In this document: positions 1 to 64,000 of the stretch, one piece after another
Numbering within the stretch: the first letter of the stretch is position 1
Layout: each line of letters starts with the position of its first letter
DNA from: Schmidtea nova
Taxonomy: Eukaryota
Length of the DNA: 64,000 bases
Assembly: GCA_044892505.1 (NCBI GenBank)
Contig: CM097882.1
Location: 184,698,001 to 184,762,000 of the forward strand
Direction of reading: 5' to 3'
Position numbers and translations under genes: made by a program
Notes under the pieces: model-generated
What the model saw: only the letters and a program-made list of their open reading frames with translations
What the model was told of the DNA's origin: nothing
Databases searched by the model: none

Positions 1-518
1 CAAAGAGAGAACTTGAGGAATTCGAAAGAGACAAAGTGAGGAAAATACTTTATAACTAGAGAATCAAATCCGTATCCGGAAGAGAGCGCAAATTGGTCAG
101 GAGTGTACTTAACAAAAGTTGTAATTTGTGGTGATCGTTCAATAACTTGTTCTGTGTTGGGTTCATTGATTTCGATAATTAAAGGACACGAGGAGTCAGG
201 TCAGTAAACCGATCTTAAACAGAATAATAACCCAAAAGCCGTTTACATTTGGTTCATCATTATTAAAGAAATTATCGTTCTGATTGTTAAATTGCTTCAT
301 ATCGTGAGCAGGGGTGGGCTGCCAAATTTTGAACAACCGGCTCGCTATTATTTCAAAAAAAACGGTAAATGCGTACATTGTCTTCATTTATTTTTGTACA
401 GTATAAAATATATATAACAAACAAAAACATTTATTGCACAAAATAACTAAACAAAATATTTATTGCACAAAAAAACTGATAAATTCTAAATTTAACATAC
501 TATGCTATGTATATGCCT

Positions 519-552
519 AATTAATTAATTAATTAATTAATTAATTAATTAA
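519..552. repeat. (TTAA)n microsatellite
   Basis: About 8 TTAA units at the transposase stop codon. Confidence 0.9.
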
Positions 553-2745
553 TGTAGAGTCCATATGCCTTGTTCATTTGCAGAAACATCATTATTGTGC
601 CCTCTTCTTACCCTTGTTTCTGTTGCTAACCTGTGATTATGGTTCATCCAAGATGTAACAAAAGGAATGGCATCGAAATTTGTTATTGGTTTCCCCAATA
701 AATTTTTTGTCATTAGATTAGATATATGTTCCACAGTAAAGCTGGTTCTTAATTTTGATGCAATTAAATTCATAAGGCTAAAACCTCTCTCAGCTTCTAA
801 ACTGCTAATAGCAATTGTGCTTGCTATTTTTTTAGCCCTTAAAATTGAATTAGGTAACTGAACATTTTTCAGCTGTGTGTTTGCGTCTACAAAGTCACGA
901 AAATCATTAACATCAACTTGAAACTTTAAAATTTCACATAATTTTTTAACCATGTCTTCACATTCTAGCCATGGTGACATAATTTTATCTAATGACCAGG
1001 TAGAAGGATCTAAAATCTCGAAGAGCTGCACAAATTTTTCATAGTTATCAGTGTCATTGTTCTCATTCTTATCCTCATCCATATTTATATGACTAGCCGA
1101 TAAAAGTCTTGCTTTCATATTCTTTGCCAAACTATCTAATAATTGCTCTCTGTGAAGAGCTACAAATTTATTATTGTAATCAAATGGTATGCATTTGAAC
1201 TCATTTGATGAAATTAAATTTTGAACTTTTTTTTCATAGACACCAAAATTATAATTCTTGTGTAGTTCTATATCTCTTATTGAACGCTTAATTAATTGAT
1301 CAGCTTTAGATATGGTAATTGCTTTTGATTGTAGCGCAATGGATAGTATTGACAATTCTTCTAAGATATCTATCATTAAAACTAAATTTTCAATCTTTTG
1401 GCCGTTCCTGAATTTGATTTGGACTGGATAAAATGTTTATAGAACGCTGGGTATGCTCTCCACACAGCAGTAGCTGCTCGTAAGCTACAGGATGCCCAAC
1501 GAGGTCCAAAATCGCGACCAATTTTTATTATTTCTAGGTTCAAATCACTAGAAATAGTTTCCAATTCTGCTTGGTTTTTATTTGACTGATGATATATCGC
1601 ATATATTTTGTCTAAAAATATTTTAAAATGATTTACTTGTTTAATGTCGCTTATGGAATCATCTAGTGCCAATTGCAATCGGTGATTCAAACAATTCCAC
1701 ACGATTATATTTGGACACATTTCAGTTAATTTTGTGGCTACTCCAGATTTTCTTCCTAACATTGTCGATGCACCATCTGAACAGGATCCTAAGAGATTTC
1801 TTTGTAAATAATTTTTATCAAATCCATAGTAAGTAAGACAGTCTATTAAGGTCATAAAAATATTTTCGGCAGTTGTTGACGTCAATTCTTTTAAATCTAC
1901 GAAAATCATGAGAGGTTCAATTGCAGACTGTACTTCACACTGTAAATATATTACCAAAGTACTTTTTGTAGCAAGTGTAGAAGCTTCGTCAATTATGATA
2001 CAAATTTTTGAATTTTGATTGATAATGTTTTTAAAAACAGTTTTTTTAATCTGCATCGCAATATGTTCGACAATTCTAGTGGCAGTGCGTCTGGAATGTA
2101 AACAATTTCCTATATTAACACCATTTTTTTCTTGTAATTCCAAAGCTTCTATATCAGACAATGGTCTGTTTCGTTTAACAAGACTATAAACTGTGTTGAA
2201 AATTTTTACAGTAATGTTAATTGCTTCAGAATTTAATATTTTAATTACATTTGGTAAAACTTGTTTGTTAGATTGAATAATTGTTTCTTGAATTTTTAAA
2301 TGTGAGCATGAAGTGGAATGTTCTTTAATTTTTTTGCGTAGAGAAGCTTGCCTTGTGTCTTTTTTAGTTCCATTAGGAATTATTGAACATGAAATCCACT
2401 CATTTGATACGTGAATATGTTTTTTGTTTTCTATTCCTAAAGTTTTTATTTTTGAACAGTCTTGACAACCTAATTTGCCATCTTTTACCACTAACCATTT
2501 ATATTGTTCTGTGAACAAACTCACTTGTTTTCTGTCCAACAATCTGGTAGTTGACTATTGCTTACTGTGCATGATTCCAATGATATTGTAGATGATGCTG
2601 ATGAACATGAAGCTGATGTTTCATTTGAAGTTGATTGTATAGGTTCAATATCTGCAGAATTTATTGATTTCTCTAGTATTTCTTCATTGAGTTTTGTTTG
2701 TTTGACATTTACAAAGGACAATAAATTTCCTTGCACTCTCTTCAT
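549..2745 (-). pseudogene. hAT transposase (ZNF862/KIAA1586-like), frameshifted into three ORFs
   Basis: Motifs [25 protein letters not shown] and C-terminal dimerisation motif SSLEAERGFSLMN. ORFs 2521-2745, 1382-2542, 549-1376. Confidence 0.9.
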
Positions 2746-4239
2746 TGTTTAATAAAAAAAATCTAAAATTTAAATACTGCCATTATTAATTAGTCTAATT
2801 GCTAAGGTAAGTAATATATGTAAAATTAAATTTTTAATTTACATAAATAAACAATTGTAAATTATTATTTGTAAATAATATAAATTCATTCATTTAAAAA
2901 TTGTGTGAATATAAATTATATTAAAATGGATTATTTTTGGTTTTAGGTTTAATTTAACAAGCGGCTCGCCGAGTTTCAAAAATTTGAACAACCGGCTCGC
3001 GCGCGCTGGACCGAGCCGGCTTTAGCCCACCCCCGATAGTGAGTACTCACAATAATGTTCGGTTGACTATTGTTACACCAAAAAGTATAAATTAAGGGCC
3101 AGATAGACAACAATTAAGGTATCTATAATAAAAATCTAAATAATACACATATCTTCATCCATTAAGAGATCCTATTATATATGATAAAAATTACCAATAT
3201 CAAATGAAAACTTACGGTGATGTTAAATTTTGACTTAACATAGTTTAAGAGATTTAATATGTTATAGACAAAGTGTTAGAAAAAATAAAATATACATAAA
3301 CACAGCACACAATGAAAAATGCATGCAAACTTTAAAAGGTAAATTATTTTACGAGATTAAAAGACCTATAATAAATTGATTTATTTTTAAAATAGGGTTT
3401 TGGGTAAAAATTTGGAATATTTCCTAGAGAAGTTGTCGAATAAATGAATAAATAACGTCCTAAGTTTTTTTTAATGAATTTTAATATAAAATTTCTAATA
3501 TAATATTTTCTAATATAATATAATAAAATTTTTAATAAAATTTAATAAAATTTTTAATATAATATTTCCGAAAATTATTTTGCAAAATTTTCCGTTTCTA
3601 GCTGCCAAAAAGATAATACCGTCTAATTATTTTTAGTTTATACACAATTAAACATATTTACAGCTCAATTTAGATCATTTCGAAATCTCAGATAGTGCTG
3701 GACAAAAATATTTGGCAATGCTTGAATTAAAAATTAAACTTAATTAAATTATTTCTTGGAATATCCAAAAATATATTTCAGAAATAAATAGAAAATGTTT
3801 ATTTAATAATAATTACAGTCCAACTTCCAAAAACAGGGTACTTTTTTACCGGCAACTTCTCGCATTGGGGCACTCCATATATCGGAGCAACTTAATATAA
3901 GATGGGCCATTTTTAATTGCAATAATATAATTCCTATAACTGATTCCTATAATTCCTATGGGGTACCATTTATAATCGAACCCAATCTTATGATGGATCA
4001 CTCTTAAAAATCGATTAATTATACGGTTCTATACAAATAATGAAAGCTGTTTATGTTTTACGCTGTTAAACTAACATTTTTATGGATAAATATAATTTAA
4101 TACCAATGAAATCATGATTTACTTTTTTCACATATATTCTTAAAAATAAGCTTACAATCAATCAATCATTTTACATTGATAATTCATAACAATATAATTA
4201 AAAAGTATTTATATTTAATTTATGCATTTAGCTCTGAAA

Positions 4240-4741
4240 ACCCGAAAACAAGTACTCAGTTATTTAGACACTGGATTTTCAGAAAAGGATGCTGCTGCAA
4301 AGTTCGGAGTTGGTAAGGGTACAATATCAAGAATCAAAACCAGTTAAAAGGAAACTCTCGATCAATATAACAACATTAAAAACCTCCATGGCAAAAATCT
4401 AAAACCTCATATTAAAGAGGAAGCGATAGACTGCAGTTTTACAATGGATGTCTAATGTACGAACTCGAAAGATCCCTGAAGATGGGCTCACTTTGCGTAT
4501 GGTAGCTGTAAATTTTGCGGTGGAATTTAATTGTTTGGAATTTAAAGCAAGCTCAGGGTGGTTAGATAAATTCAAGACAAGATACCACATATCATTTAAA
4601 TTATTGTCCGGTGAGAAGAATTCGGCTGACTACGAGTCAGCAGAGGCATTTATGTTGGAATTTAATAATTTAATTGTTGAATGTGAGTTGAATATGTTGG
4701 ATAATGTGCGCAGAGTTTGCATTATTCAGACACCATCATAA
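4240..4741 (+). pseudogene. Tigger/pogo transposase N-terminal fragment (CENP-B-type HTH)
   Basis: AAAKFGVGKGTISRIK followed by FKASSGWLDKFKTRYHI...LSGEKNSAD. DDE domain absent. Confidence 0.8.
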
Positions 4742-4984
4742 AGAAATTAGAAAAATCAAAAAGAAAAATTATGATGAGGAAGGTAATCAAAAGGATAACC
4801 TATTTCAAATGATATTCTCTCCTTGATCACTCATAAAAAATCTTTTTGAAAACAAATCCGAAAATTTTAAATTTTCTAAGAGAAGAAAAACTCAGCATTA
4901 TGAGGAGTATACATCGCCTTATCAATCAAACAAGTAAATTATACCTGAGGAGGTAAATAGAGACCCAGGAAACGTCTTGGAAAT

Positions 4985-5464
4985 TTGGCGAATCGTCAGC
5001 AAAAGAAAAAAAGGCGAGAATCCTTATCTCGAATGGGATCAGCCTGGAACAATCATACATCAAGTTATTCATTCAACACGTTAGAACAATTAAAGAACAA
5101 TATGGTTAAAAACGAGGAACAAAAATTGAGACCAAACCTGTTAGGAATGTCAACAATTTGTATAGTTAAATCAAGCAACCTGGAAAACAAACCGACAATC
5201 AAAACTAAAGTAAACAGGCTCAAGGTACATGCGCTAATTGATTATGTTTCAAATCTAACAATGATAGAAGCATATTTACTAAATAAAAACGAAATTCAAG
5301 CCAATAATACAACTTTGACCTCAGCCGCAGGAACAAATGGTCAACCAATTAACGTAATTGGGACACTTGATTGTGAAATCAAGTTATGTAATCAGAGATT
5401 TCTACATGACATCAAAGTCACAAGGCAATGTTTGCAGAATGCATTGTCGGAATGGATATTTTGA
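4985..5464 (+). pseudogene. Retropepsin-like aspartic protease remnant (LTR retrotransposon)
   Basis: VHALIDYVSNLTMI (degenerate D-[ST]-G) and AGTNGQPINVIGTL flap region. Confidence 0.7.
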
Positions 5465-5639
5465 AAAGCTAAAATATATAGTATTTTACTGTGCCACGGG
5501 CGAATTAGTCAAGATGAGTCACCCCTACCCCCGGGGTAAAACTTTTCTTTATGACTCATCGCGATGAGTCATCGGTGACTCGCCGGTATGGCTTGTCGAT
5601 GACTCATTTCAAAAATTAAAAATTAAAAATTTGAATTTT

Positions 5640-5770
5640 CAAAGGTTAAATAAAGTCAAACCTTCATACAAGGGTATCATTCGAAAATCTTTGAGAGGTC
5701 TATACACTAGTCATACACTTGAGGGTTTATGGAGGGTCCTGAACCTTCAAAATGTCTAAAACCTTCAACT
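5640..5770 (+). repeat. Dispersed non-coding repeat, related copy at ~9095-9270
   Basis: Shared blocks TCATTCGAAA..TTTGAGAGGT and GGGTCC..AACCTTCAAAAT..AAACCTT in the same orientation. Confidence 0.55.
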
Positions 5771-7100
5771 TTTTTGACTGTTTGATTTTAAAATTTTGCG
5801 GTTTTTGCAATCGACTAAAAGATTGTTGGTAGCTAAGAAATCAGAACCTAATATTGGACAAGTGACATTCGCGATATAGAAAGTCCATTCAAATAAATCG
5901 GGCATTTCGTCTATACTAAATTTAATGTGTTTGGTTCCAGTGGTGAATACTGGTGAACCGTTAGCTTCGCTCAGTTGTATTTTCGTGTTTTTGTCTGAGC
6001 TGAAAATGTTGGGTAGTAAGGATACGTTTGAACCAGTATCTATAAGGAAATTTAATGGGTTTTGATTTGGAGAAAGCTTTTTGAAAAAAAGAAGAAAAAA
6101 CAGGAAGTTGGAAAGACGAAGAAATAGAGGAAATTTGGTTGCCGTCGAATTCTGTCGCTTGAAGTGAGGGCACTACAAGTTTTTTGATTGCTCTTTTTCA
6201 AAATGTCTGGAGTTATTGTTTGAATATTTGCAACCTTCGAGACATTTTCTTGCTTGATTTTTGTATCGGGCATGGTAAATGCAAACGTCAAGTGTTTTGC
6301 TTGTCGGTAGTTTATTTCGCCATTCGCAACCTATGTTACAGACTCTTGCCTCTTTTCTAAATTTTTTGTGAAAACGACAGAGTCGTTTATTTCTGTTGAA
6401 TGAGTTGTTCCGGCTGGAACGGTTAGAGTTGTTTAATGTGTGTTTTCTACTGTGCCTATCTATTTGTAGATTGTCTTATTTCTGAGCTAATTTCTCGATG
6501 GCGTTTACTTTTAGATTTTCATTAGTAATTTCGGTTCTTTTACTAATCGCGTTGACGATTGGGTTATTTGTTTGCGTTATGTCGGCGATTCTATCTGCTA
6601 CTTCTGCAAGCTCTTTCACATTTGCAAATGGCAGTGATGCTAGTACGGTTTATGTATTAGCTGGGAGGGCTGATAAGAAAAAACGTTTTAAAACTGTTTC
6701 GTCTGCAGTGATTCCTTTCCTTAAGGTTTCAAGGTCAGAGATCGCTTTGCTGAGAAACGTGGATGGTTTTTGATCGTCGATGTTTAAGCGTTTGAAATAA
6801 CGATGAAAAACGTTTGACTGAGACTCGGAATAGTAATGGAGTACAGAGTCTTTCAGGATGGTGTATGGAGTTGGATGTGATGCAGCTAACACTATTGCAT
6901 CACTAATATGTGAAAGGATATCATGGGGCAAGTTTTGCAATAAGTAATTGTATTGTTGCTTTTGTGTTGTTATGTTATAGCTTTGGAAATAAGTTTCCAT
7001 GATTATAAACTACGCCGTGGGAGATCCTTGTTTGTTGAGGAAAAAATGACATGGTTTGTTAATTTGGTGTATGGTGTTCAGGTGACTGTTGTCGCCGTTT
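5765..7100 (-). mobile_element. Gypsy (CsRn1-like) gag-protease remnant
   Basis: Gag N-terminus PTA*FIIMETYF. CHCC knuckle CIYHARYKNQARKCLEGC (~6232-6285). An unlisted frame gives protease LNFLIDTGSNVSLLP...PILGSDFL (~5790-6060). No RT follows. Confidence 0.85.
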
Positions 7101-7120
7101 CCCTCATCATTATTGTCAGC

Positions 7121-7370
7121 GCCACCCATTAAAAGGTAATAAATGTCGAGGAATGAATTGTTGCCCATTCCTAAAGTTTATGGGGTGTCTGTTGTTAGAA
7201 TTGTTGCGGTGTTGTAAATGAGTGCATACTCGTATGTATTGACGTTAAATTGTTTGTTTATTTGATTATATAAAACAGAAAATTTATCCTTAATGTTTAT
7301 TCGATATTTGAGTGCTCGATTGGGAATGGTGCCCACAGACCCAGCATTTATCCATAAAGCAATGCAAGAA
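7121..7370 (-). pseudogene. SUMO/ubiquitin-like domain ending in Gly-Gly
   Basis: YRINIKDKFSVLYNQINKQFNVNTYEYALIYNTATILTTDTP*TLGMGNNSFLDIYYLLMGG resembles the SUMO C-terminus pattern DTPxxLxMEDxDxIDVxxxQTGG. Confidence 0.65.
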
Positions 7371-7429
7371 CTCTTACTATTTACCATACGGTTGGAATTC
7401 GGGTTCGCCATTGTAGCGCATTGATTGCT

Positions 7430-7950
7430 GTTCGTCAGTGATTTGCTGTTTGAATTTCTACAAGTATTTTCTTCATGAGCTAGACTAGTCTCGGAGAATG
7501 TTTTCCAAATGTTTAGTGTGTCTTGATCTATTATGGAAATAAAAACATTAATATGTTTCTCAATAGTATTAGCAATTTCATTTAAAATGGACAATGTGTG
7601 TTTCTAGTCAACATAGTAGGACTATTTATGGAGGTCAAAGTCTTGTTCCAAGTAATAACAATTTTATTTGAAATGTCTTGTTTCACAATAATTCCTTCAA
7701 GAATTTTTACCGGAATATTACTAAATGAATTTGTAGAATCATTTGTGTTGAAAGTTATTGATGAATAAGAAATGAGTTTATTTATTATTTCTGTAACGAA
7801 GCAATGAAGGAATGTATTGAGATGAAATTCAAAGAAAAATTTAATTAGAGTAGAGATAATGTCATTATTTATAATTTCGTAATATATTCGGTTCTGTTGT
7901 AATAACATTAAATGATGAATTAAATCGATAAGAACCAATCTGTGAAATTT
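7430..7950 (-). pseudogene. SAPS-domain (PP6 regulatory subunit / SIT4-associated) fragment
   Basis: RLVLIDLIHHL...TLIKFFFEFHLNTFLHCFVTEII and, after a frameshift, LNEIANTI...WKTFSETSL match the SAPS core by recall. Confidence 0.65.
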
Positions 7951-8009
7951 AGTCAAGTCAAAATTATCGATTTCTTGTACAATTTTTTGAAAAGAGGTGT
8001 TAATATTTA

Positions 8010-8590
8010 TGGGCAAGTGCTTGTCGGATTCGTACATAAATGAGAGCCAGTGAATTCCAATTTCACTGGGTACAAATTCAACCCGTATAATATTATTTTT
8101 TTAATAGTAGTGGATATAAACTTCTTTCTTATCACCGGATGAAGATTGAAACAACGCAAACCACACAATTTTGAGATCAAGGTTTATTATATTAAATTTT
8201 GTCTTAAAAATTGACTTCTTTTCAATCTGATACATTTGTCTAAACGGCTCCACTTTACTGAGAATTTCATTTGACATGTTTCCTATTGTTTGCTTTGGGT
8301 TTACATTAATAGCAAAAGGAGAACCCATTGTATGATTTCTGTTAAATTTTACAATGCATGTATATTATCCAGTTTCAGTAACTCTGTAAATGACACCGCA
8401 TACGCCATTTTTCGCGTCCTTAAACTCAATTATGGCTTTACTTGGACCTTCTATAGATAATGATAAACCACCTGGACCCGCTTCTTTTGTAAAGATGTTA
8501 AATTAATTAGGAAAATCAATAATTTCATCAGTTATTCCATGCCCTGTCTTTTCACTAGTTGAGATTGTGGTGACAATGGTTTTATCAATA
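8010..8590 (-). pseudogene. Filamin Ig-repeat fragment
   Basis: [43 protein letters not shown]...GSPF, plus a second repeat VEFVPSEIGIHWLSFMY. In-frame stops present. Confidence 0.85.
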
Positions 8591-10009
8591 TCATTCGATT
8601 TTACTGTAATTCTAAAAGGAGAACCATTGATATGCTCATCAAATTGCTGAATGGCAAGCACATAATCTCCAGGAGATTGAGGAAAGCGTACAATTCTACA
8701 GTTTCATCAGCTACATTAGTCGTTTCTGTTTCGGTTTTGGATGGACTTTTAATATTTAATGATGATCCTCTTGTTCTTTCTCCATTGGTAACTATTAGGA
8801 TTTCTGCAGGTATATTTACAAAAGCTTTTAATAAGCCTTCTCCTTGAACAGAAATTTGAGAGCTTTTTTCAACATTATCACAATCATTGTAATGAACATG
8901 ACCATCATCTCTTTCAGGTTTAATGTCGGATGAAAGACACGATTTGTAATCACTATCAATATTTGTCACTGTTTTATCTCTCATCATATGATTCTTTGAG
9001 GAGTTCTGATAATTTGAAACATTAGATTTGCAAAATATTTCGTCACGAAAAGAAGAAACTGTTTTATCATTTCTAACTATCGAAGATCTATGGTGGGTGC
9101 TCAACCTTTAAGAGGTGTAAAACCTTCAAAAATCTTTAAACATTACAAGTTATCTATCATTCGAAAGGTATTTGAGAGGTGCTCACGATGGCCATACTGT
9201 CGATGGTCTATGGTGGGTACTCATCTTTCAAGGGGTCCCAAACCTTCAAAATATTTCAAACCTTATAATTTACATATCAAACAAAAGGTATTAAGAGTTG
9301 AGTATGATGGTGATACCCTTGAAGGTCAAAGGGTTCAAGGTTCAATTAAAAACTATATAATATAGGTATCAATCAACAAGTATTTGTATGACAAGTATGA
9401 AGGTTATATTTTGACAATAAATATGCAAACACAAACAAAAATTAACAAAGAAATTGCAATGCACGTGCAAATTTCACAAAGACTCTGCAAAGTAAATGCA
9501 ACGAAACAAAGACACATGAAACAAAGAAATATAACTTGTAATAATTTTTTGTACACGTGTAACTGGCTTGTGTGTGTGTTTAAGCCGGATATCAGATCAC
9601 ATTCAACGCGCGTTTCACGAGCGTTGTGTCTCTCTTGTGTGTTTAAGCCAGATAACAAAACGCATTGCACGCGCGCGTTTTAACACCCCGCGTGCAAATN
9701 NNNNNNNNNNNNNNNNNNNNNNNNNNNNNNNNNNNNNNNNNNNNNNNNNNNNNNNNNNNNNNNNNNNNNNNNNNNNNNNNNNNNNNNNNNNNNNNNNNNN
9801 NNNNNNNNNNNNNNNNNNNNNNNNNNNNNNNNNNNNNNNNNNNNNNNNNNNNNNNNNNNNNNNNNNNNNNNNNNNNNNNNNNNNNNNNNNNNNNNNNNNN
9901 NNNNNNNNNNNNNNNNNNNNNNNNNNNNNNNNNNNNNNATAAAAGTTTAGACAAGAAAAACAAAAATTGATAATAGTAAAATTTATTGAATAACATTTAC
10001 GCAAATCTC

Positions 10010-10422
10010 GCACTGTCAATTCTCCAAATTGGAGTTATAACATCTTTAGTATCGATTTTATATCACTGAATGATTATAGTAATGAACCAATGTTCTTGAT
10101 CCTTGTATTCGATAGATTAGAAAGCATCATGAAAACGAGTTTTTCGGTTTTTGATTCAAATAATTTCTTTGCAAATTAAACCTTTATTGATTTTCGATAA
10201 AATTTTATTTAGTGCAGCAACCTCTTCTTTAGTTAGAATCGCAGTTAGACTGTCATACATTGACTTTGTTAATTTGACTGGATATGACAAACGAAACGGT
10301 ATTTCTTGTATCAAGAAATAAATTTTGTAATCATAATACATTTTTACTGGTTTGACTTCATTATTGATTTTTCTTTTGCTATCTTCATCATAGGTTTGAA
10401 AATTTTCTTTATGTGTTTGCAT
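10010..10422 (-). pseudogene. Unknown protein, homologous to the central ORF of the palindromic element
   Basis: YPVKLTKSMY..ILSKINK..ITIIIQ*YKIDTKDVITPIWRI aligns with EPVTLKQCMY..ILLAINK..IKIMIQGFKESNDVVKPVWKI at 30061-30336. Confidence 0.65.
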
Positions 10423-10599
10423 TTTAAAAATTATGACATTATCTGAAAAATGTCTTTGTATTTATAGTGATGAGTAATGCCTTTGTCCAATCAAAATGAT
10501 GCATTCTAACTGCACGAGGTATGCATGCCTTTGTTTGCATATGTGTGTGTCTTTGTTGCATATAAATTATGCATGTGTGTTTTATTAATGTGTTTATCA

Positions 10600-13460
10600 T
10601 CTTTAATTATGTTGGTGTGTTGGTTGGTGTTAAACACGAGTTTTAGTAGATGTTCGGATTAGGGTAACCCTGCCAACATAAAAAATAATAACCACGCCCT
10701 AGCACCCATGGTTTGCCTCTAATTGCTCTCCATGTTGGTAATGAGTTGAGCAATGGAGCCTAATAGGGCAGGTAAGAAACCTATTCCCCTATCATACTAC
10801 GGGTTCATTTCAACCGATAGAAGGTCTTAGCAGTTTACTTCCTGTCCCTTTTTATTCGTTAATTATGTTCATTAATTCTCCATACTCACATTCATTCACA
10901 TCACTCAATAAAAATAGTAACCCCACAAATAATTAATACATTTATTTAATCGATAAATACATTAGTGTTGATCACATTATTAATTGTTTCTCGGTTAAAC
11001 CGCTTAGCAGGTCCACTTCAATTCCCATGCACTTAGCGAACGTTCTTCGTTCATGGCGTCTATTGACACCCAATATGTTCCTCTTCTTTGTTTTATTCTG
11101 CGTCGGTAGTGAGCTGCTCGTTGGCCCGACATTGGCGTTTTCGACTCTTTTCAGCAGGAGGTGCCTATTTGGTTTAGATTTCTATCGTTATACCTCATTT
11201 TGGCACCCAGCGCTCGAAAGTACTTGCACATATCTGGTCTTTCAAGTAATTTTCGATGAACTCGCTAGTTATTGCCCTTAAACAGCGATCTAATTCCAAT
11301 TTGGTAGCCGCTAGTTCTTTAGACAGCTCATCTAGAGTCTTAGTTGCTCTGTCTTTACTTTTAAGGTGACTCTAATTGCCGCTGGACAGAACCAAGTCCG
11401 TTTTAACTCATCGAGTTCGAGCGCCTGTCGGCTTAACTTTCCTTCCAGTAACTGTATACCTCGCTGCAGCTGTCGTTTACTATCGGTGTCGACAAAAGGT
11501 TTGAGGCTTTCGATCAATAATTACAGACAACCATAATACTAATAGCTATATCTCAGGAAAATATTCATTCCGTTATCTTTACCCCCTAACCTATTGTCTA
11601 TATCTTGCAACACGCACGGTCCATCAAACGTTCATTCATACACTCTAACATGCATTCACATCCACCCATACGAATAGAATACGGTTAACAAAATAAGCCA
11701 TACAAACAAATTCAAAGTATAATTATAATTTTCAAAACAAAATGATAACACCAAGGAAAGAAATCACTGATTTTAGTTCAACATGAATTGGGGCCACATA
11801 TCCAATCTTGATTGTATTGGCTTTCGTCCTTGCGGATACCATTGGCTTGATAGTAGGCCTGGTTTGGCTTCCAACATAGATCTTCCTTGTATAAAGATAT
11901 TTCTCGGAATTGGATACTTGCTGTCTAAGGTGAAGGCGATTTCCATCCTCCTTGGAATTTCCATGGTAGATTTGGATATTCGATCGCCTCTTCGGTGTGT
12001 ATATTTTGTGGCTGATCCAGAAAGATATAACCCAGTCAAGACAAGGTTTGTATCTCGATTCTTTGGAAGAAAAATAGCCATCGGGGCGTGCCGCTGTTAT
12101 CTTGGAGCTCGAGGAACCATTGGATCTGTCTTGTATGGGGTGTATTCTCGGACAAGGGCCAATTCGGTCATCCCTCCCGTCGAACTTTGTACTTCTCACG
12201 TTCCCGTACTCAACGTGGTACAAGCTGACGGAACACTCGTCATCAGTGTCACAAGTGTCGGTCCACCATTGCTTGAATGTCGGTTACAACGTCAATTGGC
12301 GGCTGGTACGCCGGTTTAGTGGTTTACCTATTTCGACGATGGGCGTCCTGTTTTCGGGGAATTTTTATTCTTTAGTCTTGGGGCGATCTCCGTATCAACT
12401 ATAAATATAATTAGGAAGAAAATAGATATAAAACAGGATTAATAGAGTCCATACGAAAATTACAGTGGATTTTCCACTTTCACAAGCATCCTTTCAACCA
12501 ACATTATCCCCTCATCACGCCATCATCTAATCTCAATCATTCCCAGCTGAATTGGTACTTACATTCCACAATTTCAGACCAGTTACACTCTTAAAATTTA
12601 ATAAAACATAACAGTTAAATTACTTTTGCTGTCTATCAGCTGTTACCCGCTTTTTCATTTAACTCGTATTCCACACTAATCATTAGTTTATTTCATTGAT
12701 TGATACTCTCTATGGTTGAATATCTCTGCCCGCAATCAAACGTTAATCCTCCTCGGCTGTTACTAGTTCAATTTCAATCGACTCAATCCAGTTCAAACAC
12801 TTTAGATCTGTACAGATGTTTGTAAAGATCTGTAAAGATGTCACACTGTTTGATCGGTAGTTTATCATGCTTTTGCTTAGTATTGTCTATGCATGTGGTA
12901 TCATCGAGATTCCCTAAACCCTCGATTTGACATCTGTTATTTCGTGTTTGTTTTCTATTCATAATAAAAATTTTTTTGGAATTGTCTTTGTTCGGTGTTT
13001 GTGTTGAAAATGATTACTATTTGCAGTTCCTATGAGCAACCTCTCCCTCCTATTTAGCACTTGTACATCGCACCAGCCAACACTCCGGAGAATGTTGCGT
13101 CGGGAAGACAGTTCACCCGTCAGGTCGTGAGACTGTTGATACGTGCCCTTATTGATTTTGCTAAACATAACAATATAATCAGATTTAGAAAAATATGGGG
13201 GTTTAACCGGAATAAAACATGATAAAATTAATAAAAGAAAATTGCAATAATACCTTTATTTCGACTCCAATGATTCAGTACACAAATTGATTCTCAAAAT
13301 GACTCAAAGTACAAAATGATTTAAATTACTCTATCAAAATAAATCTTGACAAAACTATCTCTCCAAAAATCTGTTCTCCCACTGAATTGGCTGCCGTATA
13401 TATACTATTTTTTGTCGGTTCTTGGCCAATCAAAATCCGCCTGCTTCTGTCATGATTGAC
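10600..13460 (-). mobile_element. Unclassified multi-ORF repeat unit, copy 1 (decayed)
   Basis: Collinear with 47510-50280: promoter, ORF0, ORF-A (11790-12300), ORF-B (10990-11517), structured 3' region. Confidence 0.75.
13395..13432 (-). promoter_or_regulatory. ATTGG (CCAAT) box plus TATA box of unit copy 1
   Basis: On the minus strand GATTGG-21 nt-TATATATA; same spacing as 47517-47550. Confidence 0.55.
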
Positions 13461-14237
13461 AAGCATTAGTTTTTGCGCTTTGTATTTTTGATTTATTTTA
13501 ATCTCATTTTTTAGACTCGAGTTCCCGTTGGTAATTTATTTATTTAATTCTCCATTTAGATTCATGCATTCGATCAACTAGTAACAGATTGTTATTTTCT
13601 TTTCAATACTGCTCCGAGTGTGAGTTGTTCTTTTTTGATTACTGGTACTCGTAATTCTATTTTTATTTTAATCTAATTAATTTCTACTTTATTTTCCTAG
13701 ATTCCATTGGCTCGGCATGGTCACATCTGTTCCAGTAATTGGGTTTCTTTTATTGATTTTTTTTATTATTTTATTCTAGGTTTTTTGTTGACGTTAGGTA
13801 ATTTATTTCTGATTACTTTAATTTGTATATTTATGATTTTATTTGTATAAATGTTTTGATCCTATTTGGCTATCTCAACAATTATTCTGTTTTTATCATA
13901 TAAAATTATTTTACAGAATTTAAAACATATCTCAGATACTTACTTACTTTAAAACTTATTTACTTTAAAAACTTATTTTATTTTAATAACTTCTTTTTAA
14001 AGACTTATTTACTTTTAAATAAAGTAAAAAATTAAAAACGAAAACATAAATTAATATATACATTTATTAAATGATAACAAAAATGACAACATATCAAAAA
14101 CTAAAATTACAACATACAAAAACTAAAATGTGAACACATAAAATCATTTAAATAATTCATTCAGCAATGTCCATATTATCATCTTTAAGATGGCATTCAT
14201 CGCAATTGGGAGATTCTAACAACTAATCCCATTGAGT

Positions 14238-14399
14238 CGACTGATCGCATTGAGGCAACTGATTGCATTGAGGCAACTGATCGCATTCAGGCGATTCATC
14301 GCATTCAGGCGATTCATCGCATTCAGGCGATTCATCGCATTCAGGCGATTCATCGCATTCAGGCGATTCATCGCATTCAGGCGATTCATCGCATTCAGG
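14238..14399. repeat. 18-bp minisatellite, 9 units (CGATTCATCGCATTCAGG)
   Basis: Six identical and three diverged units read directly. Confidence 0.95.
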
Positions 14400-15139
14400 C
14401 GGATATGGCCGATCGAGGGTTGGTGCCGGACAATCATTGCAATCTGTATTTTTATCAAATTTGGACGCTTTATCAGGAGTAGAATTTGGCCCTTGTGTCA
14501 GTTATTTTTCGTCTTCTTTTTGTTTTAGAGACTCCATCTAGAAATTTTTGAGAGCCCTCAATACCCAAATGCGGTATTTTTCTATTCTGTCCGTACAGTG
14601 CCCACATTGGTAAGCACAAAGAATGTGCTCTGCTATGAACGTTCACTTCAAATCCAAGTTGGCCAGGTGATCCAACAATATTTTATTGATATCAATCTCA
14701 GTGATTGATAATATTTTAATCGGGAGCGTCTTCAGGGCCGTGTAGATTAATTTTGACATCAGGGTTTGGAAACAGCTCCTCCTAAAAGAACTGCCATCAA
14801 TTTATCTAAAAAATAAATATTATAAAAATGAGAAATTTGAAACTTGAAACTTTTCCATATTTCACTAAAGTTGATTTCAAACACATTGTAAATTATAAAT
14901 GATTGTAAAATGTTCATTGTATTTATACTATAGAAACACACAAGAAAATGAAACACACAATCAACCAATCAGATTCGAGTATGCATAACATGTCTTTATT
15001 TAATAAATACACACTGAACCAATCAAAATCGTACAATTCTATTGCAGCTTTATTGCAATCATGAGTCACCCGATAATATGTAATCGACAAAGCCTTTATC
15101 TTCAATAATTGATTTTATATTCATAATTATATTATCAAC

Positions 15140-15506
15140 AATATTTAAATAATCCCTAGTTTTTAAACTATACCACTTGCAAATATATTAACACACATAG
15201 GATTATATTTTATATATTTCAAAGCTGGAAACAATTCTGGTTCGTAAACACATTCTATTGATTTAGCCAAATCATTGAAATTACAACTAAGTCTGCCGTT
15301 ACAGGAATTGATTGGATTGTTAAATCATAAAGCTTTACTTTTTCATCGCTAATAAATTCCTTGCATCCCATAATTCTAAATCCCCCGGTCTTAAAATATA
15401 TTATCGGATATTTATCCCTTCTATCAATAATTTGCTAAGGTTTCCCCTTTTGGAAATTCATGTGCGATACATCAGTCTTACCTATATAATTAATATTGCT
15501 AATCAT
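15140..15506 (-). pseudogene. TBP-like protein
   Basis: MISNINYIGK...KYPIIYFKTGGFRIMGCK...VYEPELFPALKYIKYNPMCVNIFASGIV* matches the TBP repeat motif YEPELFPGL...IFxSGK. Internal stops. Confidence 0.75.
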
Positions 15507-15608
15507 TAATGAAAATCTTTTAAATATGATAATAATAATGAAAACTATTATTTAAAATAAATATAATAAATAAATATAATATATTTAGAAATTATTAAAA
15601 TTAGAAAT

Positions 15609-16235
15609 ATGGAATTAAGAAATGATGTAGTGTTTCAAATTGTTGGCCCGAGCGGGAGTGGAAAAACTCTATTTGTTTGTAATTTATTACAATCAAAATG
15701 ATTCAAATCAAAGTTTAATCTATTGGCATAGGATAGCTGATGAAGAACCTGGAATGACTCAAGATCAATTTTGTAAAATTAAAATGACAATCATAAAATG
15801 TTTCGATAAAAACTAGTCATCTAGATTAAGAGAAGGGGATGTGATGTGATTATTATTGATCACTTGTATCAAGAAGGAAATAAAGAAAAGGATTTTAATA
15901 ATTTATTTACAAAAATCGTAAGACACAATGGTGTTACAGTTATTTTTATTACTCAGAATTTATTTCATCAGGGTGGCAGTCATCGAACTCGTAATTTGAA
16001 TGTTCAATATCTTGTTGTTTTTAAAAATCCCAGGTGCAACAGTTATTGATTTTTTTGCAAGACAAGCATACCCTTCTAATCGGAATTTCTTGATTGGTAG
16101 GTTTCAAGATGCTACAAAAGCTTCTCATGTATATCTTTTTCTTGATTTCACACAACAATATAGTGATGATTTAAGAGTTAAAACAGATATTTTTAAAAGG
16201 AAGGAGCCATGGTTTATAAACAAAGTTAATTTGAT
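15609..16235 (+). pseudogene. Polinton packaging ATPase (A32/FtsK-like)
   Basis: Walker A VGPSGSGKT; IIID; RHNGVTVIFITQNLF; VVFKNPR; YLFLDFTQ. Stops and frameshifts. Confidence 0.88.
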
Positions 16236-16463
16236 GTATATTATCATTTTACAGAATATTATTATTTTACAGAAACCATTTACAAAGAAAACAAAGAAAC
16301 CAGTTTCAAAAACCAGGTATACCAATCTAAAAAATTATTTATAATCATTTATATTCATAAGATTAATCGTATTCAAAATACTATAAAACCAAAACCAAAA
16401 CAAATAGATCATCGTAGTTTCCCATTTTTAATATTTTTAATATAATAACTTAATATTATAAGA

Positions 16464-16718
16464 ATGTGTATTTTACAATCGTTTCGTAATTACATTATTT
16501 ACGATTTACTAATGATTTTAATAAAAGTTGTTAAAGATAAAATCGATATAAGTGAATCAAAAAGAACGGTTTTGAACAAACACAAGAAACCATTGTTATC
16601 ACTTGTAAAAATAAAAAATATAAAAATAATGCGTAAAATAACATATAAACAACAAGGAGGATTTATTGCAGCATCATCACGATTGGGAGGTACCGGTTTA
16701 TTCAGAAAACGGTCATAA
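16464..16718 (+). pseudogene. Small Polinton ORF (basic, QxGGF motif)
   Basis: KHKKPLLSLV...RKITYKQQGGFIAA, a pattern recalled from Polinton accessory ORFs; lies between ATPase and integrase. Confidence 0.5.
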
Positions 16719-16858
16719 ACAATGGAACGATCATTGCGTAATCTTAATTTGAACTTTAAATTTTCTTGTTGAAATGGAGAAGAGATGGATGAACCCAAAA
16801 GACGAAGTCGGTTTCGGCGAAGTCGAAAAGCTAAACAAAAAAGTATCTGTAATGTTCT

Positions 16859-17806
16859 CAATGCGTGTGTCTTATTTTCCCTTATATTTTGTTCCCCCCC
16901 CCCCACTTTTTGTTTTCCGTTATATTATAGTTTTATTAAAATTTTATTTAAAAGTTTAAATTTTGCTTTCTATAGTAAATAACTATAGAAAGCAAATTGA
17001 CAATTAAATTAAATCGATAATTTGAATAAATAATTTTATAAACCCAATTACCTACTCGTGCAGGAGTTAGAAAATCTTAAATCCATTTTTAAAGGAAAAC
17101 GAGTTGCAGAAATTTCCCTTTTGTCAAATCTAACAACAATCTCAAATCCATTTTTAAAGGAAAACGAGTTGCTGAAATTCCCCTTTTGTCAACTCTAACA
17201 ACAATCTTAAATCCACCTTAAAGAAGAACTATTGTGAGAAACTTAAAATTTAACAATAATCTCAAAACCATTTTTTAAGAAAAACGAGTTGCAGAAACTT
17301 CCCATTTGTCAAACCTAACAACAATCTTAAATCCATCTTAAAGAAGAACTATTAAAAACGATTTGCATAAACTTCCCATTGCCAAATTTTAACAACTATC
17401 TTAATTCCAAACAATTTAATACAAGTAACTTTTCGTGGTTCTAAAGTTTTTCTTTTAGAAACATTTTCTGTTAAATATAATTTGCATAATATTTATTTTG
17501 TTAAGTTATTTATTTATTTGTTTGTGTTAATATTGTATCTAAACAGCACTTATTATGCACGCACACACACAAAAGGATATACGCATACACCCCGAGTGTC
17601 CCTACACAAATCGCTGACTCTCTCGGTCTCGTCAATAATTTTCTCTTCTACACAAAACTACATAATAAATAATATTATTTAACAAACATTGACAATGCGT
17701 GTGTCTTATTTTCCCTTATATTTTGTTCCCCCCACTTTTTGTTTTCCGTTATATTACAGTTTTATTAAAATTTAATTTAAAAGTTTAAATTTTGCTTTCT
17801 ATAGTA
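16859..17806. repeat. ~115-bp direct repeats (16859-16977, 17693-17806) enclosing ~85-100-bp tandem units and an LTR-like segment
   Basis: Near-identical CAATGCGTGTGTCTTATTTTCCC...CTATAGTA at both sites. Units AATCTTAAATCCAT..GAAAACGAGTTGCAGAAA at 17073-17400. Confidence 0.8.
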
Positions 17807-17829
17807 TCGAATTCGAAAAAAACAGACTC

Positions 17830-18450
17830 AAAGTTGGTTATCGGGGCAACTTGCATACAGTCTAAACAAACCGATAGTGAAAAGGTTTCCGACACGAGCA
17901 CATAAAACATATAGAAGTAATGATTTGTGGCAAATGGATTTGATGGAAATGATTCCGTATTCAAAAATTAACAATGGATAAAAGTATATTTTAACATGTA
18001 TTGATGTTTACAGTCATTTTTCTCGAGTTATTCTAGTTAAATCCAAATCTGTTAATGATATGGCAATTGCAATCAAAACAATGTTCAAAAGTGGACGTCC
18101 AAATAATTTCCAAATTATTTCTTAATTATTTATTTTGGCAAAAAATTTTACAAAATTTAAGTCAAGGAAATTCTAAAGAGAATCAATCATTACTCGGTAT
18201 TCTCGCAATTCAAAGCAACCTACGTCGAAAGATTTAATCGTACCTTGAGAGATCGTCTCAAAAAGTATTTTGTGCATCAAGGGAATAAAACATGGATTAA
18301 TGTTTTACCCCAAATGATTCATAGTTATAATCATTCTGCTCATCGATTTATAAATGGAAATAAACCTGCTGAAGTAGTTGATTCTGAAAATATTTTGAGT
18401 GATACAAAAATAAAGACACCTAAATATAAAATAGGTGATCATGTTTAAAT
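17830..18450 (+). pseudogene. Polinton retroviral-like integrase
   Basis: WQMDLMEM, KYILTCIDVYS, VERFNRTLRDRLKKYF...WINVLPQMIHSYNHSAH. Confidence 0.9.
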
Positions 18451-18488
18451 TAATAAAATTAGTGCATCACCATTCCTTAAACAATCGA

Positions 18489-19290
18489 ATGAAAGGTCAT
18501 GGAACTATATTTGAAGAATAATTTGCGGTAAATCTAAATTATGCCTTTTTGATCGACCATCTCTCCAAGAAGTTATTGAATATGGGGTGTTTGAAGATGT
18601 ATTTCCAATGAATTTTATTACAGATAGTAGAATGGATGTGGAATTTTACATTGACAGTTCTCAAACAGAATATTTAGATTTGAACGATACTTTATTATCC
18701 GTTACTGTTAAAGTTGTAGATAAAGTTAAAATAAATTAGCTGATGCGAATGATGTAGTACCTAATAATTACTTGTTTCATACTCTTTTCAAAGATGCAAT
18801 TCTTGGATTTAATAATATAAAAGTTGAGGGTGGAAACAATACATACGCACACAAGGCAATTATCGAAACTATTTTAAATTATTCGAGTGTTGCAAAAGAA
18901 ACTTGTCATACTCCAATGGGATATGGTGCATCTGAAGATAGAAAAAAAGTGGATTAAAGGATCGAAACTTTTCAACATGTGTTCATCATTACAACTAGAT
19001 TTTATGGATCAACCTAAATATTTACTTCCCGGAGTTAATGTACATATTAGATTGAAGTGATCTGATCCTGCATTATCATTGACATCTACAGCTGGGAAAC
19101 CAATAATATAATTAATAAATGCAAAATTAATGGTTCGAAAAGTTCGATGAGAATATTCAGTATTTGCTGGACATCAAATTGGGTTAAATGACAAACATGC
19201 AATTTATCCGATAAAATCAAAAGAAATTGTATCTTTTGCAATCGGTAAAGAGACATCATCATTTTTCAAGGAGCAAATATTTGGAGATAG
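18489..19290 (+). pseudogene. Polinton major capsid protein (PY) N-terminal part
   Basis: VEFYI..SQTEYLDLNDTLL, PNNYLFHTLFKD, YAHKAIIETILNY, DFMDQPKYLLPGVNVHIRL, AKLMVRKV. Confidence 0.82.
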
Positions 19291-19529
19291 AATTTGTTTT
19301 AGATATTTTAAAGTTTTTGATTAAAGTTTTTAAAGTTATGGGTTAAAGATTTATTAGTTCGTTTAGTTTAAACTTTTTTAAAAGTTTTATTTTTAAAAGT
19401 ATTATTATTATTACTTACACTTGTACATTTAAATTTCTTTACACTCGTTCTTGATACATTTAGATCGCAATGTCTTTGTTCTTCTTGCATCTCCATTGCC
19501 TTGTCTTTGTTTAAGTTTGCATATGGATT

Positions 19530-20700
19530 GCAATGATTCCTCATGTTGTTTATCTGGATTGATTTTATTTTCCCGTAATGTTACCATTCCAACAGGAACA
19601 ATTACAATTAAATTTAAATTCCAAGTTCGCTAAAAAATCCAAAATAAATCAGCTAAACAAAATCAAAACCGCCCATTACATAAATCAAATTAGCCCAGAT
19701 AAACAAATCAATGTCGTTATTAAGTTTTTTAATAATTCATAATTAAAGTTTTTTAAAGTTATCCAAAATTACAAAATTAATTCTCATAAAAATAAATCAA
19801 ATTTTTAGAATTCCAATTTTTGGTTGCAATAATCCAACGTCAAATAAATAAAATTTTCGTTTCGTAATTTGCTTGCTATATCAAAATTACTTTCATTATT
19901 TTCATTTAGCTGATTCACATTTCCCTCATTTTCTAAAAGCATTTTAATGATTGATTGATAGCTCTCAAAATCGGCAGATAATGATTCCTCGTGTTGCTTA
20001 TCTGGATTGATTTATTTTCCCGTAATGTGACCATTTCAACAGGAACTAATATTCCTAATTTAGGTTTACATAAAAACAACCTTTGAAAAGAAAATGTTCC
20101 ATCTGTTCCATCATTGATAGGAAAATTTAGCTTAATTCCATAAAGATATTTCAAATTGACGGAATATCCAGACCAAGCAATTGTTCCATAGAGCTTCTCA
20201 ATTTGATTACTCGATGTCATGCGATAAAACTTTACTGACGAGTTGGTATTAATGTTTTTAGACGTTTTTAATTAGTTAGGAATAACTGATTCGGTACAAT
20301 TTGACACAATATTAACATTTGTAACAGGAGTAAATACTCCTTATTTCGATCTCGTTTCAAAGTTGTTTTTGTAGTCTAACTTTCCAGAATTACCAAATCT
20401 GTACGGTTCATCAAGATCGATCCCAACACAATCAATGCGATTAATTTTTCCTAACCATTTGACTTTTCCTAGCATGCTCGTTCGACCATTTGCAGTCTTA
20501 AGAAAAGTTGTCACTCTTTTTCCTATTTCCAATTCACCGATTTGATTGCATAATTCTTTAGAGGATCTCCAAAGATTATCAACGTCGATAAATTGATCTT
20601 CTATGAAAGGTAACATTAAGTACATACAATTTTCATTATTGTCCATTTCTACAGGTATATAGCTACATATACCACCAATTCTGATCAATTCATGCTAATT
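19530..20700 (-). pseudogene. CAP-Gly domain fragments, CYLD-like
   Basis: GKVKWLGK..CVGIDLDEP...FETRSK*GVFTPV and LYGTIAWSG..YGIKL..GTDGTF..RLFLCKPKLGILVP. 19530-19610 duplicates ~19980-20060. Confidence 0.7.
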
Positions 20701-21524
20701 TCTTAATAAACTTAAACATAAATTAATTATAGAATTATTGATAAGACCGTCTAACGGCTTCCAGGCTCGCCCCACAATCCCTCACATCAATCAAGCTCCG
20801 CAATTAATTATTTTAGTTTTTATTTAATTAATTTTTAAATACTTTATTAAGCGGGTATGACCTTCAAACTCACCATCAAAAGTCCTTCTGAATNNNNNNN
20901 NNNNNNNNNNNNNNNNNNNNNNNNNNNNNNNNNNNNNNNNNNNNNNNNNNNNNNNNNNNNNNNNNNNNNNNNNNNNNNNNNNNNNNNNNNNNNNNNNNNN
21001 NNNNNNNNNNNNNNNNNNNNNNNNNNNNCTTTAGAATGAGTAAATCTTCTTCTGTAATTTGTTCTGTAATTTGTTCTGTAATTTGTTTCGCTATAATTAA
21101 AAAGGTAAGTATAGGATGAGTTTAGGATTTATCTTCTTAGGATAATTCTTATGATAATCTTCTTCTGTAATTTGTTCTGTAATTGCCTTTTTTAATTTAT
21201 TTCCAACAATAGTTTATTTTGTTCATAAAAAATCGATCTCTTTAATTTGTCTTGACAATTTCTTTAGTTTATTTAATTGTCATTGGCGATTTTTAATTCT
21301 AATTATTTTATTGATTTGTTTTTTAAACTTATTTTTTTGCAATTTCTGTATGCAGATTCTAAATAAATAAAAAGGGGGTTTAACGGGTGTCCGCAAGGAC
21401 GCCCCTACTAATAAAAGCGTTAACAAAATTAATAATAATAATAATGACAACAAAAATAATAAAAATAACAATATTATATAACATTTGCAATGGGAATCAT
21501 GGGAATCAAATGGGAAACATTTAC

Positions 21525-24153
21525 ATAACTTCCCTCTTTAAAACCGGAGGTTACAATCACGATATGAATGGATTTTTACACCTTTTTTACATTGGGGATA
21601 ACAAACGAAAAACGGTTAAGTATTTAGTCATTAAATATTTACAATACTCATATTTGTATGTGTTTGTTATGTAAGTTGTTTGGTGTTTTGTTGCGTACTA
21701 CATTATAACAATAAAACAAAATATAAAACTTTACATTGAGATATGTTTGCCTGCTATGTAGTGTTGTGTTGTTTGAGGCATTGGCTGTAAAGCTTTTTGT
21801 ATGGTGTGATAATCGCGTTTTTGTTGAATTCTTTTATTCTGTTTCTGCTGTTGAATGTTATATGCTTTTTCTTTATTTGGGTTTCGTTGTGTGAAGGGTT
21901 GCATGGGGGTGATGCATGGAGGTTGTTGATTGTGGTTATATGGTTTGGTTCTACGCATATTAATTCTTATTTTGTTGTTGTCTTTTATTATTGTGACCAC
22001 GTTTTTGTTGATTTCGAGTATTTTGAATGGGCCTTCGTATTCGTCTTCGAAACCTTTTGTGTATGGCTTCTTTATTAGTAAGTAATCGGTTGTTAGTATT
22101 ATCTTGCCATCGTTCTCTGAGTTTGGTCTCTTTTTCAGTATTCCTTTTAATTTGTTTTCGATGTTTTGACTGTTTTTAGTTGTTATTTGTTTGTTTATTT
22201 CTTCGTTGTTTTTTAAGTTTGCTTGCTCGTCGAAAGTTACTGGTGCGATAAGTTTGTCGACATTTTCCAGTAGTGTATTTATTTCTGGGCCATGATTCAG
22301 TTTTTGTTTTGATTTATAGTTTATTGGACCCATTTGGATAACACCAATGTCTATTTTTGAATTTGTTGTCGCCATGGTTTTGACGATTTCTTTGTTTGTG
22401 TTTGTGTTTTCCGTTAGTGTTTTATTTCGGCAGTCTACTGTGAGGTTGTAGTGTGCCAGAAAGTCAGCTCCTATTATGGATTGTTGAACATCAGCGATTA
22501 TAAATGTCCAGCTGTATTTCTTTGAATTGATTGTCAAGGTTAGGGTGTGTTCACCAAATGTTTTTATGTTTGTGTCATTGGCTGCAGTTAAATGTTTTTC
22601 TGCGTTTTTGTATTTTTGTTAAGGTAATGTGAAAATAAGGATACGTTTGTGTTTGTTTCATCGAATGAAGGAGCAACTAATGGCAAACTTTTCAATTTTT
22701 CTGAGTTGTTTTGGTTATTTCTGCATGGTTTTGTGCATTTGAATATCTTTTCTCCAAATTTGCTATGGAAGTAACACCATTCTTGGTTTGATAATCTTAT
22801 TTCTGGTTTCCAGAATTTTTGTTTATTTCCAGTTTCTTTGTTTTTATGGTTGTAAAAGTCTTGGTGTTGATTTCCTGAGTTTGGCTTCGGCCTATTGAGC
22901 CTATACGCTGTTTAATTTGGACCGTAACTTTGTTTTAAGTTCTTTTCTTTAATTTCGTTCAGTTCTTATTTGTACCTTTTATTTTTATTTGCGATTTTGT
23001 CTAGTTGATTTATTAATTTAGTAAGAATTTTGTTTGTTTCGCAAAGTTCTGTTCTTTCGTTTTCTTCTTCGTCTTGTTCATGGTTAGGAATTTTGTTTTG
23101 GTAGTCATGAGTGCTATTAATGCTGGGGTAAGGTCCTGCATTTGTTTTATTGACAATGTCTGTCCATTTTTTATTTTCAGTTTCATTATTTTTAGTTGCT
23201 AATGTTTGACATGATCTCTGTTCATTTACGTCAAAGTTTGCTAATTTTGTTTGGACGTACTCCAAATTCTGTTTTAGTGGATTTGAAAAATTATTTTGGA
23301 TATTATCCTTTTGCCTGTTGTTTGTGAATGATTCTTGTAATTCTTTTTTGTTTGTTTCGTCCCTATTTGCTAATATGCTGCACAGTTTTTCAAATGGGTT
23401 ATTGCTATTGAAAATCTTGCCTTTTTGATGAGCAAATGTTTCGCGTATATTGCTTGGGAGTGCCGATAATATTTGTGAGCATATTAGTCTTGATGAGGTA
23501 ATACCGCTCAAAGTTAATGACAATTTGGCTATTTTTAACCATGCTTGCACTGAACTTTCTTCGTTGATAAAAAATTTGGGATTTGGTTAATCATGGGATT
23601 GGTTTTTATGCTTTTAAAATTATTTATATTCTTGTGTTGTTTTATTTGCTTTGTGAAAACAATTTGAGTGTAGTAAAAGAATATGACCTACTGTGTTCGG
23701 TCAAAAGATCTCACCTTCCTTTATAGTTCTATAATAACTATGCTAAAAGGAAAGGTGATTTGAAAAAAAATCGTCAAATGTGTGTTTTAATGTTTTTTTC
23801 CTTCTGACACCAGTTATTATGTTGTGATAAAATGTTTTCGTTATTGATAGTTGTGATGAAATGTTTTTGTTATTGATAGTTATGTTGTAAATGAATGAAA
23901 GTTGGGTAAAAGAGATACTGTAGAGACCGAAAGTGTCCTCCAAAATTATGTGGAGACAGTCGGGGTGTATGCTTATATACTTTTGTGTGTGTGCATGCAT
24001 GTGTATATAGAATATGCTGTTTAAAGACAAAAATAACACAACAAAATAAATAAATATTGTAACGAATTAATTATTATACACATTTCTATTTAGAAGAAAA
24101 TGTTTTTAAAATGACTTTAAAACCACGAAAAGTTACTTGTGTTATATTGCTTT
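21525..24153 (-). mobile_element. Internally deleted Gypsy (CsRn1-like) element
   Basis: PBS, gag (22966-23550), CHCC knuckle WCYFHSKFGEKIFKCTKPC (~22720-22780), protease IIGADFL fused in one ORF to integrase C-terminal YEGPFKI, PPT TAAAGAGGGAAG before TGT. Confidence 0.8.
23801..23812 (-). promoter_or_regulatory. Primer-binding site (tRNA-Leu-like)
   Basis: TGGTGTCAGAAG is complementary to the ...CTTCTGACACCA 3' end of metazoan tRNA-Leu. Confidence 0.7.
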
Positions 24154-26724
24154 ATTGTTAGTAGAGTAGGGGGAGCGCCCAAGAACAGGAACAGACCGCC
24201 CCCCCCAAAAAAATTTTTAACCCCCCCCATATAAAATTTTTTTAACCCCCCCCCTAAAAAAATTTTTAATTTTTAATTTTGTTTAAATGAAGTGAATTTT
24301 TAAATTTATATTTTTTGTTTAAATGAAGTCAATTTAATTTTATTATTTTNNNNNNNNNNNNNNNNNNNNNNNNNNNNNNNNNNNNNNNNNNNNNNNNNNN
24401 NNNNNNNNNNNNNNNNNNNNNNNNNNNNNNNNNNNNNNNNNNNNNNNNNNNNNNNNNNNNNNNNNNNNNNNNNNNNNNNNNNNNNNNNNNNNNNNNNNNN
24501 NNNNNNNNNNNNNNNNNNNNNNNNNNNNNNNNNNNNNNNNNNNNNNNNNNNNNNNNNNNNNNNNNNNNNNNNNNNNNNNNNNNNNNNNNNNNNNNNNNNN
24601 NNNNNNNTTATTAATTTATTTTAATTTTTTGAATACAATATTTTGATCTGGTTATTTTTGTATAGGATTTTCTACTCCGAGATTTTCTAGGGCAAAAAGG
24701 GCCTCTGGGTTTTTTGTACAGGAGTTTTTGTATAGGATTTTTGTTCTGGATTTTTGAATACAATATTTTGGTCTGGTATTTTTTGTATAGGATTTTTAGT
24801 CCTATTATTTTGAATAGGATTTTCAACTCCCATATTTTTCTCAGGCAAAAAGGGACTCTGATAATTTTTAACTGTAATTTTATTGCTAAATAAAAGACGT
24901 GTAAATTTTTTAAACAAGTAAATTATCGTTAAAGTATTTTGAATAGGATTTTCTACTCCCAGATATTTTCTAGGGCAAAAATAAACTCTGATAATTTTGA
25001 ACTGAAATTTTTATGGTAAATAAAAAACACGTGTAAATTTTTTAAACAAGTAAATTATCATTAAAGTATTTTGATTAGGATTTTCTACTCCCAGATATTT
25101 TCTAGGGTAAAAATAGACTCTGGTAATTTTGAACTGAAATATATATTTTAATGCTAAATAAAAGACACGTGTAAATTTTTTAAACAAGTAAATTATCATT
25201 AAAGTATTTTGTATATGATTTTCAACTCCCAGATATTTTCTAGGGCAAAAAATAGACTCTGATAATTTTGAACTGAAATTTTATTGGTAAATAAAAAACA
25301 CGTGTAAATTTTTTAAACTAGTAAAATACATTGAATTTATTTTGAATAGGATTTTCAATTCCCACATTTTTCTCGGGCAAAAAGGGACTCTGGTAATTTT
25401 GAATATGATTTTTGATCTTGATTTTTGTATAGGATTTTTAGTCTGGTATTTTTGAAAATAATATTTTGGTCGGGGAAAATTAAAAAGTGGTCAGAATTCA
25501 ATAATTTCTATATCAATCTACTGAGAATTGAAAGACAAACAATAATGGTCAAAAAATTAAGAAACATGAAAAATTGATCTTTTCCGATCCAATTTTTACA
25601 CGTAAAAGGTCAACTCGGGGAATTTCCAAAAAATCAAAAATGCTCAGAATTCAATAATTTTTATACCAATCTACTGAGAATTGAAAAGCGAACAATAAAG
25701 GTCAAAAAATTAAAATCATGAAAAAATCAAAATTTTATACGGGAAATGACAGTCTCAGTAAAAAAGGGTAAAGTACATAAAAACGTGGAAATATTTAAAA
25801 TAAAAATTTTTAAACTAAATAATTAAATCTAAATAAATTTATGATAATTAAATAAAAAAGTAAATAAATTCTATACAAATTTCAAAACTCAGTAAATAAT
25901 TCACTCATTATTTTGTATTGAATTTATCAAGTAAAATGGTACATTAAATAAAAAAGTAAATAAATTTTATACGAATTTCAAAACTCAGTAAATAATTCAC
26001 TCATTATTTTGTATTGAATTTATCAAGTAAAATGGTACATTAAATAAAAGCATGGAAATAATAAGTAAATTAAACTTAGAATTTAAAAATAATTTGTACT
26101 GGATTTATGAAAAATGGCAAAGTAAATAAATTAAAGATTGAATTTTAAAAATAATTATGAATTTAATGATAAATAGAATTATAAGTAAATTAAGAATAAA
26201 AAAGTAATTAAGAAAGACGTGAGTTTTAATGTCATAATTTTAAAATGAATTGGTTTTAAAGGAACTTTTTAAGGTAATATTTGAAAAATGTGAGAATAAT
26301 TAATTATTTTTGAAATTTTTTAAAGTAAAATTTTTTAACAGTAAAGTCAATGTAGAATTTTTTATCAATAAAATCAATAAAAATTTTTTAATTAATAAAT
26401 TTCAAAGTAAACATTTTTTCGAAAGTAAATATTTTTCACAAGTAAAGTTTTTAACTAATAAATACAAATCTAATTGTTTTTCAATATGTTGTTTTTTAAG
26501 GAAATGATCAAATAACAACAAATAAATGTAGTAAATAAAACATATGTAATTATTGAATTTATTTAGAATAAAAATAGTTATTAAACAAGAGTTGTTACAA
26601 TTTTGTATACTAAGTTAAAAAATATCGATTAATAACATAAATTTTTAAAAAATAAACGTAATAATTAAAAATATGGGAACAAGTAAATAATAATTATAAT
26701 AATTATAATTATAATAATAATAAT

Positions 26725-26757
<33 letters not shown>

Positions 26758-26979
26758 AAGTAACGTCTATCAATCAATCTAAGTACCAACAATAAACCGA
26801 TCAACTAACTAATAATCTCATTACACACACAAATAAACCACTGACTAGTAACTGATCAAATGCCAACTGACTCTATCCACAAATCATCAATCAACTAGTT
26901 ACTTACAAGTTACCAACTGACTCTATATATTAACCAACTAGGAAATTGTTCCATGTGACAATCACTTCCTATTGCCTAT

Positions 26980-28330
26980 ATATCAAATAATCCAATCCCC
27001 TTAGTTAACAAATAGTACAATTCCTTACTTACTAACTTTATCAATACTAACCAACTAACTAACTATACATACTAACCAGCAAACACTTCCTTACTAACCA
27101 AATAGTTCTATACATCAACCAACTAACTCTTCACATTAACCAAGTATAAATACTAACCAGCAACCAATACCTTACTAACCATCTAGTTCTATACATTAAC
27201 CAACTAACTTTATTCACAAATCACCAACCAACTAACTAACTATACATACTAACCAGCAATCAATTCCTTACTAACCAACTAGTTCTATACATCAACCAAC
27301 TAACTCTTCACATTAACCAAGTAACTAACTAACTATACATACTAACCAGCAACCAATACCTTACTAACCAACTAGTTCTATACATTAACCAACTAACTTT
27401 ATTCACAAATCACCAACCAACTAACTAACTATACATACTAACCAGCAATCAATTCCTTACTAACCAACTAGTTCTATACATCAACCAACTAACTGTTCAC
27501 ATTAACCAAGTAAGTAACTAACTATACATACTAACCAGCAACCAATACCTTACTAACCATCTAGTTCTATACATCAACCAACTAACTTTATTCACAAATC
27601 ATCAACCAACTAACAAACTATACATACTAACCAGCAATCAATACCTTACTAACCAACTAGTTCTATACATCAACCAACTAACTCTTCACATTAACCAAGT
27701 AACTAACTAACTATGCATACTAACCAGCAACCACTTCCTTACTAACCAAATAGTTCTATACATCAACCAACTAACTCTTCACATTAACCAAGTAACTAAC
27801 TAACTGTACATACTAACCAGCAACCACTTCCTTACTTACCAACTAGTTATATACATCAACTAACTAGTTCTATCCATTAATCTTATACCTATCAGTCTAC
27901 CAACCAACCAACTAACTACCTATACACACTAACCAGAAATCAATTCCTTACTAACCAACTAGTTATATACATCAACCAACTAGTTCTATACATTATTCTT
28001 GTACCAACCAACCAACTACACTAACCAACTAACTAGCTATACATACTAACCAACAACTAATCTCTTACTAACCAACTAGTTCTATTCATCAACCAACTAG
28101 TTCTAATCATTATTCTTGTACCAACCAACCAACTACATTAACCAACTAACTAACTAAACACTATAATTATCAACCAATTCCTTACTTCCCAACTAACTAT
28201 TCTCATTAACCAACTAGTTCTATACATTAACCAACTAACTCTATTCATAAATCAACAACAGACTAGTTAATTATTAAATATCAATTGATTCTATCCACAA
28301 TCTACTAGTTAAATCAACTAATCGGATACC
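26980..28330. repeat. C/A-rich higher-order tandem array (ACTAACCA-rich); mirror copy at ~30900-31750
   Basis: Recurrent CATACTAACCAGCAA..CCTTACTAACCAACTAGTTCTATACAT units of ~60-170 bp. Confidence 0.9.
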
Positions 28331-29875
28331 AACTGACTCTATATATTAAACAAATAAATCTTCACTCTAAGGAAATTGTTCCACGTATCAATTAACTCTT
28401 CGCATTAACTAGATATGATATTTAAAACTATCTGATTCTAAATGTCGTGTCATAAAATTAAATTTATTACTTTGAATAATTAAATTAATCTTTAGTTGAT
28501 TATCAGTTTTTTAAAAGGTATACTAATATCTACGTAGTTAAAATGAATTTTTTTATTAAATAAAGTTCTTAAAATGTAAATAAATTTTATTCCAAATCTC
28601 TATTGAAATCATTGTTCATCTATTTCTTCACTTGATAACTAACATGTATAATTAATTTAAAAACATTATAAAAAACTCTGTTAACTAGGTAAACATATTA
28701 AAATGATAAGTAAGCAACTAATGAATTATTTTTGATACTTCTTATTACATGTTCAATTTAATTCTTCACTCCGTTAATTTTCAATTAATTATTCAATTAA
28801 TTCTAAAAATAATAAAAATTAATTCAAAAATTTCAGTACAAATATTTATTTATTAAACATTTTTATTAACCACGCTAAACAGTACTACCAAATGTTTTTG
28901 TCATTGGATTCTAGTATCAGATTCTGTTATATTCAATTCACATCAACATTGACGATATGTTTTTTATCAATAGCGACGGATAATAAAATCCCATTGGATC
29001 AAACATATTTTATCGGGTTTCACATAAACTGCAATCATGAAAATATAATTTGAATCTTTTGCAGGTAAAAACCATCACAAAAGAGGTTCTGCTACCAAAG
29101 GTTCTGTTAGAAAGGTTCTGTTAGAAAGGTTCTGCTACGTGATAAATTTAATGAAAATGTATCAATAATAGTATATATTACTAAGTGAATATACAATATG
29201 AATCTTTTACAGGTAAAAACCATCACAAAAGAGGTTCTGCTACCAAAGGTTCTGCTAGAAAGGTTCTGATACTAAGGTTATATTAGAAAAGTTCTGATAC
29301 TGAATATAATTGTTAATAATGAATTTTACCAAAATATTTATTGATTTTTCATTTTAAATATTTTCAGTGAATTATTAATATTAATATTTTTATTATTTTT
29401 ATTATTAGCACGTAATAATTTTGTAACATTAAATCTGTTTCGAATGTTCTTTATGAAATTTATAAAAGTTGATATAATAAGAAAAACTAATCAATTTATT
29501 CACAAAGGGCAAATTATGTATGTGATGCAGTTACCTCTTTAGGTATAGTAACTTTTCATTGAATTGTGACAGTTTTTATCATAATTCGAAGCATTACAAT
29601 ATTTTTTGATATATTCTGTCTATTAAAAGATTTTGCATAAATAATTAATTATCATATTAAAATAAAGTGTGTATCTGCACACAAAAATATCGATAAATAA
29701 AAATTAATGAAAATTGTTAAACGAAATCTGGTTGGTCAATTTAAATTATGAAAACATGTATATAAATTGATTAAAAATTACAGATTTCATTAAAAATGTA
29801 TCAATTTAAAAGTAAGTTTAATTAATTTTAAATGATTATTTTTAATATTTTATTCTAGAATCTTCGAACAAAAAG

Positions 29876-30336
29876 ATGTTGAAACAAGAAGTAATGAAAA
29901 TTATTCTTGAAGAAAATTCTATTTCGGCATCAAATTTGGTTAGGAATCCTGCAGTTCAATTTCTACAATACTCGATGGAATATTTAAAATTTCCAATCAT
30001 TTATTCATTTAAAGTATATATTTATTTAATTAAAATAAATTTCAAATATTTATTTTATAGGAACCTGTTACATTGAAACAATGCATGTATAATCTTCAAG
30101 TGGGGAAAATTGGAGATATTGATAGACGAAATATTTCAGAAATTTTGTTAGCAATTAACAAAGAAATACAATTTACTGAAGCTTTTACGTATATGAATTG
30201 CATTAAAGATTGTAATTTGAAAAATCTCGATGAAAATTCAATATATCAAATTAAGATAATGATTCAAGGCTTCAAAGAATCTAATGATGTTGTCAAACCT
30301 GTTTGGAAAATTATAGAAACAAATATATGTGAATAA
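29876..30336 (+). CDS. Spliced unknown ORF at the centre of the palindromic element
   Basis: Exon 29876-30013 and exon 30061-30336 join in frame across a 47-nt GT..AG intron. An upstream acceptor at 29858 suggests more exons. Confidence 0.6.
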
Positions 30337-31973
30337 AATTTATTTATCAAATCTTATCTTTTAATTTTATTTAATTTTATTTTTTGTTTTGGTTAATTTA
30401 AATTTTTAATAACAATTATTTTTTGTGTTAAATTTATTACCAAATATTTAAAATCGATTAGTTTTTTATTAAAATAAAAATAATATATATATATATATAT
30501 ATATATCAAATTCCAAATTAATTATTGTTGCCGGTGAAATATTAAAGAAAATTAATTTGAATTTTAATTTTAAACATATAATCAATTATTAAAACAAGAT
30601 CAATTTAGAATAATTATGATAATAAAATTAATTATTTTTATTTCATTTTAACTACGTAGATATTAGTATACCTTTTAAAAAACTGATAATCAACTAAAGA
30701 TTAATTTAATTATTCAAAGTAATAAATTTAATTTTATGACACGACATTTAGAATCAGATAGTTTTAAATATCATATCTAGTTAATGCGAAGAGTTAATTG
30801 ATACGTGGAACAATTTCCTTAGAGTGAAGATTTATTTGTTTAATATATAGAGTCAGTTGGTATCCGATTAGTTGATTTAACTAGTAGATTGTGGATAGAA
30901 TCAATTGATATTTAATAATTAACTAGTCTGTTGTTGATTTATGAATAGAGTTAGTTGGTTAATGTATAGAACTAGTTGGTTAATGAGAATAGTTAGTTGG
31001 GAAGTAAGGAATTGGTTGATAATTATAGTGTTTAGTTAGTTAGTTGGTTAATGTAGTTGGTTGGTTGGTACAAGAATAATGATTAGAACTAGTTGGTTGA
31101 TGAATAGAACTAGTTGGTTAGTAAGAGATTAGTTGTTGGTTAGTATGTATAGCTAGTTAGTTGGTTAGTGTAGTTGGTTGGTTGGTACAAGAATAATGTA
31201 TAGAACTAGTTGGTTGATGTATATAACTAGTTGGTTAGTAAGGAATTGATTGCTGGTTAGTGTGTATAGGTAGTTAGTTGGTTGGTTGGTAGACTGGTAG
31301 GTATAAGATTAATAGATAGAACTAGTTAGTTGATGTATATAACTAGTTGGTTAGTAAGGAAGTGGTTGCTGGTTAGTATGTATAGTTAGTTAGTTACTTG
31401 GTTAATGTGAAGAGTTAGTTGGTTGATGTATAGAACTAGTTGGTTAGTAAGGAATTGATTGCTGGTTAGTATGTATAGTTAGTTAGTTGGTTGGTGATTT
31501 GTGAATAAAGTTAGTTGGTTAATGTATAGAACTAGTTGGTTAGTAAGGTATTGGTTGCTGGTTAGTATGTATAGTTAGTTAGTTACTTGGTTAATGTGAA
31601 GAGTTAGTTGGTTGATGCATAGAACTAGTTGGTTAGTAAGGAATTGTTTGCTGGTTAGTATGTATAGTTAGTTAGTTGGTTAGTATTGATAAAGTTAGTA
31701 AGTAAAGAATTGTACTATTTGTTAACTAAGGGGATTGGATTATTTGATATATAGGCAATAGGAAGTGATTGTCACATGGAACAATTTCTTAGTTGGTTAA
31801 TATATAGAGTCAGTTGGTAACTTGTAAGTTACTAGTCGATTGATGATTTGTGGATAGAGTCAGTTGGCATTTGATCAGTTACTAGTCAGTGGTTTATTTG
31901 TGTGTAATGAGATTATTAGTTAGTTGATCGGTTTATTGTTGGTACTTAGATTGATTGATAGACGTTACTTATT

Positions 31974-32006
<33 letters not shown>

Positions 32007-35000
32007 ATTATTATTATTATAATTATAATTATTATAATTATTATTTACTTGTTCCCATATTTTTAATTATTACGTTTATTTTTTAAAAATTTATGTTATT
32101 AATCGATATTTTTTAACTTAGTATACAAAATTGTAACAACTCTTGTTTAATAACTATTTTTATTCTAAATAAATTCAATAATTACATATGTTTTATTTAC
32201 TACATTTATTTGTTGTTATTTGATCATTTCCCTAAAAAACATCATATTGAAAAACAATTAGATTTGTATTTATTAGTTAAAAATTTTACTTGTGAAAAAT
32301 ATTTACTTTCGAAAAAATGTTTACTTTGTATTTATTAATTAAAAAATTTACATTGATTTTATTGATAAAAAATTCTACATTGACTTTACTGTTAAAAGAT
32401 TTTACTTTAAAAAATTTCAAAAATAATTAATTATTCTCACATTTTTCAAATATTACCTTAAAAAGTTCCTTTAAAACCAATTCATTTTAAAATTATGACA
32501 TTAAAACTCACGTCTTTCTTAATTACTTTTTTATTCTTAATTTACTTATAATTCTATTTATCATTAAATTTATAATTATTTTTAAAATTCAATCTTTAAT
32601 TTATTTACTTTGCCATTTTTCATAAATCCAGTACAAATTATTTTTAAATTCTAAGTTTAATTTACTTATTATTTTCATGCTTTTATTTAATGTACCATTT
32701 TACTTGATAAATTCAATACAAAATAATGAGTGAATTATTTACTGAGTTTTGAAATTCGTATAGAATTTATTTACTTTTTTATTTAATGTACCATTTTACT
32801 TGATAAATTCAATACAAAATAATGAGTGAATTATTTACTGAGTTTTGAAATTTGTATAGAATTTATTTACTTTTTTATTTAATTATCATAAATTTATTTA
32901 GATTTAATTATTTAGTTTAAAAATTTTTATTTTAAATATTTCCACGTTTTTATGTACTTTACCCTTTTTTACTGAGACTGTCATTTCCCGTATAAAATTT
33001 TGATTTTTTCATGATTTTAATTTTTTGACCTTTATTGTTCGCTTTTCAATTCTCAGTAGATTGGTATAAAAATTATTGAATTCTGAGCATTTTTGATTTT
33101 TTGGAAATTCCCCGAGTTGACCTTTTACGTGTAAAAATTGAGTCGGAAAAGTCAAAATTTTCATGTTTTTACTTTTTGAACCTTTTTTGTTCGCCATTCG
33201 ATTCTCAGTAGATTGGTATAAAATTTATTTGATTCTGAGCATTTTTGATTTTTTGGAAATTCCCCGAGTTGACCTTTTACGTGTAAAAATTGGATCGGAA
33301 AAGATCAATTTTTCATGTTTTTTAATTTTTTGACCATTATTGTTTGTCTTTCAATTCTCAGTAGATTGATATAGAAATTATTGAATTCTGACCACTTTTT
33401 AATTTTCCCCGACCAAAATATTATTTTCAAAAATACCAGACTAAAAATCCTATACAAAAATCAAGATCAAAAATCATATTCAAAATTACCAGAGTCCCTT
33501 TTTGCCCGAGAAAATATCTGGGAGTTGAAAATCATATACAAAATACTTTAATGATAATTTACTTGTTTAAAAAATTTACACGTGTCTTTTATTTAGCATT
33601 AAAATATATATTTCAGTTCAAAATTACCAGAGTCTATTTTTACCCTAGAAAATATCTGGGAGTAGAAAATCCTAATCAAAATACTTTAATGATAATTTAC
33701 TTGTTTAAATAATTTACACGTGTTTTTTATTTACCATTAAAATTTCAGTTCAAAATTATCAGAGTTTATTTTTGCCCTAGAAAATATCTGGGAGTAGAAA
33801 ATCCTATTCAAAATACTTTTACGATAATTTACTTGTTTAAAAAAATTAAACGTCTTTTATTTAGCAATAAAATTACAGTTCAAAATTACAAGAGTCCCTT
33901 TTTGCCTGAGAAAAATATGGGAGTTGAAAATCCTAATCAAAATAATAGGACTAAAAATCCTATACAAAAAATACCAGACCAAAATATTGTATTCAAAAAT
34001 CCAGATCAAAAATCCTATACAAAAATTCCTGTACAAAAAGCCCAGAGGCCCTTTTTGCCCTAGAAAATCTCGGAGTAAAAAATCCTATACAAAAATAACC
34101 AGATCAAAATATTGTATTCAAAAAATTAAAATAAATTAATAATTAATATAAAATTAAAATAAATTAATAAATTAATTAATAAATTAATTAATAAATTAAT
34201 TAATAAATAAATATAAAAATTAATTAAAATTAATAAAATTAAAATTAATAAAATTAATAAAATTTAAATTAATTAATAAAATTTAAATTAAATTAAAATT
34301 AATAAAAATAAATTTTAATTAATTAATAAATTTTAAATTAAATTAAAATTAATAAAAATAAATAAAAATAAAATAAAGACTTCATTTAAACAAAATAATA
34401 AAATTAAATTGACTTCATTTAAACAAAAAATATAAATTTAAAAATTCACTTCATTTAAACAAATTAAAAAAATTTTAAAAATTTTATGGGGGGGGGTTAA
34501 AAATTTTTTTTTGGGGGGTCTGTTCCTGTTCTTGGGCGCTCCCCTACTCTACTATTGTTTATTGTTATATTGTGTTATATTGCATCTCTATTAATACCAT
34601 TTTAACGGCATTTAATTAAATTGATTAATTAAATTTTGTTGTATTTTAAATTTAAAAATATTTTCATTTTAAATATATACTAATTACAAATTAATTTGTT
34701 GTTTGATTCTTGATAAATTTAATTTATGCTTATTTTAATATTTAATTTATTTATTTTAATAAATAATTATATATTTATTCTCCGTAAATTTAATTTTAAT
34801 AATTACTTTATTTATTTCCTAAATATTTATTTTTCGTTTATTAAATGATGTGTGTATCCATTTTAAGCACGCGTTAATTGATCGATTAAAACAATCAAAT
34901 TTAATTTCGATTTAATTTTTCTATTATCTCTGTTTTTTACGATATTTCAATAGGGATTTCTTCTATAATTTTTACTAAATTTTGATCATGCTTTTCTTAT

Positions 35001-35834
35001 TCACTATATAAGTATCTTCTCCTTCAATTGTCGTCCGACCTGCACTCAAATTGTGGGATCTCTCCTGAGATTCCTCTCTTCCATCGTTTCCTCCCTAACT
35101 AGACCGACTTATGAGATTCGGCCTGGAGAGATCATGCACGAATAGCATTTAAAATTTATAATTAGCATTTCATGCATCAATATTTATTGCATCGTTCTTA
35201 TTTAGCTTCGAAAATGATGAAAAAATGTAAGAACCGGAAAATTTATTTTTATAAAGATAAAAACCTCGTGATTCACCGAAAATATATATGTGATCGGATT
35301 ATATGAATTTTTATGAAAATTTTTTTTTGTTTAATGTTGGTTTAGGATTAATTTAGTACGTTTTTTTATAAACATTTAGGATCTTATTGATTGAAATTTA
35401 AGTCAATTTCTTTTTAAGCCACCTTAGATCGATTCTAGTCATTTCAAACTCAATTAAGCGAAAATTTTGCAGCAATTTGACACTTGGTTAACAATGATTA
35501 TAGTGCTTGTTTTTGGATTATGCGTTTATTATCTGTATATAAATGGATTTTGGAGTAAACTGATTATTTTCGATTTTTAGATGATAATAGTCAAATAGAT
35601 GTGCCTAAAAAGCTTTAAGAAAACTTATGTATTAATAATTTTAATAATTTCACTTATTATGCCTATTAATTTAGATACCTAAGAAGTACTTGGGAAAAAG
35701 GAAATAACAAATTTCATAGCGAATAATATCTTTATAAATGTGCCAAAGTTATTTTATTTGATAAATCAAATATAGTTATTATACTTTATGAAACTCTTTA
35801 TGATACTTCTTGAACCCGCCCGCGACATTCGGTT

Positions 35835-35985
35835 ATTTATAGTTTCGATTCATTCGACGCTCACTTTTTGCGAATGTCCACCCATTTGTTACAATACCAA
35901 GGTTATATTGTGTCAGGTAAAAAAATGGTTTTGTTGTTTTGAGCCATAGTAACAATCAAAGCCGTATTGAGTATCAACAAGCAAA
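35835..35985 (+). repeat. Diverged copy of the CCA-terminated structured repeat
   Basis: TCGACGCTCACT..TGCGAAT..CCCATTTGTTACAATACCAA..GAGCCATAGTAAC..GTATTGA..ATCAACAA. Confidence 0.7.
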
Positions 35986-36320
35986 ATAGTGAAAGGTTCC
36001 ATGCTCTAGATGGTCAGAAAGGCGGACGTAATAAACTTTTGTTCATATATAAAGGTATGGTGATTCAATAAACATCCAAAAGATGTGTGATTAAATTAAT
36101 TACAAATTGTAATAACTAAAAAATATTTTAATTACCATCAAATAAAGTTCGAAAAAACAGCAATCTAAATATGTTATACAAAATGAAGCTTGGATTGCTT
36201 CGTTATACGATATCTCTTTACAAGATTTTATCCGTAAAACTAAGTGTTGTTATGAAATAACATAATAACAACTGAATGTGTAACAAAATAATTTTTAATT
36301 TTCTTTTTATAAAATATAGT

Positions 36321-36379
36321 AGAAGAGAATTATGTAGCAGAGAATTATGTAGCAGAGAATTATGTAGTAGAGAATTATG
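36321..36379. repeat. 15-bp tandem (AGAGAATTATGTAGC) x4
   Basis: Read directly. Confidence 0.9.
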
Positions 36380-37533
36380 TCTATCCATTTTTAGGCTGAA
36401 ATGGGTTAAGCATAAAACGTATAGAAAGAAGTATCTTGTAGTAAGTAACTATGAGTGACCTCTTACAATTTTGTATTTCGTTATTTATTTTGGCATGGAA
36501 ATTATAACTTATTAGAAAACAGACCATTTTCAGCACTTCGAGTTTACCAAATATCAAAATTTAAACTCTTTTACATATTAACAAGAAATGTCAAATTCCA
36601 GGCATTCTTTACCTTTAAACGTCAAGATACTTATACACCTAAAAAATAGGCGCCTCCCCATCTTTTTTTATATATTAAAAAAAAGATGGATAGGCGCCAT
36701 GGAAAAAAAATATTTTGAGGGATTATCGGTAGCATAAAGGTTGAAAACCTCTGATCTAGTTAGAAAATATGTTGTCGTAGAAAGAAAAAATAGAAAAAAG
36801 AAAGTACATAAGCATTTCAAAGAGATATAATTAAATTAATTTGAAAATTTTAAAGTGCTAGGAAATTGGAATATAGAAGAGGAAAAAAATTTTAATTGGA
36901 TTAGTTTTTTAATTTTTTTCTGATTTGAAATCAAAAAGACCTTTTTAATGAAAAGTAACAGATTTACATTGATTCCGAAAAATTTATCATATTTTTAACA
37001 AAAAGCATTTTAATAATGAAATTTTAATTTTAAAACTTATTAATCAGATTAACAATCAATGAAAAAGAAAATAATTCACGAGAAAGAATCAGCAGAAAAG
37101 TATGAAGATACTAGTTAGATTTCGAATTAGGATTGAAGAGGAATATTAAAAATTTCCCATTAACAAAACATTTTTTGTGACAAAGGCTCATTTTGTTATT
37201 TATTAATTTATTTAATACTTAATGTTGTTACCAAGGAATCACCATTTCATATTATTATGTCTATCTTCTGATTTAAAGTTAACCTTTCATTTTATTAATA
37301 TGTTTAAAAACTGTTGAAATGTCATGATATTTTCATATAATTTGAGCGATAAATATTATTTTCAAAGCAAAGTTCAATTACAAGATTTTTGAAAACAAAT
37401 ATTCCCTTTTTTCATCCTACATTTAATCATTTAGTTAAATATGTACAAATCTTCAACTTCAATTATTAAACAGATTGGAAATAATGCAAACTAAATGAAA
37501 TATGCGGTAAAACTCAATAGAAACTATGAAATA

Positions 37534-40500
37534 TTAATTCATTTTTGATTCATCTTCGTCTGAACTTGCACAGTCATCCATTCTGCTCGGTGTTCCGCGA
37601 TGGGTTTCCGTTATAACTGACTAAATGGTTAGTATATTCATATAATATATTGTACTGTCCGTATTAAACAAAGTTACTCGTGTCTGAAAGTCCAAAGGAT
37701 CACATATTGGAATTGGTTTGTCGAAACTAAGAGATATTGTTTTCTCTTTTAATATCTTAAACATATCTTTAAAAACCTAAATTTAGTTGCAAAATTATAA
37801 TTCCAGGATTCATTTTCAATCATAATTCTTTACTTTATCAGCTTCTTTCCGAGTTTTATATTTAACGGAGAAAAATAAAACATCATTATCTGAAGGCTCT
37901 ATCTTTTCTATTTGATAATTCTAAACAACACTTTAATATATCGATTGAAATATCAAAGAAAAACTTTGAAAATATTCCGAATATCATCTACTGTGGTGTT
38001 GGAAGTTAAGCCAGTAACGTAAAGCGTCTTTGGACGATTATCTAATTTCGTTTCAACGATAGATGGTAACTTGGCAGGACGCTTTGTAACTTGTTTAGAT
38101 ATTGTTTGCAGTTTTACGAGCTAAAACCTTTTTATTGGATATATTAATTTAAAATGTTTACTTCTCTCTTTAAGTCAGTTATCGTTTTTAATTGTTTTTT
38201 ATAAGTTTCGTCATCTTTATTCATGTGGACTAAATCGTTTTGAGCATTTTTAATTTTAAGCTTCAGCTAAATATAACGAAATATATTATTTTATTATTAA
38301 AAATAAATTTGTGAATTTGTATGTTGATTTTTACAGTTTTTGCAAAAAGTAAACCTTGTAAAAAATTGATTCACAAAATTAATTTTCATCTTAGAAACAT
38401 TTTAAATATTTAATAATTGTTATCGTATTATTTCTAATTTAAATAGGAGACTTTTTATAAATATTTTATCTCTTATTTTTTGATTTTTTGTTTCTATTCC
38501 TTAATATTTTATACATATTTTTATAAGTACTTCTGTGGTTAAAAATTGATTTTTTAAGTGAAAATTTAGTATTTGAAAAAAAATATTTTTAGGGACGTAA
38601 CAAATGTACTTTACCTAGATATGAGGAGGCTGATTTTGAAAATTTATCATGATTTTACTTTTTCTCAGTTGGTGGATCATATTAAATTTAACCACTGTCG
38701 GGACAATTATGTCCCAGTCAAATTTTTAAAAATATAGATGCCTTATTCTCTATGCTATTACAACCAACGCTTGTCCCACTCGTGTTTATAGTATTTTCGA
38801 CTAGTTTCGTCTATACTCGTTAATATACGTTGTGCCGGCTAGCAAACGTAACATTTTATTTCATTCGCTATCACAGTTTACAGCATGTGCTTTGTGAAAT
38901 TCGTCCTCAAAGGGTTAAAAGAACATATTAAAAATTGCAATAATTATTAAAAATTGACTGCAAAAAATATTAAATTGATTGCCATAATAATTAAATTGAT
39001 TGCAATAATTATTAAATTGACTTCAAAAATTATTAAGTTGTAATTAAATAGTTCGAAAAATGCTAAAATATTAAACATATATAAAGTAACTAACTTTTTC
39101 CTCTTCGCTCAAATCAGGGTAGAATGAATTTTTCTTTTTAATTGATTCTAACATTTCTCGTAAATGTTTAAAGTAATTATACGATTCAAGCAACTGTCTT
39201 TTGATAAGTTCTTGATCACAATCTGATTTTTTTTGTTCATCCAATAAATTCCTTAATCGCTTTTTACAAGATTGTAATGATTCTTCTAATTTGTCAATAC
39301 TATTTTTCAATTCTTCGCGCTTAATTTTATGAAATGTATTTTTATTAATATTAAACTTAAACTTACTGGATTGAGTATTTGCAATTTTTTATCACGATCT
39401 TTATTAGTATCGACAGTCTTGGTTTTTATTTCATCGATTTGTTTACTTACAGGTTTTACTTCTACTTCCTTGGAATAAAAATAATAATAATTATAATAAT
39501 TATCGTATATTAATACATTTGGTCTTCTATCCAATTTTAAATCACTAGCAATTGGCCATTTACTTTCTCTTGGATCGGTTTTCTTACTCTCTTCTACTAC
39601 TGTACTTTTTTTATCACTTTCGCTTACTTCTCTTTGCCGACCCCATTGTCCACAGGAAGAGTCATCACTAGGAGAAACACAATCCTGAATTTATAAAGAT
39701 AAATAATTATCAAGTCTTAAACCTTTTTTGAACGTGTTAACAGCAAAATTTAAAGTTAAACTAAACAAATATTAATTATCTTCATTTAGTTTGACTAATA
39801 TAAAAATTGAAACTAAACGAAAATATGAATAAAAAGATAGATGTAGATAAAAAATGTAGATAAAGATATGGTTAATGACTTTTTTATTGTTACTTTTTCT
39901 CAATAATGCTTGGAAATCGGGGAATCTTTTATGATAAAGCCACAAGCATACAAAGTCCCATCTCACAAAAATACGATGTAGCAAATGGAACAAGGGATAA
40001 GGGAGGACATGGCGAAAAGTCACCTATCTCAGGTTCTATCTTGTCGAAAATAAATATAATTTTTTTAAATTAATATTTATTTTATAATTATAATTTATTT
40101 TTATATTTATTTTTAATTAATATTTTTTATAATTAATAATTTATATATTTTTTTATATATTTTTTAATCAATATAATTGTTGTTATTACTAAAGGGGGAA
40201 TTGAAGACAACATTAACTACCTATCCTAGAATCCATTTTGTCGAAAATAAATATTATTTATTTTGTTTTATAATTTATATTTATTATTTATTTTATAATT
40301 AAAATTTATTTTTATAATTAAAATTTATTTTTATAATTTATATTTATTTATTATTAATATTTTTTATAATTAATAATTAATAACTATCTTTTTGTTTCAC
40401 TTTTGATCTTTTTTATTAATATCAATAATTTCCATAATGCTAAAACTATAGATCAATTTTTTTAACAAGTAAACATTATATTTCGGCACAGCCTTTATCA

Positions 40501-43500
40501 AGTGTGTATAATTAATTTTTTTATATTTATTTTTTAATTAATATTAAAAAATCACAAGCCGACCGATTTATTGTACCACTGTAGGAAAAAATGAAGGAAA
40601 ATCTAAATTCGCGATTTCTTTCGAATATTTTTTTACACTTTAATTTTATGCGTATATTTAAAAAGTTTTAGAGGATAAAAATAATATTTTACTAACCAAA
40701 ATAACTTGTTAAGTCCAAATTTTAATGGTAGATTTTTATTTGTAAGATTACAACTTCAGAACTCTAATCTTTGTCTCCACCGGTTACCCGCTATATTGCA
40801 GATTGTTATAAAGAATGTGAAAATTAATAATAATGTAACACCAGTGAGTTTCGGGAAATGTTTGAAACAATGAAATTGTAAAATTTATTACCGCGTCATT
40901 ATCAGCACCGTTGCATGGAGCAACAACTGTGCGCCTTTTTCGATTTTCGTCGTCACTTGCCGCGTCTTTGCATATTGTAAGGTTATTTGAATCAATTGGG
41001 CGAACAAATAAACTCGTTCGAATAAATCTGTTGTCTAATATTGGCATCGGTGATCGGAATGCTGCATAAGCATGTTCGCTGGTAGCAAATTCTACGAGCG
41101 CATGGTGTTGGTCGCCTTGAAATCCGACCTAAAAATGAGGATCATTGGCATTGCTTCAACTAAGTATCATTTACTTGAACGCCAATCACTTTGCCAAACG
41201 TTCGGAAATGTTGACGCAATTGCGTTTCATCATTGCATTCCGTCGGGATATGAGTTAACAGTAGGCATCGAGCCGAACTTTGTCGCCTATTATAGCGATT
41301 GTCATTATTTTTGTGGTTATATCGGCAAACACCGCGTCGAAGAGCCGATTGACGCTGAAATCTTTGTCTTCCTTGTCCACTACCAATAACAGTTGTTAGT
41401 TTAGACCCTTCGTGACTGGTTTCTTGATTATCATCACTGTCTTTCCAACAATTGGTTTCTTTTTGGCTATTTTCAACCTGTGACGGCACATAGACCGGGG
41501 CAGAATCATGGACTTTAATTTTATCACTTTCAATAGCCTAGTAGTAACGAAGCAATAAGAATATGTACCAAATCAATCAACCAACTCCGTCTATTTCAGG
41601 ATGACTTGGATCATATATATCATTCATGCTTTTATTAGTGCTTTTCTGTTCATGAATATTCGTAGAATATCTATTGTTTTCAACATTTTTTAACGGTATC
41701 ATGTTGTGAGAAGGTTTAGAAATATTAAATTTATCAACCCAACCTAAGTCGAAATCATATATAAAATCAAGTATTGTAATTTAAACAAACCCTGATTATA
41801 AGGAATTCCTTGCCAATTTGAATTTATCGCATTTGGTGGCATAGAAGCCCCTGAATATATACAATTAATGTCAGATCTTACCTAAGAAATGTTGAAAATC
41901 AGCAAATAAGATAATAAAAGCAATACAATATCCTTTCCGTGATCAAATTCACATAATTCACCTTTCAAGCAGACTCCCTTTTCAACGAAATCAGGACAAG
42001 AAGTTTTTATGCCCCATAATCGATTTTCATTGGAATAATCAATTAATTTGCAATCATCATTTTTATGCGAATAATCTAAAATAGATTTATATTTCAATAC
42101 TAGCTATAAAGCCCATCAAAAGATGACACTTTAAATTTACTATATATTACACACATAAAAAGGGGTCTCCTTTAATATCACATGTATGTTGGTTAAATTA
42201 CGTATATTTTACACGCTTTTCAAAACAGGAGTGGCCAAGCCGTGGCTCATGGTTGCAAGCGACTCGTCGTGTATAATTGTGCGGCCGACAAATTCAACAC
42301 GATTTCACAAAATGTGCATTACATTTATTTTAGTGCAATAATTACACTGAATTGTCTATGTATATGTTTATTTATATATATAACTGTCCCATTGCTAAGT
42401 CATGAATAATAAAAAAACAATAATAATGATTTATTCTATCTTAAATTTTCACCCGCCATTAATCGATAAGTTCGTAAAAATTACATGGAAATAGACTTAA
42501 CTGACACTATAGAAAAAGTGAAGATTGATTCCAAATATCAAATCTAAGTTTAAAATTACATGCACTTTACTTTCATAAGATATAACACTTGTAGGTGTCA
42601 ATAATGTTACAGTCTATTCTTATCCTTGTTTAATATTTGTGTTTTTGATACCTATAAAACCTATAAAGTTTGAATTACGATTATTTCATATCTTAGACAG
42701 TAGTTTGGACGCGTAAAAATTATTTTTTGATATCGAAAGTCATGTAAAAGAAATAAATATGCTACATGCAGATATATAATACATTATCAGAGTGACAGAA
42801 AAAATTGTCCAGGCCTACTTTAAAAAAATGAAATACAATAATTGCATGATATTTGCAAAAAATTAATTATAATTTATCAAATTATATTTGTATATAAAAG
42901 TACTTTTATTTTTGATAACTTGTTTTTATTCTGTCGGCGTATTTAATAATTATCTCCTACTTGAATCCGTTGGTCCTTACTGGATTAAAAATAAAGACGT
43001 ATCATAAGTGAAATACGTCAATTAATCGATGAAGAAAATTATATTCCCTGAGATAGAAAATTTGTTCACATAATTAAAAAAATTAAATAATTAGAAATGC
43101 ACACGAAAAATTTTTCCAATAATTAAAATAATTTTTTAAAAATTAAATTTTTGCTTGAGTAAACTGAAATATTGTTTAGGTTTCTANNNNNNNNNNNNNN
43201 NNNNNNNNNNNNNNNNNNNNNNNNNNNNNNNNNNNNNNNNNNNNNNNNNNNNNNNNNNNNNNNNNNNNNNNNNNNNNNNNNNNNNNNNNNNNNNNNNNNN
43301 NNNNNNNNNNNNNNNNNNNNNNNNNNNNNNNNNNNNNNNNNNNNTATAAATACAAAAACGCACCCGTTCTTTCATAATATTTCTTGGTCCTGTGACTTCT
43401 GTGACGGCTTGAATGATATCGACGGTCTTTTTGATCAATTTCATCATTATAACGCTTTTTCTTTCTGCTTTCATCATGTACTTTGTAATTTGAATGCTCT

Positions 43501-44096
43501 CGACTACGTTTAGAAAAAGATCGACTAATATTATTTCGTTTGTCTTCATCATCTGAGCTTTTAATTTTGGTTATTGGAGAAATTTTTCGAAATTCCGGTA
43601 AAAAATCCTCTTCGCTGGAACTGAGTTTAAATTGACTTTTATCTAATTCTAGTTTGGCAATTTAATATAATTTATTTATAGGTCATATTTTACTTGTGTT
43701 TTTTTCTGGATATTTTGATATCACTTCGATTTCCGGTAAAATTATTTGTTGAGAATCTACCTTATTAATATATCTTTTATGTTTTAAACATTCGAAAACA
43801 TCATCAATAAACTTTTTAGTTTCTATGTAATTATTAAGGAAACTGTAAATAACTAAATATAGATTACTTTCACTTAAAAAAACGTGCAGCTGATCAACAC
43901 ATATTTTGCGTAGACTGCTTTCTGATTTATCTTTTTTAAGTAATGCAATGACATATTTTGATAAAGGTTCAGGATCGGCTTCGGATCTATCATATATTTT
44001 AGAAAAATGATTAAACTACAGTAAAAAATTAACTTACAATCCAGTAAGCTCATTAACAAGCCATGACGCAAAATCGTCCACATTTTCGATCAACAT
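37534..44096 (-). CDS. RBM26: RNA-binding protein 26/27 family gene (multi-exon; 26 versus 27 not resolvable)
   Basis: PWI start MLIENVDDFASWLVNEL...ADPEPLSKYVIALLKKDK (44096 down), RS-rich exon, CCCH finger CPDFVEKGVCLKGELCEFDHG, RRM1 (HFRTFGKV; ILDNRFI), coiled coil, RRM2 LDNRPKTLYV. Short GT-AG introns; exact exon boundaries not all resolved. Confidence 0.88.
38690..38915. mobile_element. Possible piggyBac-like MITE in an intron
   Basis: TTAA|CCACTGTCGGGAC ... GTCCTCAAAGGG|TTAA; imperfect TIR. Confidence 0.35.
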
Positions 44097-44796
44097 TTTA
44101 TATTTTTAATTACGAACTTAAAAGTTTCACTTATATAAACAAACTTTAAAATGGATACTTAATGTTTTTAAAGGTTTTTCCTAAATACAATTTATAATGC
44201 AAAGACAATTTATAATGCAATTTATAAGACAATTTATACTGCAAATAATAAATTGCAATTTATATAGATTTTCTCATTTGATAGTATCATTTTGTAATTG
44301 TGATAATTTGTTTATAATAAATTTTTAGATGAATTTTTACAGAATAAATTTATATACCTTATTCTTCGTCACTTAGTTACTTATAATATTATACTATCAA
44401 ATAAAAATCCCTAAAATAACTTAGATGTTAAACATTCATAGAAAAGTTAAATTCTCAATAATCTCATCCTGTGGAATATGAAAAATAAATTTAGTAAGTT
44501 AGAAGTTAATTAAAATTTTGATTTAATTTTTACCATATTAATGACGTTGAGCCATTACGCTTCTATTTTTAATCACTTATTTAATATGGATTTTTATTTT
44601 ATAATACAATTTTGTAATTGAAAATCAACAATATAAATGTGACTTAACAAATTATTGTTGGGTTTGATTATATGCTGAGTTATCTTGGTATTGATAAATA
44701 CTCAAACCTATCTGGGGTTTGCGGTTGCCGGCTCACTATTGTTGCCAAAGTTACAAATGATGGGCATGGGTAATTAAAAAATTTAAATAAGATCTT

Positions 44797-45478
44797 TGGT
44801 GGGTTGTTGACCGTCAATATGACCTTGACATTGTAATAGCTCACATCAACAACTAAACATGCAAAACATTAGTTTAACTATATTGTTGCCAGTCATAATA
44901 CAACGTTGGTACTGCAACAAATGGGTGGATATTCACGGTGTCAGGACGAAATTACACGAGACGAAATTACACAAGATGAAATTACACGAGACGAAATTAC
45001 ACAAGATGAAATTACACTGAGACGAAATTACACTGAGACGAAATTACACGGGATGAAATTACACAAGACGAAATTACACTAAAAAATAGTAAGTTCAAAA
45101 AAAAATTAGTAAAAAGTTTAAAAAAAATTAGTAAAAGTTAAGTATTAAATTTAGCATTAAATATATTGAAAATTTTAAATAATAAAATAATAAAATAATT
45201 TTAATAATAAATAATAATTTTAATAATTTNNNNNNNNNNNNNNNNNNNNNNNNNNNNNNNNNNNNNNNNNNNNNNNNNNNNNNNNNNNNNNNNNNNNNNN
45301 NNNNNNNNNNNNNNNNNNNNNNNNNNNNNNNNNNNNNNNNNNNNNNNNNNNNNNNNNNNNNNNNNNNNNNNNNNNNNNNNNNNNNNNNNNNNNNNNNNNN
45401 NNNNNNNNNNNNNNNNNNNNNNNNNNNNNNNNNNNNNNNNNNNNNNNNNNNNNNNTTAATAATAATTAATAATAATTA

Positions 45479-45518
<40 letters not shown>

Positions 45519-46145
45519 TTAATAATAATATTAATAATAATATTAATAATATNNNNNNNNNNNNNNNNNNNNNNNNNNNNNNNNNNNNNNNNNNNNNNNN
45601 NNNNNNNNNNNNNNNNNNNNNNNNNNNNNNNNNNNNNNNNNNNNNNNNNNNNNNNNNNNNNNNNNNNNNNNNNNNNNNNNNNNNNNNNNNNNNNNNNNNN
45701 NNNNNNNNNNNNNNNNNNNNNNNNNNNNNNNNNNNNNNNNNNNNNNNNNNNNNNNNNNNNNNNNNNNNNNNNNNNNNNNNNNNNNNNNNNNNNNNNNNNN
45801 NNNNNNNNNNNNNNNNNNNNNNNNNNNNNNNNNNNATTTTTTAGTGTAATTTCGTCTTGTGTAATTTCATCCCGTGTAATTTCGTCTCAGTGTAATTTCG
45901 TCTCAGTGTAATTTCATCTTGTGTAATTTCGTCTTGTGTAATTTCATCTTGTGTAATTTCGTCTCGTGTAATTTCGTCTTGTGTAATTTCGTCATGTAAT
46001 CGATATTCACAATCAGTGAACATCGAAAATTCGAAATGGTGGGTTGCTGATCGTCAATATGACCTTGACGTTACTATGGCTCCCATCAACAACTCAACAT
46101 ACAAAACATTAGATTAACTATCTTGTTGCCATCACAATGTAACTG
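44797..46145 (-). repeat. Two head-to-tail copies of the CCA-terminated repeat (44797-46036 interrupted; 46037-~46145)
   Basis: Both begin TGGTGGGTTG..CGTCAATATGACCTTGAC on the plus strand. Confidence 0.85.
44937..46001. mobile_element. Foldback/MULE-like non-autonomous element
   Basis: 9-bp TSD GATATTCAC (44928-44936, 46002-46010). Arms are inverted arrays of 15-bp GACGAAATTACACRA; AT-rich gapped centre. Confidence 0.85.
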
Positions 46146-47516
46146 ATTCTTGAAAATTAATTTCAATTATTTTACGCAAAATTGAATTATTATTTTTGCA
46201 TAAAATTTTAAATAAATTCTAAATAATTTATTTTTGATCTAAAATTTCATTTTTTAATCAAAGTTTTTTCCAAATAAAATTAATTTATCATAATTTCTGA
46301 CTAAAACAATTTTCTTTCATGTTATTCGAATTTTTACACTAAAATTTGAAAATTTCCTCCCGAAATGATGTTTATTTTTTCTAGTGTGCTATTCTATTAC
46401 ACAATTGATGTTCTCACGCTATACATGTGTTTTTCACGTTTAAACTCAATACGCTTTTGTTCGTTTCAATTTTTCGACGTGTTTTGATTGACTATTTCTG
46501 TGTGTTCCATTTGAGTCCCTTAAAGTAAATTACTGCCCTAGTTGTTTTTAGATATACTGAAAAATCGTTATCAGAGTTCTGTGATCATGTTGGGCCAAAA
46601 CTGCAAATTGTTTAAATGAAGCGGAAACACAACAAGTAGAGAGCGTGCAAGATTCTAATTTAACCAAAACATCAAGTAAAACCGAAATAGTTAAGTGAAA
46701 ATACACCTAAATATTAAAGTGAACCAAAGTGCATTAACAAGATGATGAAAAATTATTAATTTAGTTTTGCGGAAAATTGTTGAAATTAATTTCGAGAAAA
46801 TTAGAAACTCCTTCTAGAACAATTTGCTTTAATATCTCAATGGAAATATTAGGCAGAAAATTTATATAAATACCGCCATCAAAATGGAGAATTTAAGGAT
46901 ATTTTGCAAAGAATTTACGAGGAATTTTGTTGCTAAATATTTTTTGGGGGTTTTTAGCAGGGAAATTTTAACAAAGAATCTCTTACTACCAACTAGTATA
47001 CCAGCGTAACTCTATCAGAATATTACGAGAAGAAGATAACTTGCAGCCGTTAATCGAATAATTTCGTAAGAAACTTGATTTTGTTTCCTAATTAAAAAGG
47101 CCCGCGAAATCATGCCCTCGCTACCGGGCCTAGGTATTTTAATTTATTTTAACCTTTGTCTATGTGTTGGGCCAAGCCATCCGAAAATAAAACAAAAAAA
47201 TAAATCAAGTAAAATAACAATAAATAATGCAAGTAATCAAGCAAAAATAACTTACCAGTCGGCATATGACCAATACACATCAAAGCCTGAAAGCTAACAA
47301 AAAGAATTAAAGCAAAAATAAATAACAATATAAAAACTTACTCAGACGGAACCAAAATCTGACAGGCGTGGGCCGATACAGACGATAATCTAAAAACATA
47401 ACAAAAGATTAACAAAAATTGAGAAATGAATGAACAATAACTCATCAAAATAATACACAAAAGAAAAATCACTAACCATGAAAAGTAATCAATATATACA
47501 CACATGCTCAATTCTG

Positions 47517-47550
47517 ATTGGCTGGCCAGCAACGTCATTCAGTATAAATA
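47517..47550 (+). promoter_or_regulatory. ATTGG box, ACGTCA (CRE-like) and TATAAATA
   Basis: Read directly; spacing conserved with copy 1. Confidence 0.6.
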
Positions 47551-48505
47551 CAACAGTGAAATCAGTAGAAGGGTCAATTTTTTAGAGTCACTTTTTACCA
47601 GCGTCAAATTTGGTCAGCTCATTGATAGCCACTTGGAACTCTATTGTAATTATCGAACCTGATCGGAAATAAAAGGTATAGTTACAACTTGTTTTGCATT
47701 TGTTAAACCCTCATATTAAAATCTGTAAGTTTGGTCCCGAAGGTCAAACGATCTGACGGGATTCTCGGCCTCTCGGCACAACACATTTTCATGTGAGGTG
47801 CTGATGCGGCGAGACCATAGGTATTCTGACTAATTCGGAAGAGGAAGGGTGCACATAGCGTGTTCAAGTAGTGAGTGAGAGGAAGTTATAATAAACAGCG
47901 TGAAAAGAAGGGGAGGTACGGGAGGAACCAGAACCCCTGAAACCAAATTCGGTTGACACCAGCCTAGGGGTAGAGTTCCTGTTATCACCAACCATGTAGG
48001 ATCACCTAGGAGTAGGATTCCGTAACGACCACTGTAGTGTATAACCCAAATGGCCCTACAAGGCATCCCCAAAATGATGAAATCAATGATAATTTGACCA
48101 ATGTTTGTTGAATACTGCGGTTCGTGGATGCTGCATCGATTAATACAATATATAAGTAGCTACTGGCCGATATGATATGACGATCCTGATCAGGCCTACA
48201 TAAAATGATTTAACCATGACAATAATCTGAGTGGTAGCAATGCATAAACCAATGTTAAAGCATAACGTAATAAGAATGAGTAGGGTGACATTGATAAAAT
48301 TATTGATAAAAGACGATTGTATTACATTACCTGATCAGTAGTATGAAAAAATGAACAAACATTCAAGCAAATGCATTCGGGTAATAATCTTTTATATTTG
48401 ACTGTATGATGTGATCGACAACGTATGATGAGGTTAGAGTGGTGTATGATGAGGTAATGTGAGGAATGTCCGACACTACCTTTAATTTTCCCCGTCATTC
48501 AGAGA

Positions 48506-49069
48506 ATGCACCATGAGAAAATACGGCAACGGCGTCACGCTACCAAGGAGATAAAATTCGTGAATCCGGAAAACATCCCCACCAATATCAAGCGATCGGC
48601 CGAACGATATCTACGAGCATGGATGCGACGTCACGTCGACCCAGCCACCCGAGAAACCACCTTGTCATTCCAACTACGAGTGCGGTGGGAAGGCGACCCT
48701 GAGTGGTCGAGGTTGCCGAACTTGCCGAACAAAACCCCCATCCGATGGTTCATCCAATTCGAAAATCAACAATGCCAACCACGATGGATATTGAGTAATG
48801 ACTCCATGACGGGCTCTGATCTCTACAGGCTCGGTTACATCTTAATGGATCGACCCCGATGTATATACAGTGGCGAGATGCGACCATACTTCCATGCGTC
48901 GGGAAGCGTCAACATGGAACAACCTTTGGGAAGAGGTGACGGGAGAATATGGGAAGTCTTCGTCTACAATGATCATCTCTGTTGGGATCCGTGTCCCGAG
49001 ATCTATCAACCAGACTGGAAAGGACGAACGGACAAGCAATACAATCAAGAATTAATAGAGTTCTCCTGA
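48506..49069 (+). CDS. ORF-A, unknown Trp-rich 187-aa protein
   Basis: Open frame with elevated GC; a stop-interrupted homolog lies at 11790-12300 (minus). Confidence 0.7.
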   Translation: MHHEKIRQRRHATKEIKFVNPENIPTNIKRSAERYLRAWMRRHVDPATRETTLSFQLRVRWEGDPEWSRLPNLPNKTPIRWFIQFENQQCQPRWILSNDSMTGSDLYRLGYILMDRPRCIYSGEMRPYFHASGSVNMEQPLGRGDGRIWEVFVYNDHLCWDPCPEIYQPDWKGRTDKQYNQELIEFS

Positions 49070-49319
49070 AACTCATCGGACAAATGTGAAATCTCGTGTG
49101 TTATGATAAAAATAAATAAATGTTTGTATCAAGAGTTTGTGTTTGAATTAGAAGAATGATGCCATCTATGATGTAAAGTGATGGAATGATGACCGCGTGA
49201 GGAGCGGCAAATCAATACAAGGTTTTCTGAATATCAACGACATAGAGCTCGAGGGTAGAAGGGGGACATAAGACCGTAATTGACCATAATTTATGTTGAT
49301 CCTCGTTTCCTCCTTTTAG

Positions 49320-49880
49320 ATGAATACGGGTGAAGTCCGTGATTATAAGAAGGAAGCCAAGGAGTCCAAGTTACGAGTTAGAGTGCTCGAAAGTAGGCTA
49401 CGGCAGTTGAGTGAAGAACATCAGATCGTGAAAACCACGTGGTTCCATCCGGAACGCGTGAAATCTATCCAACAGGCCAGATACCGAGCCGAGCGAATGG
49501 CTGAAGAACAAACCTGAGAAACGACCGCCGTAAAGCTAGAGTTAAACAATTATACGAGGGCATCGACAAAGGACTTCATAACACAGCAATTGCGGCCTCT
49601 CATCCGAGCCAGCACTTTCGACCGCTGGATAGAGTCCACCAGAGTATCCACAAGTATGCACACGGATATGGAATCAAGTTCTATGACTAATACCCCGATA
49701 AATACGTCGAAACCTGAGGGCTCCAAACGAACGAAACGACGGAATCGGTTGGGAGCGAAACAGAGACGATAACGAAGGGAGTATGCCGAGCGAATCGGAA
49801 TTGAGGTGGACCTCCTGAGTGGTCTTACTGAGAAGCAGTTGCTCGCCGTAATCAATCCGTCGACGTTATTAAATGGAAAA
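49320..49880 (+). pseudogene. ORF-B, coiled-coil protein with Arg-rich tail (two in-frame stops)
   Basis: Single frame: ...VKTTWFHP...EQT*ETTAVKLEL...ASTFDRW...KQRR*RREYAERIGIEVDLLSGLTEKQL. Confidence 0.7.
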
Positions 49881-50477
49881 TAAATGTATTTTGATGGAGA
49901 TAATTGACTTGAATGAATGAGGAATGTACGTGTTATTTAAATAAATGTGATGATTGAACAAAACTAATTCATTTTATGCTATCGGGCATCCTAAAATCGA
50001 AAATACCCTAGATGAGACAAAAGAGATTGAGTAAGAAGGGACCAGAACAAAACCACTTAAACCTTCTAACGGTAGTGGTGGACCCGTGAATAAACAAGGG
50101 AATAGTGGCCGCAAGGTTACTCACCTGCCTTGTCATTTCACAACGTTGACACAGCACCAACATGATGAGTAGTTAGGCATACATCATGGGTGTCAGCGGG
50201 GAGATGTTTTTATGTTGGCGAAATCACCCTAACGTATAAAATCAAATATGATCTCAGTTGAACATCTAACCAACACACTAGCATATGTATTATAATATGA
50301 TATGTTATGTAGTCTCTTATGAAAATTATAATTTTTCTATTCAAATTCTTATTAAATCTCGTCACATTTTCTCAGTTACTAATATCATTTTATCATTATT
50401 TATCATATATACATTTATATTTTTTAATGTATTTCATTAAAACCACTTCCATACATTCTGACATCTGGTGAATTTTG

Positions 50478-50665
50478 GGTGTGCGCATTGTCTCTATGAT
50501 AATTTTGGTTATCGCGTCTGTGTGCGTGTAGCTTAAAGATTTTGTACCGCGTCTGTGTGCGTGGTTGTAGGTTTGTGCTTTTGCGTCTGTGTGCGCATTT
50601 CATTTTGTGTGTTGCTCTCGCGTCCGTGTGCGCATTGAGAGATTGTTATCGCGTCTGTGTGCGCA
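50478..50665 (+). repeat. ~35-bp-period array with conserved core GCGTCTGTGTGCG
   Basis: Cores at 50514, 50549, 50583, 50620, 50651; partial core at ~50478. Confidence 0.85.
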
Positions 50666-50741
50666 GGTGGCTTTTTTTTGGAATTTAGGTTCGATTAATT
50701 AATTGTGGAATTATGGTTGAATTTCGTTAACGCTTTCTAGA

Positions 50742-51643
50742 TTGGGTTTTGTTTTATTAATCGAGTTTTTCTGGAATTTACGAATATTCTGGGCTAAAAA
50801 AATGGAGATACCTAAATCTTTACTAATGAAAAGTGCACCCGAAGAAGAAGAAGAAAGATATGAAATTGTAATTAAAACAGTCGCTTCATTGAATAAAAAT
50901 GGTATTAAAGTATGTTTTCATGCAACAATATGCTCCATCATTGAAAGATTTGTTTCTTCATATCCTACAAGTGAAGTAGTTGGTGCTATATTTAGATCTA
51001 TCAATGCATATTTGGGTGGCGTAATCATCAGTAAAAATACATCTAGATTATTGGAAAAAGTTCTTTTAGCCTGTAAATCCAAAGACATTTCTAAAAATGA
51101 GATTGTGAGATTTCAGAGTCAAAAATTCTGTGAATATATGTGGATACATTATCCGGATCATTTAGAAAACAATATCTGTTCGCATATTGTGAGAATGTTT
51201 TTCCAGTTTGCATTCGATGTGTATGTAGGATTGGAAGGAAAGGTGTATTCTTCGAAATCAGTTGTCATTTCTACACCGATGCAGGATAACAAATATTTAG
51301 AAAAATTAAACGACCTAATTAAGCGTTTTCTCAGGAGTCCACAAATTGAAAAGTTAATCACAAATGAATTCAGGAGTTCTACATTGCAAGCTATAATGGT
51401 AATCTGTAAAAGTCGTTGCCTAGACAAATTGAATGAAGTAGTTAAACAATCAATGTCAGTTCGTGGCGAAATGGACAAAACGAAATCTAATGATAAAATC
51501 CAAGCATTGTCTGGCAGTAACGATGTCATAGTTCGATTTGACGATTCTCCCGAAATCCTCTCGAAAGTCTATTTGAATGTTGTTTATTTAGTTATGGAAA
51601 CGAATAAAAATTATTATTTGGCCGTTCAATTGATGATTTTACA
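50742..51643 (+). pseudogene. NOP9: NOP9-like (PUF repeat) N-terminal fragment, uninterrupted ORF
   Basis: EEEEERYEIV, SKNTSRLLEKVL, ICSHIVRMF, FRSSTLQAIM resemble NOP9 repeats by recall. The ORF runs into a non-coding repeat after ~51644. Confidence 0.6.
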
Positions 51644-51797
51644 GACATCCGTCCGGCCTTGTGCTGTACGGACGAAAGTAGCCTTGGTGGATTTCTGTTC
51701 GGTTCGTAACTGGCCAGCCAATTTTTCCGCCTCAGGCGAAGCCTTAACATCCATGATCACTTCATCTCATATTGAGGAACAGTGGCTTGGCCAAGGG
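51644..51797 (-). ncRNA. ~170-nt structured repeat, copy 1 (remainder at 50448-50465)
   Basis: CCTTGGCCAAGCCACTGTTCC..GATGAAGTGATCATGGA..AGGCTACTT shared with 56018-56193 and 62455-62639. RNA function is inferred. Confidence 0.5.
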
Positions 51798-51960
51798 CAA
51801 GGTTTTTCATATTAATAATAATAATCAATTTATATTAATGTATTTTTATCTGAATTATATTATACAACATACAGTAAATTAAAATTTTATATTTTGATGA
51901 AAACCAAAGTTAATTCGTCCAATATTATCTTTATTTCCATAAAACTTATTAGTATAAAAC

Positions 51961-52200
51961 TGGTGGGTTGTCGATCGTCAATACGACCTTGACGTTACTA
52001 TGGCTCTCATCAACAACTCAACACATAAAACATTGAAATTACCATCTTGTTACCCGTCACTATGTAACGTTGGTACTGTAACAAGTGGGTGGGTATTCGC
52101 AATCAGTGAGCGTCGTCAATACAAAACTATGATTGACCGAATATCTCCTGGGTCCAAGGGCTACCGATAGAAGGTTTCTCGCCCCTTTTTGTCCCTCCTA
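51961..52200 (-). ncRNA. CCA-terminated structured repeat (~250 nt)
   Basis: Hairpins conserved with G-U and compensatory changes across copies; ends CAACCCACCA on the minus strand. RNA function is inferred. Confidence 0.55.
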
Positions 52201-52423
52201 TGTATTATTTACTTCGGAAAACTTCATGTACTTCATTTACTATTGAACCTCAGTTGCTTTTACTCAATTTATTCTATACATTGCTTTATTGCATTCAATC
52301 ATTCAACCCAATAAAAAAAAGTAAAAAAACAAGAGAACACTTTAATGTTACCAAAAAAAACAACACAAACTACAAAGAAAAAAAACAAATAAATACACGA
52401 TAGGATATTCGTTGTCCATTTAA

Positions 52424-52987
52424 TCACAAAGCAGTAATGTCTATTATGTCTACAGATTCCTTGCGGACTCGTCCCAGCAGTCTCGCTTCCTGTCGTCGTC
52501 TTCGGCGAGCCCTCACCCCTTTATTGGGCTTCTGTCTGGCTGTTTTGGCGGGAACAGGAGGTGTCGATATCTGTTCCTCGACCCTCATTGGGAACAACTC
52601 TTGAGACAGGCGGGGTGGTTTTGGTAGGACGGCGGCAATGATGCCACTGTCCAATCTCAGCCTTTCATTTTGGGTTTCCAAGTCCCTGATTGTGACTCAG
52701 CACGCCCGCAATCTCATTGCGTCGTCCGCAGCCTGCTGCAACAGCATCTGGTTTTGTTTGCGGAGTTTGTCGACGGTCTCTTTGTCCGACCACGTCGACT
52801 CCATCTCCCGGCACCGCGCTCGGAACTTCTCCATCCGAGAAGTCATGATCTGTAATGCATCCATATTCGAGGTTTTCGCCCTCTCCATCTCGGCGAAACA
52901 CTGGTCTACCCGGCGATTATGGCGGGCATTTTCCACAATCAGTTTGTGTATCTCTTCGAATTTCTGCTCTATATTCATTTCGGACAT
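52424..52987 (-). pseudogene. ORF-B paralog (coiled coil plus Arg-rich tail), one in-frame TGA
   Basis: EMESTWSDK aligns with VKTTWFHP / LKRTWFCP; GVRARRRRQEARLLG aligns with GAKQRR*RREYAERIG. Confidence 0.55.
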
Positions 52988-54799
52988 CTAAAAAATTATA
53001 CAATAATAACCCCTTCCAATCGTCACTTGACATTCAATTCCAAATATTCATTTTAAATCAATAAAACATAATCATTTTGATCGATGAACACTTATCGATT
53101 TTTCATAACCAACACAAAATTATTTCCATTCACACATTCATTATTGCTTACAATGTTTACCCTCAAATATACCATCGCCAACTCAGTTCAGTGATCGAAG
53201 AATCTTTGATCTATCACAAAATTTCGGGGTAATAAATTTTTCTTGAGTTGGACCCAACTATTATTAATTTCTGGGTGGTTTTGATTTTTTATATTTTTGT
53301 GTTGATAAATTTAACTAAAATTTCGCTTATCCCTTATACCTAATGTCTATCTTGCTTATTATAAATCTTTAGCATTTTATTAAAATTTATCATTTTGACT
53401 TTTCAAAAATTCACCGAGGCCCTAGCAACGGTATCAGTATAAAATGCTTAAATATTAAGTAAATTAGATTTAATTATTATCTATTAATTCCACATCCTTT
53501 ATATATTTTCAGATTTTAAATTTAATTTTAATTTAAGAAACTCAAATCGGGTCCGGATACCCTGAAAACAACGCTGTTCCCCCGTAAAAGGAAGGAACTA
53601 TATAAACGGGTTTCTAAATTAGACGATTTTTAATGGGTAATTTATATTATTAAATTTTATTTATTATAATGTTGTTTTATCGATTTTCTTGTTTATTTTT
53701 AGAAGAGAATCCCCTTAGAATTCGTTGGGAAAATTATCATTGGAATTGGTAACTTTTATTTTTGACGATTTAGCTCAAGATTTGATTTTTATTTGTAGCT
53801 TACTCCCCTTGATCGATATTCTGGCGGATAGACGGCTCTCAGTGGCTAACTTTACCAAATGTCACATCGTTTACTCGTTCAAAATTCTCATTGAACGAAT
53901 TACACCCCAAAATTTGGATCAATTTAATTTCGCAAATCAATGCCTCATTATCTCAATAGATGGAGATGCTCTACTATTCCAATGGAATTTCTCCAATGTC
54001 TGGAATTTTTACCTGATCGATGGACTATTATGACACCTATTATATTGGTATATTGTAATTTTATAAAGTGTTCTTTTTGATTTTTTCAAATTTTCAATAA
54101 TAAAAGTTTTAAGCATTTTTAACTTTTTAAATGTTAATGTCGATGTAATTATTATAAATTTTAAATGTGGATGACGATGCGTTATTTAAGAAACTATTTA
54201 GTTGACTCGTAAGATTTAGATGTGTTCTGTCGACTTATAAGCACGTCAACGATCGGTTTACATTTCCGCCTGCTATTTTACAAATTTTTCAATCTCTTTT
54301 GTGTAAGCGACTCATGATTATATCCGTTGTTCAGGGTAAATTTGATTGTGCTCGTGGTATTCCCATCAACTACTAGTTGAAGGCGATCTAGATACCCTTT
54401 CATGTTAATGGGTGTCTCGGTTACTACTTTCAGCTAGTATTCGTACGTGCCGTTGGATGTTGTAACTGTTCCCAATTGACTTCGATCTCCGAAACTTCAT
54501 TTTTTGGGTGTAGTAGATGATATGCAAAATGTGACCTAGATGTGAAGTTTACTATGAGTGATAGGAGTGGTTAATTACCCTGATCCGGTGAGTTAATGGG
54601 CAAGAATGAGGTATGATTTTGAAAGTTTGTATGCATCTATGTCCTTGTCGATTTTGTTACGAGTCTGTTTGGTGTGATTGCCTGTGAGGAACGGTTGAGC
54701 TGAACTAAGTAGTTTGATGAAAATGATATACTGAGTGCTTGGGAGTTTCCTGGATGTATGATGCTAACTAGCATAACTGTGCAGATTTTCTGCATGAAT

Positions 54800-56600
54800 T
54801 GTTTGTGTGTATATAATTGTTGAATACTATTGAATGATGCTATGTATGTGTGTATATTGTATTTTGAATAGATGTTACTTGTGTATTAGTATGGGTGATA
54901 CTATTGATTGGTATGGGTGTAATGAATTGCAAATTTGAATTATATGTGATTTTAAGGGGTATTTTATAAATAATAGTCATATTATATAAAATAAATTCCA
55001 GATTAAAATAATAATATGAATTTTTTCAATTTCTAAATTAATAAAAATAAATTTTATACTTTCTAGATTAATATTTTATATTTCCTAAATTAAAATAATA
55101 ATAATAACTTTATACAAATTTTAACTTTATGAATTCTTAAGATTTCGACAATAATAAACTTTCTGATTTTTACAATATACATGCTTAGGTTCGAGTTTTT
55201 GTAGTTTAAAAATTTTTCTATAAAATTTTGGATTTTATAAAATGATAAAATTTTCAATATAATAATAATATTTTCGATTTGAAATTTTTATGGGTTTCGA
55301 TATAATTTTTAATTTACAAATTCTTAGGAATTTTTTGGTTTACAATTTTTCATTTATAAAATTTTTGCAATATAATAAAAGGTAAATATTTATTTTTTGA
55401 TCAACACGAAATCCACATAATAATAAATTTTTATCCATAAATTTAGAAATCCAAATAAGCATTCAACCTAAAAGTTTTATATACTGAATAAAAATAAAAA
55501 TAAAATAAGTTATCAATTTTTTCACGAATAATTTTTTCGACATCGAGCAAAGTGAACTTCGGTTTCGTTCTAGCATGAATTTCCCAACCAAAGTGCGCGC
55601 GAATTTCTCGGGACACTTAACTTAGGAACTTCAGGCTCCCGAAAACAAGGTTCACTAGAAAATTATTTAGATGAGGAATGAGGTTCAATTCAGATCGATC
55701 AATACTTGTCTTAATAATTCATTTCATTTCGTGATCGTTATATCAGTTTTGAGCATTATTTCAATCGATTTTCCTTTCAGCATTAGCTTCCATTTACTTG
55801 CGTTTTCGGATAAGATGACGGTTGTTGCGAGAGCGAAGGTGACGACGAGTAAAATGTTCTTGCACAATTGTTTTTCATAATGGAAAAGACGTTACTGGAG
55901 AGATTGGTCTTTACGTTCACATGTGGTATTAGTTTTTAAAAGTTAAATATGTCAAAAATTATAAATTCGGATAAACTACATTTATTATAAATCGAATATC
56001 ATTAATATAACAACTTGCCTTTGGCCAAGCCACTGTTCCCCAGTTGGGATGAAGTGATCATGGATGGTTAGGCTATTCACCTGGACTCGGAAATATGGGC
56101 TGATCAATTTACGTATCGAACCAGCGATCCGCTCAGGCTACTTCCACCCGATCGGCACAAGGCCAGACACAGGCTTCAGGGGGTACGGGAGCAAAAAAAA
56201 TTTAATTAGTTTTATTTTGGTGCAATAAATATTAAAATGAACTTCAGTAAATCATGGGAACCTATGACGAGATTAAAATCAAAATAATAAAAAACAAAAT
56301 AACTTTCATTAAATATATAATAATTAAAATTGATTATGATACATATAGGCAATAAAATTTACAAATAATAAAATAATACCAGGTACGGGGTAACTGAAAG
56401 AGCATGCTGTTCAGTGACCCCGCACCGAACAAAAGAATGTTTCTTACCGAATTTTTCTTTTTTCCACAAATTTTTTAATTCAAAACAAAAATTTTTACTA
56501 AATTCTCCAAAAAAATTCTGCTTATTGCCATTTTGATGGCGGTATATATACCATCGATTTTCGTCACCTTCACCAGTGTAATAAAACAAATTATTCTAGA
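54800..56600 (+). repeat. Long diverged repeat; direct copy ~61550-63150, partial inverted copy ~57600-58470
   Basis: Shared blocks ATGGGTGTA..AATTGCAAA, GAGCGAAGGT..GACGAG and the 170-nt element. Confidence 0.7.
56018..56193 (+). ncRNA. ~170-nt structured repeat, copy 2
   Basis: See 51644-51797. Confidence 0.5.
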
Positions 56601-59600
56601 ATTTTCCTTTTCCTTTTTCTAATTTAATTCTAATGATTTTCCGAAATTTATATCCATATTTTTGTGTAATAATTTTTTACAAAACACCAATAATTTATTT
56701 TAATTCAAATTTTTTATTTTTGAATCGAAATTTGTTCGATTTGATTTAATTTACGATATTTCAATTACTATTAGTTCTTTTTATTGTTAATGTGAAATAT
56801 TTTGATAAAATCACAATTTTCGGCTTAAATTTTGTTAATTTTTCTGCATGAAGGTTTTATAACATAATTTCGTTTTTTATGGGTATTTTCAATGGGTTTT
56901 CCACCCATTCTAACTTTTAAACGTTCTTCTTTTGATGGCATTTGATTTTTCTCGAGGTTTCAATGTAAGGGCTTTCAGACTCACAGCTAGCGCGTTCTCT
57001 ACTGGTTGATGTGTTTTGAGTTCACTTCACCTTTTGTTGTTTTTCACCTAATCGTTTGGATTTTTAATGGATGTTTGGGTTAAAACTGAATCTTGCGCGC
57101 TCTCCACCTATGGGGTTATCGCTTTATTAAAACAGTTTGTGGTTTTTGCCCAATAAAACACACAGCTCGTTATTAACCTTCGCTTTCGCAAAACCTTTTA
57201 TCTCCTCAGAACTTATAAGCCAAATGGAGGTTGAAATTATGAAAATCGTTAAAAACAGATGCTCAATGGTCAATATAATTATCTAGATCACGACCGAAGA
57301 TGTGAATAATTATTGATTTATTTAAATCTAAACTCATAGAATTCAAAAATTATAAAATTACAAAGATTTGTTCAAAAACAACAGCTCAATGATCATTAGA
57401 AATGCTTCGAACTTGTGAATAAAAATTGATTCCATCTATTTGAACTTCATTAAACCGAAAATCCTTTGTAAAAATTTATAATTTATATTTAAAGATAATT
57501 TAATATATAAAATTTTTTTTTGAATTATTTAGATTGTGAAATTTGTGAAAAAAAAATTTATAGAGGTTTTAGATTTGGTTATAAAAATAAAAATTTACTT
57601 TTATAGATACCATGTTATGTAAAAATTATAATATAAAAATTATAAATCAAAATTTTTTCTAGAAATTCTTATATCAAACCTTGAATACTTGAAGGAATAC
57701 TTGAAAATTATAAGTCAAAAATTTTATTATTATATTAGAAATTTTATTATTTTATAAAATTCTAAATTTGAAATTTTGTAGAAAAATTTAATATTAATAT
57801 ATATGTATATCCTTAAAAAATAAAAATTAGAATTCAAAAATTTATTATCACATTATAAAAATTAGAAATTTTATTATTATATAACTTTTATAAAATTGTA
57901 AATTTAAAATTTGTAGAAAGTATTATAAAATTATTATATATTATTTTTATAAATTCCCGCACGATATCACAAAAATCATAATACATCCATATTTGCAAAT
58001 CAAAATCAATACATCCATACCATACAATAACACCATCAATATCTAATACCACATAAAAAACTTTATTTAAATATAATACACACACAACATCGGTTCACTC
58101 ATTAACATCTATCAGCATCACACATCCAGAAAATTCACACAAGAAATTCATTCAACAACATCTGTCTGCATCACACATCCAGAAAACTCCACATGCACTC
58201 AATCGTTCACAGCTATCAAGGAATTACTTATTTCACCCAACATACCATCGCATACAATCACAACAATAGGTCATTCATCTCCAATTTTTTGAAAACATAC
58301 AAAGTTGCATTCACTCCACCCCATCTCCTCGGAAAATATCAAAATACTACATCCATTGTAAAAATTTCTTTACACACCACAACATCCCTATTCACAAATT
58401 CATCAATCAGCATCCACATTTAACGCGGCACATGAGAATTTATTTCTCCACGCAACCATACAATTAACTCAACACATCATAAACCTGAGACAGCTCGATT
58501 CCTAGCATCATATTGTCACTCGTGATTTAGTAATATCTGAAGGTAACGTCTAACTCGTAGTCCATGGTCCCTCATAATGTTACGGAACTATTACACTACC
58601 TACCTTACTGATAAAACCTTAAATTTTAAAACACTGATGACTAATTATGTTACCTTTATGAATGCCAAGTTTATACATAAAAAGTAAAAATGAAACAAAT
58701 ATTTTCATTGATAAAATTTTATTATAAAATAACTTTTTATTAACCTGACAGAATGTCAAATTTCATAACATGACTTTAATGTTCACATAAATAAAAGATT
58801 TTTTTAAATTTAAAATGCACCACAGTCCAGTGAAGAGGAGGAGATGGAAACGCTAGTGATGGCATTTCATCGACAAAATTGTTGAGACATGCTTATGAGA
58901 TCATACATACATCTTGTGAATTTGTCTAGCGACGGAGCCTCATCCCAGTGAGGTTTTCTGAATAAAAACATGCATTGATTCCTGAGTGGTATTATGTTAG
59001 ACAGAAGACATCACATGAAGATATCTCTGTGTTTTACTTCCTGTGATGGACAAGAGTCAGTTCACTCTCACCACAATCAACATAATAATGCAGGAGGGCG
59101 GTTCGATTCATTTCTAGACAGATTTATGAATTCCATATTACACATTAGGGGTAGAGAGCTCGTTTGTTTTCAGAAGGAGAATTCGCTGTGGGAGAGACCA
59201 TTCAGCCAAGATGGAAGCAAATGATTATTTCCAGGCCAGACAGGCAAAATTTAAAGTATCTATAATAACAAATTATTTTATATATAGAAAAAATATACAT
59301 ACCTACTGCAGATTAGGACAAAGAAAAAAGAACGGTCATAAATAATGGGCCTTTACTACACCGTGTTTCAATGAATGCGTTCAACTATAATGCACAACAC
59401 AACACACAAAAAACCTATAATGAAAAGTACAAACACATGGACATAATTTAAGTGACAGTCTTTAATTAAGGGATTTTAAAATTAAAAAAATCATGATTTA
59501 TGAAGATATTTCAGAAACTTTTTTGGAATCAATTGTTTTATTTATTGGAGAGGATCAAGAAGAAATGTAAACTTACAATTATATTAAAAGATTTTTAAAA

Positions 59601-60569
59601 AATATTTTTAGAAATGCAGAAAATGAAGCTTTAATGCCTCAAATGGCCGAAACTGTAAAGAAAACATCGAAAAACGTAAAACAAATTTGAATTTTTAATT
59701 TAAAATTTTATAGATAATCTGAACATGACAAAATATTACTAAAAGTAATGAAACGGCGTGAAAATTATGAAGAATTCGACAAGCAAATGGGTTTGAACCT
59801 AAAATTATTAGACATAAAGTCGAGATATAAAAAACTGACATTCTTACAGAAGGGAAAAGAGGCAGATAAAATGTTAGCATAATAATTGAAGAAAATGGAA
59901 TACAATGAATTGATTGTGTGGACCACAATTGTTGGATTATTTTGGAAGAAATGATAAACTTCTTGGATACAATTAGCTGTCATGTATACACAAAAACAAT
60001 ATCCAAATGTTTAAAAGATAAGCTGATAAAATTATAAAGACTTACTTTTTTCTCTATTTCCTAAATATCCTAAAATATCTAGTTAAAATAAATTGGTATT
60101 TAACTTAAAATATTAAATAAATTTAAAATATGTTAAAATACCTTAATTACATAGCTAAAAAATTAAATTAAAAAAAGTAAATAATAAGTAATAATAAATA
60201 CCAACTGCCTGTATTAAGTGTCTTTGTGGCCATTAATTACAGACTGTTGGTGTACAAATGAGGAATTCGAATCTAAAAATAGATGGACATAGAAAATTTC
60301 AATTAATAAATTTCAATATAGAAATTAAGTTAACTTACCGAAAATTAACCAATGAGAAGGCATGGATTTTGTTTATCTTTTATATAGTATCTACCCTTAT
60401 AGGAGGTTCGTAGACGTTCCTGACGGGTAGGGGAGTGATTTTGGTTCGCGTTCCTAAATTAAAGTATAATTTTTAACTCAAATGTATATCAATAAAACCC
60501 GTCGAGCTTGCAACAAAAAATTGTAAATTAATCGATCAAACCTTTTTAAAGAAAATATTTATTTTTCTC

Positions 60570-61453
60570 GTTAACCGCCACTAAGGCCTCGGCGAGAATT
60601 TAATCGTGAAAATTATTAAGATTACATTTATTTTAATGGTTAATAAATTTTAACTAGCAAGATAGACATTAGGTATAGGGGATAAATAGAGTTTAATAAA
60701 ATTTATTAACACAAAAATATAGGAAATTAAAAACATCAGGAAAATAATAGTAGTTTGATCAAAAACAATAAAAATCAATTACCCCGAATATCAGCGTCGA
60801 TAAAAGATTGTTCGATCCCCGAATTGAGATTGTGATACGATGTTTGAGTATGAGCTTGGGAATAAACTAAAAATCCGAATATGCTTGTTTTCTTTTGATA
60901 ATGTAATGTGTAGCAGCTGATGGAAATAATTTATTTTATTACGCTTTAGATTTTGATCAAAGAAATCGAGAATTCAGTGACAGTAAGGTGCGAAAACGTC
61001 CCGGAAAACCCAAAGAACTTTAACACTCCTTGTACGAATGATTTTATTGATTCTATTCTGTTTGTTCTTGTGTTGTGCATCATAAATGGGTCATTACATG
61101 AATTATTAATGTTTTGATGTTAAAGAATGTTTTATTTTGATGTGATAATATACTTATATCGATGAAGATTATTTATTTTGAAATTCCGATTAAAATATTG
61201 TAGATAAATCATTGAGGAAGGGACAAAATGGGCATCAAACTTTCTATCGGTAGCCCTTGGACCCAGGAGATATTTGGTCAATCATAGTTTCGAATTTTCG
61301 ACGCTCACTGATTGCGAATACCCACACATTTGTTGCAATACCAACGTTGCATTGTGACGGGCAACAAGATGGTTAATCTAATGTTTTGTATGTTGAGTTG
61401 TTGATGTGAGCCATAGCAACGTCAAGGTCATATTGACGATCAACAACCCACCA
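60570..61453 (+). repeat. Diverged inverted copy of 51961-53420, ending in the CCA-terminated structure (61213-61453)
   Basis: GCAAGATAGACATTAGGTATA, TTACCCCGAA and CTATCGGTAGCCCTTGGACCCAGGAGATATT shared; ORF-B part largely lost. Confidence 0.8.
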
Positions 61454-62454
61454 ATCAGTTTAACTTAATTCATATAATAGTGATAATGACGTTTATTATA
61501 ATAACGGAAAATGAAGAGATGGATGTGAATGAATGACTTTGGTGTGGGTTTTCTGGATGTGACATGCTGTGAGTGGGATACTAATGAGTGAAATGATATA
61601 ATTTATAGGTATTTACAGATGAATAAATTTGATGTGCGGTATTAGCTATGGATGGTGTTAATGAATGGTATGGGTGTATTAATTTGCAAAAATTGTTTTA
61701 TGAATTATTTATAGTTTTAGGTGGAGTATTTTATTCAATATTATGAATATATAAAATAATTTCATCAATTTTATAAAGTAATAATCGATTTTATTATTTA
61801 TAAATTTTCCTAAATAAATTGAGATAAATTAAATTTGGAATTTTATAAAATTCTTACAACAATAAACTTTTGATTAATAATTTTCTACGTAAATTAGAAT
61901 ACATTTAAATTTAAATTTTTATAAAATTTATATGATAAAACTTTTAGAATTTGAATTTTTATATATTATAATTTGAATCTAAGACTTTTCATATCATATT
62001 ATTTTCAATAATAGGTTTTAGCAAAAAAATAATTTCGATCGTATATGAATTCTCCAAGCAAAGTGTACATAAAATTTCCGAGACACTTCACTCGGAAAAT
62101 ACTCGAAATTATGGTTAAAATTAAACAATTTTTAGGAATAATTTGTATAATCTAATACGATCTAAACACATCTACTACTCTTTGAACTGCTATTTAGAAG
62201 ATTTTCATAAATTCGATTTTTCTCAATGACTTTGTGATTTATTCCCTGATGAGGTGAAAAAGATGTTCATATGAGCGAAGGTTGGTGACGAGATGGATGT
62301 ATGATTCAACGACTTTCAATACAGTTCGACATCAAAATACTATATTGTTACGAAATATTAACTTGCATCATATTGCCGGTAAGGTATGTATCAAAATATA
62401 TAATTCACATAAATACACTAGTATAATTCATTATCGTTAGTATAACAACGTTGT

Positions 62455-62639
62455 CCTTGGCCAAGCCACTGTTCCCCAACATCAACGTATGGGATGAAGT
62501 GATCATGGATTGGTGGGCTTTACCTTTGATAGAAATATAGGCTGGTTCATTGACAGGCTTCAACGAAACAGCGATCTACTCAGGCTACTTCCATCAGCAC
62601 AGCTCATGAGCCGGACTGACTTCAGAATGTATGGGAGTA
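62455..62639 (+). ncRNA. ~170-nt structured repeat, copy 3
   Basis: See 51644-51797. Confidence 0.5.
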
Positions 62640-64000
62640 AAAAATAAGTTATTTAGTTACAATAATCATACGGTCGATAACTTGATAACTTTAGTAAAAT
62701 GAGTTGACGTGACAGAGTTTAAAAAAACGAATTTCATATATCAAAAAAATCGAAATCAAAATAAAAACAATCTAAATTAAAATCACTATAATTATTTTTA
62801 CTATTTCAGATTTAGATAAAGGTTATAAAATGAAATTATCATAATGAAATAATGCACATATAAGTTAAAGATAAAATAAAATACCCGGTATGGTAAATGA
62901 AGCATGATCACCAACCATGCTTTAAAATCATGAAGCTTACATCAAAAACCTTTTCTTTTTTTTGGGACAATTGATGACTTTGGAAAAAAACCTTGTTGTG
63001 TTACGAATTCTGAAAACTGTTGAGAGTTTTCGGTTGGTGTTTGAAAAAGTTTCTTGGTAGTTTGAGATTCTGAGAAGGTAAATAAAATTCTAATTGCGTA
63101 ACAAATTTTTTTTTCGGCCAAGGTTCCGCTAAAATAGAACTTTGCACCGGCCGGTTGTATGAAATTCTGACGATTTCAATTTTTTGGCGTTATTTATAGA
63201 ATGTTTTGTGTGTTGTTTTCATTGATACAGTAAAACAAATTGTTCTAGAAAAAGTTTTCGACTTTTCGAAAATTAATTTTAATAATTTTAAGCAAAATTG
63301 AATTATTATTTTTGCATAAAATTTTAAATAAAACTTTAAATAATTTATTTTTAATCTAACAATTTTCTTTTAATTTTTCTTTTATCTAAAATACAAAGTT
63401 TTTTCTAATTTAGTTTTTTTCTAATTCTTTCATATTTTATAAGTTTTTAAGATGAAAATCGAAATTTTCATTATAAAAATATGTTATTTTTTTAAATTTT
63501 AAATTTTGTGTTATATATGTGTTTTTATCATGTATATTTGATGCGCTTTTGTTCATTTTAATTTTTAAACGTGTTTTATTTAATTATTTCGGTGTTTTGT
63601 GATTACTATGTTTTACTTGGTGTTTTAGCTCTTAGAATTTTAAATTTACTTCTTGCGCGCTCTCTGCGTGCTGTGTTACCACTTCATTCAAATAACTCTC
63701 AGTTTTTGCCAAATACTATGTTGGTACTGTAGATGGATGTACAAGAACCAATGAGCAGGTGAGCTTCGTTACCAAAATTACTTTTCACTGCATTCTCCTT
63801 TCGGGTTCCTGGCTGGCGGTAGAATGTCTCAGGCTAATGATTTCATCTTTCAAGGTCCATTCAATTATCGTTATGTATCTTTTGAACATCATTTGCTACT
63901 AGTTGGGTCCTTCATTCAATCGTCTGCATTATACATCCATTCTTTTTTACATCAACTACAGAAAAACCCGTTTCCATGATGTGTTCCATTAATCGAATAC

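Follow-up and report, generated by a model that had tools for sequence, protein, structure and literature searches.

A palindromic insertion of 10.4 kb lies at 24160-34553 of the window, which is the whole 64-kb stretch of DNA analysed here, and its coordinates are exact. It consists of two inverted arms, together 80% of its length, and a spacer between them:

24154..24159, no strand: left copy of the TSD, ATTGTT
24160..28547, + strand: left arm (TIR), 4,388 bp
27938..28547, no strand: inner left arm, 610 bp, perfectly complementary to 30642-31251
28548..30641, no strand: spacer (loop) of 2,094 bp, present in many copies in one organism
29038..29279, + strand: paired 94-bp units (91% alike) with 14-bp subrepeats, within the spacer
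30642..34553, - strand: right arm (TIR), 3,912 bp, 67% of it tandem arrays, terminating CTACT-CTACT
34554..34559, no strand: right copy of the TSD, ATTGTT

The left arm begins with a ~40-bp GC-rich terminal cap starting AGTAG-AGTAG, which is followed by an AT-rich tract with an N gap, by tandem modules of 132-138, 152, 96, 3, 93/96 and 117 bp in that order, and by a non-repetitive inner 300 bp. The gap is 258 N long (24350-24607), and the mirror tract in the right arm has 249 bp with 1.6% GC. AGTAG stands twice at either terminus and the ends are 5'-AG..CT-3'; both read 5'-AGTAGAGTAGGGG, for which the 64-kb window has no further site even when 2 mismatches are allowed (mean expected by chance 0.22). 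When lengths from 2 to 14 were tried, only length 6 was duplicated at the borders, and this TSD is exact. Its chance occurrence is 0.0008 window-wide and 21 of 3,025 local 6-mer pairs (0.7%), the local value being that high because the flanks are a degenerate repeat, with a degenerate 14-bp repeat present on both sides. No empty site is given by the 76% paralogue (17409-17655) of the left flank (23902-24152), whose similarity breaks off 7 bp short of the TSD and is not resumed in the right flank. At 44928-46010 the same window also has a small element of the foldback type, with a duplication of 9 bp.

None of the core genes (pPolB, integrase, ATPase, protease, capsid) was found inside 24160-34553. 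The longest stop-free frames are 107 codons in the left arm, 91 in the spacer and 116 in the right arm; there is no polB motif in the element, no core-gene trace in the spacer, and neither a long frame nor a Walker A motif in the element, so that no SF1 (Tlr1-like) helicase gene was recognised. A sequence-only reading of the window had already placed the element here, with arms of ~4.4 and ~3.9 kb around a 2.1-kb spacer, AGTAG..CTACT ends, an ATTGTT TSD, arms differing in tandem copy number and SNPs, and no pPolB, integrase or capsid. This description is borne out in each of these respects. It does not mention the N gap of the left arm, the spliced frame in the spacer, the high repetition, the rare letters common to both arms, or the nearby Polinton relic and the intronless homologue.

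How alike are the two arms? They agree at 3,463 of the 3,508 non-N columns of their alignment (98.7%), which leaves 45 mismatches, and are separated by four large indels of 132, 152, 177 and 282 bp, all in tandem arrays; the 93-bp unit, for example, has 7.8 copies in one arm and 3.8 in the other. Across the inner 610 bp there are no mismatches at all (P = 0.001 if only the inner end is considered, 0.036 when any gap of this kind counts). Note that at 28431 the window's letter has less than 5% of the read depth, and at 28512 less than 1%, in all three runs described below, and that both arms carry these letters. Since rare letters common to both arms are missing from nearly all other copies, the arms evolve together. 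This co-evolution fits foldback or panhandle copying; chromosomal gene conversion or assembly could be alternative sources of the identical inner arms. Might the palindrome as a whole be an assembly artefact, in which two adjacent family copies, or an arm duplicated by the assembler, were falsely joined? The 45 differences and the four array-length differences argue against it, as do the exact TSD, the 14-bp repeat in both flanks, which is expected of a single interrupted locus, and the agreement of the N gap (258) with its mirrored tract (249). We regard such an artefact as very improbable, although some points would favour it: the six N gaps of the window, one of them in the left arm, hint at a gapped assembly, repetition of the family is high, no letter differs across the inner 610 bp and no contig spans 28240-30641.

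Repetition was gauged from read contigs of three runs (X1, X2 and X3), all from a single study and one organism, with the source sample possibly among them; X4 (same sample as X2) and X6 (share 0.06) were left out. The region used, 28240-30641, is the spacer plus 308 bp of arm only, and the termini lie outside it. The contigs matching it number 13,021, 3,956 and 4,651 in the three runs and cover all unmasked bins. Single-contig depth reaches 3,511, 1,198 and 1,436, whereas the remaining listed pieces have 7-100. Summed contig depth, which is not equal to copy number, is about 20-30 times that of the remaining spacer at 29038-29279 in X2 and X3 and 2-3 times in X1; the ratio of arm bins to spacer bins is 3.4, 3.5 and 1.1, the last in X1. 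The spacer and inner arm are therefore highly repeated in the DNA of one organism, that is, they belong to a family, and some of its copies have most of the spacer gene described below deleted. The terminal motif had no match in viral contigs, and its 12 matches in metagenomes were all unrelated (12/12) by flanking sequence and BLAST; a second insertion bearing these ends and a TSD of its own was thus not seen in these collections.

Is the present copy then a one-off deletion derivative of a large long-TIR Polinton, which lost its core genes here, while the repeated reads come from full-length elements in which those arms and that accessory gene also occur? From a junction private to such a deletion one would expect abundant loose ends or joints within the spacer, and there is none among the best 24 of 1,553 loose ends and the best 15 of 73 joints; depth is continuous over the whole spacer, where core genes have left no trace. 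We find this explanation quite unlikely, even though the copy number covers spacer and inner arm only, butterfly Polintons are described with TIRs of ~2 kb and with polB-less copies (bioRxiv 2025.02.07.637071), and intron-bearing cargo genes are described beside the TIR in nematode Mavericks (bioRxiv 2022.07.12.499685).

The spacer contains a predicted three-exon gene of 148 aa with two introns of 47 nt:

29796..29811, + strand: predicted exon 1, from the first ATG
29859..30013, + strand: predicted exon 2, preceded by a 47-nt GT-AG intron with 11% GC
30061..30336, + strand: predicted exon 3 (91 aa) and stop, preceded by a 47-nt GT-AG intron with 6% GC

The spliced frame has 155 codons, while 200 resampled spacers gave at most 117. 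Predicted exon 3 is 59% identical to a homologue, P0001 (E 6e-22), with the same end point. Among 40 of 118 sites listed, four coding differences are private to this copy, and three of the four alter an amino acid. An acceptor at 29783 leaves room for an extra exon upstream of exon 1. One upstream exon, 29707-29730, was ruled out, as its donor G at 29731 is missing from every matching contig. What does the gene encode? The protein has no Pfam family, no match among PDB sequences, no homologue of near or longer length in a word-index search, only weak rows in PHROG (E 0.05-0.18) and a best Atlas score of 0.83, and no related locus was found in metagenome or viral contigs. A fold search with a model of pLDDT 57, which bears on a possible fold of a known ssDNA-binding protein (SSB) as well, had a best Z of 5.0 and yielded nothing at the thresholds of E <= 0.001 and Z >= 8; a second model has a pLDDT of 37.

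A decayed Polinton lies 5-9 kb from the element, with pieces of an A32 ATPase, an integrase and a jelly-roll capsid gene within 3.7 kb, and a relative of the spacer protein is found in the same window:

9997..10428, - strand: intronless, broken remote homologue of the spacer protein, 3 internal stops
15609..16344, + strand: A32-type packaging ATPase of the relic, broken (Pox_A32 24.3 bits, cut-off 22.8)
17805..18448, + strand: rve integrase of the relic, broken (E 6.7e-7)
18515..19324, + strand: double-jelly-roll capsid gene of the relic, broken (piece 18730-18954 scores 0.92-0.96 to jelly-roll capsid clusters in Atlas)
21370..21412, - strand: GC-rich cap that may be the right end of the relic, with AGTAGGGG, common to the element ends; a lead only

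The capsid call rests on Atlas, the pieces having no Pfam or PDB match. Six viral contigs weakly match the relic ATPase (33-37% over 49 aa) and nothing else. Pfam detected no pPolB in the surroundings at 12401-15609 or 19321-20882, no left end of the relic was found, and its DNA has no significant similarity to the arms or spacer of the element. The possible right end (21400-21412) shares ~10 letters, AGTAGGGG, with the element ends, a pattern that was picked post hoc and has no left partner; with the 30-nt element terminus as query, this site falls outside the top 10 of 3,477 segments. The intronless homologue was detected at E 2.7e-5 among 1,062 chunks, with 0 of 2,000 target shuffles reaching it for each of two queries, and with a profile probability of 91%; by tblastn alone it is weak, as 2 of 200 shuffled queries reach its score. 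It is 5.2 kb from the relic ATPase with another repeat in between, and given this distance, the repeat and the weak tblastn score, it may lie outside the relic.

What kind of element is it? The 6-bp TSD, the AG..CT ends and the terminal tandem unit together indicate a Polinton and not another group with 6-bp TSDs. An unlikely alternative is a foldback-type cut-and-paste transposon, non-autonomous and dependent on a DDE transposase of non-Polinton origin, in which the modules would be transposase-binding arrays, the arms would be homogenised by chromosomal recombination and the gene would be captured cargo. The right arm is indeed 67% tandem, and the foldback element at 44928-46010, with its 9-bp duplication, shows that such elements exist in this genome. 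There is also a precedent in Galileo, a foldback-type element of Drosophila, which is described with long, internally repetitive TIRs, variable tandem copy number, inward extension of the TIRs by recruitment of inner sequence, and the longest TIRs in non-autonomous copies (PMC3573991). However, Galileo belongs to the P superfamily and has a 7-bp TSD and TIRs of up to ~1.26 kb in the same account. IS3EU and GingerRoot agree with the element in their 6-bp TSD but are given termini of TA..TA or TG..CA (PMC10045372), while Ginger has a TSD of 4-5 bp and TGT ends. The intronless homologue of the spacer gene near a Polinton relic also speaks against a DDE element.

We consider it likely that the element is a helper-dependent Polinton (Maverick) satellite with one predicted gene, and that its TIRs, about three times as long as the range reported for Polintons, are homogenised by panhandle copying. 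Panhandle ('racket') replication is a published Polinton model (PMC4196379). For the satellite, a Polinton elsewhere in the genome would supply terminal protein, protein-primed polymerase and integrase, with the GC-rich AGTAG cap as the recognition site of these helper enzymes. Once displaced, the single strand would fold over the arms into a panhandle, within which one arm could be copied or repaired from the other; such copying would extend the arms towards the spacer and maintain their similarity even as tandem units slip. The integrase would then insert the new copy, making the 6-bp duplication. To our knowledge, replication by the published panhandle model has been demonstrated for no Polinton. 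As for the gene, more tentatively, it may derive from an accessory gene of Polintons, have acquired its introns within the satellite and work in trans, the last being proposed because some copies delete most of it. A bolder scenario, which is possible and on balance doubtful, is that animal Polintons spawn a distinct class of satellites. These would be giant palindromes that homogenise themselves and, as panhandles, are replicated by the protein-primed machinery of the helper, like copy-back defective viral genomes but fixed in the germ line. The present family would have kept one Polinton accessory gene and added spliceosomal introns to it, and the product of this gene would act in trans, either competing with the helper or regulating it.

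The idea of a non-autonomous Polinton satellite with giant modular TIRs, put forward in the sequence-only reading, gains support from the ends, the TSD, the multi-copy core and the presence of Polinton genes in this genome. It holds only in part, since the spacer has a conserved predicted gene and the element is therefore not devoid of genes. An origin by foldback replication agrees with the co-evolving arms, as panhandle copying also does. The comparison with transpovirons does not hold, as these are described as carrying an SF1 helicase that is absent here (PMC5499653), and 'MITE-like' is unsuited to 10.4 kb with a gene; both terms were rejected. If the helper-dependent reading is right, a family with co-changing 4-kb arms would preserve in the genome a trace of the panhandle intermediate that the model predicts, and because so many copies exist, its extrachromosomal forms would be easier to search for than those of rare helpers. 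True satellites with a gene of their own would then be demonstrated for Polintons, and these escape searches keyed on polymerase and integrase genes.

Non-autonomous Polintons are already known. Those of the Repbase type, from Kapitonov and Jurka in 2006, reportedly have Polinton ends and a 6-bp TSD without core genes, and are said to be ordinary deletion derivatives, not 80% palindromes; for the giant-palindrome form, no paper was found in a literature search. Transpovirons and Tlr1 resemble the element in being linear, in having terminal inverted repeats and in depending on or deriving from the Polinton-like supergroup, but as described they encode an SF1 helicase, and Tlr1 also capsids, an ATPase and an integrase, none of which the element has (PMC5499653). 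The polB-less or cargo-bearing Polintons of butterflies and the cargo-bearing Mavericks of nematodes also resemble the element, being Polinton-related with intron-containing passenger genes; in the cited descriptions they keep other core genes, whereas the element has none, and its arms have twice the length, do not code for protein and consist of tandem repeats over two thirds of their extent (bioRxiv 2025.02.07.637071; bioRxiv 2022.07.12.499685). Polinton-related elements are described as staying mobile without polB, with TIRs of up to ~2 kb (bioRxiv 2025.02.07.637071). In Polintons proper, a 6-bp TSD is reported together with the vertebrate end motifs (AGT)2, (AG)3 and (AC)3A (PMC8097293), and TIR lengths are given as 46-1,447 bp for vertebrates and 100-1,500 bp overall (PMC8097293; PMC10748475). 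The terminal unit here, the 5-bp AGTAG twice, is none of the three motifs given for vertebrates, though its first five letters equal those of (AGT)2 (PMC8097293). The element departs from Polintons/Mavericks in lacking core genes, in its TIRs of 4.4 and 3.9 kb and in its one predicted intron-bearing gene, while it shares with them the 6-bp TSD, the AG..CT ends with a short terminal tandem unit, the TIRs, and a size near the lower part of their range.

The element is a real insertion structure, and it is no autonomous Polinton.

24160-34553: the element, two inverted arms around a spacer

In a global alignment of 24160-28547 with the reverse complement of 30642-34553, the arms, which make up 80% of the element, match at 3,463 of 3,508 non-N columns. 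Mismatches number 45 and are scattered across the outer parts, and all four large indels (132, 152, 177 and 282 bp) lie in tandem arrays; in the right arm, 67% of the sequence is tandem repeat. The terminal motif AGTAGAGTAGGGG is the same at both ends and occurs nowhere else in the window. The sequence-only reading of a 10.4-kb palindromic element whose arms differ in tandem copy number and SNPs is thus borne out. Its 6-bp target-site duplication is also confirmed: ATTGTT stands on both sides, and among lengths of 2-14 bp only 6 bp is duplicated (chance 0.0008 window-wide, and 0.7%, or 21 of 3,025 pairs, in the repetitive local flanks). No stop-free frame longer than 116 codons and no polymerase or ATPase motif was found within the element, in agreement with the claim that no polymerase is encoded. 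A 258-N gap lies in the left arm, and its mirror in the right arm is 249 bp of nearly pure A/T. Strand composition is extremely skewed in the 93/96- and 117-bp modules (26770-28240 and mirror; GC skew of -0.65 to -0.83), and the outer modules differ from them in this.

Do the two arms evolve separately? Their innermost 610 bp are identical. Inward of the gap, 34 mismatches occur among 3,346 aligned bases, none of them in these 610 bp (P = 0.001 for a mismatch-free inner end; 0.036 for a mismatch-free stretch of such length anywhere). In all three aligned sequencing runs of one organism, the window's letter takes less than 5% of depth at 28431 and less than 1% at 28512, and the same two letters stand at their mirrored positions, 30758 and 30677 respectively. 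At these sites and their mirrors, both arms of most copies agree on one letter, and both arms of the window copy on another. Independent drift after insertion cannot explain the shared rare letters; arm-to-arm copying can. The arms evolve together. Possible sources of their identity are panhandle copying in replication, chromosomal gene conversion and local assembly collapse. Collapse of whole arms is excluded because of the 45 outer mismatches, and it is very improbable that the element is an assembly artefact.

The element core belongs to a multi-copy family, as shown for the spacer and inner arm at 28240-30641. The spacer is present in six runs: two are soil metagenomes, and four come from a single study of one organism. 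Contigs of four of the six (three organism, one soil) were aligned to 28240-30641, a stretch that has the element termini outside it. In the organism runs the contigs falling on this stretch number 13,021 (out of 5.46 million), 3,956 (out of 3.57 million) and 4,651 (out of 3.17 million), and they cover 28 of its 30 bins, with the remaining two masked. The deepest single contigs reach 3,511, 1,198 and 1,436, against 7-100 for other pieces among those listed. Judging by these contig counts and single-contig depths, near-identical copies of spacer and inner arm probably number in the tens to hundreds, although summed depth is not a measure of copy number. The stretch 29685-30345 also occurs in one soil run, with 11 differences over 660 bp. 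The median arm/spacer depth ratio is 3.4, 3.5 and 1.1 in the organism runs (from three bins in the arm and 20 in the spacer; seven bins excluded, namely the junction, three repeat, one AT-rich and two masked), and two of the three runs are compatible with two arms per spacer. The end motif AGTAGAGTAGGGG had 12 matches in metagenomes, all 12 unrelated. The duplicated spacer unit 29038-29279 is far commoner than the rest of the spacer in two organism runs (X2 and X3) and has loose ends at 29056 and 29095; it may be a satellite, or a module common to other elements.

The spacer is predicted to hold a spliced gene.

29796-29811, 29859-30013 and 30061-30336, plus strand: exons of the spacer gene, predicted splicing, 148-codon frame

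Its two predicted introns are GT-AG, 47 nt each, with 11% and 6% GC. The longest spliced frame has 155 codons in the real spacer, against 62 on the opposite strand and a range of 42-117 (median 66) in 200 resampled spacers. In a search of 1.84 billion representatives the last exon matches one protein, P0001, with 59% identity (E 6e-22) and a common end point; P0001, the unnamed product of a contig, shares its cluster with one nearly identical protein. Family, Atlas and fold searches gave no match for the spacer protein. In some family copies a 374-bp deletion (29908-30281) removes most of the predicted gene; it appears in three runs and accounts for about 4% of the summed depth there. A further upstream exon was rejected because its donor base is missing from every contig aligned to the spacer.

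A Walker A motif at 15645 led to a Polinton relic located 5-9 kb to the left of the element.

15609-19324, possibly 9939-21412: Polinton relic, broken by stops and frameshifts, with A32 ATPase, integrase and capsid pieces
9997-10428, minus strand: intronless spacer-protein homologue, one frame with three stops, adjoining an N gap

Pox_A32 is the best Pfam family for the ATPase (24.3 bits, cut-off 22.8), the integrase matches rve (E 6.7e-7), and one capsid piece scores 0.92-0.96 against clusters in which 10-23% of members bear Sputnik_MCP, Capsid_N or DJR-like domains; every one of the ATPase, integrase and capsid pieces is broken. Judging from these matches, Polintons are present in the element's own genome. 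No pPolB was detected near the relic. At 21409-21412 ends a GC-rich cap (57% GC vs 17% outside; element cap 60% vs 20%), which reads AGTAGGGGCG inward, with a chance mean of 0.06 in the window for a pattern chosen after the fact. The 30-nt terminus alignment does not single it out, and as a candidate relic end akin to the element's ends it is a lead only. The relic has no significant DNA similarity to the element. That the element arose by deletion, at this locus, from a Polinton with long TIRs seems improbable.

The relic span also holds a TBP-like remnant (~15160-15320 minus, E 0.0025) and a CAP-Gly remnant in two stretches (~20300-20700 minus, E 2e-16). The element's left flank is an LTR-like repeat, of which a 76% copy, 17409-17655, lies inside the relic, bracketed by 119-bp direct repeats at 16859 and 17693. 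The frames that accompany this repeat in 21731-24152 minus had no Pfam match; by their motifs they are presumably retrotransposon-like gag/protease.

Then where does the spacer gene come from? The spliced spacer protein aligns to 9997-10428 across the site of its second intron, with a tblastn score of 27.7 bits that 2 of 200 shuffled queries also attain. In the profile search this place ranks top of 1,062 chunks (E 2.7e-5; next unrelated chunk E 0.42), and no target shuffle out of 2,000 equals it for the spacer protein, nor out of 2,000 for P0001 separately; profile-profile comparison gives a probability of 91% (E 9e-7). Between the homologue and the relic ATPase lie 5.2 kb, of which about 2 kb belong to another repeat. 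Since core Polinton genes are described as intronless in PMC8097293 and bioRxiv 2022.07.12.499685, as is this homologue, the preferred reading, at about even chances, is that the spacer gene descends from a Polinton accessory gene and gained its introns later. The alternative is a host retrocopy or an unrelated mobile gene.

Other features lie in the window. A small foldback element at 44928-46010 has two inverted arms of 146 bp, built from 15-bp units and 99% alike, an AT-rich core with two N gaps and a direct 9-mer on either side; presumably it is Mutator-like, judged by TSD length. It is inserted in a dispersed repeat, with further repeat copies near 35824, 51961 and 61200. Broken frames at 549-2554 minus, presumably of a hAT-like transposase, had no Pfam match. 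There are also two divergent host-like genes, one at 7582-9107 minus (SAPS, E 1e-5, adjoining a weak filamin repeat) and an intronless frame at 50805-51815 plus, whose only homologue (65%) carries PF22493, and two diverged copies of a coding repeat (10440-12400 and 48700-50200), related at protein level only. The host appears to belong to a thinly sampled lineage of AT-rich eukaryotes, probably animals.

How might such an element be maintained? It is probably a helper-dependent Polinton satellite, with arms homogenised by panhandle copying and a gene acting in trans. A helper Polinton would provide the polymerase and integrase that act on the AGTAG cap, copying through the panhandle would have lengthened the arms and would keep them homogenised, slippage would alter the tandem units, and the spacer gene product would act in trans. 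In adenovirus, one terminal repeat is repaired from the other through a panhandle. The founding Polinton paper reportedly describes non-autonomous families. The element has the features tested for a non-autonomous Polinton derivative, the shared-terminus comparison giving only the short post hoc AGTAGGGGCG likeness. The sequence-only proposal of a non-autonomous satellite gains support from these features and from a relic in the same genome, and needs amending in that the spacer carries a predicted gene.

For Polintons, protein-primed replication via a single-stranded racket-like form and integration with 6-bp duplications have been proposed (PMC4196379). Vertebrate Maverick TIRs measure 46-1,447 bp, with ends (AGT)2, (AG)3 or (AC)3A (PMC8097293), and the general Polinton range is given as 100-1,500 bp (PMC10748475). 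Butterfly Polintons have TIRs up to ~2 kb, and some amplify without polB (bioRxiv 2025.02.07.637071); nematode Mavericks carry cargo genes with introns (bioRxiv 2022.07.12.499685). A foldback element of another superfamily is an unlikely reading, if less so than a local deletion derivative: Galileo shows the same arm dynamics but a 7-bp TSD (PMC3573991), and IS3EU/GingerRoot shares the TSD length but differs in its ends (PMC10045372). No report of core-less, Polinton-ended, mostly palindromic elements was found in a literature search that had most subscription papers and Repbase reports outside it. What is distinctive here is the single intron-bearing predicted loop gene, whose intronless relative lies close to a Polinton relic, together with read evidence of both arms changing together.

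What the first reader, a model, noticed from the sequence alone, without database searches (positions are those of the whole stretch)
47510..50280. Unrecognised multi-ORF mobile unit: promoter, novel ORFs and structured 3' end, in several diverged copies
Seen: 10600-13460 (minus) and 47510-50280 (plus) are collinear despite low DNA similarity. Both have ATTGG-21 nt-TATA, then GAAATAAA(A)GGTAT, then ORF0 (SHDLTGELSSRRN / SNDLTGFSASRHN). ORF-A follows (VRWEGDPEW..IRWF..PRW..LGYILMDRP..LCWDP..QYNQE / VRREG*PNW..IQWF..PRW..LGYIFLDQP..LCWKP..QYNQD), then ORF-B (TWF, KLEL, ASTF[DE]RW, IEVDLLSGLTEKQL) and a conserved non-coding tail. Partial copies lie at 52-53.4 kb and 60.6-61.5 kb. No RT, transposase, TIR or LTR pair is associated. 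Known: Athena/Terminon (Penelope-like) retroelements carry several co-oriented ORFs including coiled-coil ORFs. Inference: a non-autonomous RNA-mobilised element or endogenised RNA replicon with proteins I do not recognise; ORF-A's LRVRWEG region might be chromodomain-like.
Basis: partly seen in the sequence, partly recalled or inferred. Interest (0 to 1): 0.88.

Follow-up and report, generated by a model that had tools for sequence, protein, structure and literature searches.

The report
RT-less, intron-bearing retroposon-like repeat family
The two collinear units are real and belong to a family of at least eight copies in this window that looks like a gene-carrying mobile element which has no copying enzyme of its own and must borrow one; its proteins match nothing known, but this way of life is known from other elements.

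Summary
Units c2 (47516-50285, +) and c1 (13431-10600, -) are collinear. Their DNA barely aligns, but ORF-A, ORF-B and a ~260-nt 3' tail are clearly homologous (tblastx summed E 3e-29). I found at least eight tail-bearing copies in three subfamilies, not four. They include a shorter ORF-B-only unit (p52, 53431-51961), an internally deleted copy of it (p61), and three tail-only copies that share one exact 3' end but are cut at different 5' points. Two of these sit head to tail. p52 is flanked by a 12/13 direct repeat.

All long units share a leader ending in AG|GTAT. Acceptor-like sites sit just before the ORFs, and AATAAA signals follow them. The element ORFs have GC3 of 0.53-0.61, against 0.23-0.36 for host and other TE ORFs.

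ORF-A has no relative among 1.84 billion representative proteins, Pfam or PDB. I found no RT, LTR, TIR, hammerhead ribozyme or telomeric repeat.

Best reading (0.55): a lineage-specific, non-autonomous retroposon copied in trans through its 3' tail, similar in logic to HeT-A or HAL1. A Penelope/Terminon link is neither shown nor excluded. The chromodomain idea is unsupported. Only c2 ORF-A is intact. Interest is moderate.

The parts
47516..50285 (+). Unit c2, the whole long-form element: promoter-like start, leader, spacer, ORF-A, ORF-B, tail
   Evidence: Homology with c1 starts within about 10 nt of GATTGG and ends just after CCAACACAC. Flanks are unrelated.
47516..47550 (+). c2 inverted CCAAT box (GATTGG 47516-47521), 21-nt spacer, TATAAATA (47543-47550)
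   Evidence: Read. c1 has the same spacing. Function is inferred only.
47551..47675 (+). c2 ATG-free leader ending at the conserved donor AG|GTAT (junction 47675|47676)
   Evidence: The same AG|GTAT(A/T)(A/G) occurs in c1, p52 and p61.
   Evidence: 57-58% identity against a ~40% background. It is an ATG-started ORF only in c1.
48506..49069 (+). c2 ORF-A, intact, 187 aa. A pyrimidine-rich tract ending in AG sits at 48490-48504 and AATAAA at about 49111-49120.
   Evidence: No relatives found.
49320..49883 (+). c2 ORF-B, one frame of 187 codons with 2 in-frame stops. The acceptor AG at 49318-49319 abuts the ATG, and AATAAA overlaps the terminal stop.
50020..50285 (+). c2 conserved 3' tail
   Evidence: nhmmer E 1e-82. 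60-68% identity to c1, the best-conserved DNA in the unit. Folding.
10600..13431 (-). Unit c1, a decayed long-form element, collinear with c2
11799..12394 (-). c1 ORF-A remnant (at least 3 in-frame stops; N-terminal part not alignable)
10972..11517 (-). c1 ORF-B remnant (2 frame changes)
10600..10860 (-). c1 3' tail
   Evidence: nhmmer E 8e-78.
51961..53431 (-). Unit p52, the short-form element: 92-nt leader (donor 53340|53339), 352-nt intron-like stretch, ORF-B-like gene, tail ending ...CAACCCACCA
   Evidence: Flanked by a 13-nt direct repeat, 12/13 identical (53444-53432 and 51959-51947).
52424..52987 (-). p52 ORF-B-like gene, 187 codons with 1 in-frame stop. The N-terminal part forms two long helices.
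   Evidence: AF2 pLDDT 86. Collinear marginal BLASTP matches to c2 ORF-B, E 0.05 and 0.09.
60575..61453 (+). Unit p61, a short form with most of the ORF deleted but the leader, donor, acceptor-like site and tail kept
   Evidence: 76% and 87% identity to p52.
35792..35982 (+). p35, a tail-only (5'-truncated) copy with a decayed 3' tip
   Evidence: nhmmer E 9e-27; blastn 79-82%.
46037..46151 (-). t46, a tail-only copy ending at the family's exact 3' end and abutting the next copy head to tail
44797..46036 (-). X44, a second tail-only copy (pieces 46036-46011 and 44936-44797) split by an unrelated 1065-bp foldback insertion (44937-46001)
   Evidence: The 9-nt duplication GATATTCAC is at 44928-44936 and 46002-46010.
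63685..63841 (-). c3, part of the tail of a third subfamily; the body lies beyond the window end
   Evidence: nhmmer E 5e-8 with the joint model and E 2e-4 to 4e-4 with each family model.

Best explanation
This is a lineage-specific family of non-autonomous retroposons that carry genes but no reverse transcriptase.

Proposed anatomy and mechanism:
- Each full unit is transcribed by RNA polymerase II from its 5' end. A CCAAT/TATA-like start is conserved in the long form.
- The unspliced RNA would be the transposition intermediate.
- Splicing from a short ATG-free leader to acceptors placed just before ORF-A or ORF-B, with a polyadenylation signal after each ORF, would give the mRNAs.
- ORF-B (helical N-half, basic C-half) would act like a Gag/ORF1p-type RNA-binding chaperone. 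ORF-A is an orphan accessory protein.
- The conserved ~260-nt tail at the 3' end is the cis element that a reverse transcriptase encoded elsewhere (LINE-like or Penelope-like) recognises to prime copying at a nicked target. This would produce copies with one fixed 3' end, variable 5' truncation, occasional head-to-tail pairs and target duplications.

Shown: homology, anatomy, copy pattern, composition and absence of an RT in the units.
Inferred: transcription start, splicing, protein roles and the trans-acting RT.
For: 1. Real, old, protein-constrained homology. tblastx E is 3e-29 with almost no DNA identity. Identity by codon position is 0.55/0.63/0.37 over 221 codons.
2. At least eight copies in three subfamilies within 64 kb, in both orientations.
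3. Four family-2 tails end at exactly the same base, after which similarity stops.
4. Three copies are tail-only and truncated at different 5' points.
5. t46 and X44 are joined head to tail, with a 3' end directly against a truncated 5' end.
6. p52 starts where p52/p61 similarity starts and is flanked by a 12/13 direct repeat abutting both ends.
7. p61 is an internal-deletion derivative.
8. The donor AG|GTAT is conserved in all four long copies. AG|ATG acceptors sit at ORF-B, and leaders are ATG-free in c1 and c2.
9. GC3 is 0.53-0.61 in element ORFs against 0.23-0.36 in host and other TE ORFs. The units form GC islands.
10. The tail is the best-conserved DNA and has conserved stems.
11. The units contain no RT, LTR or TIR.
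Against: - No RT-bearing partner with the same tail was seen. Only one window is available, and no relatives turned up in public protein, metagenome or viral collections.
- c1 and c2 share a promoter-like block upstream of the expected start site. A simple RNA copy would not carry this unless transcription starts at the unit's first bases.
- c1 and c2 have no detectable target duplication. The p52 repeat is not significant on an unrestricted scan (p 0.13).
- AATAAA signals lie upstream of the tail, so the tail would be absent from normally polyadenylated mRNAs.
- The tail's fold is not strand-specific and is thermodynamically unremarkable in single sequences.
- All splicing is inferred from motifs.
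- Homology of p52 ORF-B to c1/c2 ORF-B is marginal.
Confidence: 0.55

Rival explanations
1. These are fragments or modules of a much larger composite retroelement of the Penelope-like/Athena-Terminon kind, or cargo moved by one. The RT lies outside the window, and ORF-A and ORF-B are accessory 'structural' ORFs of such units.
For: - Terminons are described as carrying many co-oriented ORFs, including coiled-coil ones, and as often 5'-truncated (PMC5408684, PMC5537684).
- PLEs retain introns and can move intron-bearing genes in trans (PMC3846280, PMC8557442).
- Here there are intron-like stretches, a helical ORF, one partial tandem and no RT in the units.
Against: - No hammerhead motif in either tail family at E<=5.
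- No telomeric repeat stretches.
- No pLTR-type repeat at both ends.
- Units lie in both orientations between ordinary host-like ORFs, not in a co-oriented chain.
- The host is unidentified.
Confidence: 0.17
2. This is an ordinary host multigene family (promoter, introns, 3' UTR) that grew by DNA duplication and is now mostly pseudogenes. The tail-only pieces are deletion remnants.
For: - The CCAAT/TATA block is conserved upstream of the expected start in c1 and c2.
- Introns and polyadenylation signals look like a normal gene.
- c1 and c2 have no target duplication.
- Most copies are broken.
Against: - Exact shared 3' ends with graded 5' truncation and a head-to-tail junction.
- The p52 flanking repeat.
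- Flanks are unrelated right up to the unit ends.
- GC3 is about twice that of host ORFs in the same window.
- Copies are scattered in both orientations.
Confidence: 0.13
3. These are integrated copies of a small virus-like DNA or RNA replicon with a spliced leader, two genes and a terminal hairpin-rich region. They would be endogenised several times or spread as DNA.
For: - A compact layout with one leader, alternative acceptors, two polyadenylation signals and a stem-rich end that folds equally well on either strand.
- Foreign-looking codon composition.
- Orphan proteins.
Against: - No replicase, Rep or capsid-like hit in any library, and none in viral contigs.
- Defined linear ends rather than permuted ones.
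- The 5'-truncation series is typical of reverse transcription from the 3' end.
Confidence: 0.1
4. This is a non-autonomous DNA transposon, Helitron-like or otherwise lacking TIRs, that captured genes.
For: - A conserved 3' end with a hairpin a few bases before the terminus.
- Gene-like cargo with introns.
Against: - No TIRs.
- The ends do not fit the 5' TC / 3' CTRR pattern in c1, p52 or p61.
- A 13-nt flanking repeat and 5'-truncated copies are not expected for Helitrons.
Confidence: 0.05

Closest known systems
HeT-A of Drosophila telomeres (a Gag-only non-LTR retrotransposon)
   Same: It encodes a structural protein but no RT, depends on an RT supplied in trans, has a long conserved 3' region, and forms head-to-tail, 5'-truncated copies (PMC5537684).
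   Different: HeT-A ends in oligo(A), is telomere-specific, has a zinc-knuckle Gag, has no leader intron, and drives its neighbour from a 3' promoter. Here there is no A-tail, no telomere context, no sequence similarity, two ORFs in the long form and a spliced leader.
HAL1 ('half-L1') ORF1-only LINE derivatives of mammals (from my own knowledge, not checked with a tool)
   Same: A non-autonomous element that keeps an ORF1-type coiled-coil protein and the parent's 3' end.
   Different: HAL1 is plainly L1-derived. Here no parent is known, ORF-B has no detectable ORF1p similarity, and the extra ORF-A and the introns have no counterpart.
Penelope-like elements, including Athena/Terminons and PLE-mediated movement of intron-bearing genes
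   Same: Introns are kept in copies. There is a TATA-bearing 5' region with an intron in the 5' UTR, partial tandems, 5' truncation, coiled-coil accessory ORFs, and trans-mobilisation by terminal cis sequences (PMC3846280, PMC8557442, PMC5408684).
   Different: The window shows no PLE RT, no pLTR at both ends, no hammerhead ribozyme, no telomeric repeats and no GIY-YIG.
LINE/SINE pairs with 'stringent' 3'-tail recognition (for example the eel UnaL2/UnaSINE1 type; from my own knowledge)
   Same: A conserved stem-loop tail without poly(A) serves as the handle for the partner's RT.
   Different: Those SINEs are short, non-coding and Pol III-driven. These units are 1.5-2.8 kb, protein-coding and have Pol II-type signals. 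There was no Rfam hit to known LINE 3' elements.

Membership tests
Penelope-like elements / Athena / Terminon | PLE-type reverse transcriptase in the unit | tested here: not met
   All ORFs of the units were scanned. There were no Pfam hits above threshold, no RT among window ORFs of at least 130 aa, and phmmer of ORF-A gave 0 hits. An RT outside the window cannot be excluded.
Penelope-like elements / Athena / Terminon | Hammerhead ribozyme motif near the 3' end | tested here: not met
   Rfam gave no hammerhead at gathering score over the whole window, nor at E<=5 over c2 and p52. By eye, no CUGANGA...GAAA core is conserved in the tails.
Penelope-like elements / Athena / Terminon | Short reverse-complement telomeric repeats at the 3' end (EN-deficient clades) | tested here: inconclusive
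   No TGTGGG-type arrays in the window. The tails end in single C/A-rich strings (CAACCCACCA, CCAACACAC). The host's telomere repeat is unknown.
Penelope-like elements / Athena / Terminon | pLTRs or partial tandems framing the unit | tested here: inconclusive
   There is no similarity between upstream and downstream ends of c1 or c2. One head-to-tail pair of truncated tails exists.
Penelope-like elements / Athena / Terminon | Introns retained in genomic copies | tested here: inconclusive
   The donor is conserved in 4 copies and acceptors abut the ORFs. There is no transcript evidence.
Non-autonomous non-LTR retroposon (HeT-A / HAL1 / SINE logic) | Common 3' end with variable 5' truncation | tested here: met
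   Four tails end at the same base. p35, t46 and X44 are truncated at different points.
Non-autonomous non-LTR retroposon (HeT-A / HAL1 / SINE logic) | Target-site duplication of variable length | tested here: inconclusive
   p52 has a 12/13 repeat abutting both ends, but the unrestricted shuffle p is 0.13. Nothing convincing for c1, c2, p61 or p35.
Non-autonomous non-LTR retroposon (HeT-A / HAL1 / SINE logic) | 3' tail shared with an autonomous RT-encoding partner | not testable with these tools
   The source genome is not in any searchable collection.
Non-autonomous non-LTR retroposon (HeT-A / HAL1 / SINE logic) | Poly(A) or simple-repeat 3' terminus | tested here: not met
   The termini are CAACCCACCA or CCAACACAC, followed directly by flank.
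LTR retrotransposon / endogenous retrovirus | Pair of long terminal repeats | tested here: not met
DNA transposon (TIR type or Helitron) | Terminal inverted repeats, or 5' TC / 3' CTRR ends with a subterminal hairpin | tested here: not met
   No TIR pair bounds any unit. The end sequences do not fit in c1, p52 or p61.
   No Pfam hit at E<=1 and none in PDB sequences at E<=10. The AF2 model has pLDDT 41.6, too poor for a fold search.
Host multigene family | Composition and codon usage like neighbouring host genes | tested here: not met
   GC3 is 0.53-0.61 against 0.27-0.32 for four host-like ORFs.

The most novel reading that the evidence does not exclude
The family could be a previously undescribed type of protein-coding, spliced, RT-less retroposon. 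Two orphan proteins (ORF-A, and a two-part ORF-B whose interruption recurs in the same alignment interval in three deeply diverged lineages) together with a structured non-poly(A) tail would hijack a resident reverse transcriptase. The recurrent ORF-B interruption would then be a programmed recoding or two-cistron device rather than decay. The foreign codon composition would mark recent horizontal arrival.
Probability: 0.2. Interest if true: 0.65.

Novelty: new variant of a known kind. Interest (0 to 1): 0.45.

Why it matters
If the reading is right, this adds a clear non-insect, non-mammal example of a retroposon that keeps its own genes, promoter-like start and splicing programme but has given up its polymerase.

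The conserved tail gives a concrete handle for finding which RT family it exploits. ORF-A and ORF-B are families with no detectable relatives in about 1.8 billion representative proteins, so they are candidates for new RNA-binding or RT-recruiting folds.

Practically, units like these would be mis-annotated as orphan host genes and would inflate gene and 'retrocopy' counts in the source genome. That said, orphan, lineage-specific transposable elements are common in poorly sampled invertebrates. The find is useful rather than startling.

Tried and rejected
**Searches that came back empty**
- ORF-A: word-indexed search, exhaustive phmmer, PDB sequences, Pfam, NCBIfam and viral contigs.
- ORF-B pieces: only sub-threshold coiled-coil-type Pfam noise. 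The length window of the word-indexed search cannot reach an intact ~187-aa relative from the pieces, so I did not try that route.
- Tail motif scans of metagenome and viral contigs, and a peptide scan with the conserved ORF-B C-terminus. A first alignment for the peptide scan was too divergent to use.
- Exact-protein look-ups of three window ORFs: not on record.
- Rfam, including hammerhead, SECIS and LINE 3' elements: nothing. No tRNAs.

**Analyses that gave nothing usable**
- AF2 of ORF-A was unusable, so I ran no fold search.
- RNAalifold on the first tail hairpin across subfamilies predicted nothing. The compensatory stems I saw by eye there are offset by one column and remain anecdotal.
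- The bacterial promoter/terminator scan is irrelevant here.

**Host identification failed**
- The NOP9-like ORF has one relative, in forest-soil metagenomes.
- The hAT-like ORF belongs to a patchily distributed KIAA1586-like family (Hydra, reptiles, a click beetle) at 50-74% identity.
- The Terminon paper itself is not held.

**Ideas rejected**
- pLTR structure.
- Helitron ends.
- A tRNA-like or Pol III small-RNA gene in the tail (no A/B-box spacing, no ARAGORN hit).
- A telomerase-RNA-like template. CCCTAA occurs in c1 and c2 only and is not conserved in the other subfamily.
- The long ORF antisense to c1 ORF-A (11783-12319). It is not conserved in c2; antisense tblastx scores are about 25 bits against 58 bits for sense.


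Full report
**1. Setting**

The window is AT-rich (30% GC without the N runs) and looks like gene-poor metazoan DNA.
- It holds a few host-like ORFs: SAPS-like at 7.2-8.0 kb, CAP-Gly-like at 20.3-20.7 kb, an RRM-like exon at 41.2-41.5 kb, and NOP9/PUF-like at 50.7-51.8 kb.
- It also holds transposon debris, satellites and six N gaps.
- I left the N runs alone.
- I could not name the organism. The NOP9-like ORF has a single relative (65% identity), from forest-soil metagenome contigs. A hAT-like ORF belongs to a patchily distributed KIAA1586-like family.

**2.

- tblastx of 47300-50500 against the window gives one collinear chain on the minus strand at 10.6-12.2 kb. ORF-A pairs 48677-49057 with 12188-11799 at 34-37% identity. 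ORF-B pairs 49473-49844 with 11362-10978 at 41-45%. The summed E is 3e-29.
- blastn sees only the ORF-B C-terminus and the tail (66% over 288 nt).
- A MAFFT alignment of the two units, profiled in 60-column windows, shows islands of 55-68% identity over a ~40% background. The islands are the first ~70 nt, a block about 45-130 nt after the donor, both ORFs, and above all the last ~260 nt.
- Within the protein-level matches, identity is 0.55, 0.63 and 0.37 at codon positions 1, 2 and 3 (221 codons). This is the signature of past selection on the proteins. Choosing segments by protein score biases the figure somewhat.

**3. There are more copies, in three subfamilies**

Profile searches with the tails find the following.

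| Copy | Coordinates | Strand | Form |
|---|---|---|---|
| c1 | 10860-10600 | - | long form |
| c2 | 50020-50289 | + | long form |
| c3 | 63841-63685 | - | body beyond the window end |
| p52 | 52229-51961 | - | short form |
| p61 | 61191-61453 | + | short form, internally deleted |
| p35 | 35792-35982 | + | tail only |
| t46 | 46151-46037 | - | tail only |
| X44 | 46036-46011 plus 44936-44797 | - | tail only, split |

- All subfamilies share short blocks in the same order: ACCTTCTAWCGGT, GRACCC, CTCAC, ACCAACRT, then a terminal stem.
- The ACCTTCTAWCGGT motif occurs 7 times with up to 2 mismatches, against 1.2 expected.

**4. Anatomy**

Long form (c2, about 2.8 kb), in order:
1. An inverted CCAAT box and a TATA-like box.
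2. An ATG-free leader ending in AG|GTAT (47675|47676).
3. It is an ATG-started ORF only in c1.
4. About 700 nt of unconserved spacer.
5. A pyrimidine tract ending in AG directly before the ORF-A ATG.
6. ORF-A (48506-49069, 187 aa, intact), followed by AATAAA.
7. About 250 nt of spacer with patchy conservation.
8. An acceptor AG abutting the ORF-B ATG (49319|49320).
9. ORF-B (187 codons), with AATAAA overlapping its stop.
10. A GATG/GAATG-rich stretch, then the tail.

Short form (p52, 1471 nt):
- A 92-nt leader ending in the same AG|GTAT.
- A 352-nt AT-rich (28% GC) intron-like stretch ending in TTTTTAG directly before an ATG.
- An ORF-B-like frame, again 187 codons.
- AATAAA-type signals, then a tail ending CAACCCACCA.

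p61 keeps the leader, donor, acceptor-like site and tail but has lost most of the ORF.

The N-terminal 96 residues of p52 ORF-B model as two long helices (pLDDT 86). The C-half is basic. Similarity of p52 ORF-B to c2 ORF-B is collinear but marginal (E 0.05 and 0.09), so the homology rests mainly on architecture.

**5. State of the genes (counts only)**

| Gene | State |
|---|---|
| c2 ORF-A | intact |
| c2 ORF-B | 2 in-frame stops |
| p52 ORF-B | 1 in-frame stop |
| c1 ORF-A | at least 3 in-frame stops |
| c1 ORF-B | 2 frame changes |
| p61 | ORF largely deleted |

One interruption per lineage falls in the same alignment interval in all three ORF-B versions. My rough estimate of the joint chance is about 0.002 (inference, not a tool result). 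It may therefore be a feature, such as recoding or two cistrons, rather than decay. I do not give places.

**6. Evidence for movement through RNA**

- Four family-2 tails end at the same base, and similarity stops there.
- p35, t46 and X44 are tail-only and start at different internal points.
- On the minus strand, the 3' end of t46 is joined directly to the truncated 5' end of X44.
- X44 was later split by an unrelated 1065-bp foldback insertion with a 9-nt duplication. I compared the pieces apart and did not close the gap.
- p52 begins exactly where p52/p61 similarity begins. It is flanked by a 13-nt direct repeat (12/13 identical) that abuts both ends. An unrestricted shuffle test gives only p 0.13 in this AT-rich DNA, so its weight comes from its position.
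- c1, c2, p61 and p35 show no convincing duplication.
- Flanks of c1 and c2 are unrelated to each other and to the tails, so there is no LTR or pLTR. No TIR pair bounds any unit.
- The units are GC islands. Their ORFs have GC3 of 0.53-0.61, against 0.27-0.32 for host-like ORFs and 0.23-0.36 for the hAT-like and Pao-like ORFs. That argues against an old host gene family and for an element with its own history.

**7. The tail as a structured element**

- RNAalifold finds a terminal 9-bp stem enclosing a 6-bp hairpin in family 2, and 43 pairs (10 with double changes) for c1/c2.
- Against 200 column shuffles, the consensus energies are outliers, with z of -13 and -4.5.
- Single-sequence z-scores are only -0.75, -2.1 and -0.94. 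The reverse complements fold as well.
- Conserved stems are therefore supported. Strand and function are not.
- No Rfam family matches.

**8. What the proteins are**

- ORF-A has no hit in Pfam, NCBIfam, PDB sequences, the 5.8-billion-protein word index, an exhaustive phmmer of 1.84 billion representatives, or viral contigs.
- Its AF2 model is unusable (pLDDT 41.6).
- The chromodomain suggestion has no support.
- ORF-B pieces give only sub-threshold coiled-coil noise.

**9. Most likely mechanism**

- The best reading (confidence 0.55) is a non-autonomous retroposon.
- Full-length unspliced RNA would be the template. Leader-to-acceptor splicing plus internal polyadenylation would give mRNAs for ORF-A and ORF-B.
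- ORF-B would serve as a Gag/ORF1p-like chaperone.
- The tail would be the handle for an RT encoded elsewhere, which primes at a nick and often stops early.
- Points that do not fit well:
  - The CCAAT/TATA block sits at the very start of the conserved unit.
  - AATAAA signals lie upstream of the tail.
  - c1 and c2 lack target duplications.
  - No partner RT was found.

**10. Comparison with known systems**

- In logic, the family is closest to HeT-A (Gag-only, RT in trans, head-to-tail truncated copies; PMC5537684) and to ORF1-only LINE derivatives (my own knowledge).
- Intron retention, a TATA-bearing 5' region with a 5'-UTR intron, partial tandems and trans-mobilisation by terminal cis sequences are hallmarks of Penelope-like elements (PMC3846280, PMC8557442). 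Terminons carry coiled-coil accessory ORFs (PMC5408684).
- The defining PLE features I could test were not met: RT, hammerhead, telomeric repeats and pLTR. I therefore do not file the family there.

**11. Verdict**

The family is best called a new variant of a known kind. Interest is 0.45.

Consensus lines printed by alignment tools were not used.
- Slip: my notebook entry 2 and my working named the rough place of one ORF-B interruption.

Noticed in passing
window 24223-34518: A ~10-kb near-perfect palindrome. Its arms are 97-99% complementary and built of 93/189-nt, 117-nt, 132-nt and 152-nt satellite arrays around a ~2.1-kb centre (28548-30641). One N gap lies in the left arm.
   Followed up: no
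window 44937-46001: A foldback-type insertion inside a tail copy. Its ends are inverted arrays of a 15-nt unit (44942-45087 and 45836-45981, 99% complementary), its middle holds AT-rich DNA and two N gaps, and it is flanked by a 9-nt duplication, GATATTCAC.
   Followed up: partly
window 549-2542 (-): Two adjacent ORFs (386 and 275 aa) of a hAT-type, KIAA1586-like transposase. Relatives at 50-74% identity are scattered over Hydra, snakes, turtles and a click beetle, which suggests a horizontally spreading family. There was no Pfam hit at E<=0.01.
   Followed up: partly
window 4985-7000 and 21731-23550: ORFs that look to me like gag/protease pieces of a BEL/Pao-type LTR retrotransposon. This rests on motifs recognised by eye only. 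Pfam gave nothing at E<=0.01.
   Followed up: no
window 50742-51815 (+): A 357-aa NOP9/PUF-like host ORF sits tightly between c2 (which ends about 450 nt upstream) and the 3' end of p52 (about 145 nt downstream). Its only detectable relative (65% identity) comes from forest-soil metagenome contigs.
   Followed up: partly
ORF-B of c2, c1 and p52: Each of the three deeply diverged versions has one interruption in the same alignment interval (a stop in two, a frame change in one). This may reflect recoding or two cistrons rather than decay. Places are deliberately not listed.
   Followed up: partly
window 11783-12319 (+): A 178-aa ORF runs antisense to the broken c1 ORF-A. It is not conserved in c2, so it is probably a by-product of composition.
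   Followed up: partly
window 49885-49960, 10950-10880 (-), 49140-49200, 61500-61600: GATG/GAATG-rich stretches follow each AATAAA signal in the units, and one also lies just past the 3' end of p61. They may be GU-rich downstream polyadenylation elements.
   Followed up: no
window 14226-14401: An 18-nt tandem array (9.8 copies, 94% matches) inside a GC-rich island (14101-14800), just beyond the 5' side of c1.
   Followed up: no

Follow-up and report, generated by a model that had tools for sequence, protein, structure and literature searches.

The question raised by this locus is what a dispersed, non-coding module of about 245 nt, several copies of which finish in CCA, contributes to the DNA in which it is found. 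In the sequence-only reading of the 64-kb stretch of DNA analysed here (the window), the module had been taken for the 3' replication or priming signal of a multi-ORF unit, with a tRNA-like end. Our analysis reveals that it is the 3' end common to a decayed repeat family, that its fold is conserved in a strand-specific manner and that it is usually CCA-terminal.

The window has a G+C content of 28%, contains six N gaps and carries many repeats. Its recognisable coding remnants are of the animal-genome type and include a Tc5/pogo DNA-binding domain and CAP-Gly exons. A remnant of a hAT/KIAA1586-like transposase is located at 1385-2554 on the minus strand; the nearest outside relative shares 58% identity with it, and Hydra, a click beetle, turtles and snakes all have related sequences. 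Beside this remnant is an ORF of 295 codons without a family (552-1436, minus strand). At 21734-23586 (minus strand), an LTR-type retroelement fragment consists of a gag-like DUF7041 ORF and another that is retropepsin-like; no close relatives of the fragment were found in a protein word search. The region 24223-34518 is a young palindrome, the arms of which are 97-99% complementary and are built of 93-96/117-nt and 130-152-nt tandem repeats, with a spacer of about 2.1 kb (28548-30641) and an N gap at 24350-24607. Another tandem array, consisting of about 12 copies of an 18-nt unit, is present at 14195-14410. An ORF at 7585-8100 (minus strand) shares 78% identity, over its first 54 residues, with the C-terminal portion of an unnamed database protein of 296 aa (P0101); the ORF also has a Pfam SAPS match, which falls below the curated cut-off and is probably spurious.

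A profile search identifies eight members of the module family in the 64 kb, which belong to three sub-types, namely E (five members), F (two members) and G (at least one member). The profile, of the nhmmer type, was built from the four full copies, and its iteration gave no further members in the window. Locations and main features of the members, of the coding regions upstream of them and of one insertion are listed in Table 1.

Table 1. Modules of the family, associated coding regions and an insertion in the window.
Feature	Position	Strand	Description
E1, full module	61213-61453	+	GGGAC 61220-61224; T-run 61384-61387; helix P4 61330-61367; terminal hairpin P5 61397-61447; unpaired CCACCA 61448-61453
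E2, full module	51961-52212	-	87-88% identity to E1; partner of E1 in an old inverted duplication
E3, 3' part of 5'-truncated copy	44797-44934	-	corresponds to E1 61316-61453
E3, 5' fragment	46004-46036	-	corresponds to E1 61288-61320; abuts the CCA of E4; parted from the remainder of E3 by the foldback insertion
E4, 5'-truncated copy	46037-46143	-	94% identity to E1 over 107 nt; tail-to-head with E3
E5, decayed copy	35809-35985	+	internal deletions; mutated 3' end without CCA
F1, full module, second sub-type	10613-10858	-	ends CACCA; 11-nt direct repeat on both flanks
F2, full module, second sub-type	50029-50280	+	ends CACTA
G1, third sub-type	63682-63838	-	5' two-thirds of the family kept; 3' part differs
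ORF-A, F2 unit	48458-49066	+	203 codons, unbroken; without Pfam or PDB relative
ORF-B region, F2 unit	49473-49880	+	module sense; 2 in-frame stops, no frameshift seen
ORF-A homologue, F1 unit	11799-12194	-	29% identity in 133 aa; two or more in-frame stops
ORF-B homologue, F1 unit	10978-11362	-	41-45% aa identity; at least 1 frameshift
ORF upstream of E2	52427-52987	-	module sense; 187 codons, 1 in-frame stop; ends about 215 nt upstream
Foldback-type insertion splitting E3	44935-46003		146-nt terminal inverted repeats (99%); 9-bp target duplication GTGAATATC; outside the family

The copies at 10.6-10.85 kb and 50.0-50.3 kb, which the sequence-only reading had listed as distant, are genuine family members according to nhmmer (E-values of 1e-59 for F1 and 1e-64 for F2), and G1 is another. 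Short motifs are common to the E and F modules and occur in the same order, with different stems between them. In E1 this order is GGGAC (61220), a 14-nt stretch around TCTATCGG, GGACCC, ACCAAC, the T-run followed by ATGTTG, and the A/C-rich end. Sequences related to the 3' half of G1 are also present at 46590-46718 (plus strand) and 57091-57155 (minus strand), with a different tail. These extra G-type pieces suggest, by their sequence, that the window may hold more decayed members than the profile search lists.

Exact-pattern scans with short degenerate motif patterns revealed no copies outside the window in viral, metagenome or prokaryote genome contigs; one metagenome match (L001) was rejected as a chance match at 58% GC. 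Inside the window, a weak covariance-model match at 21681-21773 (minus strand) sits in an A/C-rich stretch and was likewise judged to be due to chance. An Rfam search had been suggested together with the sequence-only reading; no family matches the module, and E1, F1 and F2 remain without a match even at E ≤ 10. At the same threshold none of the three matches any Rfam 15 ribozyme family, so that no self-cleaving motif of a known class, such as those of hammerhead retrozymes or HDV-like 5' ribozymes, was detected. Literature searches gave no published description of such an element.

Four copies of the module, E1 to E4, end exactly at CAACCCACCA, at 44797, 46037 and 51961 on the minus strand and at 61444-61453 on the plus strand, as had been noticed before. 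Alignability of the four copies is lost directly after the final A of the CCA. With one mismatch allowed, CAACCCACCA gives 11 matches against 1.8 expected, a number that none of 100 shuffles attains. The end base is identical in E3, E4, F1 and F2, which have unrelated flanks, and the downstream flanks of F1 and F2 are also unrelated to each other. The base following the module end varies (A, G, T, A, A or G). The unpaired 3' tail is 5-6 nt long and A/C-rich, being CCACCA in the E type and CACCA in F1. The copy at 35.9 kb (E5) is diverged and does not have the common end, again in agreement with the earlier description. The idea that the ends are fixed at CCA is correct for E1 to E4 and F1; however, the last bases of F2 are CTA, the G type is without such an end, and CCA is therefore not universal in the family. 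Since the E and F types also have letters before the CCA in common, the CCA end may simply be templated.

The terminal hairpin of E1 has the form that was proposed from the sequence, including a 14-nt bulge, and RNAalifold predicts the same hairpin unaided. Its 9-bp outer stem is formed by a 5' strand at 61397-61405 and a 3' strand at 61439-61447; the bulge (61406-61419) follows, and a 6-bp inner stem (61420-61425 with 61433-61438) carries a loop of 7 nt. The four stem substitutions named in the sequence-only reading indeed lead to G-U pairs on the plus (ORF-sense) strand only, and the compensatory GC/AU change between GTTGC/GCAAC and GTTAC/GTAAC is likewise confirmed. Pair cells in E1 to E4 (n = 104) comprise 92 Watson-Crick pairs, 11 G-U pairs and one mismatch, and no A-C combination occurs. 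All six single changes in the stems of the E type produce G-U on the plus sense and none does so on the opposite strand, a split that would have a probability of about 0.016 were both strands equally likely. In P4 and P5 of the E type (28 pairs), 94.7% of the cells are paired and two pairs are altered on both sides, and with five sequences the shuffle control for these values is no more than suggestive. Substitution density shows no significant difference between paired and unpaired columns. Folding energy of the whole module is unexceptional (z of -0.2 to -1.0), with F2 alone at -2.5.

Comparison across sub-types extends this picture. A covariance model made from the E type only finds the 3' domain of F2 at 16 bits, and pairs both P4 helices (outer and inner) as well as the helix that closes P5; a sequence model made from the same alignment has no match in F2 at E ≤ 10. 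When F2 is aligned with the E type (six sequences), 94.3% of the cells are paired (equalled in 0 of 500 shuffles), eight pairs are altered on both sides (equalled in 2 of 500) and covariation reaches a score of 0.276 against 0.166 (0 of 500), although all these values favour the structure because the alignment was fitted to it. Slid controls for the same alignment are 24-69% paired. Separate folds of E1, E2 and F2 agree on the 5' stem and on the shape of P4, and the inner helix of the 5' stem differs on both sides, the E type having GGGC/GCCC where F2 has CCAC/GUGG. In F1, P3 and the closing helix can be accommodated and P4 cannot. Overall, five helices are spread over about 245 nt, and conserved single-stranded motifs sit between the covarying helices. 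Within this small sample of six sequences, the claimed structure-preserving variation on one strand is borne out.

Only 166 nt of the module remain in E3 and 107 nt in E4, both being without the 5' part. The CCA of E4 directly adjoins E3, the start of which is equivalent to E1 61288, and the two are thus placed tail-to-head. The foldback insertion that splits E3 is 1.07 kb long; its inverted repeats are built of sub-repeats of about 16 nt, and two N gaps are located inside it.

The surroundings of E1 and E2 contain inverted colinear patches (70-76% nucleotide identity at most), which belong to an old duplication centred near 56.5 kb and spanning 51648-55321 and 57671-62619. The patches correspond to each other at 57671-57769 with 55321-55223, 58088-58191 with 54844-54741 and 60574-60787 with 53438-53224; they go on through the modules themselves and, past the CCA, at 62398-62619 with 51860-51648. 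Because both sit in one old inverted duplication, E1 and E2 are not independent insertions, and the number of independent events in the sequence-only reading was therefore too high. The module is by far the best-kept part of the duplication. As E1 and E2 are 87-88% identical and their immediate flanks are no longer alignable, the module must have been kept or homogenised. E4 is nearer to E1 (94%) than is E2 (88%), the duplication partner of E1. The flanking repeats of E1 (5 nt) and of E2 (6 nt) are such as chance alone would give, and no LTR or terminal inverted repeat was found to accompany the copies. In the same part of the window, a 364-codon open frame at 50721-51812 (plus strand) has no relative in Pfam or PDB, and its 3' end, at 51648-51860, recurs at 55964-56168 and 62398-62619.

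Coding regions upstream of the modules connect the two F loci. Both contain two homologous coding regions in the sense of the module, 120-190 nt upstream of it, and the F2 (plus) and F1 (minus) loci are colinear in the order ORF-A, ORF-B and module (tblastx, summed E-values 1e-25 to 1e-37). The matched segments are 48677-49057 with 12188-11799, 49473-49844 with 11362-10978 and 50029-50302 with 10857-10595; their amino acid identity is 31-45%, and sense frames outscore antisense frames by far. This colinearity implies that F1 and F2 are the 3' ends of units of at least 1.7-1.9 kb. Coding parts of the F and E2 loci stand out as G+C-rich islands (43-55%) within an AT-rich background.

The proteins encoded by ORF-A, ORF-B and the ORF upstream of E2 have no Pfam or PDB relative, and no relative of ORF-A was found in viral contigs. 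The AlphaFold model of ORF-A has a pLDDT of 41.6 and is too poor for a fold search. The protein encoded upstream of E2 is helical in its N-terminal half and rich in arginine in its C-terminal half, with no family match. A link between the upstream regions of the E and F types was not established; the best match between them (34% over 32 aa, pairwise E-value 0.086) involves the arginine-rich tails, that of the E2-upstream ORF being weakly similar to that of ORF-B. Pfam searches gave no reverse transcriptase, endonuclease or integrase domain in the 90 ORFs of at least 75 aa of the whole window, nor in 56 segments of at least 38 aa upstream of the modules. The units in the window may perhaps be truncated or non-autonomous. 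One of the 56 upstream segments (from 12.2-15.5, 34.7-35.8, 46.2-48.5, 53.0-56.0 or 57.0-60.6 kb) matches the Pfam TBP (TATA-binding protein) domain with an E-value of 4.7e-5.

The explanation we favour is that the module is the cis-acting, non-coding 3' module of a family of interspersed units, most likely non-LTR-type retroelements without a poly(A) tail. The family displays traits of non-LTR 3' ends, namely a common 3' end, variable 5' truncation and an RNA structure conserved on the sense strand; another such trait, an ORF for reverse transcriptase and endonuclease upstream of the modules, is absent from the window. We consider this explanation about as likely as not, given the lack of a visible reverse transcriptase and the small sample. 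Copying would proceed through an RNA intermediate and would need a reverse transcriptase, by which the module is presumably recognised. The RNA, in the sense of the upstream ORFs, would fold into several helices with the conserved single-stranded motifs between them, and the last hairpin together with the unpaired A/C-rich tail of 5-6 nt would offer the 3' end of the template to the reverse transcriptase of the element. Copying might then begin at or beside the last base, in which case full and 5'-truncated copies would all end at the same nucleotide. Incomplete copying could leave tails such as E3 and E4, and a jump of the enzyme onto the 3' end of another template could yield the junction between E4 and E3. 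As for the earlier claim of a 3' priming signal of a multi-ORF unit, the module is indeed placed at the 3' end of ORF-bearing units and in their sense (F1, F2 and E2), independent copies of it have one fixed 3' end and pairing is maintained on that strand only; however, the tRNA-like, CCA-initiated mechanism that was part of the claim is not supported, and the window contains no reverse transcriptase of any kind.

The main rivals of this explanation are a free-standing SINE-like element and a conserved 3' UTR or RNA element of the host. According to the former, which we regard as possible but unlikely, the module would be a free-standing retroposon of the SINE kind, or else a conserved core to which different tails can be joined; its 3' part would be common to it and a partner element, and the ORFs upstream of F1, F2 and E2 would belong to the partner or to neighbours. 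Nucleotide conservation begins sharply 8-20 nt ahead of GGGAC in the E pair as well as in the F pair, and the 11-nt direct repeat of F1, which has a null probability of 0.002 outside tandem repeats, lies exactly at this boundary and encloses the module alone, not the ORF-bearing unit. Upstream of E5 there is no homologous sequence, and the 5' two-thirds of the module are common to the sub-types, the tails of which differ. All this would suit a SINE. However, F1 and F2 carry the same two coding regions at equal distance and in the same sense, which independent insertion does not give, and, given the homology of the upstream ORFs, the repeat of F1 is no proof of a free-standing SINE. The remaining target duplications are at chance level, and no likeness to tRNA, 5S or 7SL RNA is detected by ARAGORN or Rfam. 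In addition, a run of 4-6 T is conserved inside the module, ahead of the terminal hairpin. Such a run is expected to stop RNA polymerase III and therefore disfavours a Pol III transcript spanning the module.

A host function would mean that a multi-copy family of host genes carries the module as a conserved part of its 3' UTRs or as a small RNA, that selection for mRNA stability, localisation or processing, and not for copying, keeps it, and that the isolated tails are debris of duplication. We consider this quite unlikely, although several observations are in line with it. E1 and E2 are far more similar than the arms of the duplication around them, which are alignable in patches only; ORF-A and ORF-B are without a transposon domain; and the position of conserved single-stranded motifs between covarying helices would fit as well. 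On the other hand, three of the four loci have disrupted ORFs, and E3 and E4 are 5'-truncated tails that are joined tail-to-head and have unrelated flanks. The closer relation of E4 than of E2 to E1 points to later copying or conversion, and eight members in 64 kb is a high density, in DNA that is otherwise rich in transposons.

A tRNA-like 3' end, with the CCA directing the start of copying, was the mechanism originally suggested, and in a variant of it a minihelix gains its CCA after transcription. We regard this reading as very unlikely, and equally so one in which the RNA of a nuclear multi-copy element of an animal-like genome ends in a CCA-tailed minihelix, with the CCA either serving directly for the start of copying, as in the mitochondrial retroplasmids of fungi, or being added after transcription. 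Five of the six intact ends do finish in CCA, the doubled CCA of the E type lies beside a helix in which stems of 9 and 6 bp are stacked and a loop of 7 nt closes the end, and the joining of the CCA of E4 straight to another copy is what an end-to-end template jump would yield. However, ARAGORN reports 0 genes, and the Rfam families of tRNA, tRNA-like and mascRNA type are unmatched even at E ≤ 10. The tail is 5-6 nt long instead of the 4 nt of NCCA, and the stems of 9 and 6 bp are interrupted by the 14-nt bulge. F2 with its CTA and the G-type members without the end do not agree with such a mechanism either, nor does the absence of a retroplasmid-type enzyme from the window, and the letters before the CCA that E and F have in common allow a templated end.

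We find it highly improbable that the structure functions in single-stranded DNA and marks the end of a rolling-circle (Helitron-like) or other ssDNA transposon. G-T pairs would be tolerated there too, a strand-specific hairpin does lie near a fixed 3' end, the copies agree at their 3' and not at their 5' ends, and the upstream ORFs are unrelated to known transposases; but the end is CCA or CTA and not CTRR, the next base varies where a fixed T is required, five helices over about 245 nt are far beyond the need of such ends, and no Rep/helicase domain was found in the window. Finally, the suggestion of a primer-binding site beside an LTR (TGGTGGG on the other strand), or of solo LTRs in place of the copies, has a negligible chance of being right: the module can be read as TG...CA on either strand, but homology stops at the CCA so that no LTR follows beyond TGG on the other strand, a second LTR-like copy upstream of the ORFs is absent, and neither the 5'-truncated copies nor a flanking repeat of 10-11 nt (instead of 4-6 nt) fits.

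If the module is the 3' end of a non-LTR-type retroelement, it would represent another retroelement that is recognised via a folded 3' RNA instead of a poly(A) tail. This would leave what is already known unchanged, would aid annotation of the repeats of this genome and would provide a clean, small case of a structure kept across diverged sub-families. The significance would be greater if the orphan ORFs and the CCA end belonged to an undescribed mechanism of copying, or if the conservation of E1 and E2 above the surrounding duplicated DNA reflected a host function. Were the CCA added after transcription, CCACCA of the E type would record a double addition, and in the case of a CCA-tailed minihelix the orphan ORF-A and ORF-B proteins would be those of a kind of element not yet described.

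Several known systems can be compared with the module. Mitochondrial retroplasmids (Mauriceville and Varkud) and plant viruses with tRNA-like structures use a 3'-CCA end in the initiation of replication. A 3'-terminal CCA beside a helix and a copy-to-copy junction at the CCA are reminiscent of these systems. However, the module is not tRNA-like by ARAGORN or Rfam, has a tail of 5-6 nt and does not have the CCA family-wide, and its setting is nuclear-type, dispersed and repeat-rich, unlike that of mitochondrial retroplasmids.

CORE-, V- and Deu-SINEs are among the superfamilies in which the core is conserved and the 3' tail can be exchanged, and the 5' and central parts that E, F and G have in common, followed by different 3' tails, resemble this organisation. 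The module differs from them in that no head derived from a small RNA is detected, a T-run is present internally and three full-length modules have ORFs of the same sense just upstream.

'Stringent' non-LTR retrotransposons and their SINE partners, such as the L2-clade pair UnaL2/UnaSINE1 of eel and the CR1-type elements, have recognition elements in the 3' UTR. By description, these are similar to the module in having a conserved 3'-terminal stem-loop and a short unpaired tail without poly(A), in the 3' end that is common to all copies, many of which are 5'-truncated, and in a structure that is kept as the sequence drifts. In contrast to them, the module family has no visible reverse transcriptase or endonuclease gene, its tail does not consist of short tandem repeats, conservation extends over about 245 nt and several helices in place of one hairpin, and the upstream ORFs are without relatives.

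Short, internally deleted derivatives of the R2 element are described in PMC3414825. The module has a parallel in the 3' RNA of R2, although it has no Rfam match, no rDNA target and no detected 5' ribozyme. The 3' UTR of R2 (Rfam R2_retro_el) is, like the module, a 3' RNA of about 250 nt in which the fold is conserved above the sequence between lineages. It is bound by the protein of the element, and copying starts at the end of the RNA; by analogy, the same role may be proposed for the module described here.
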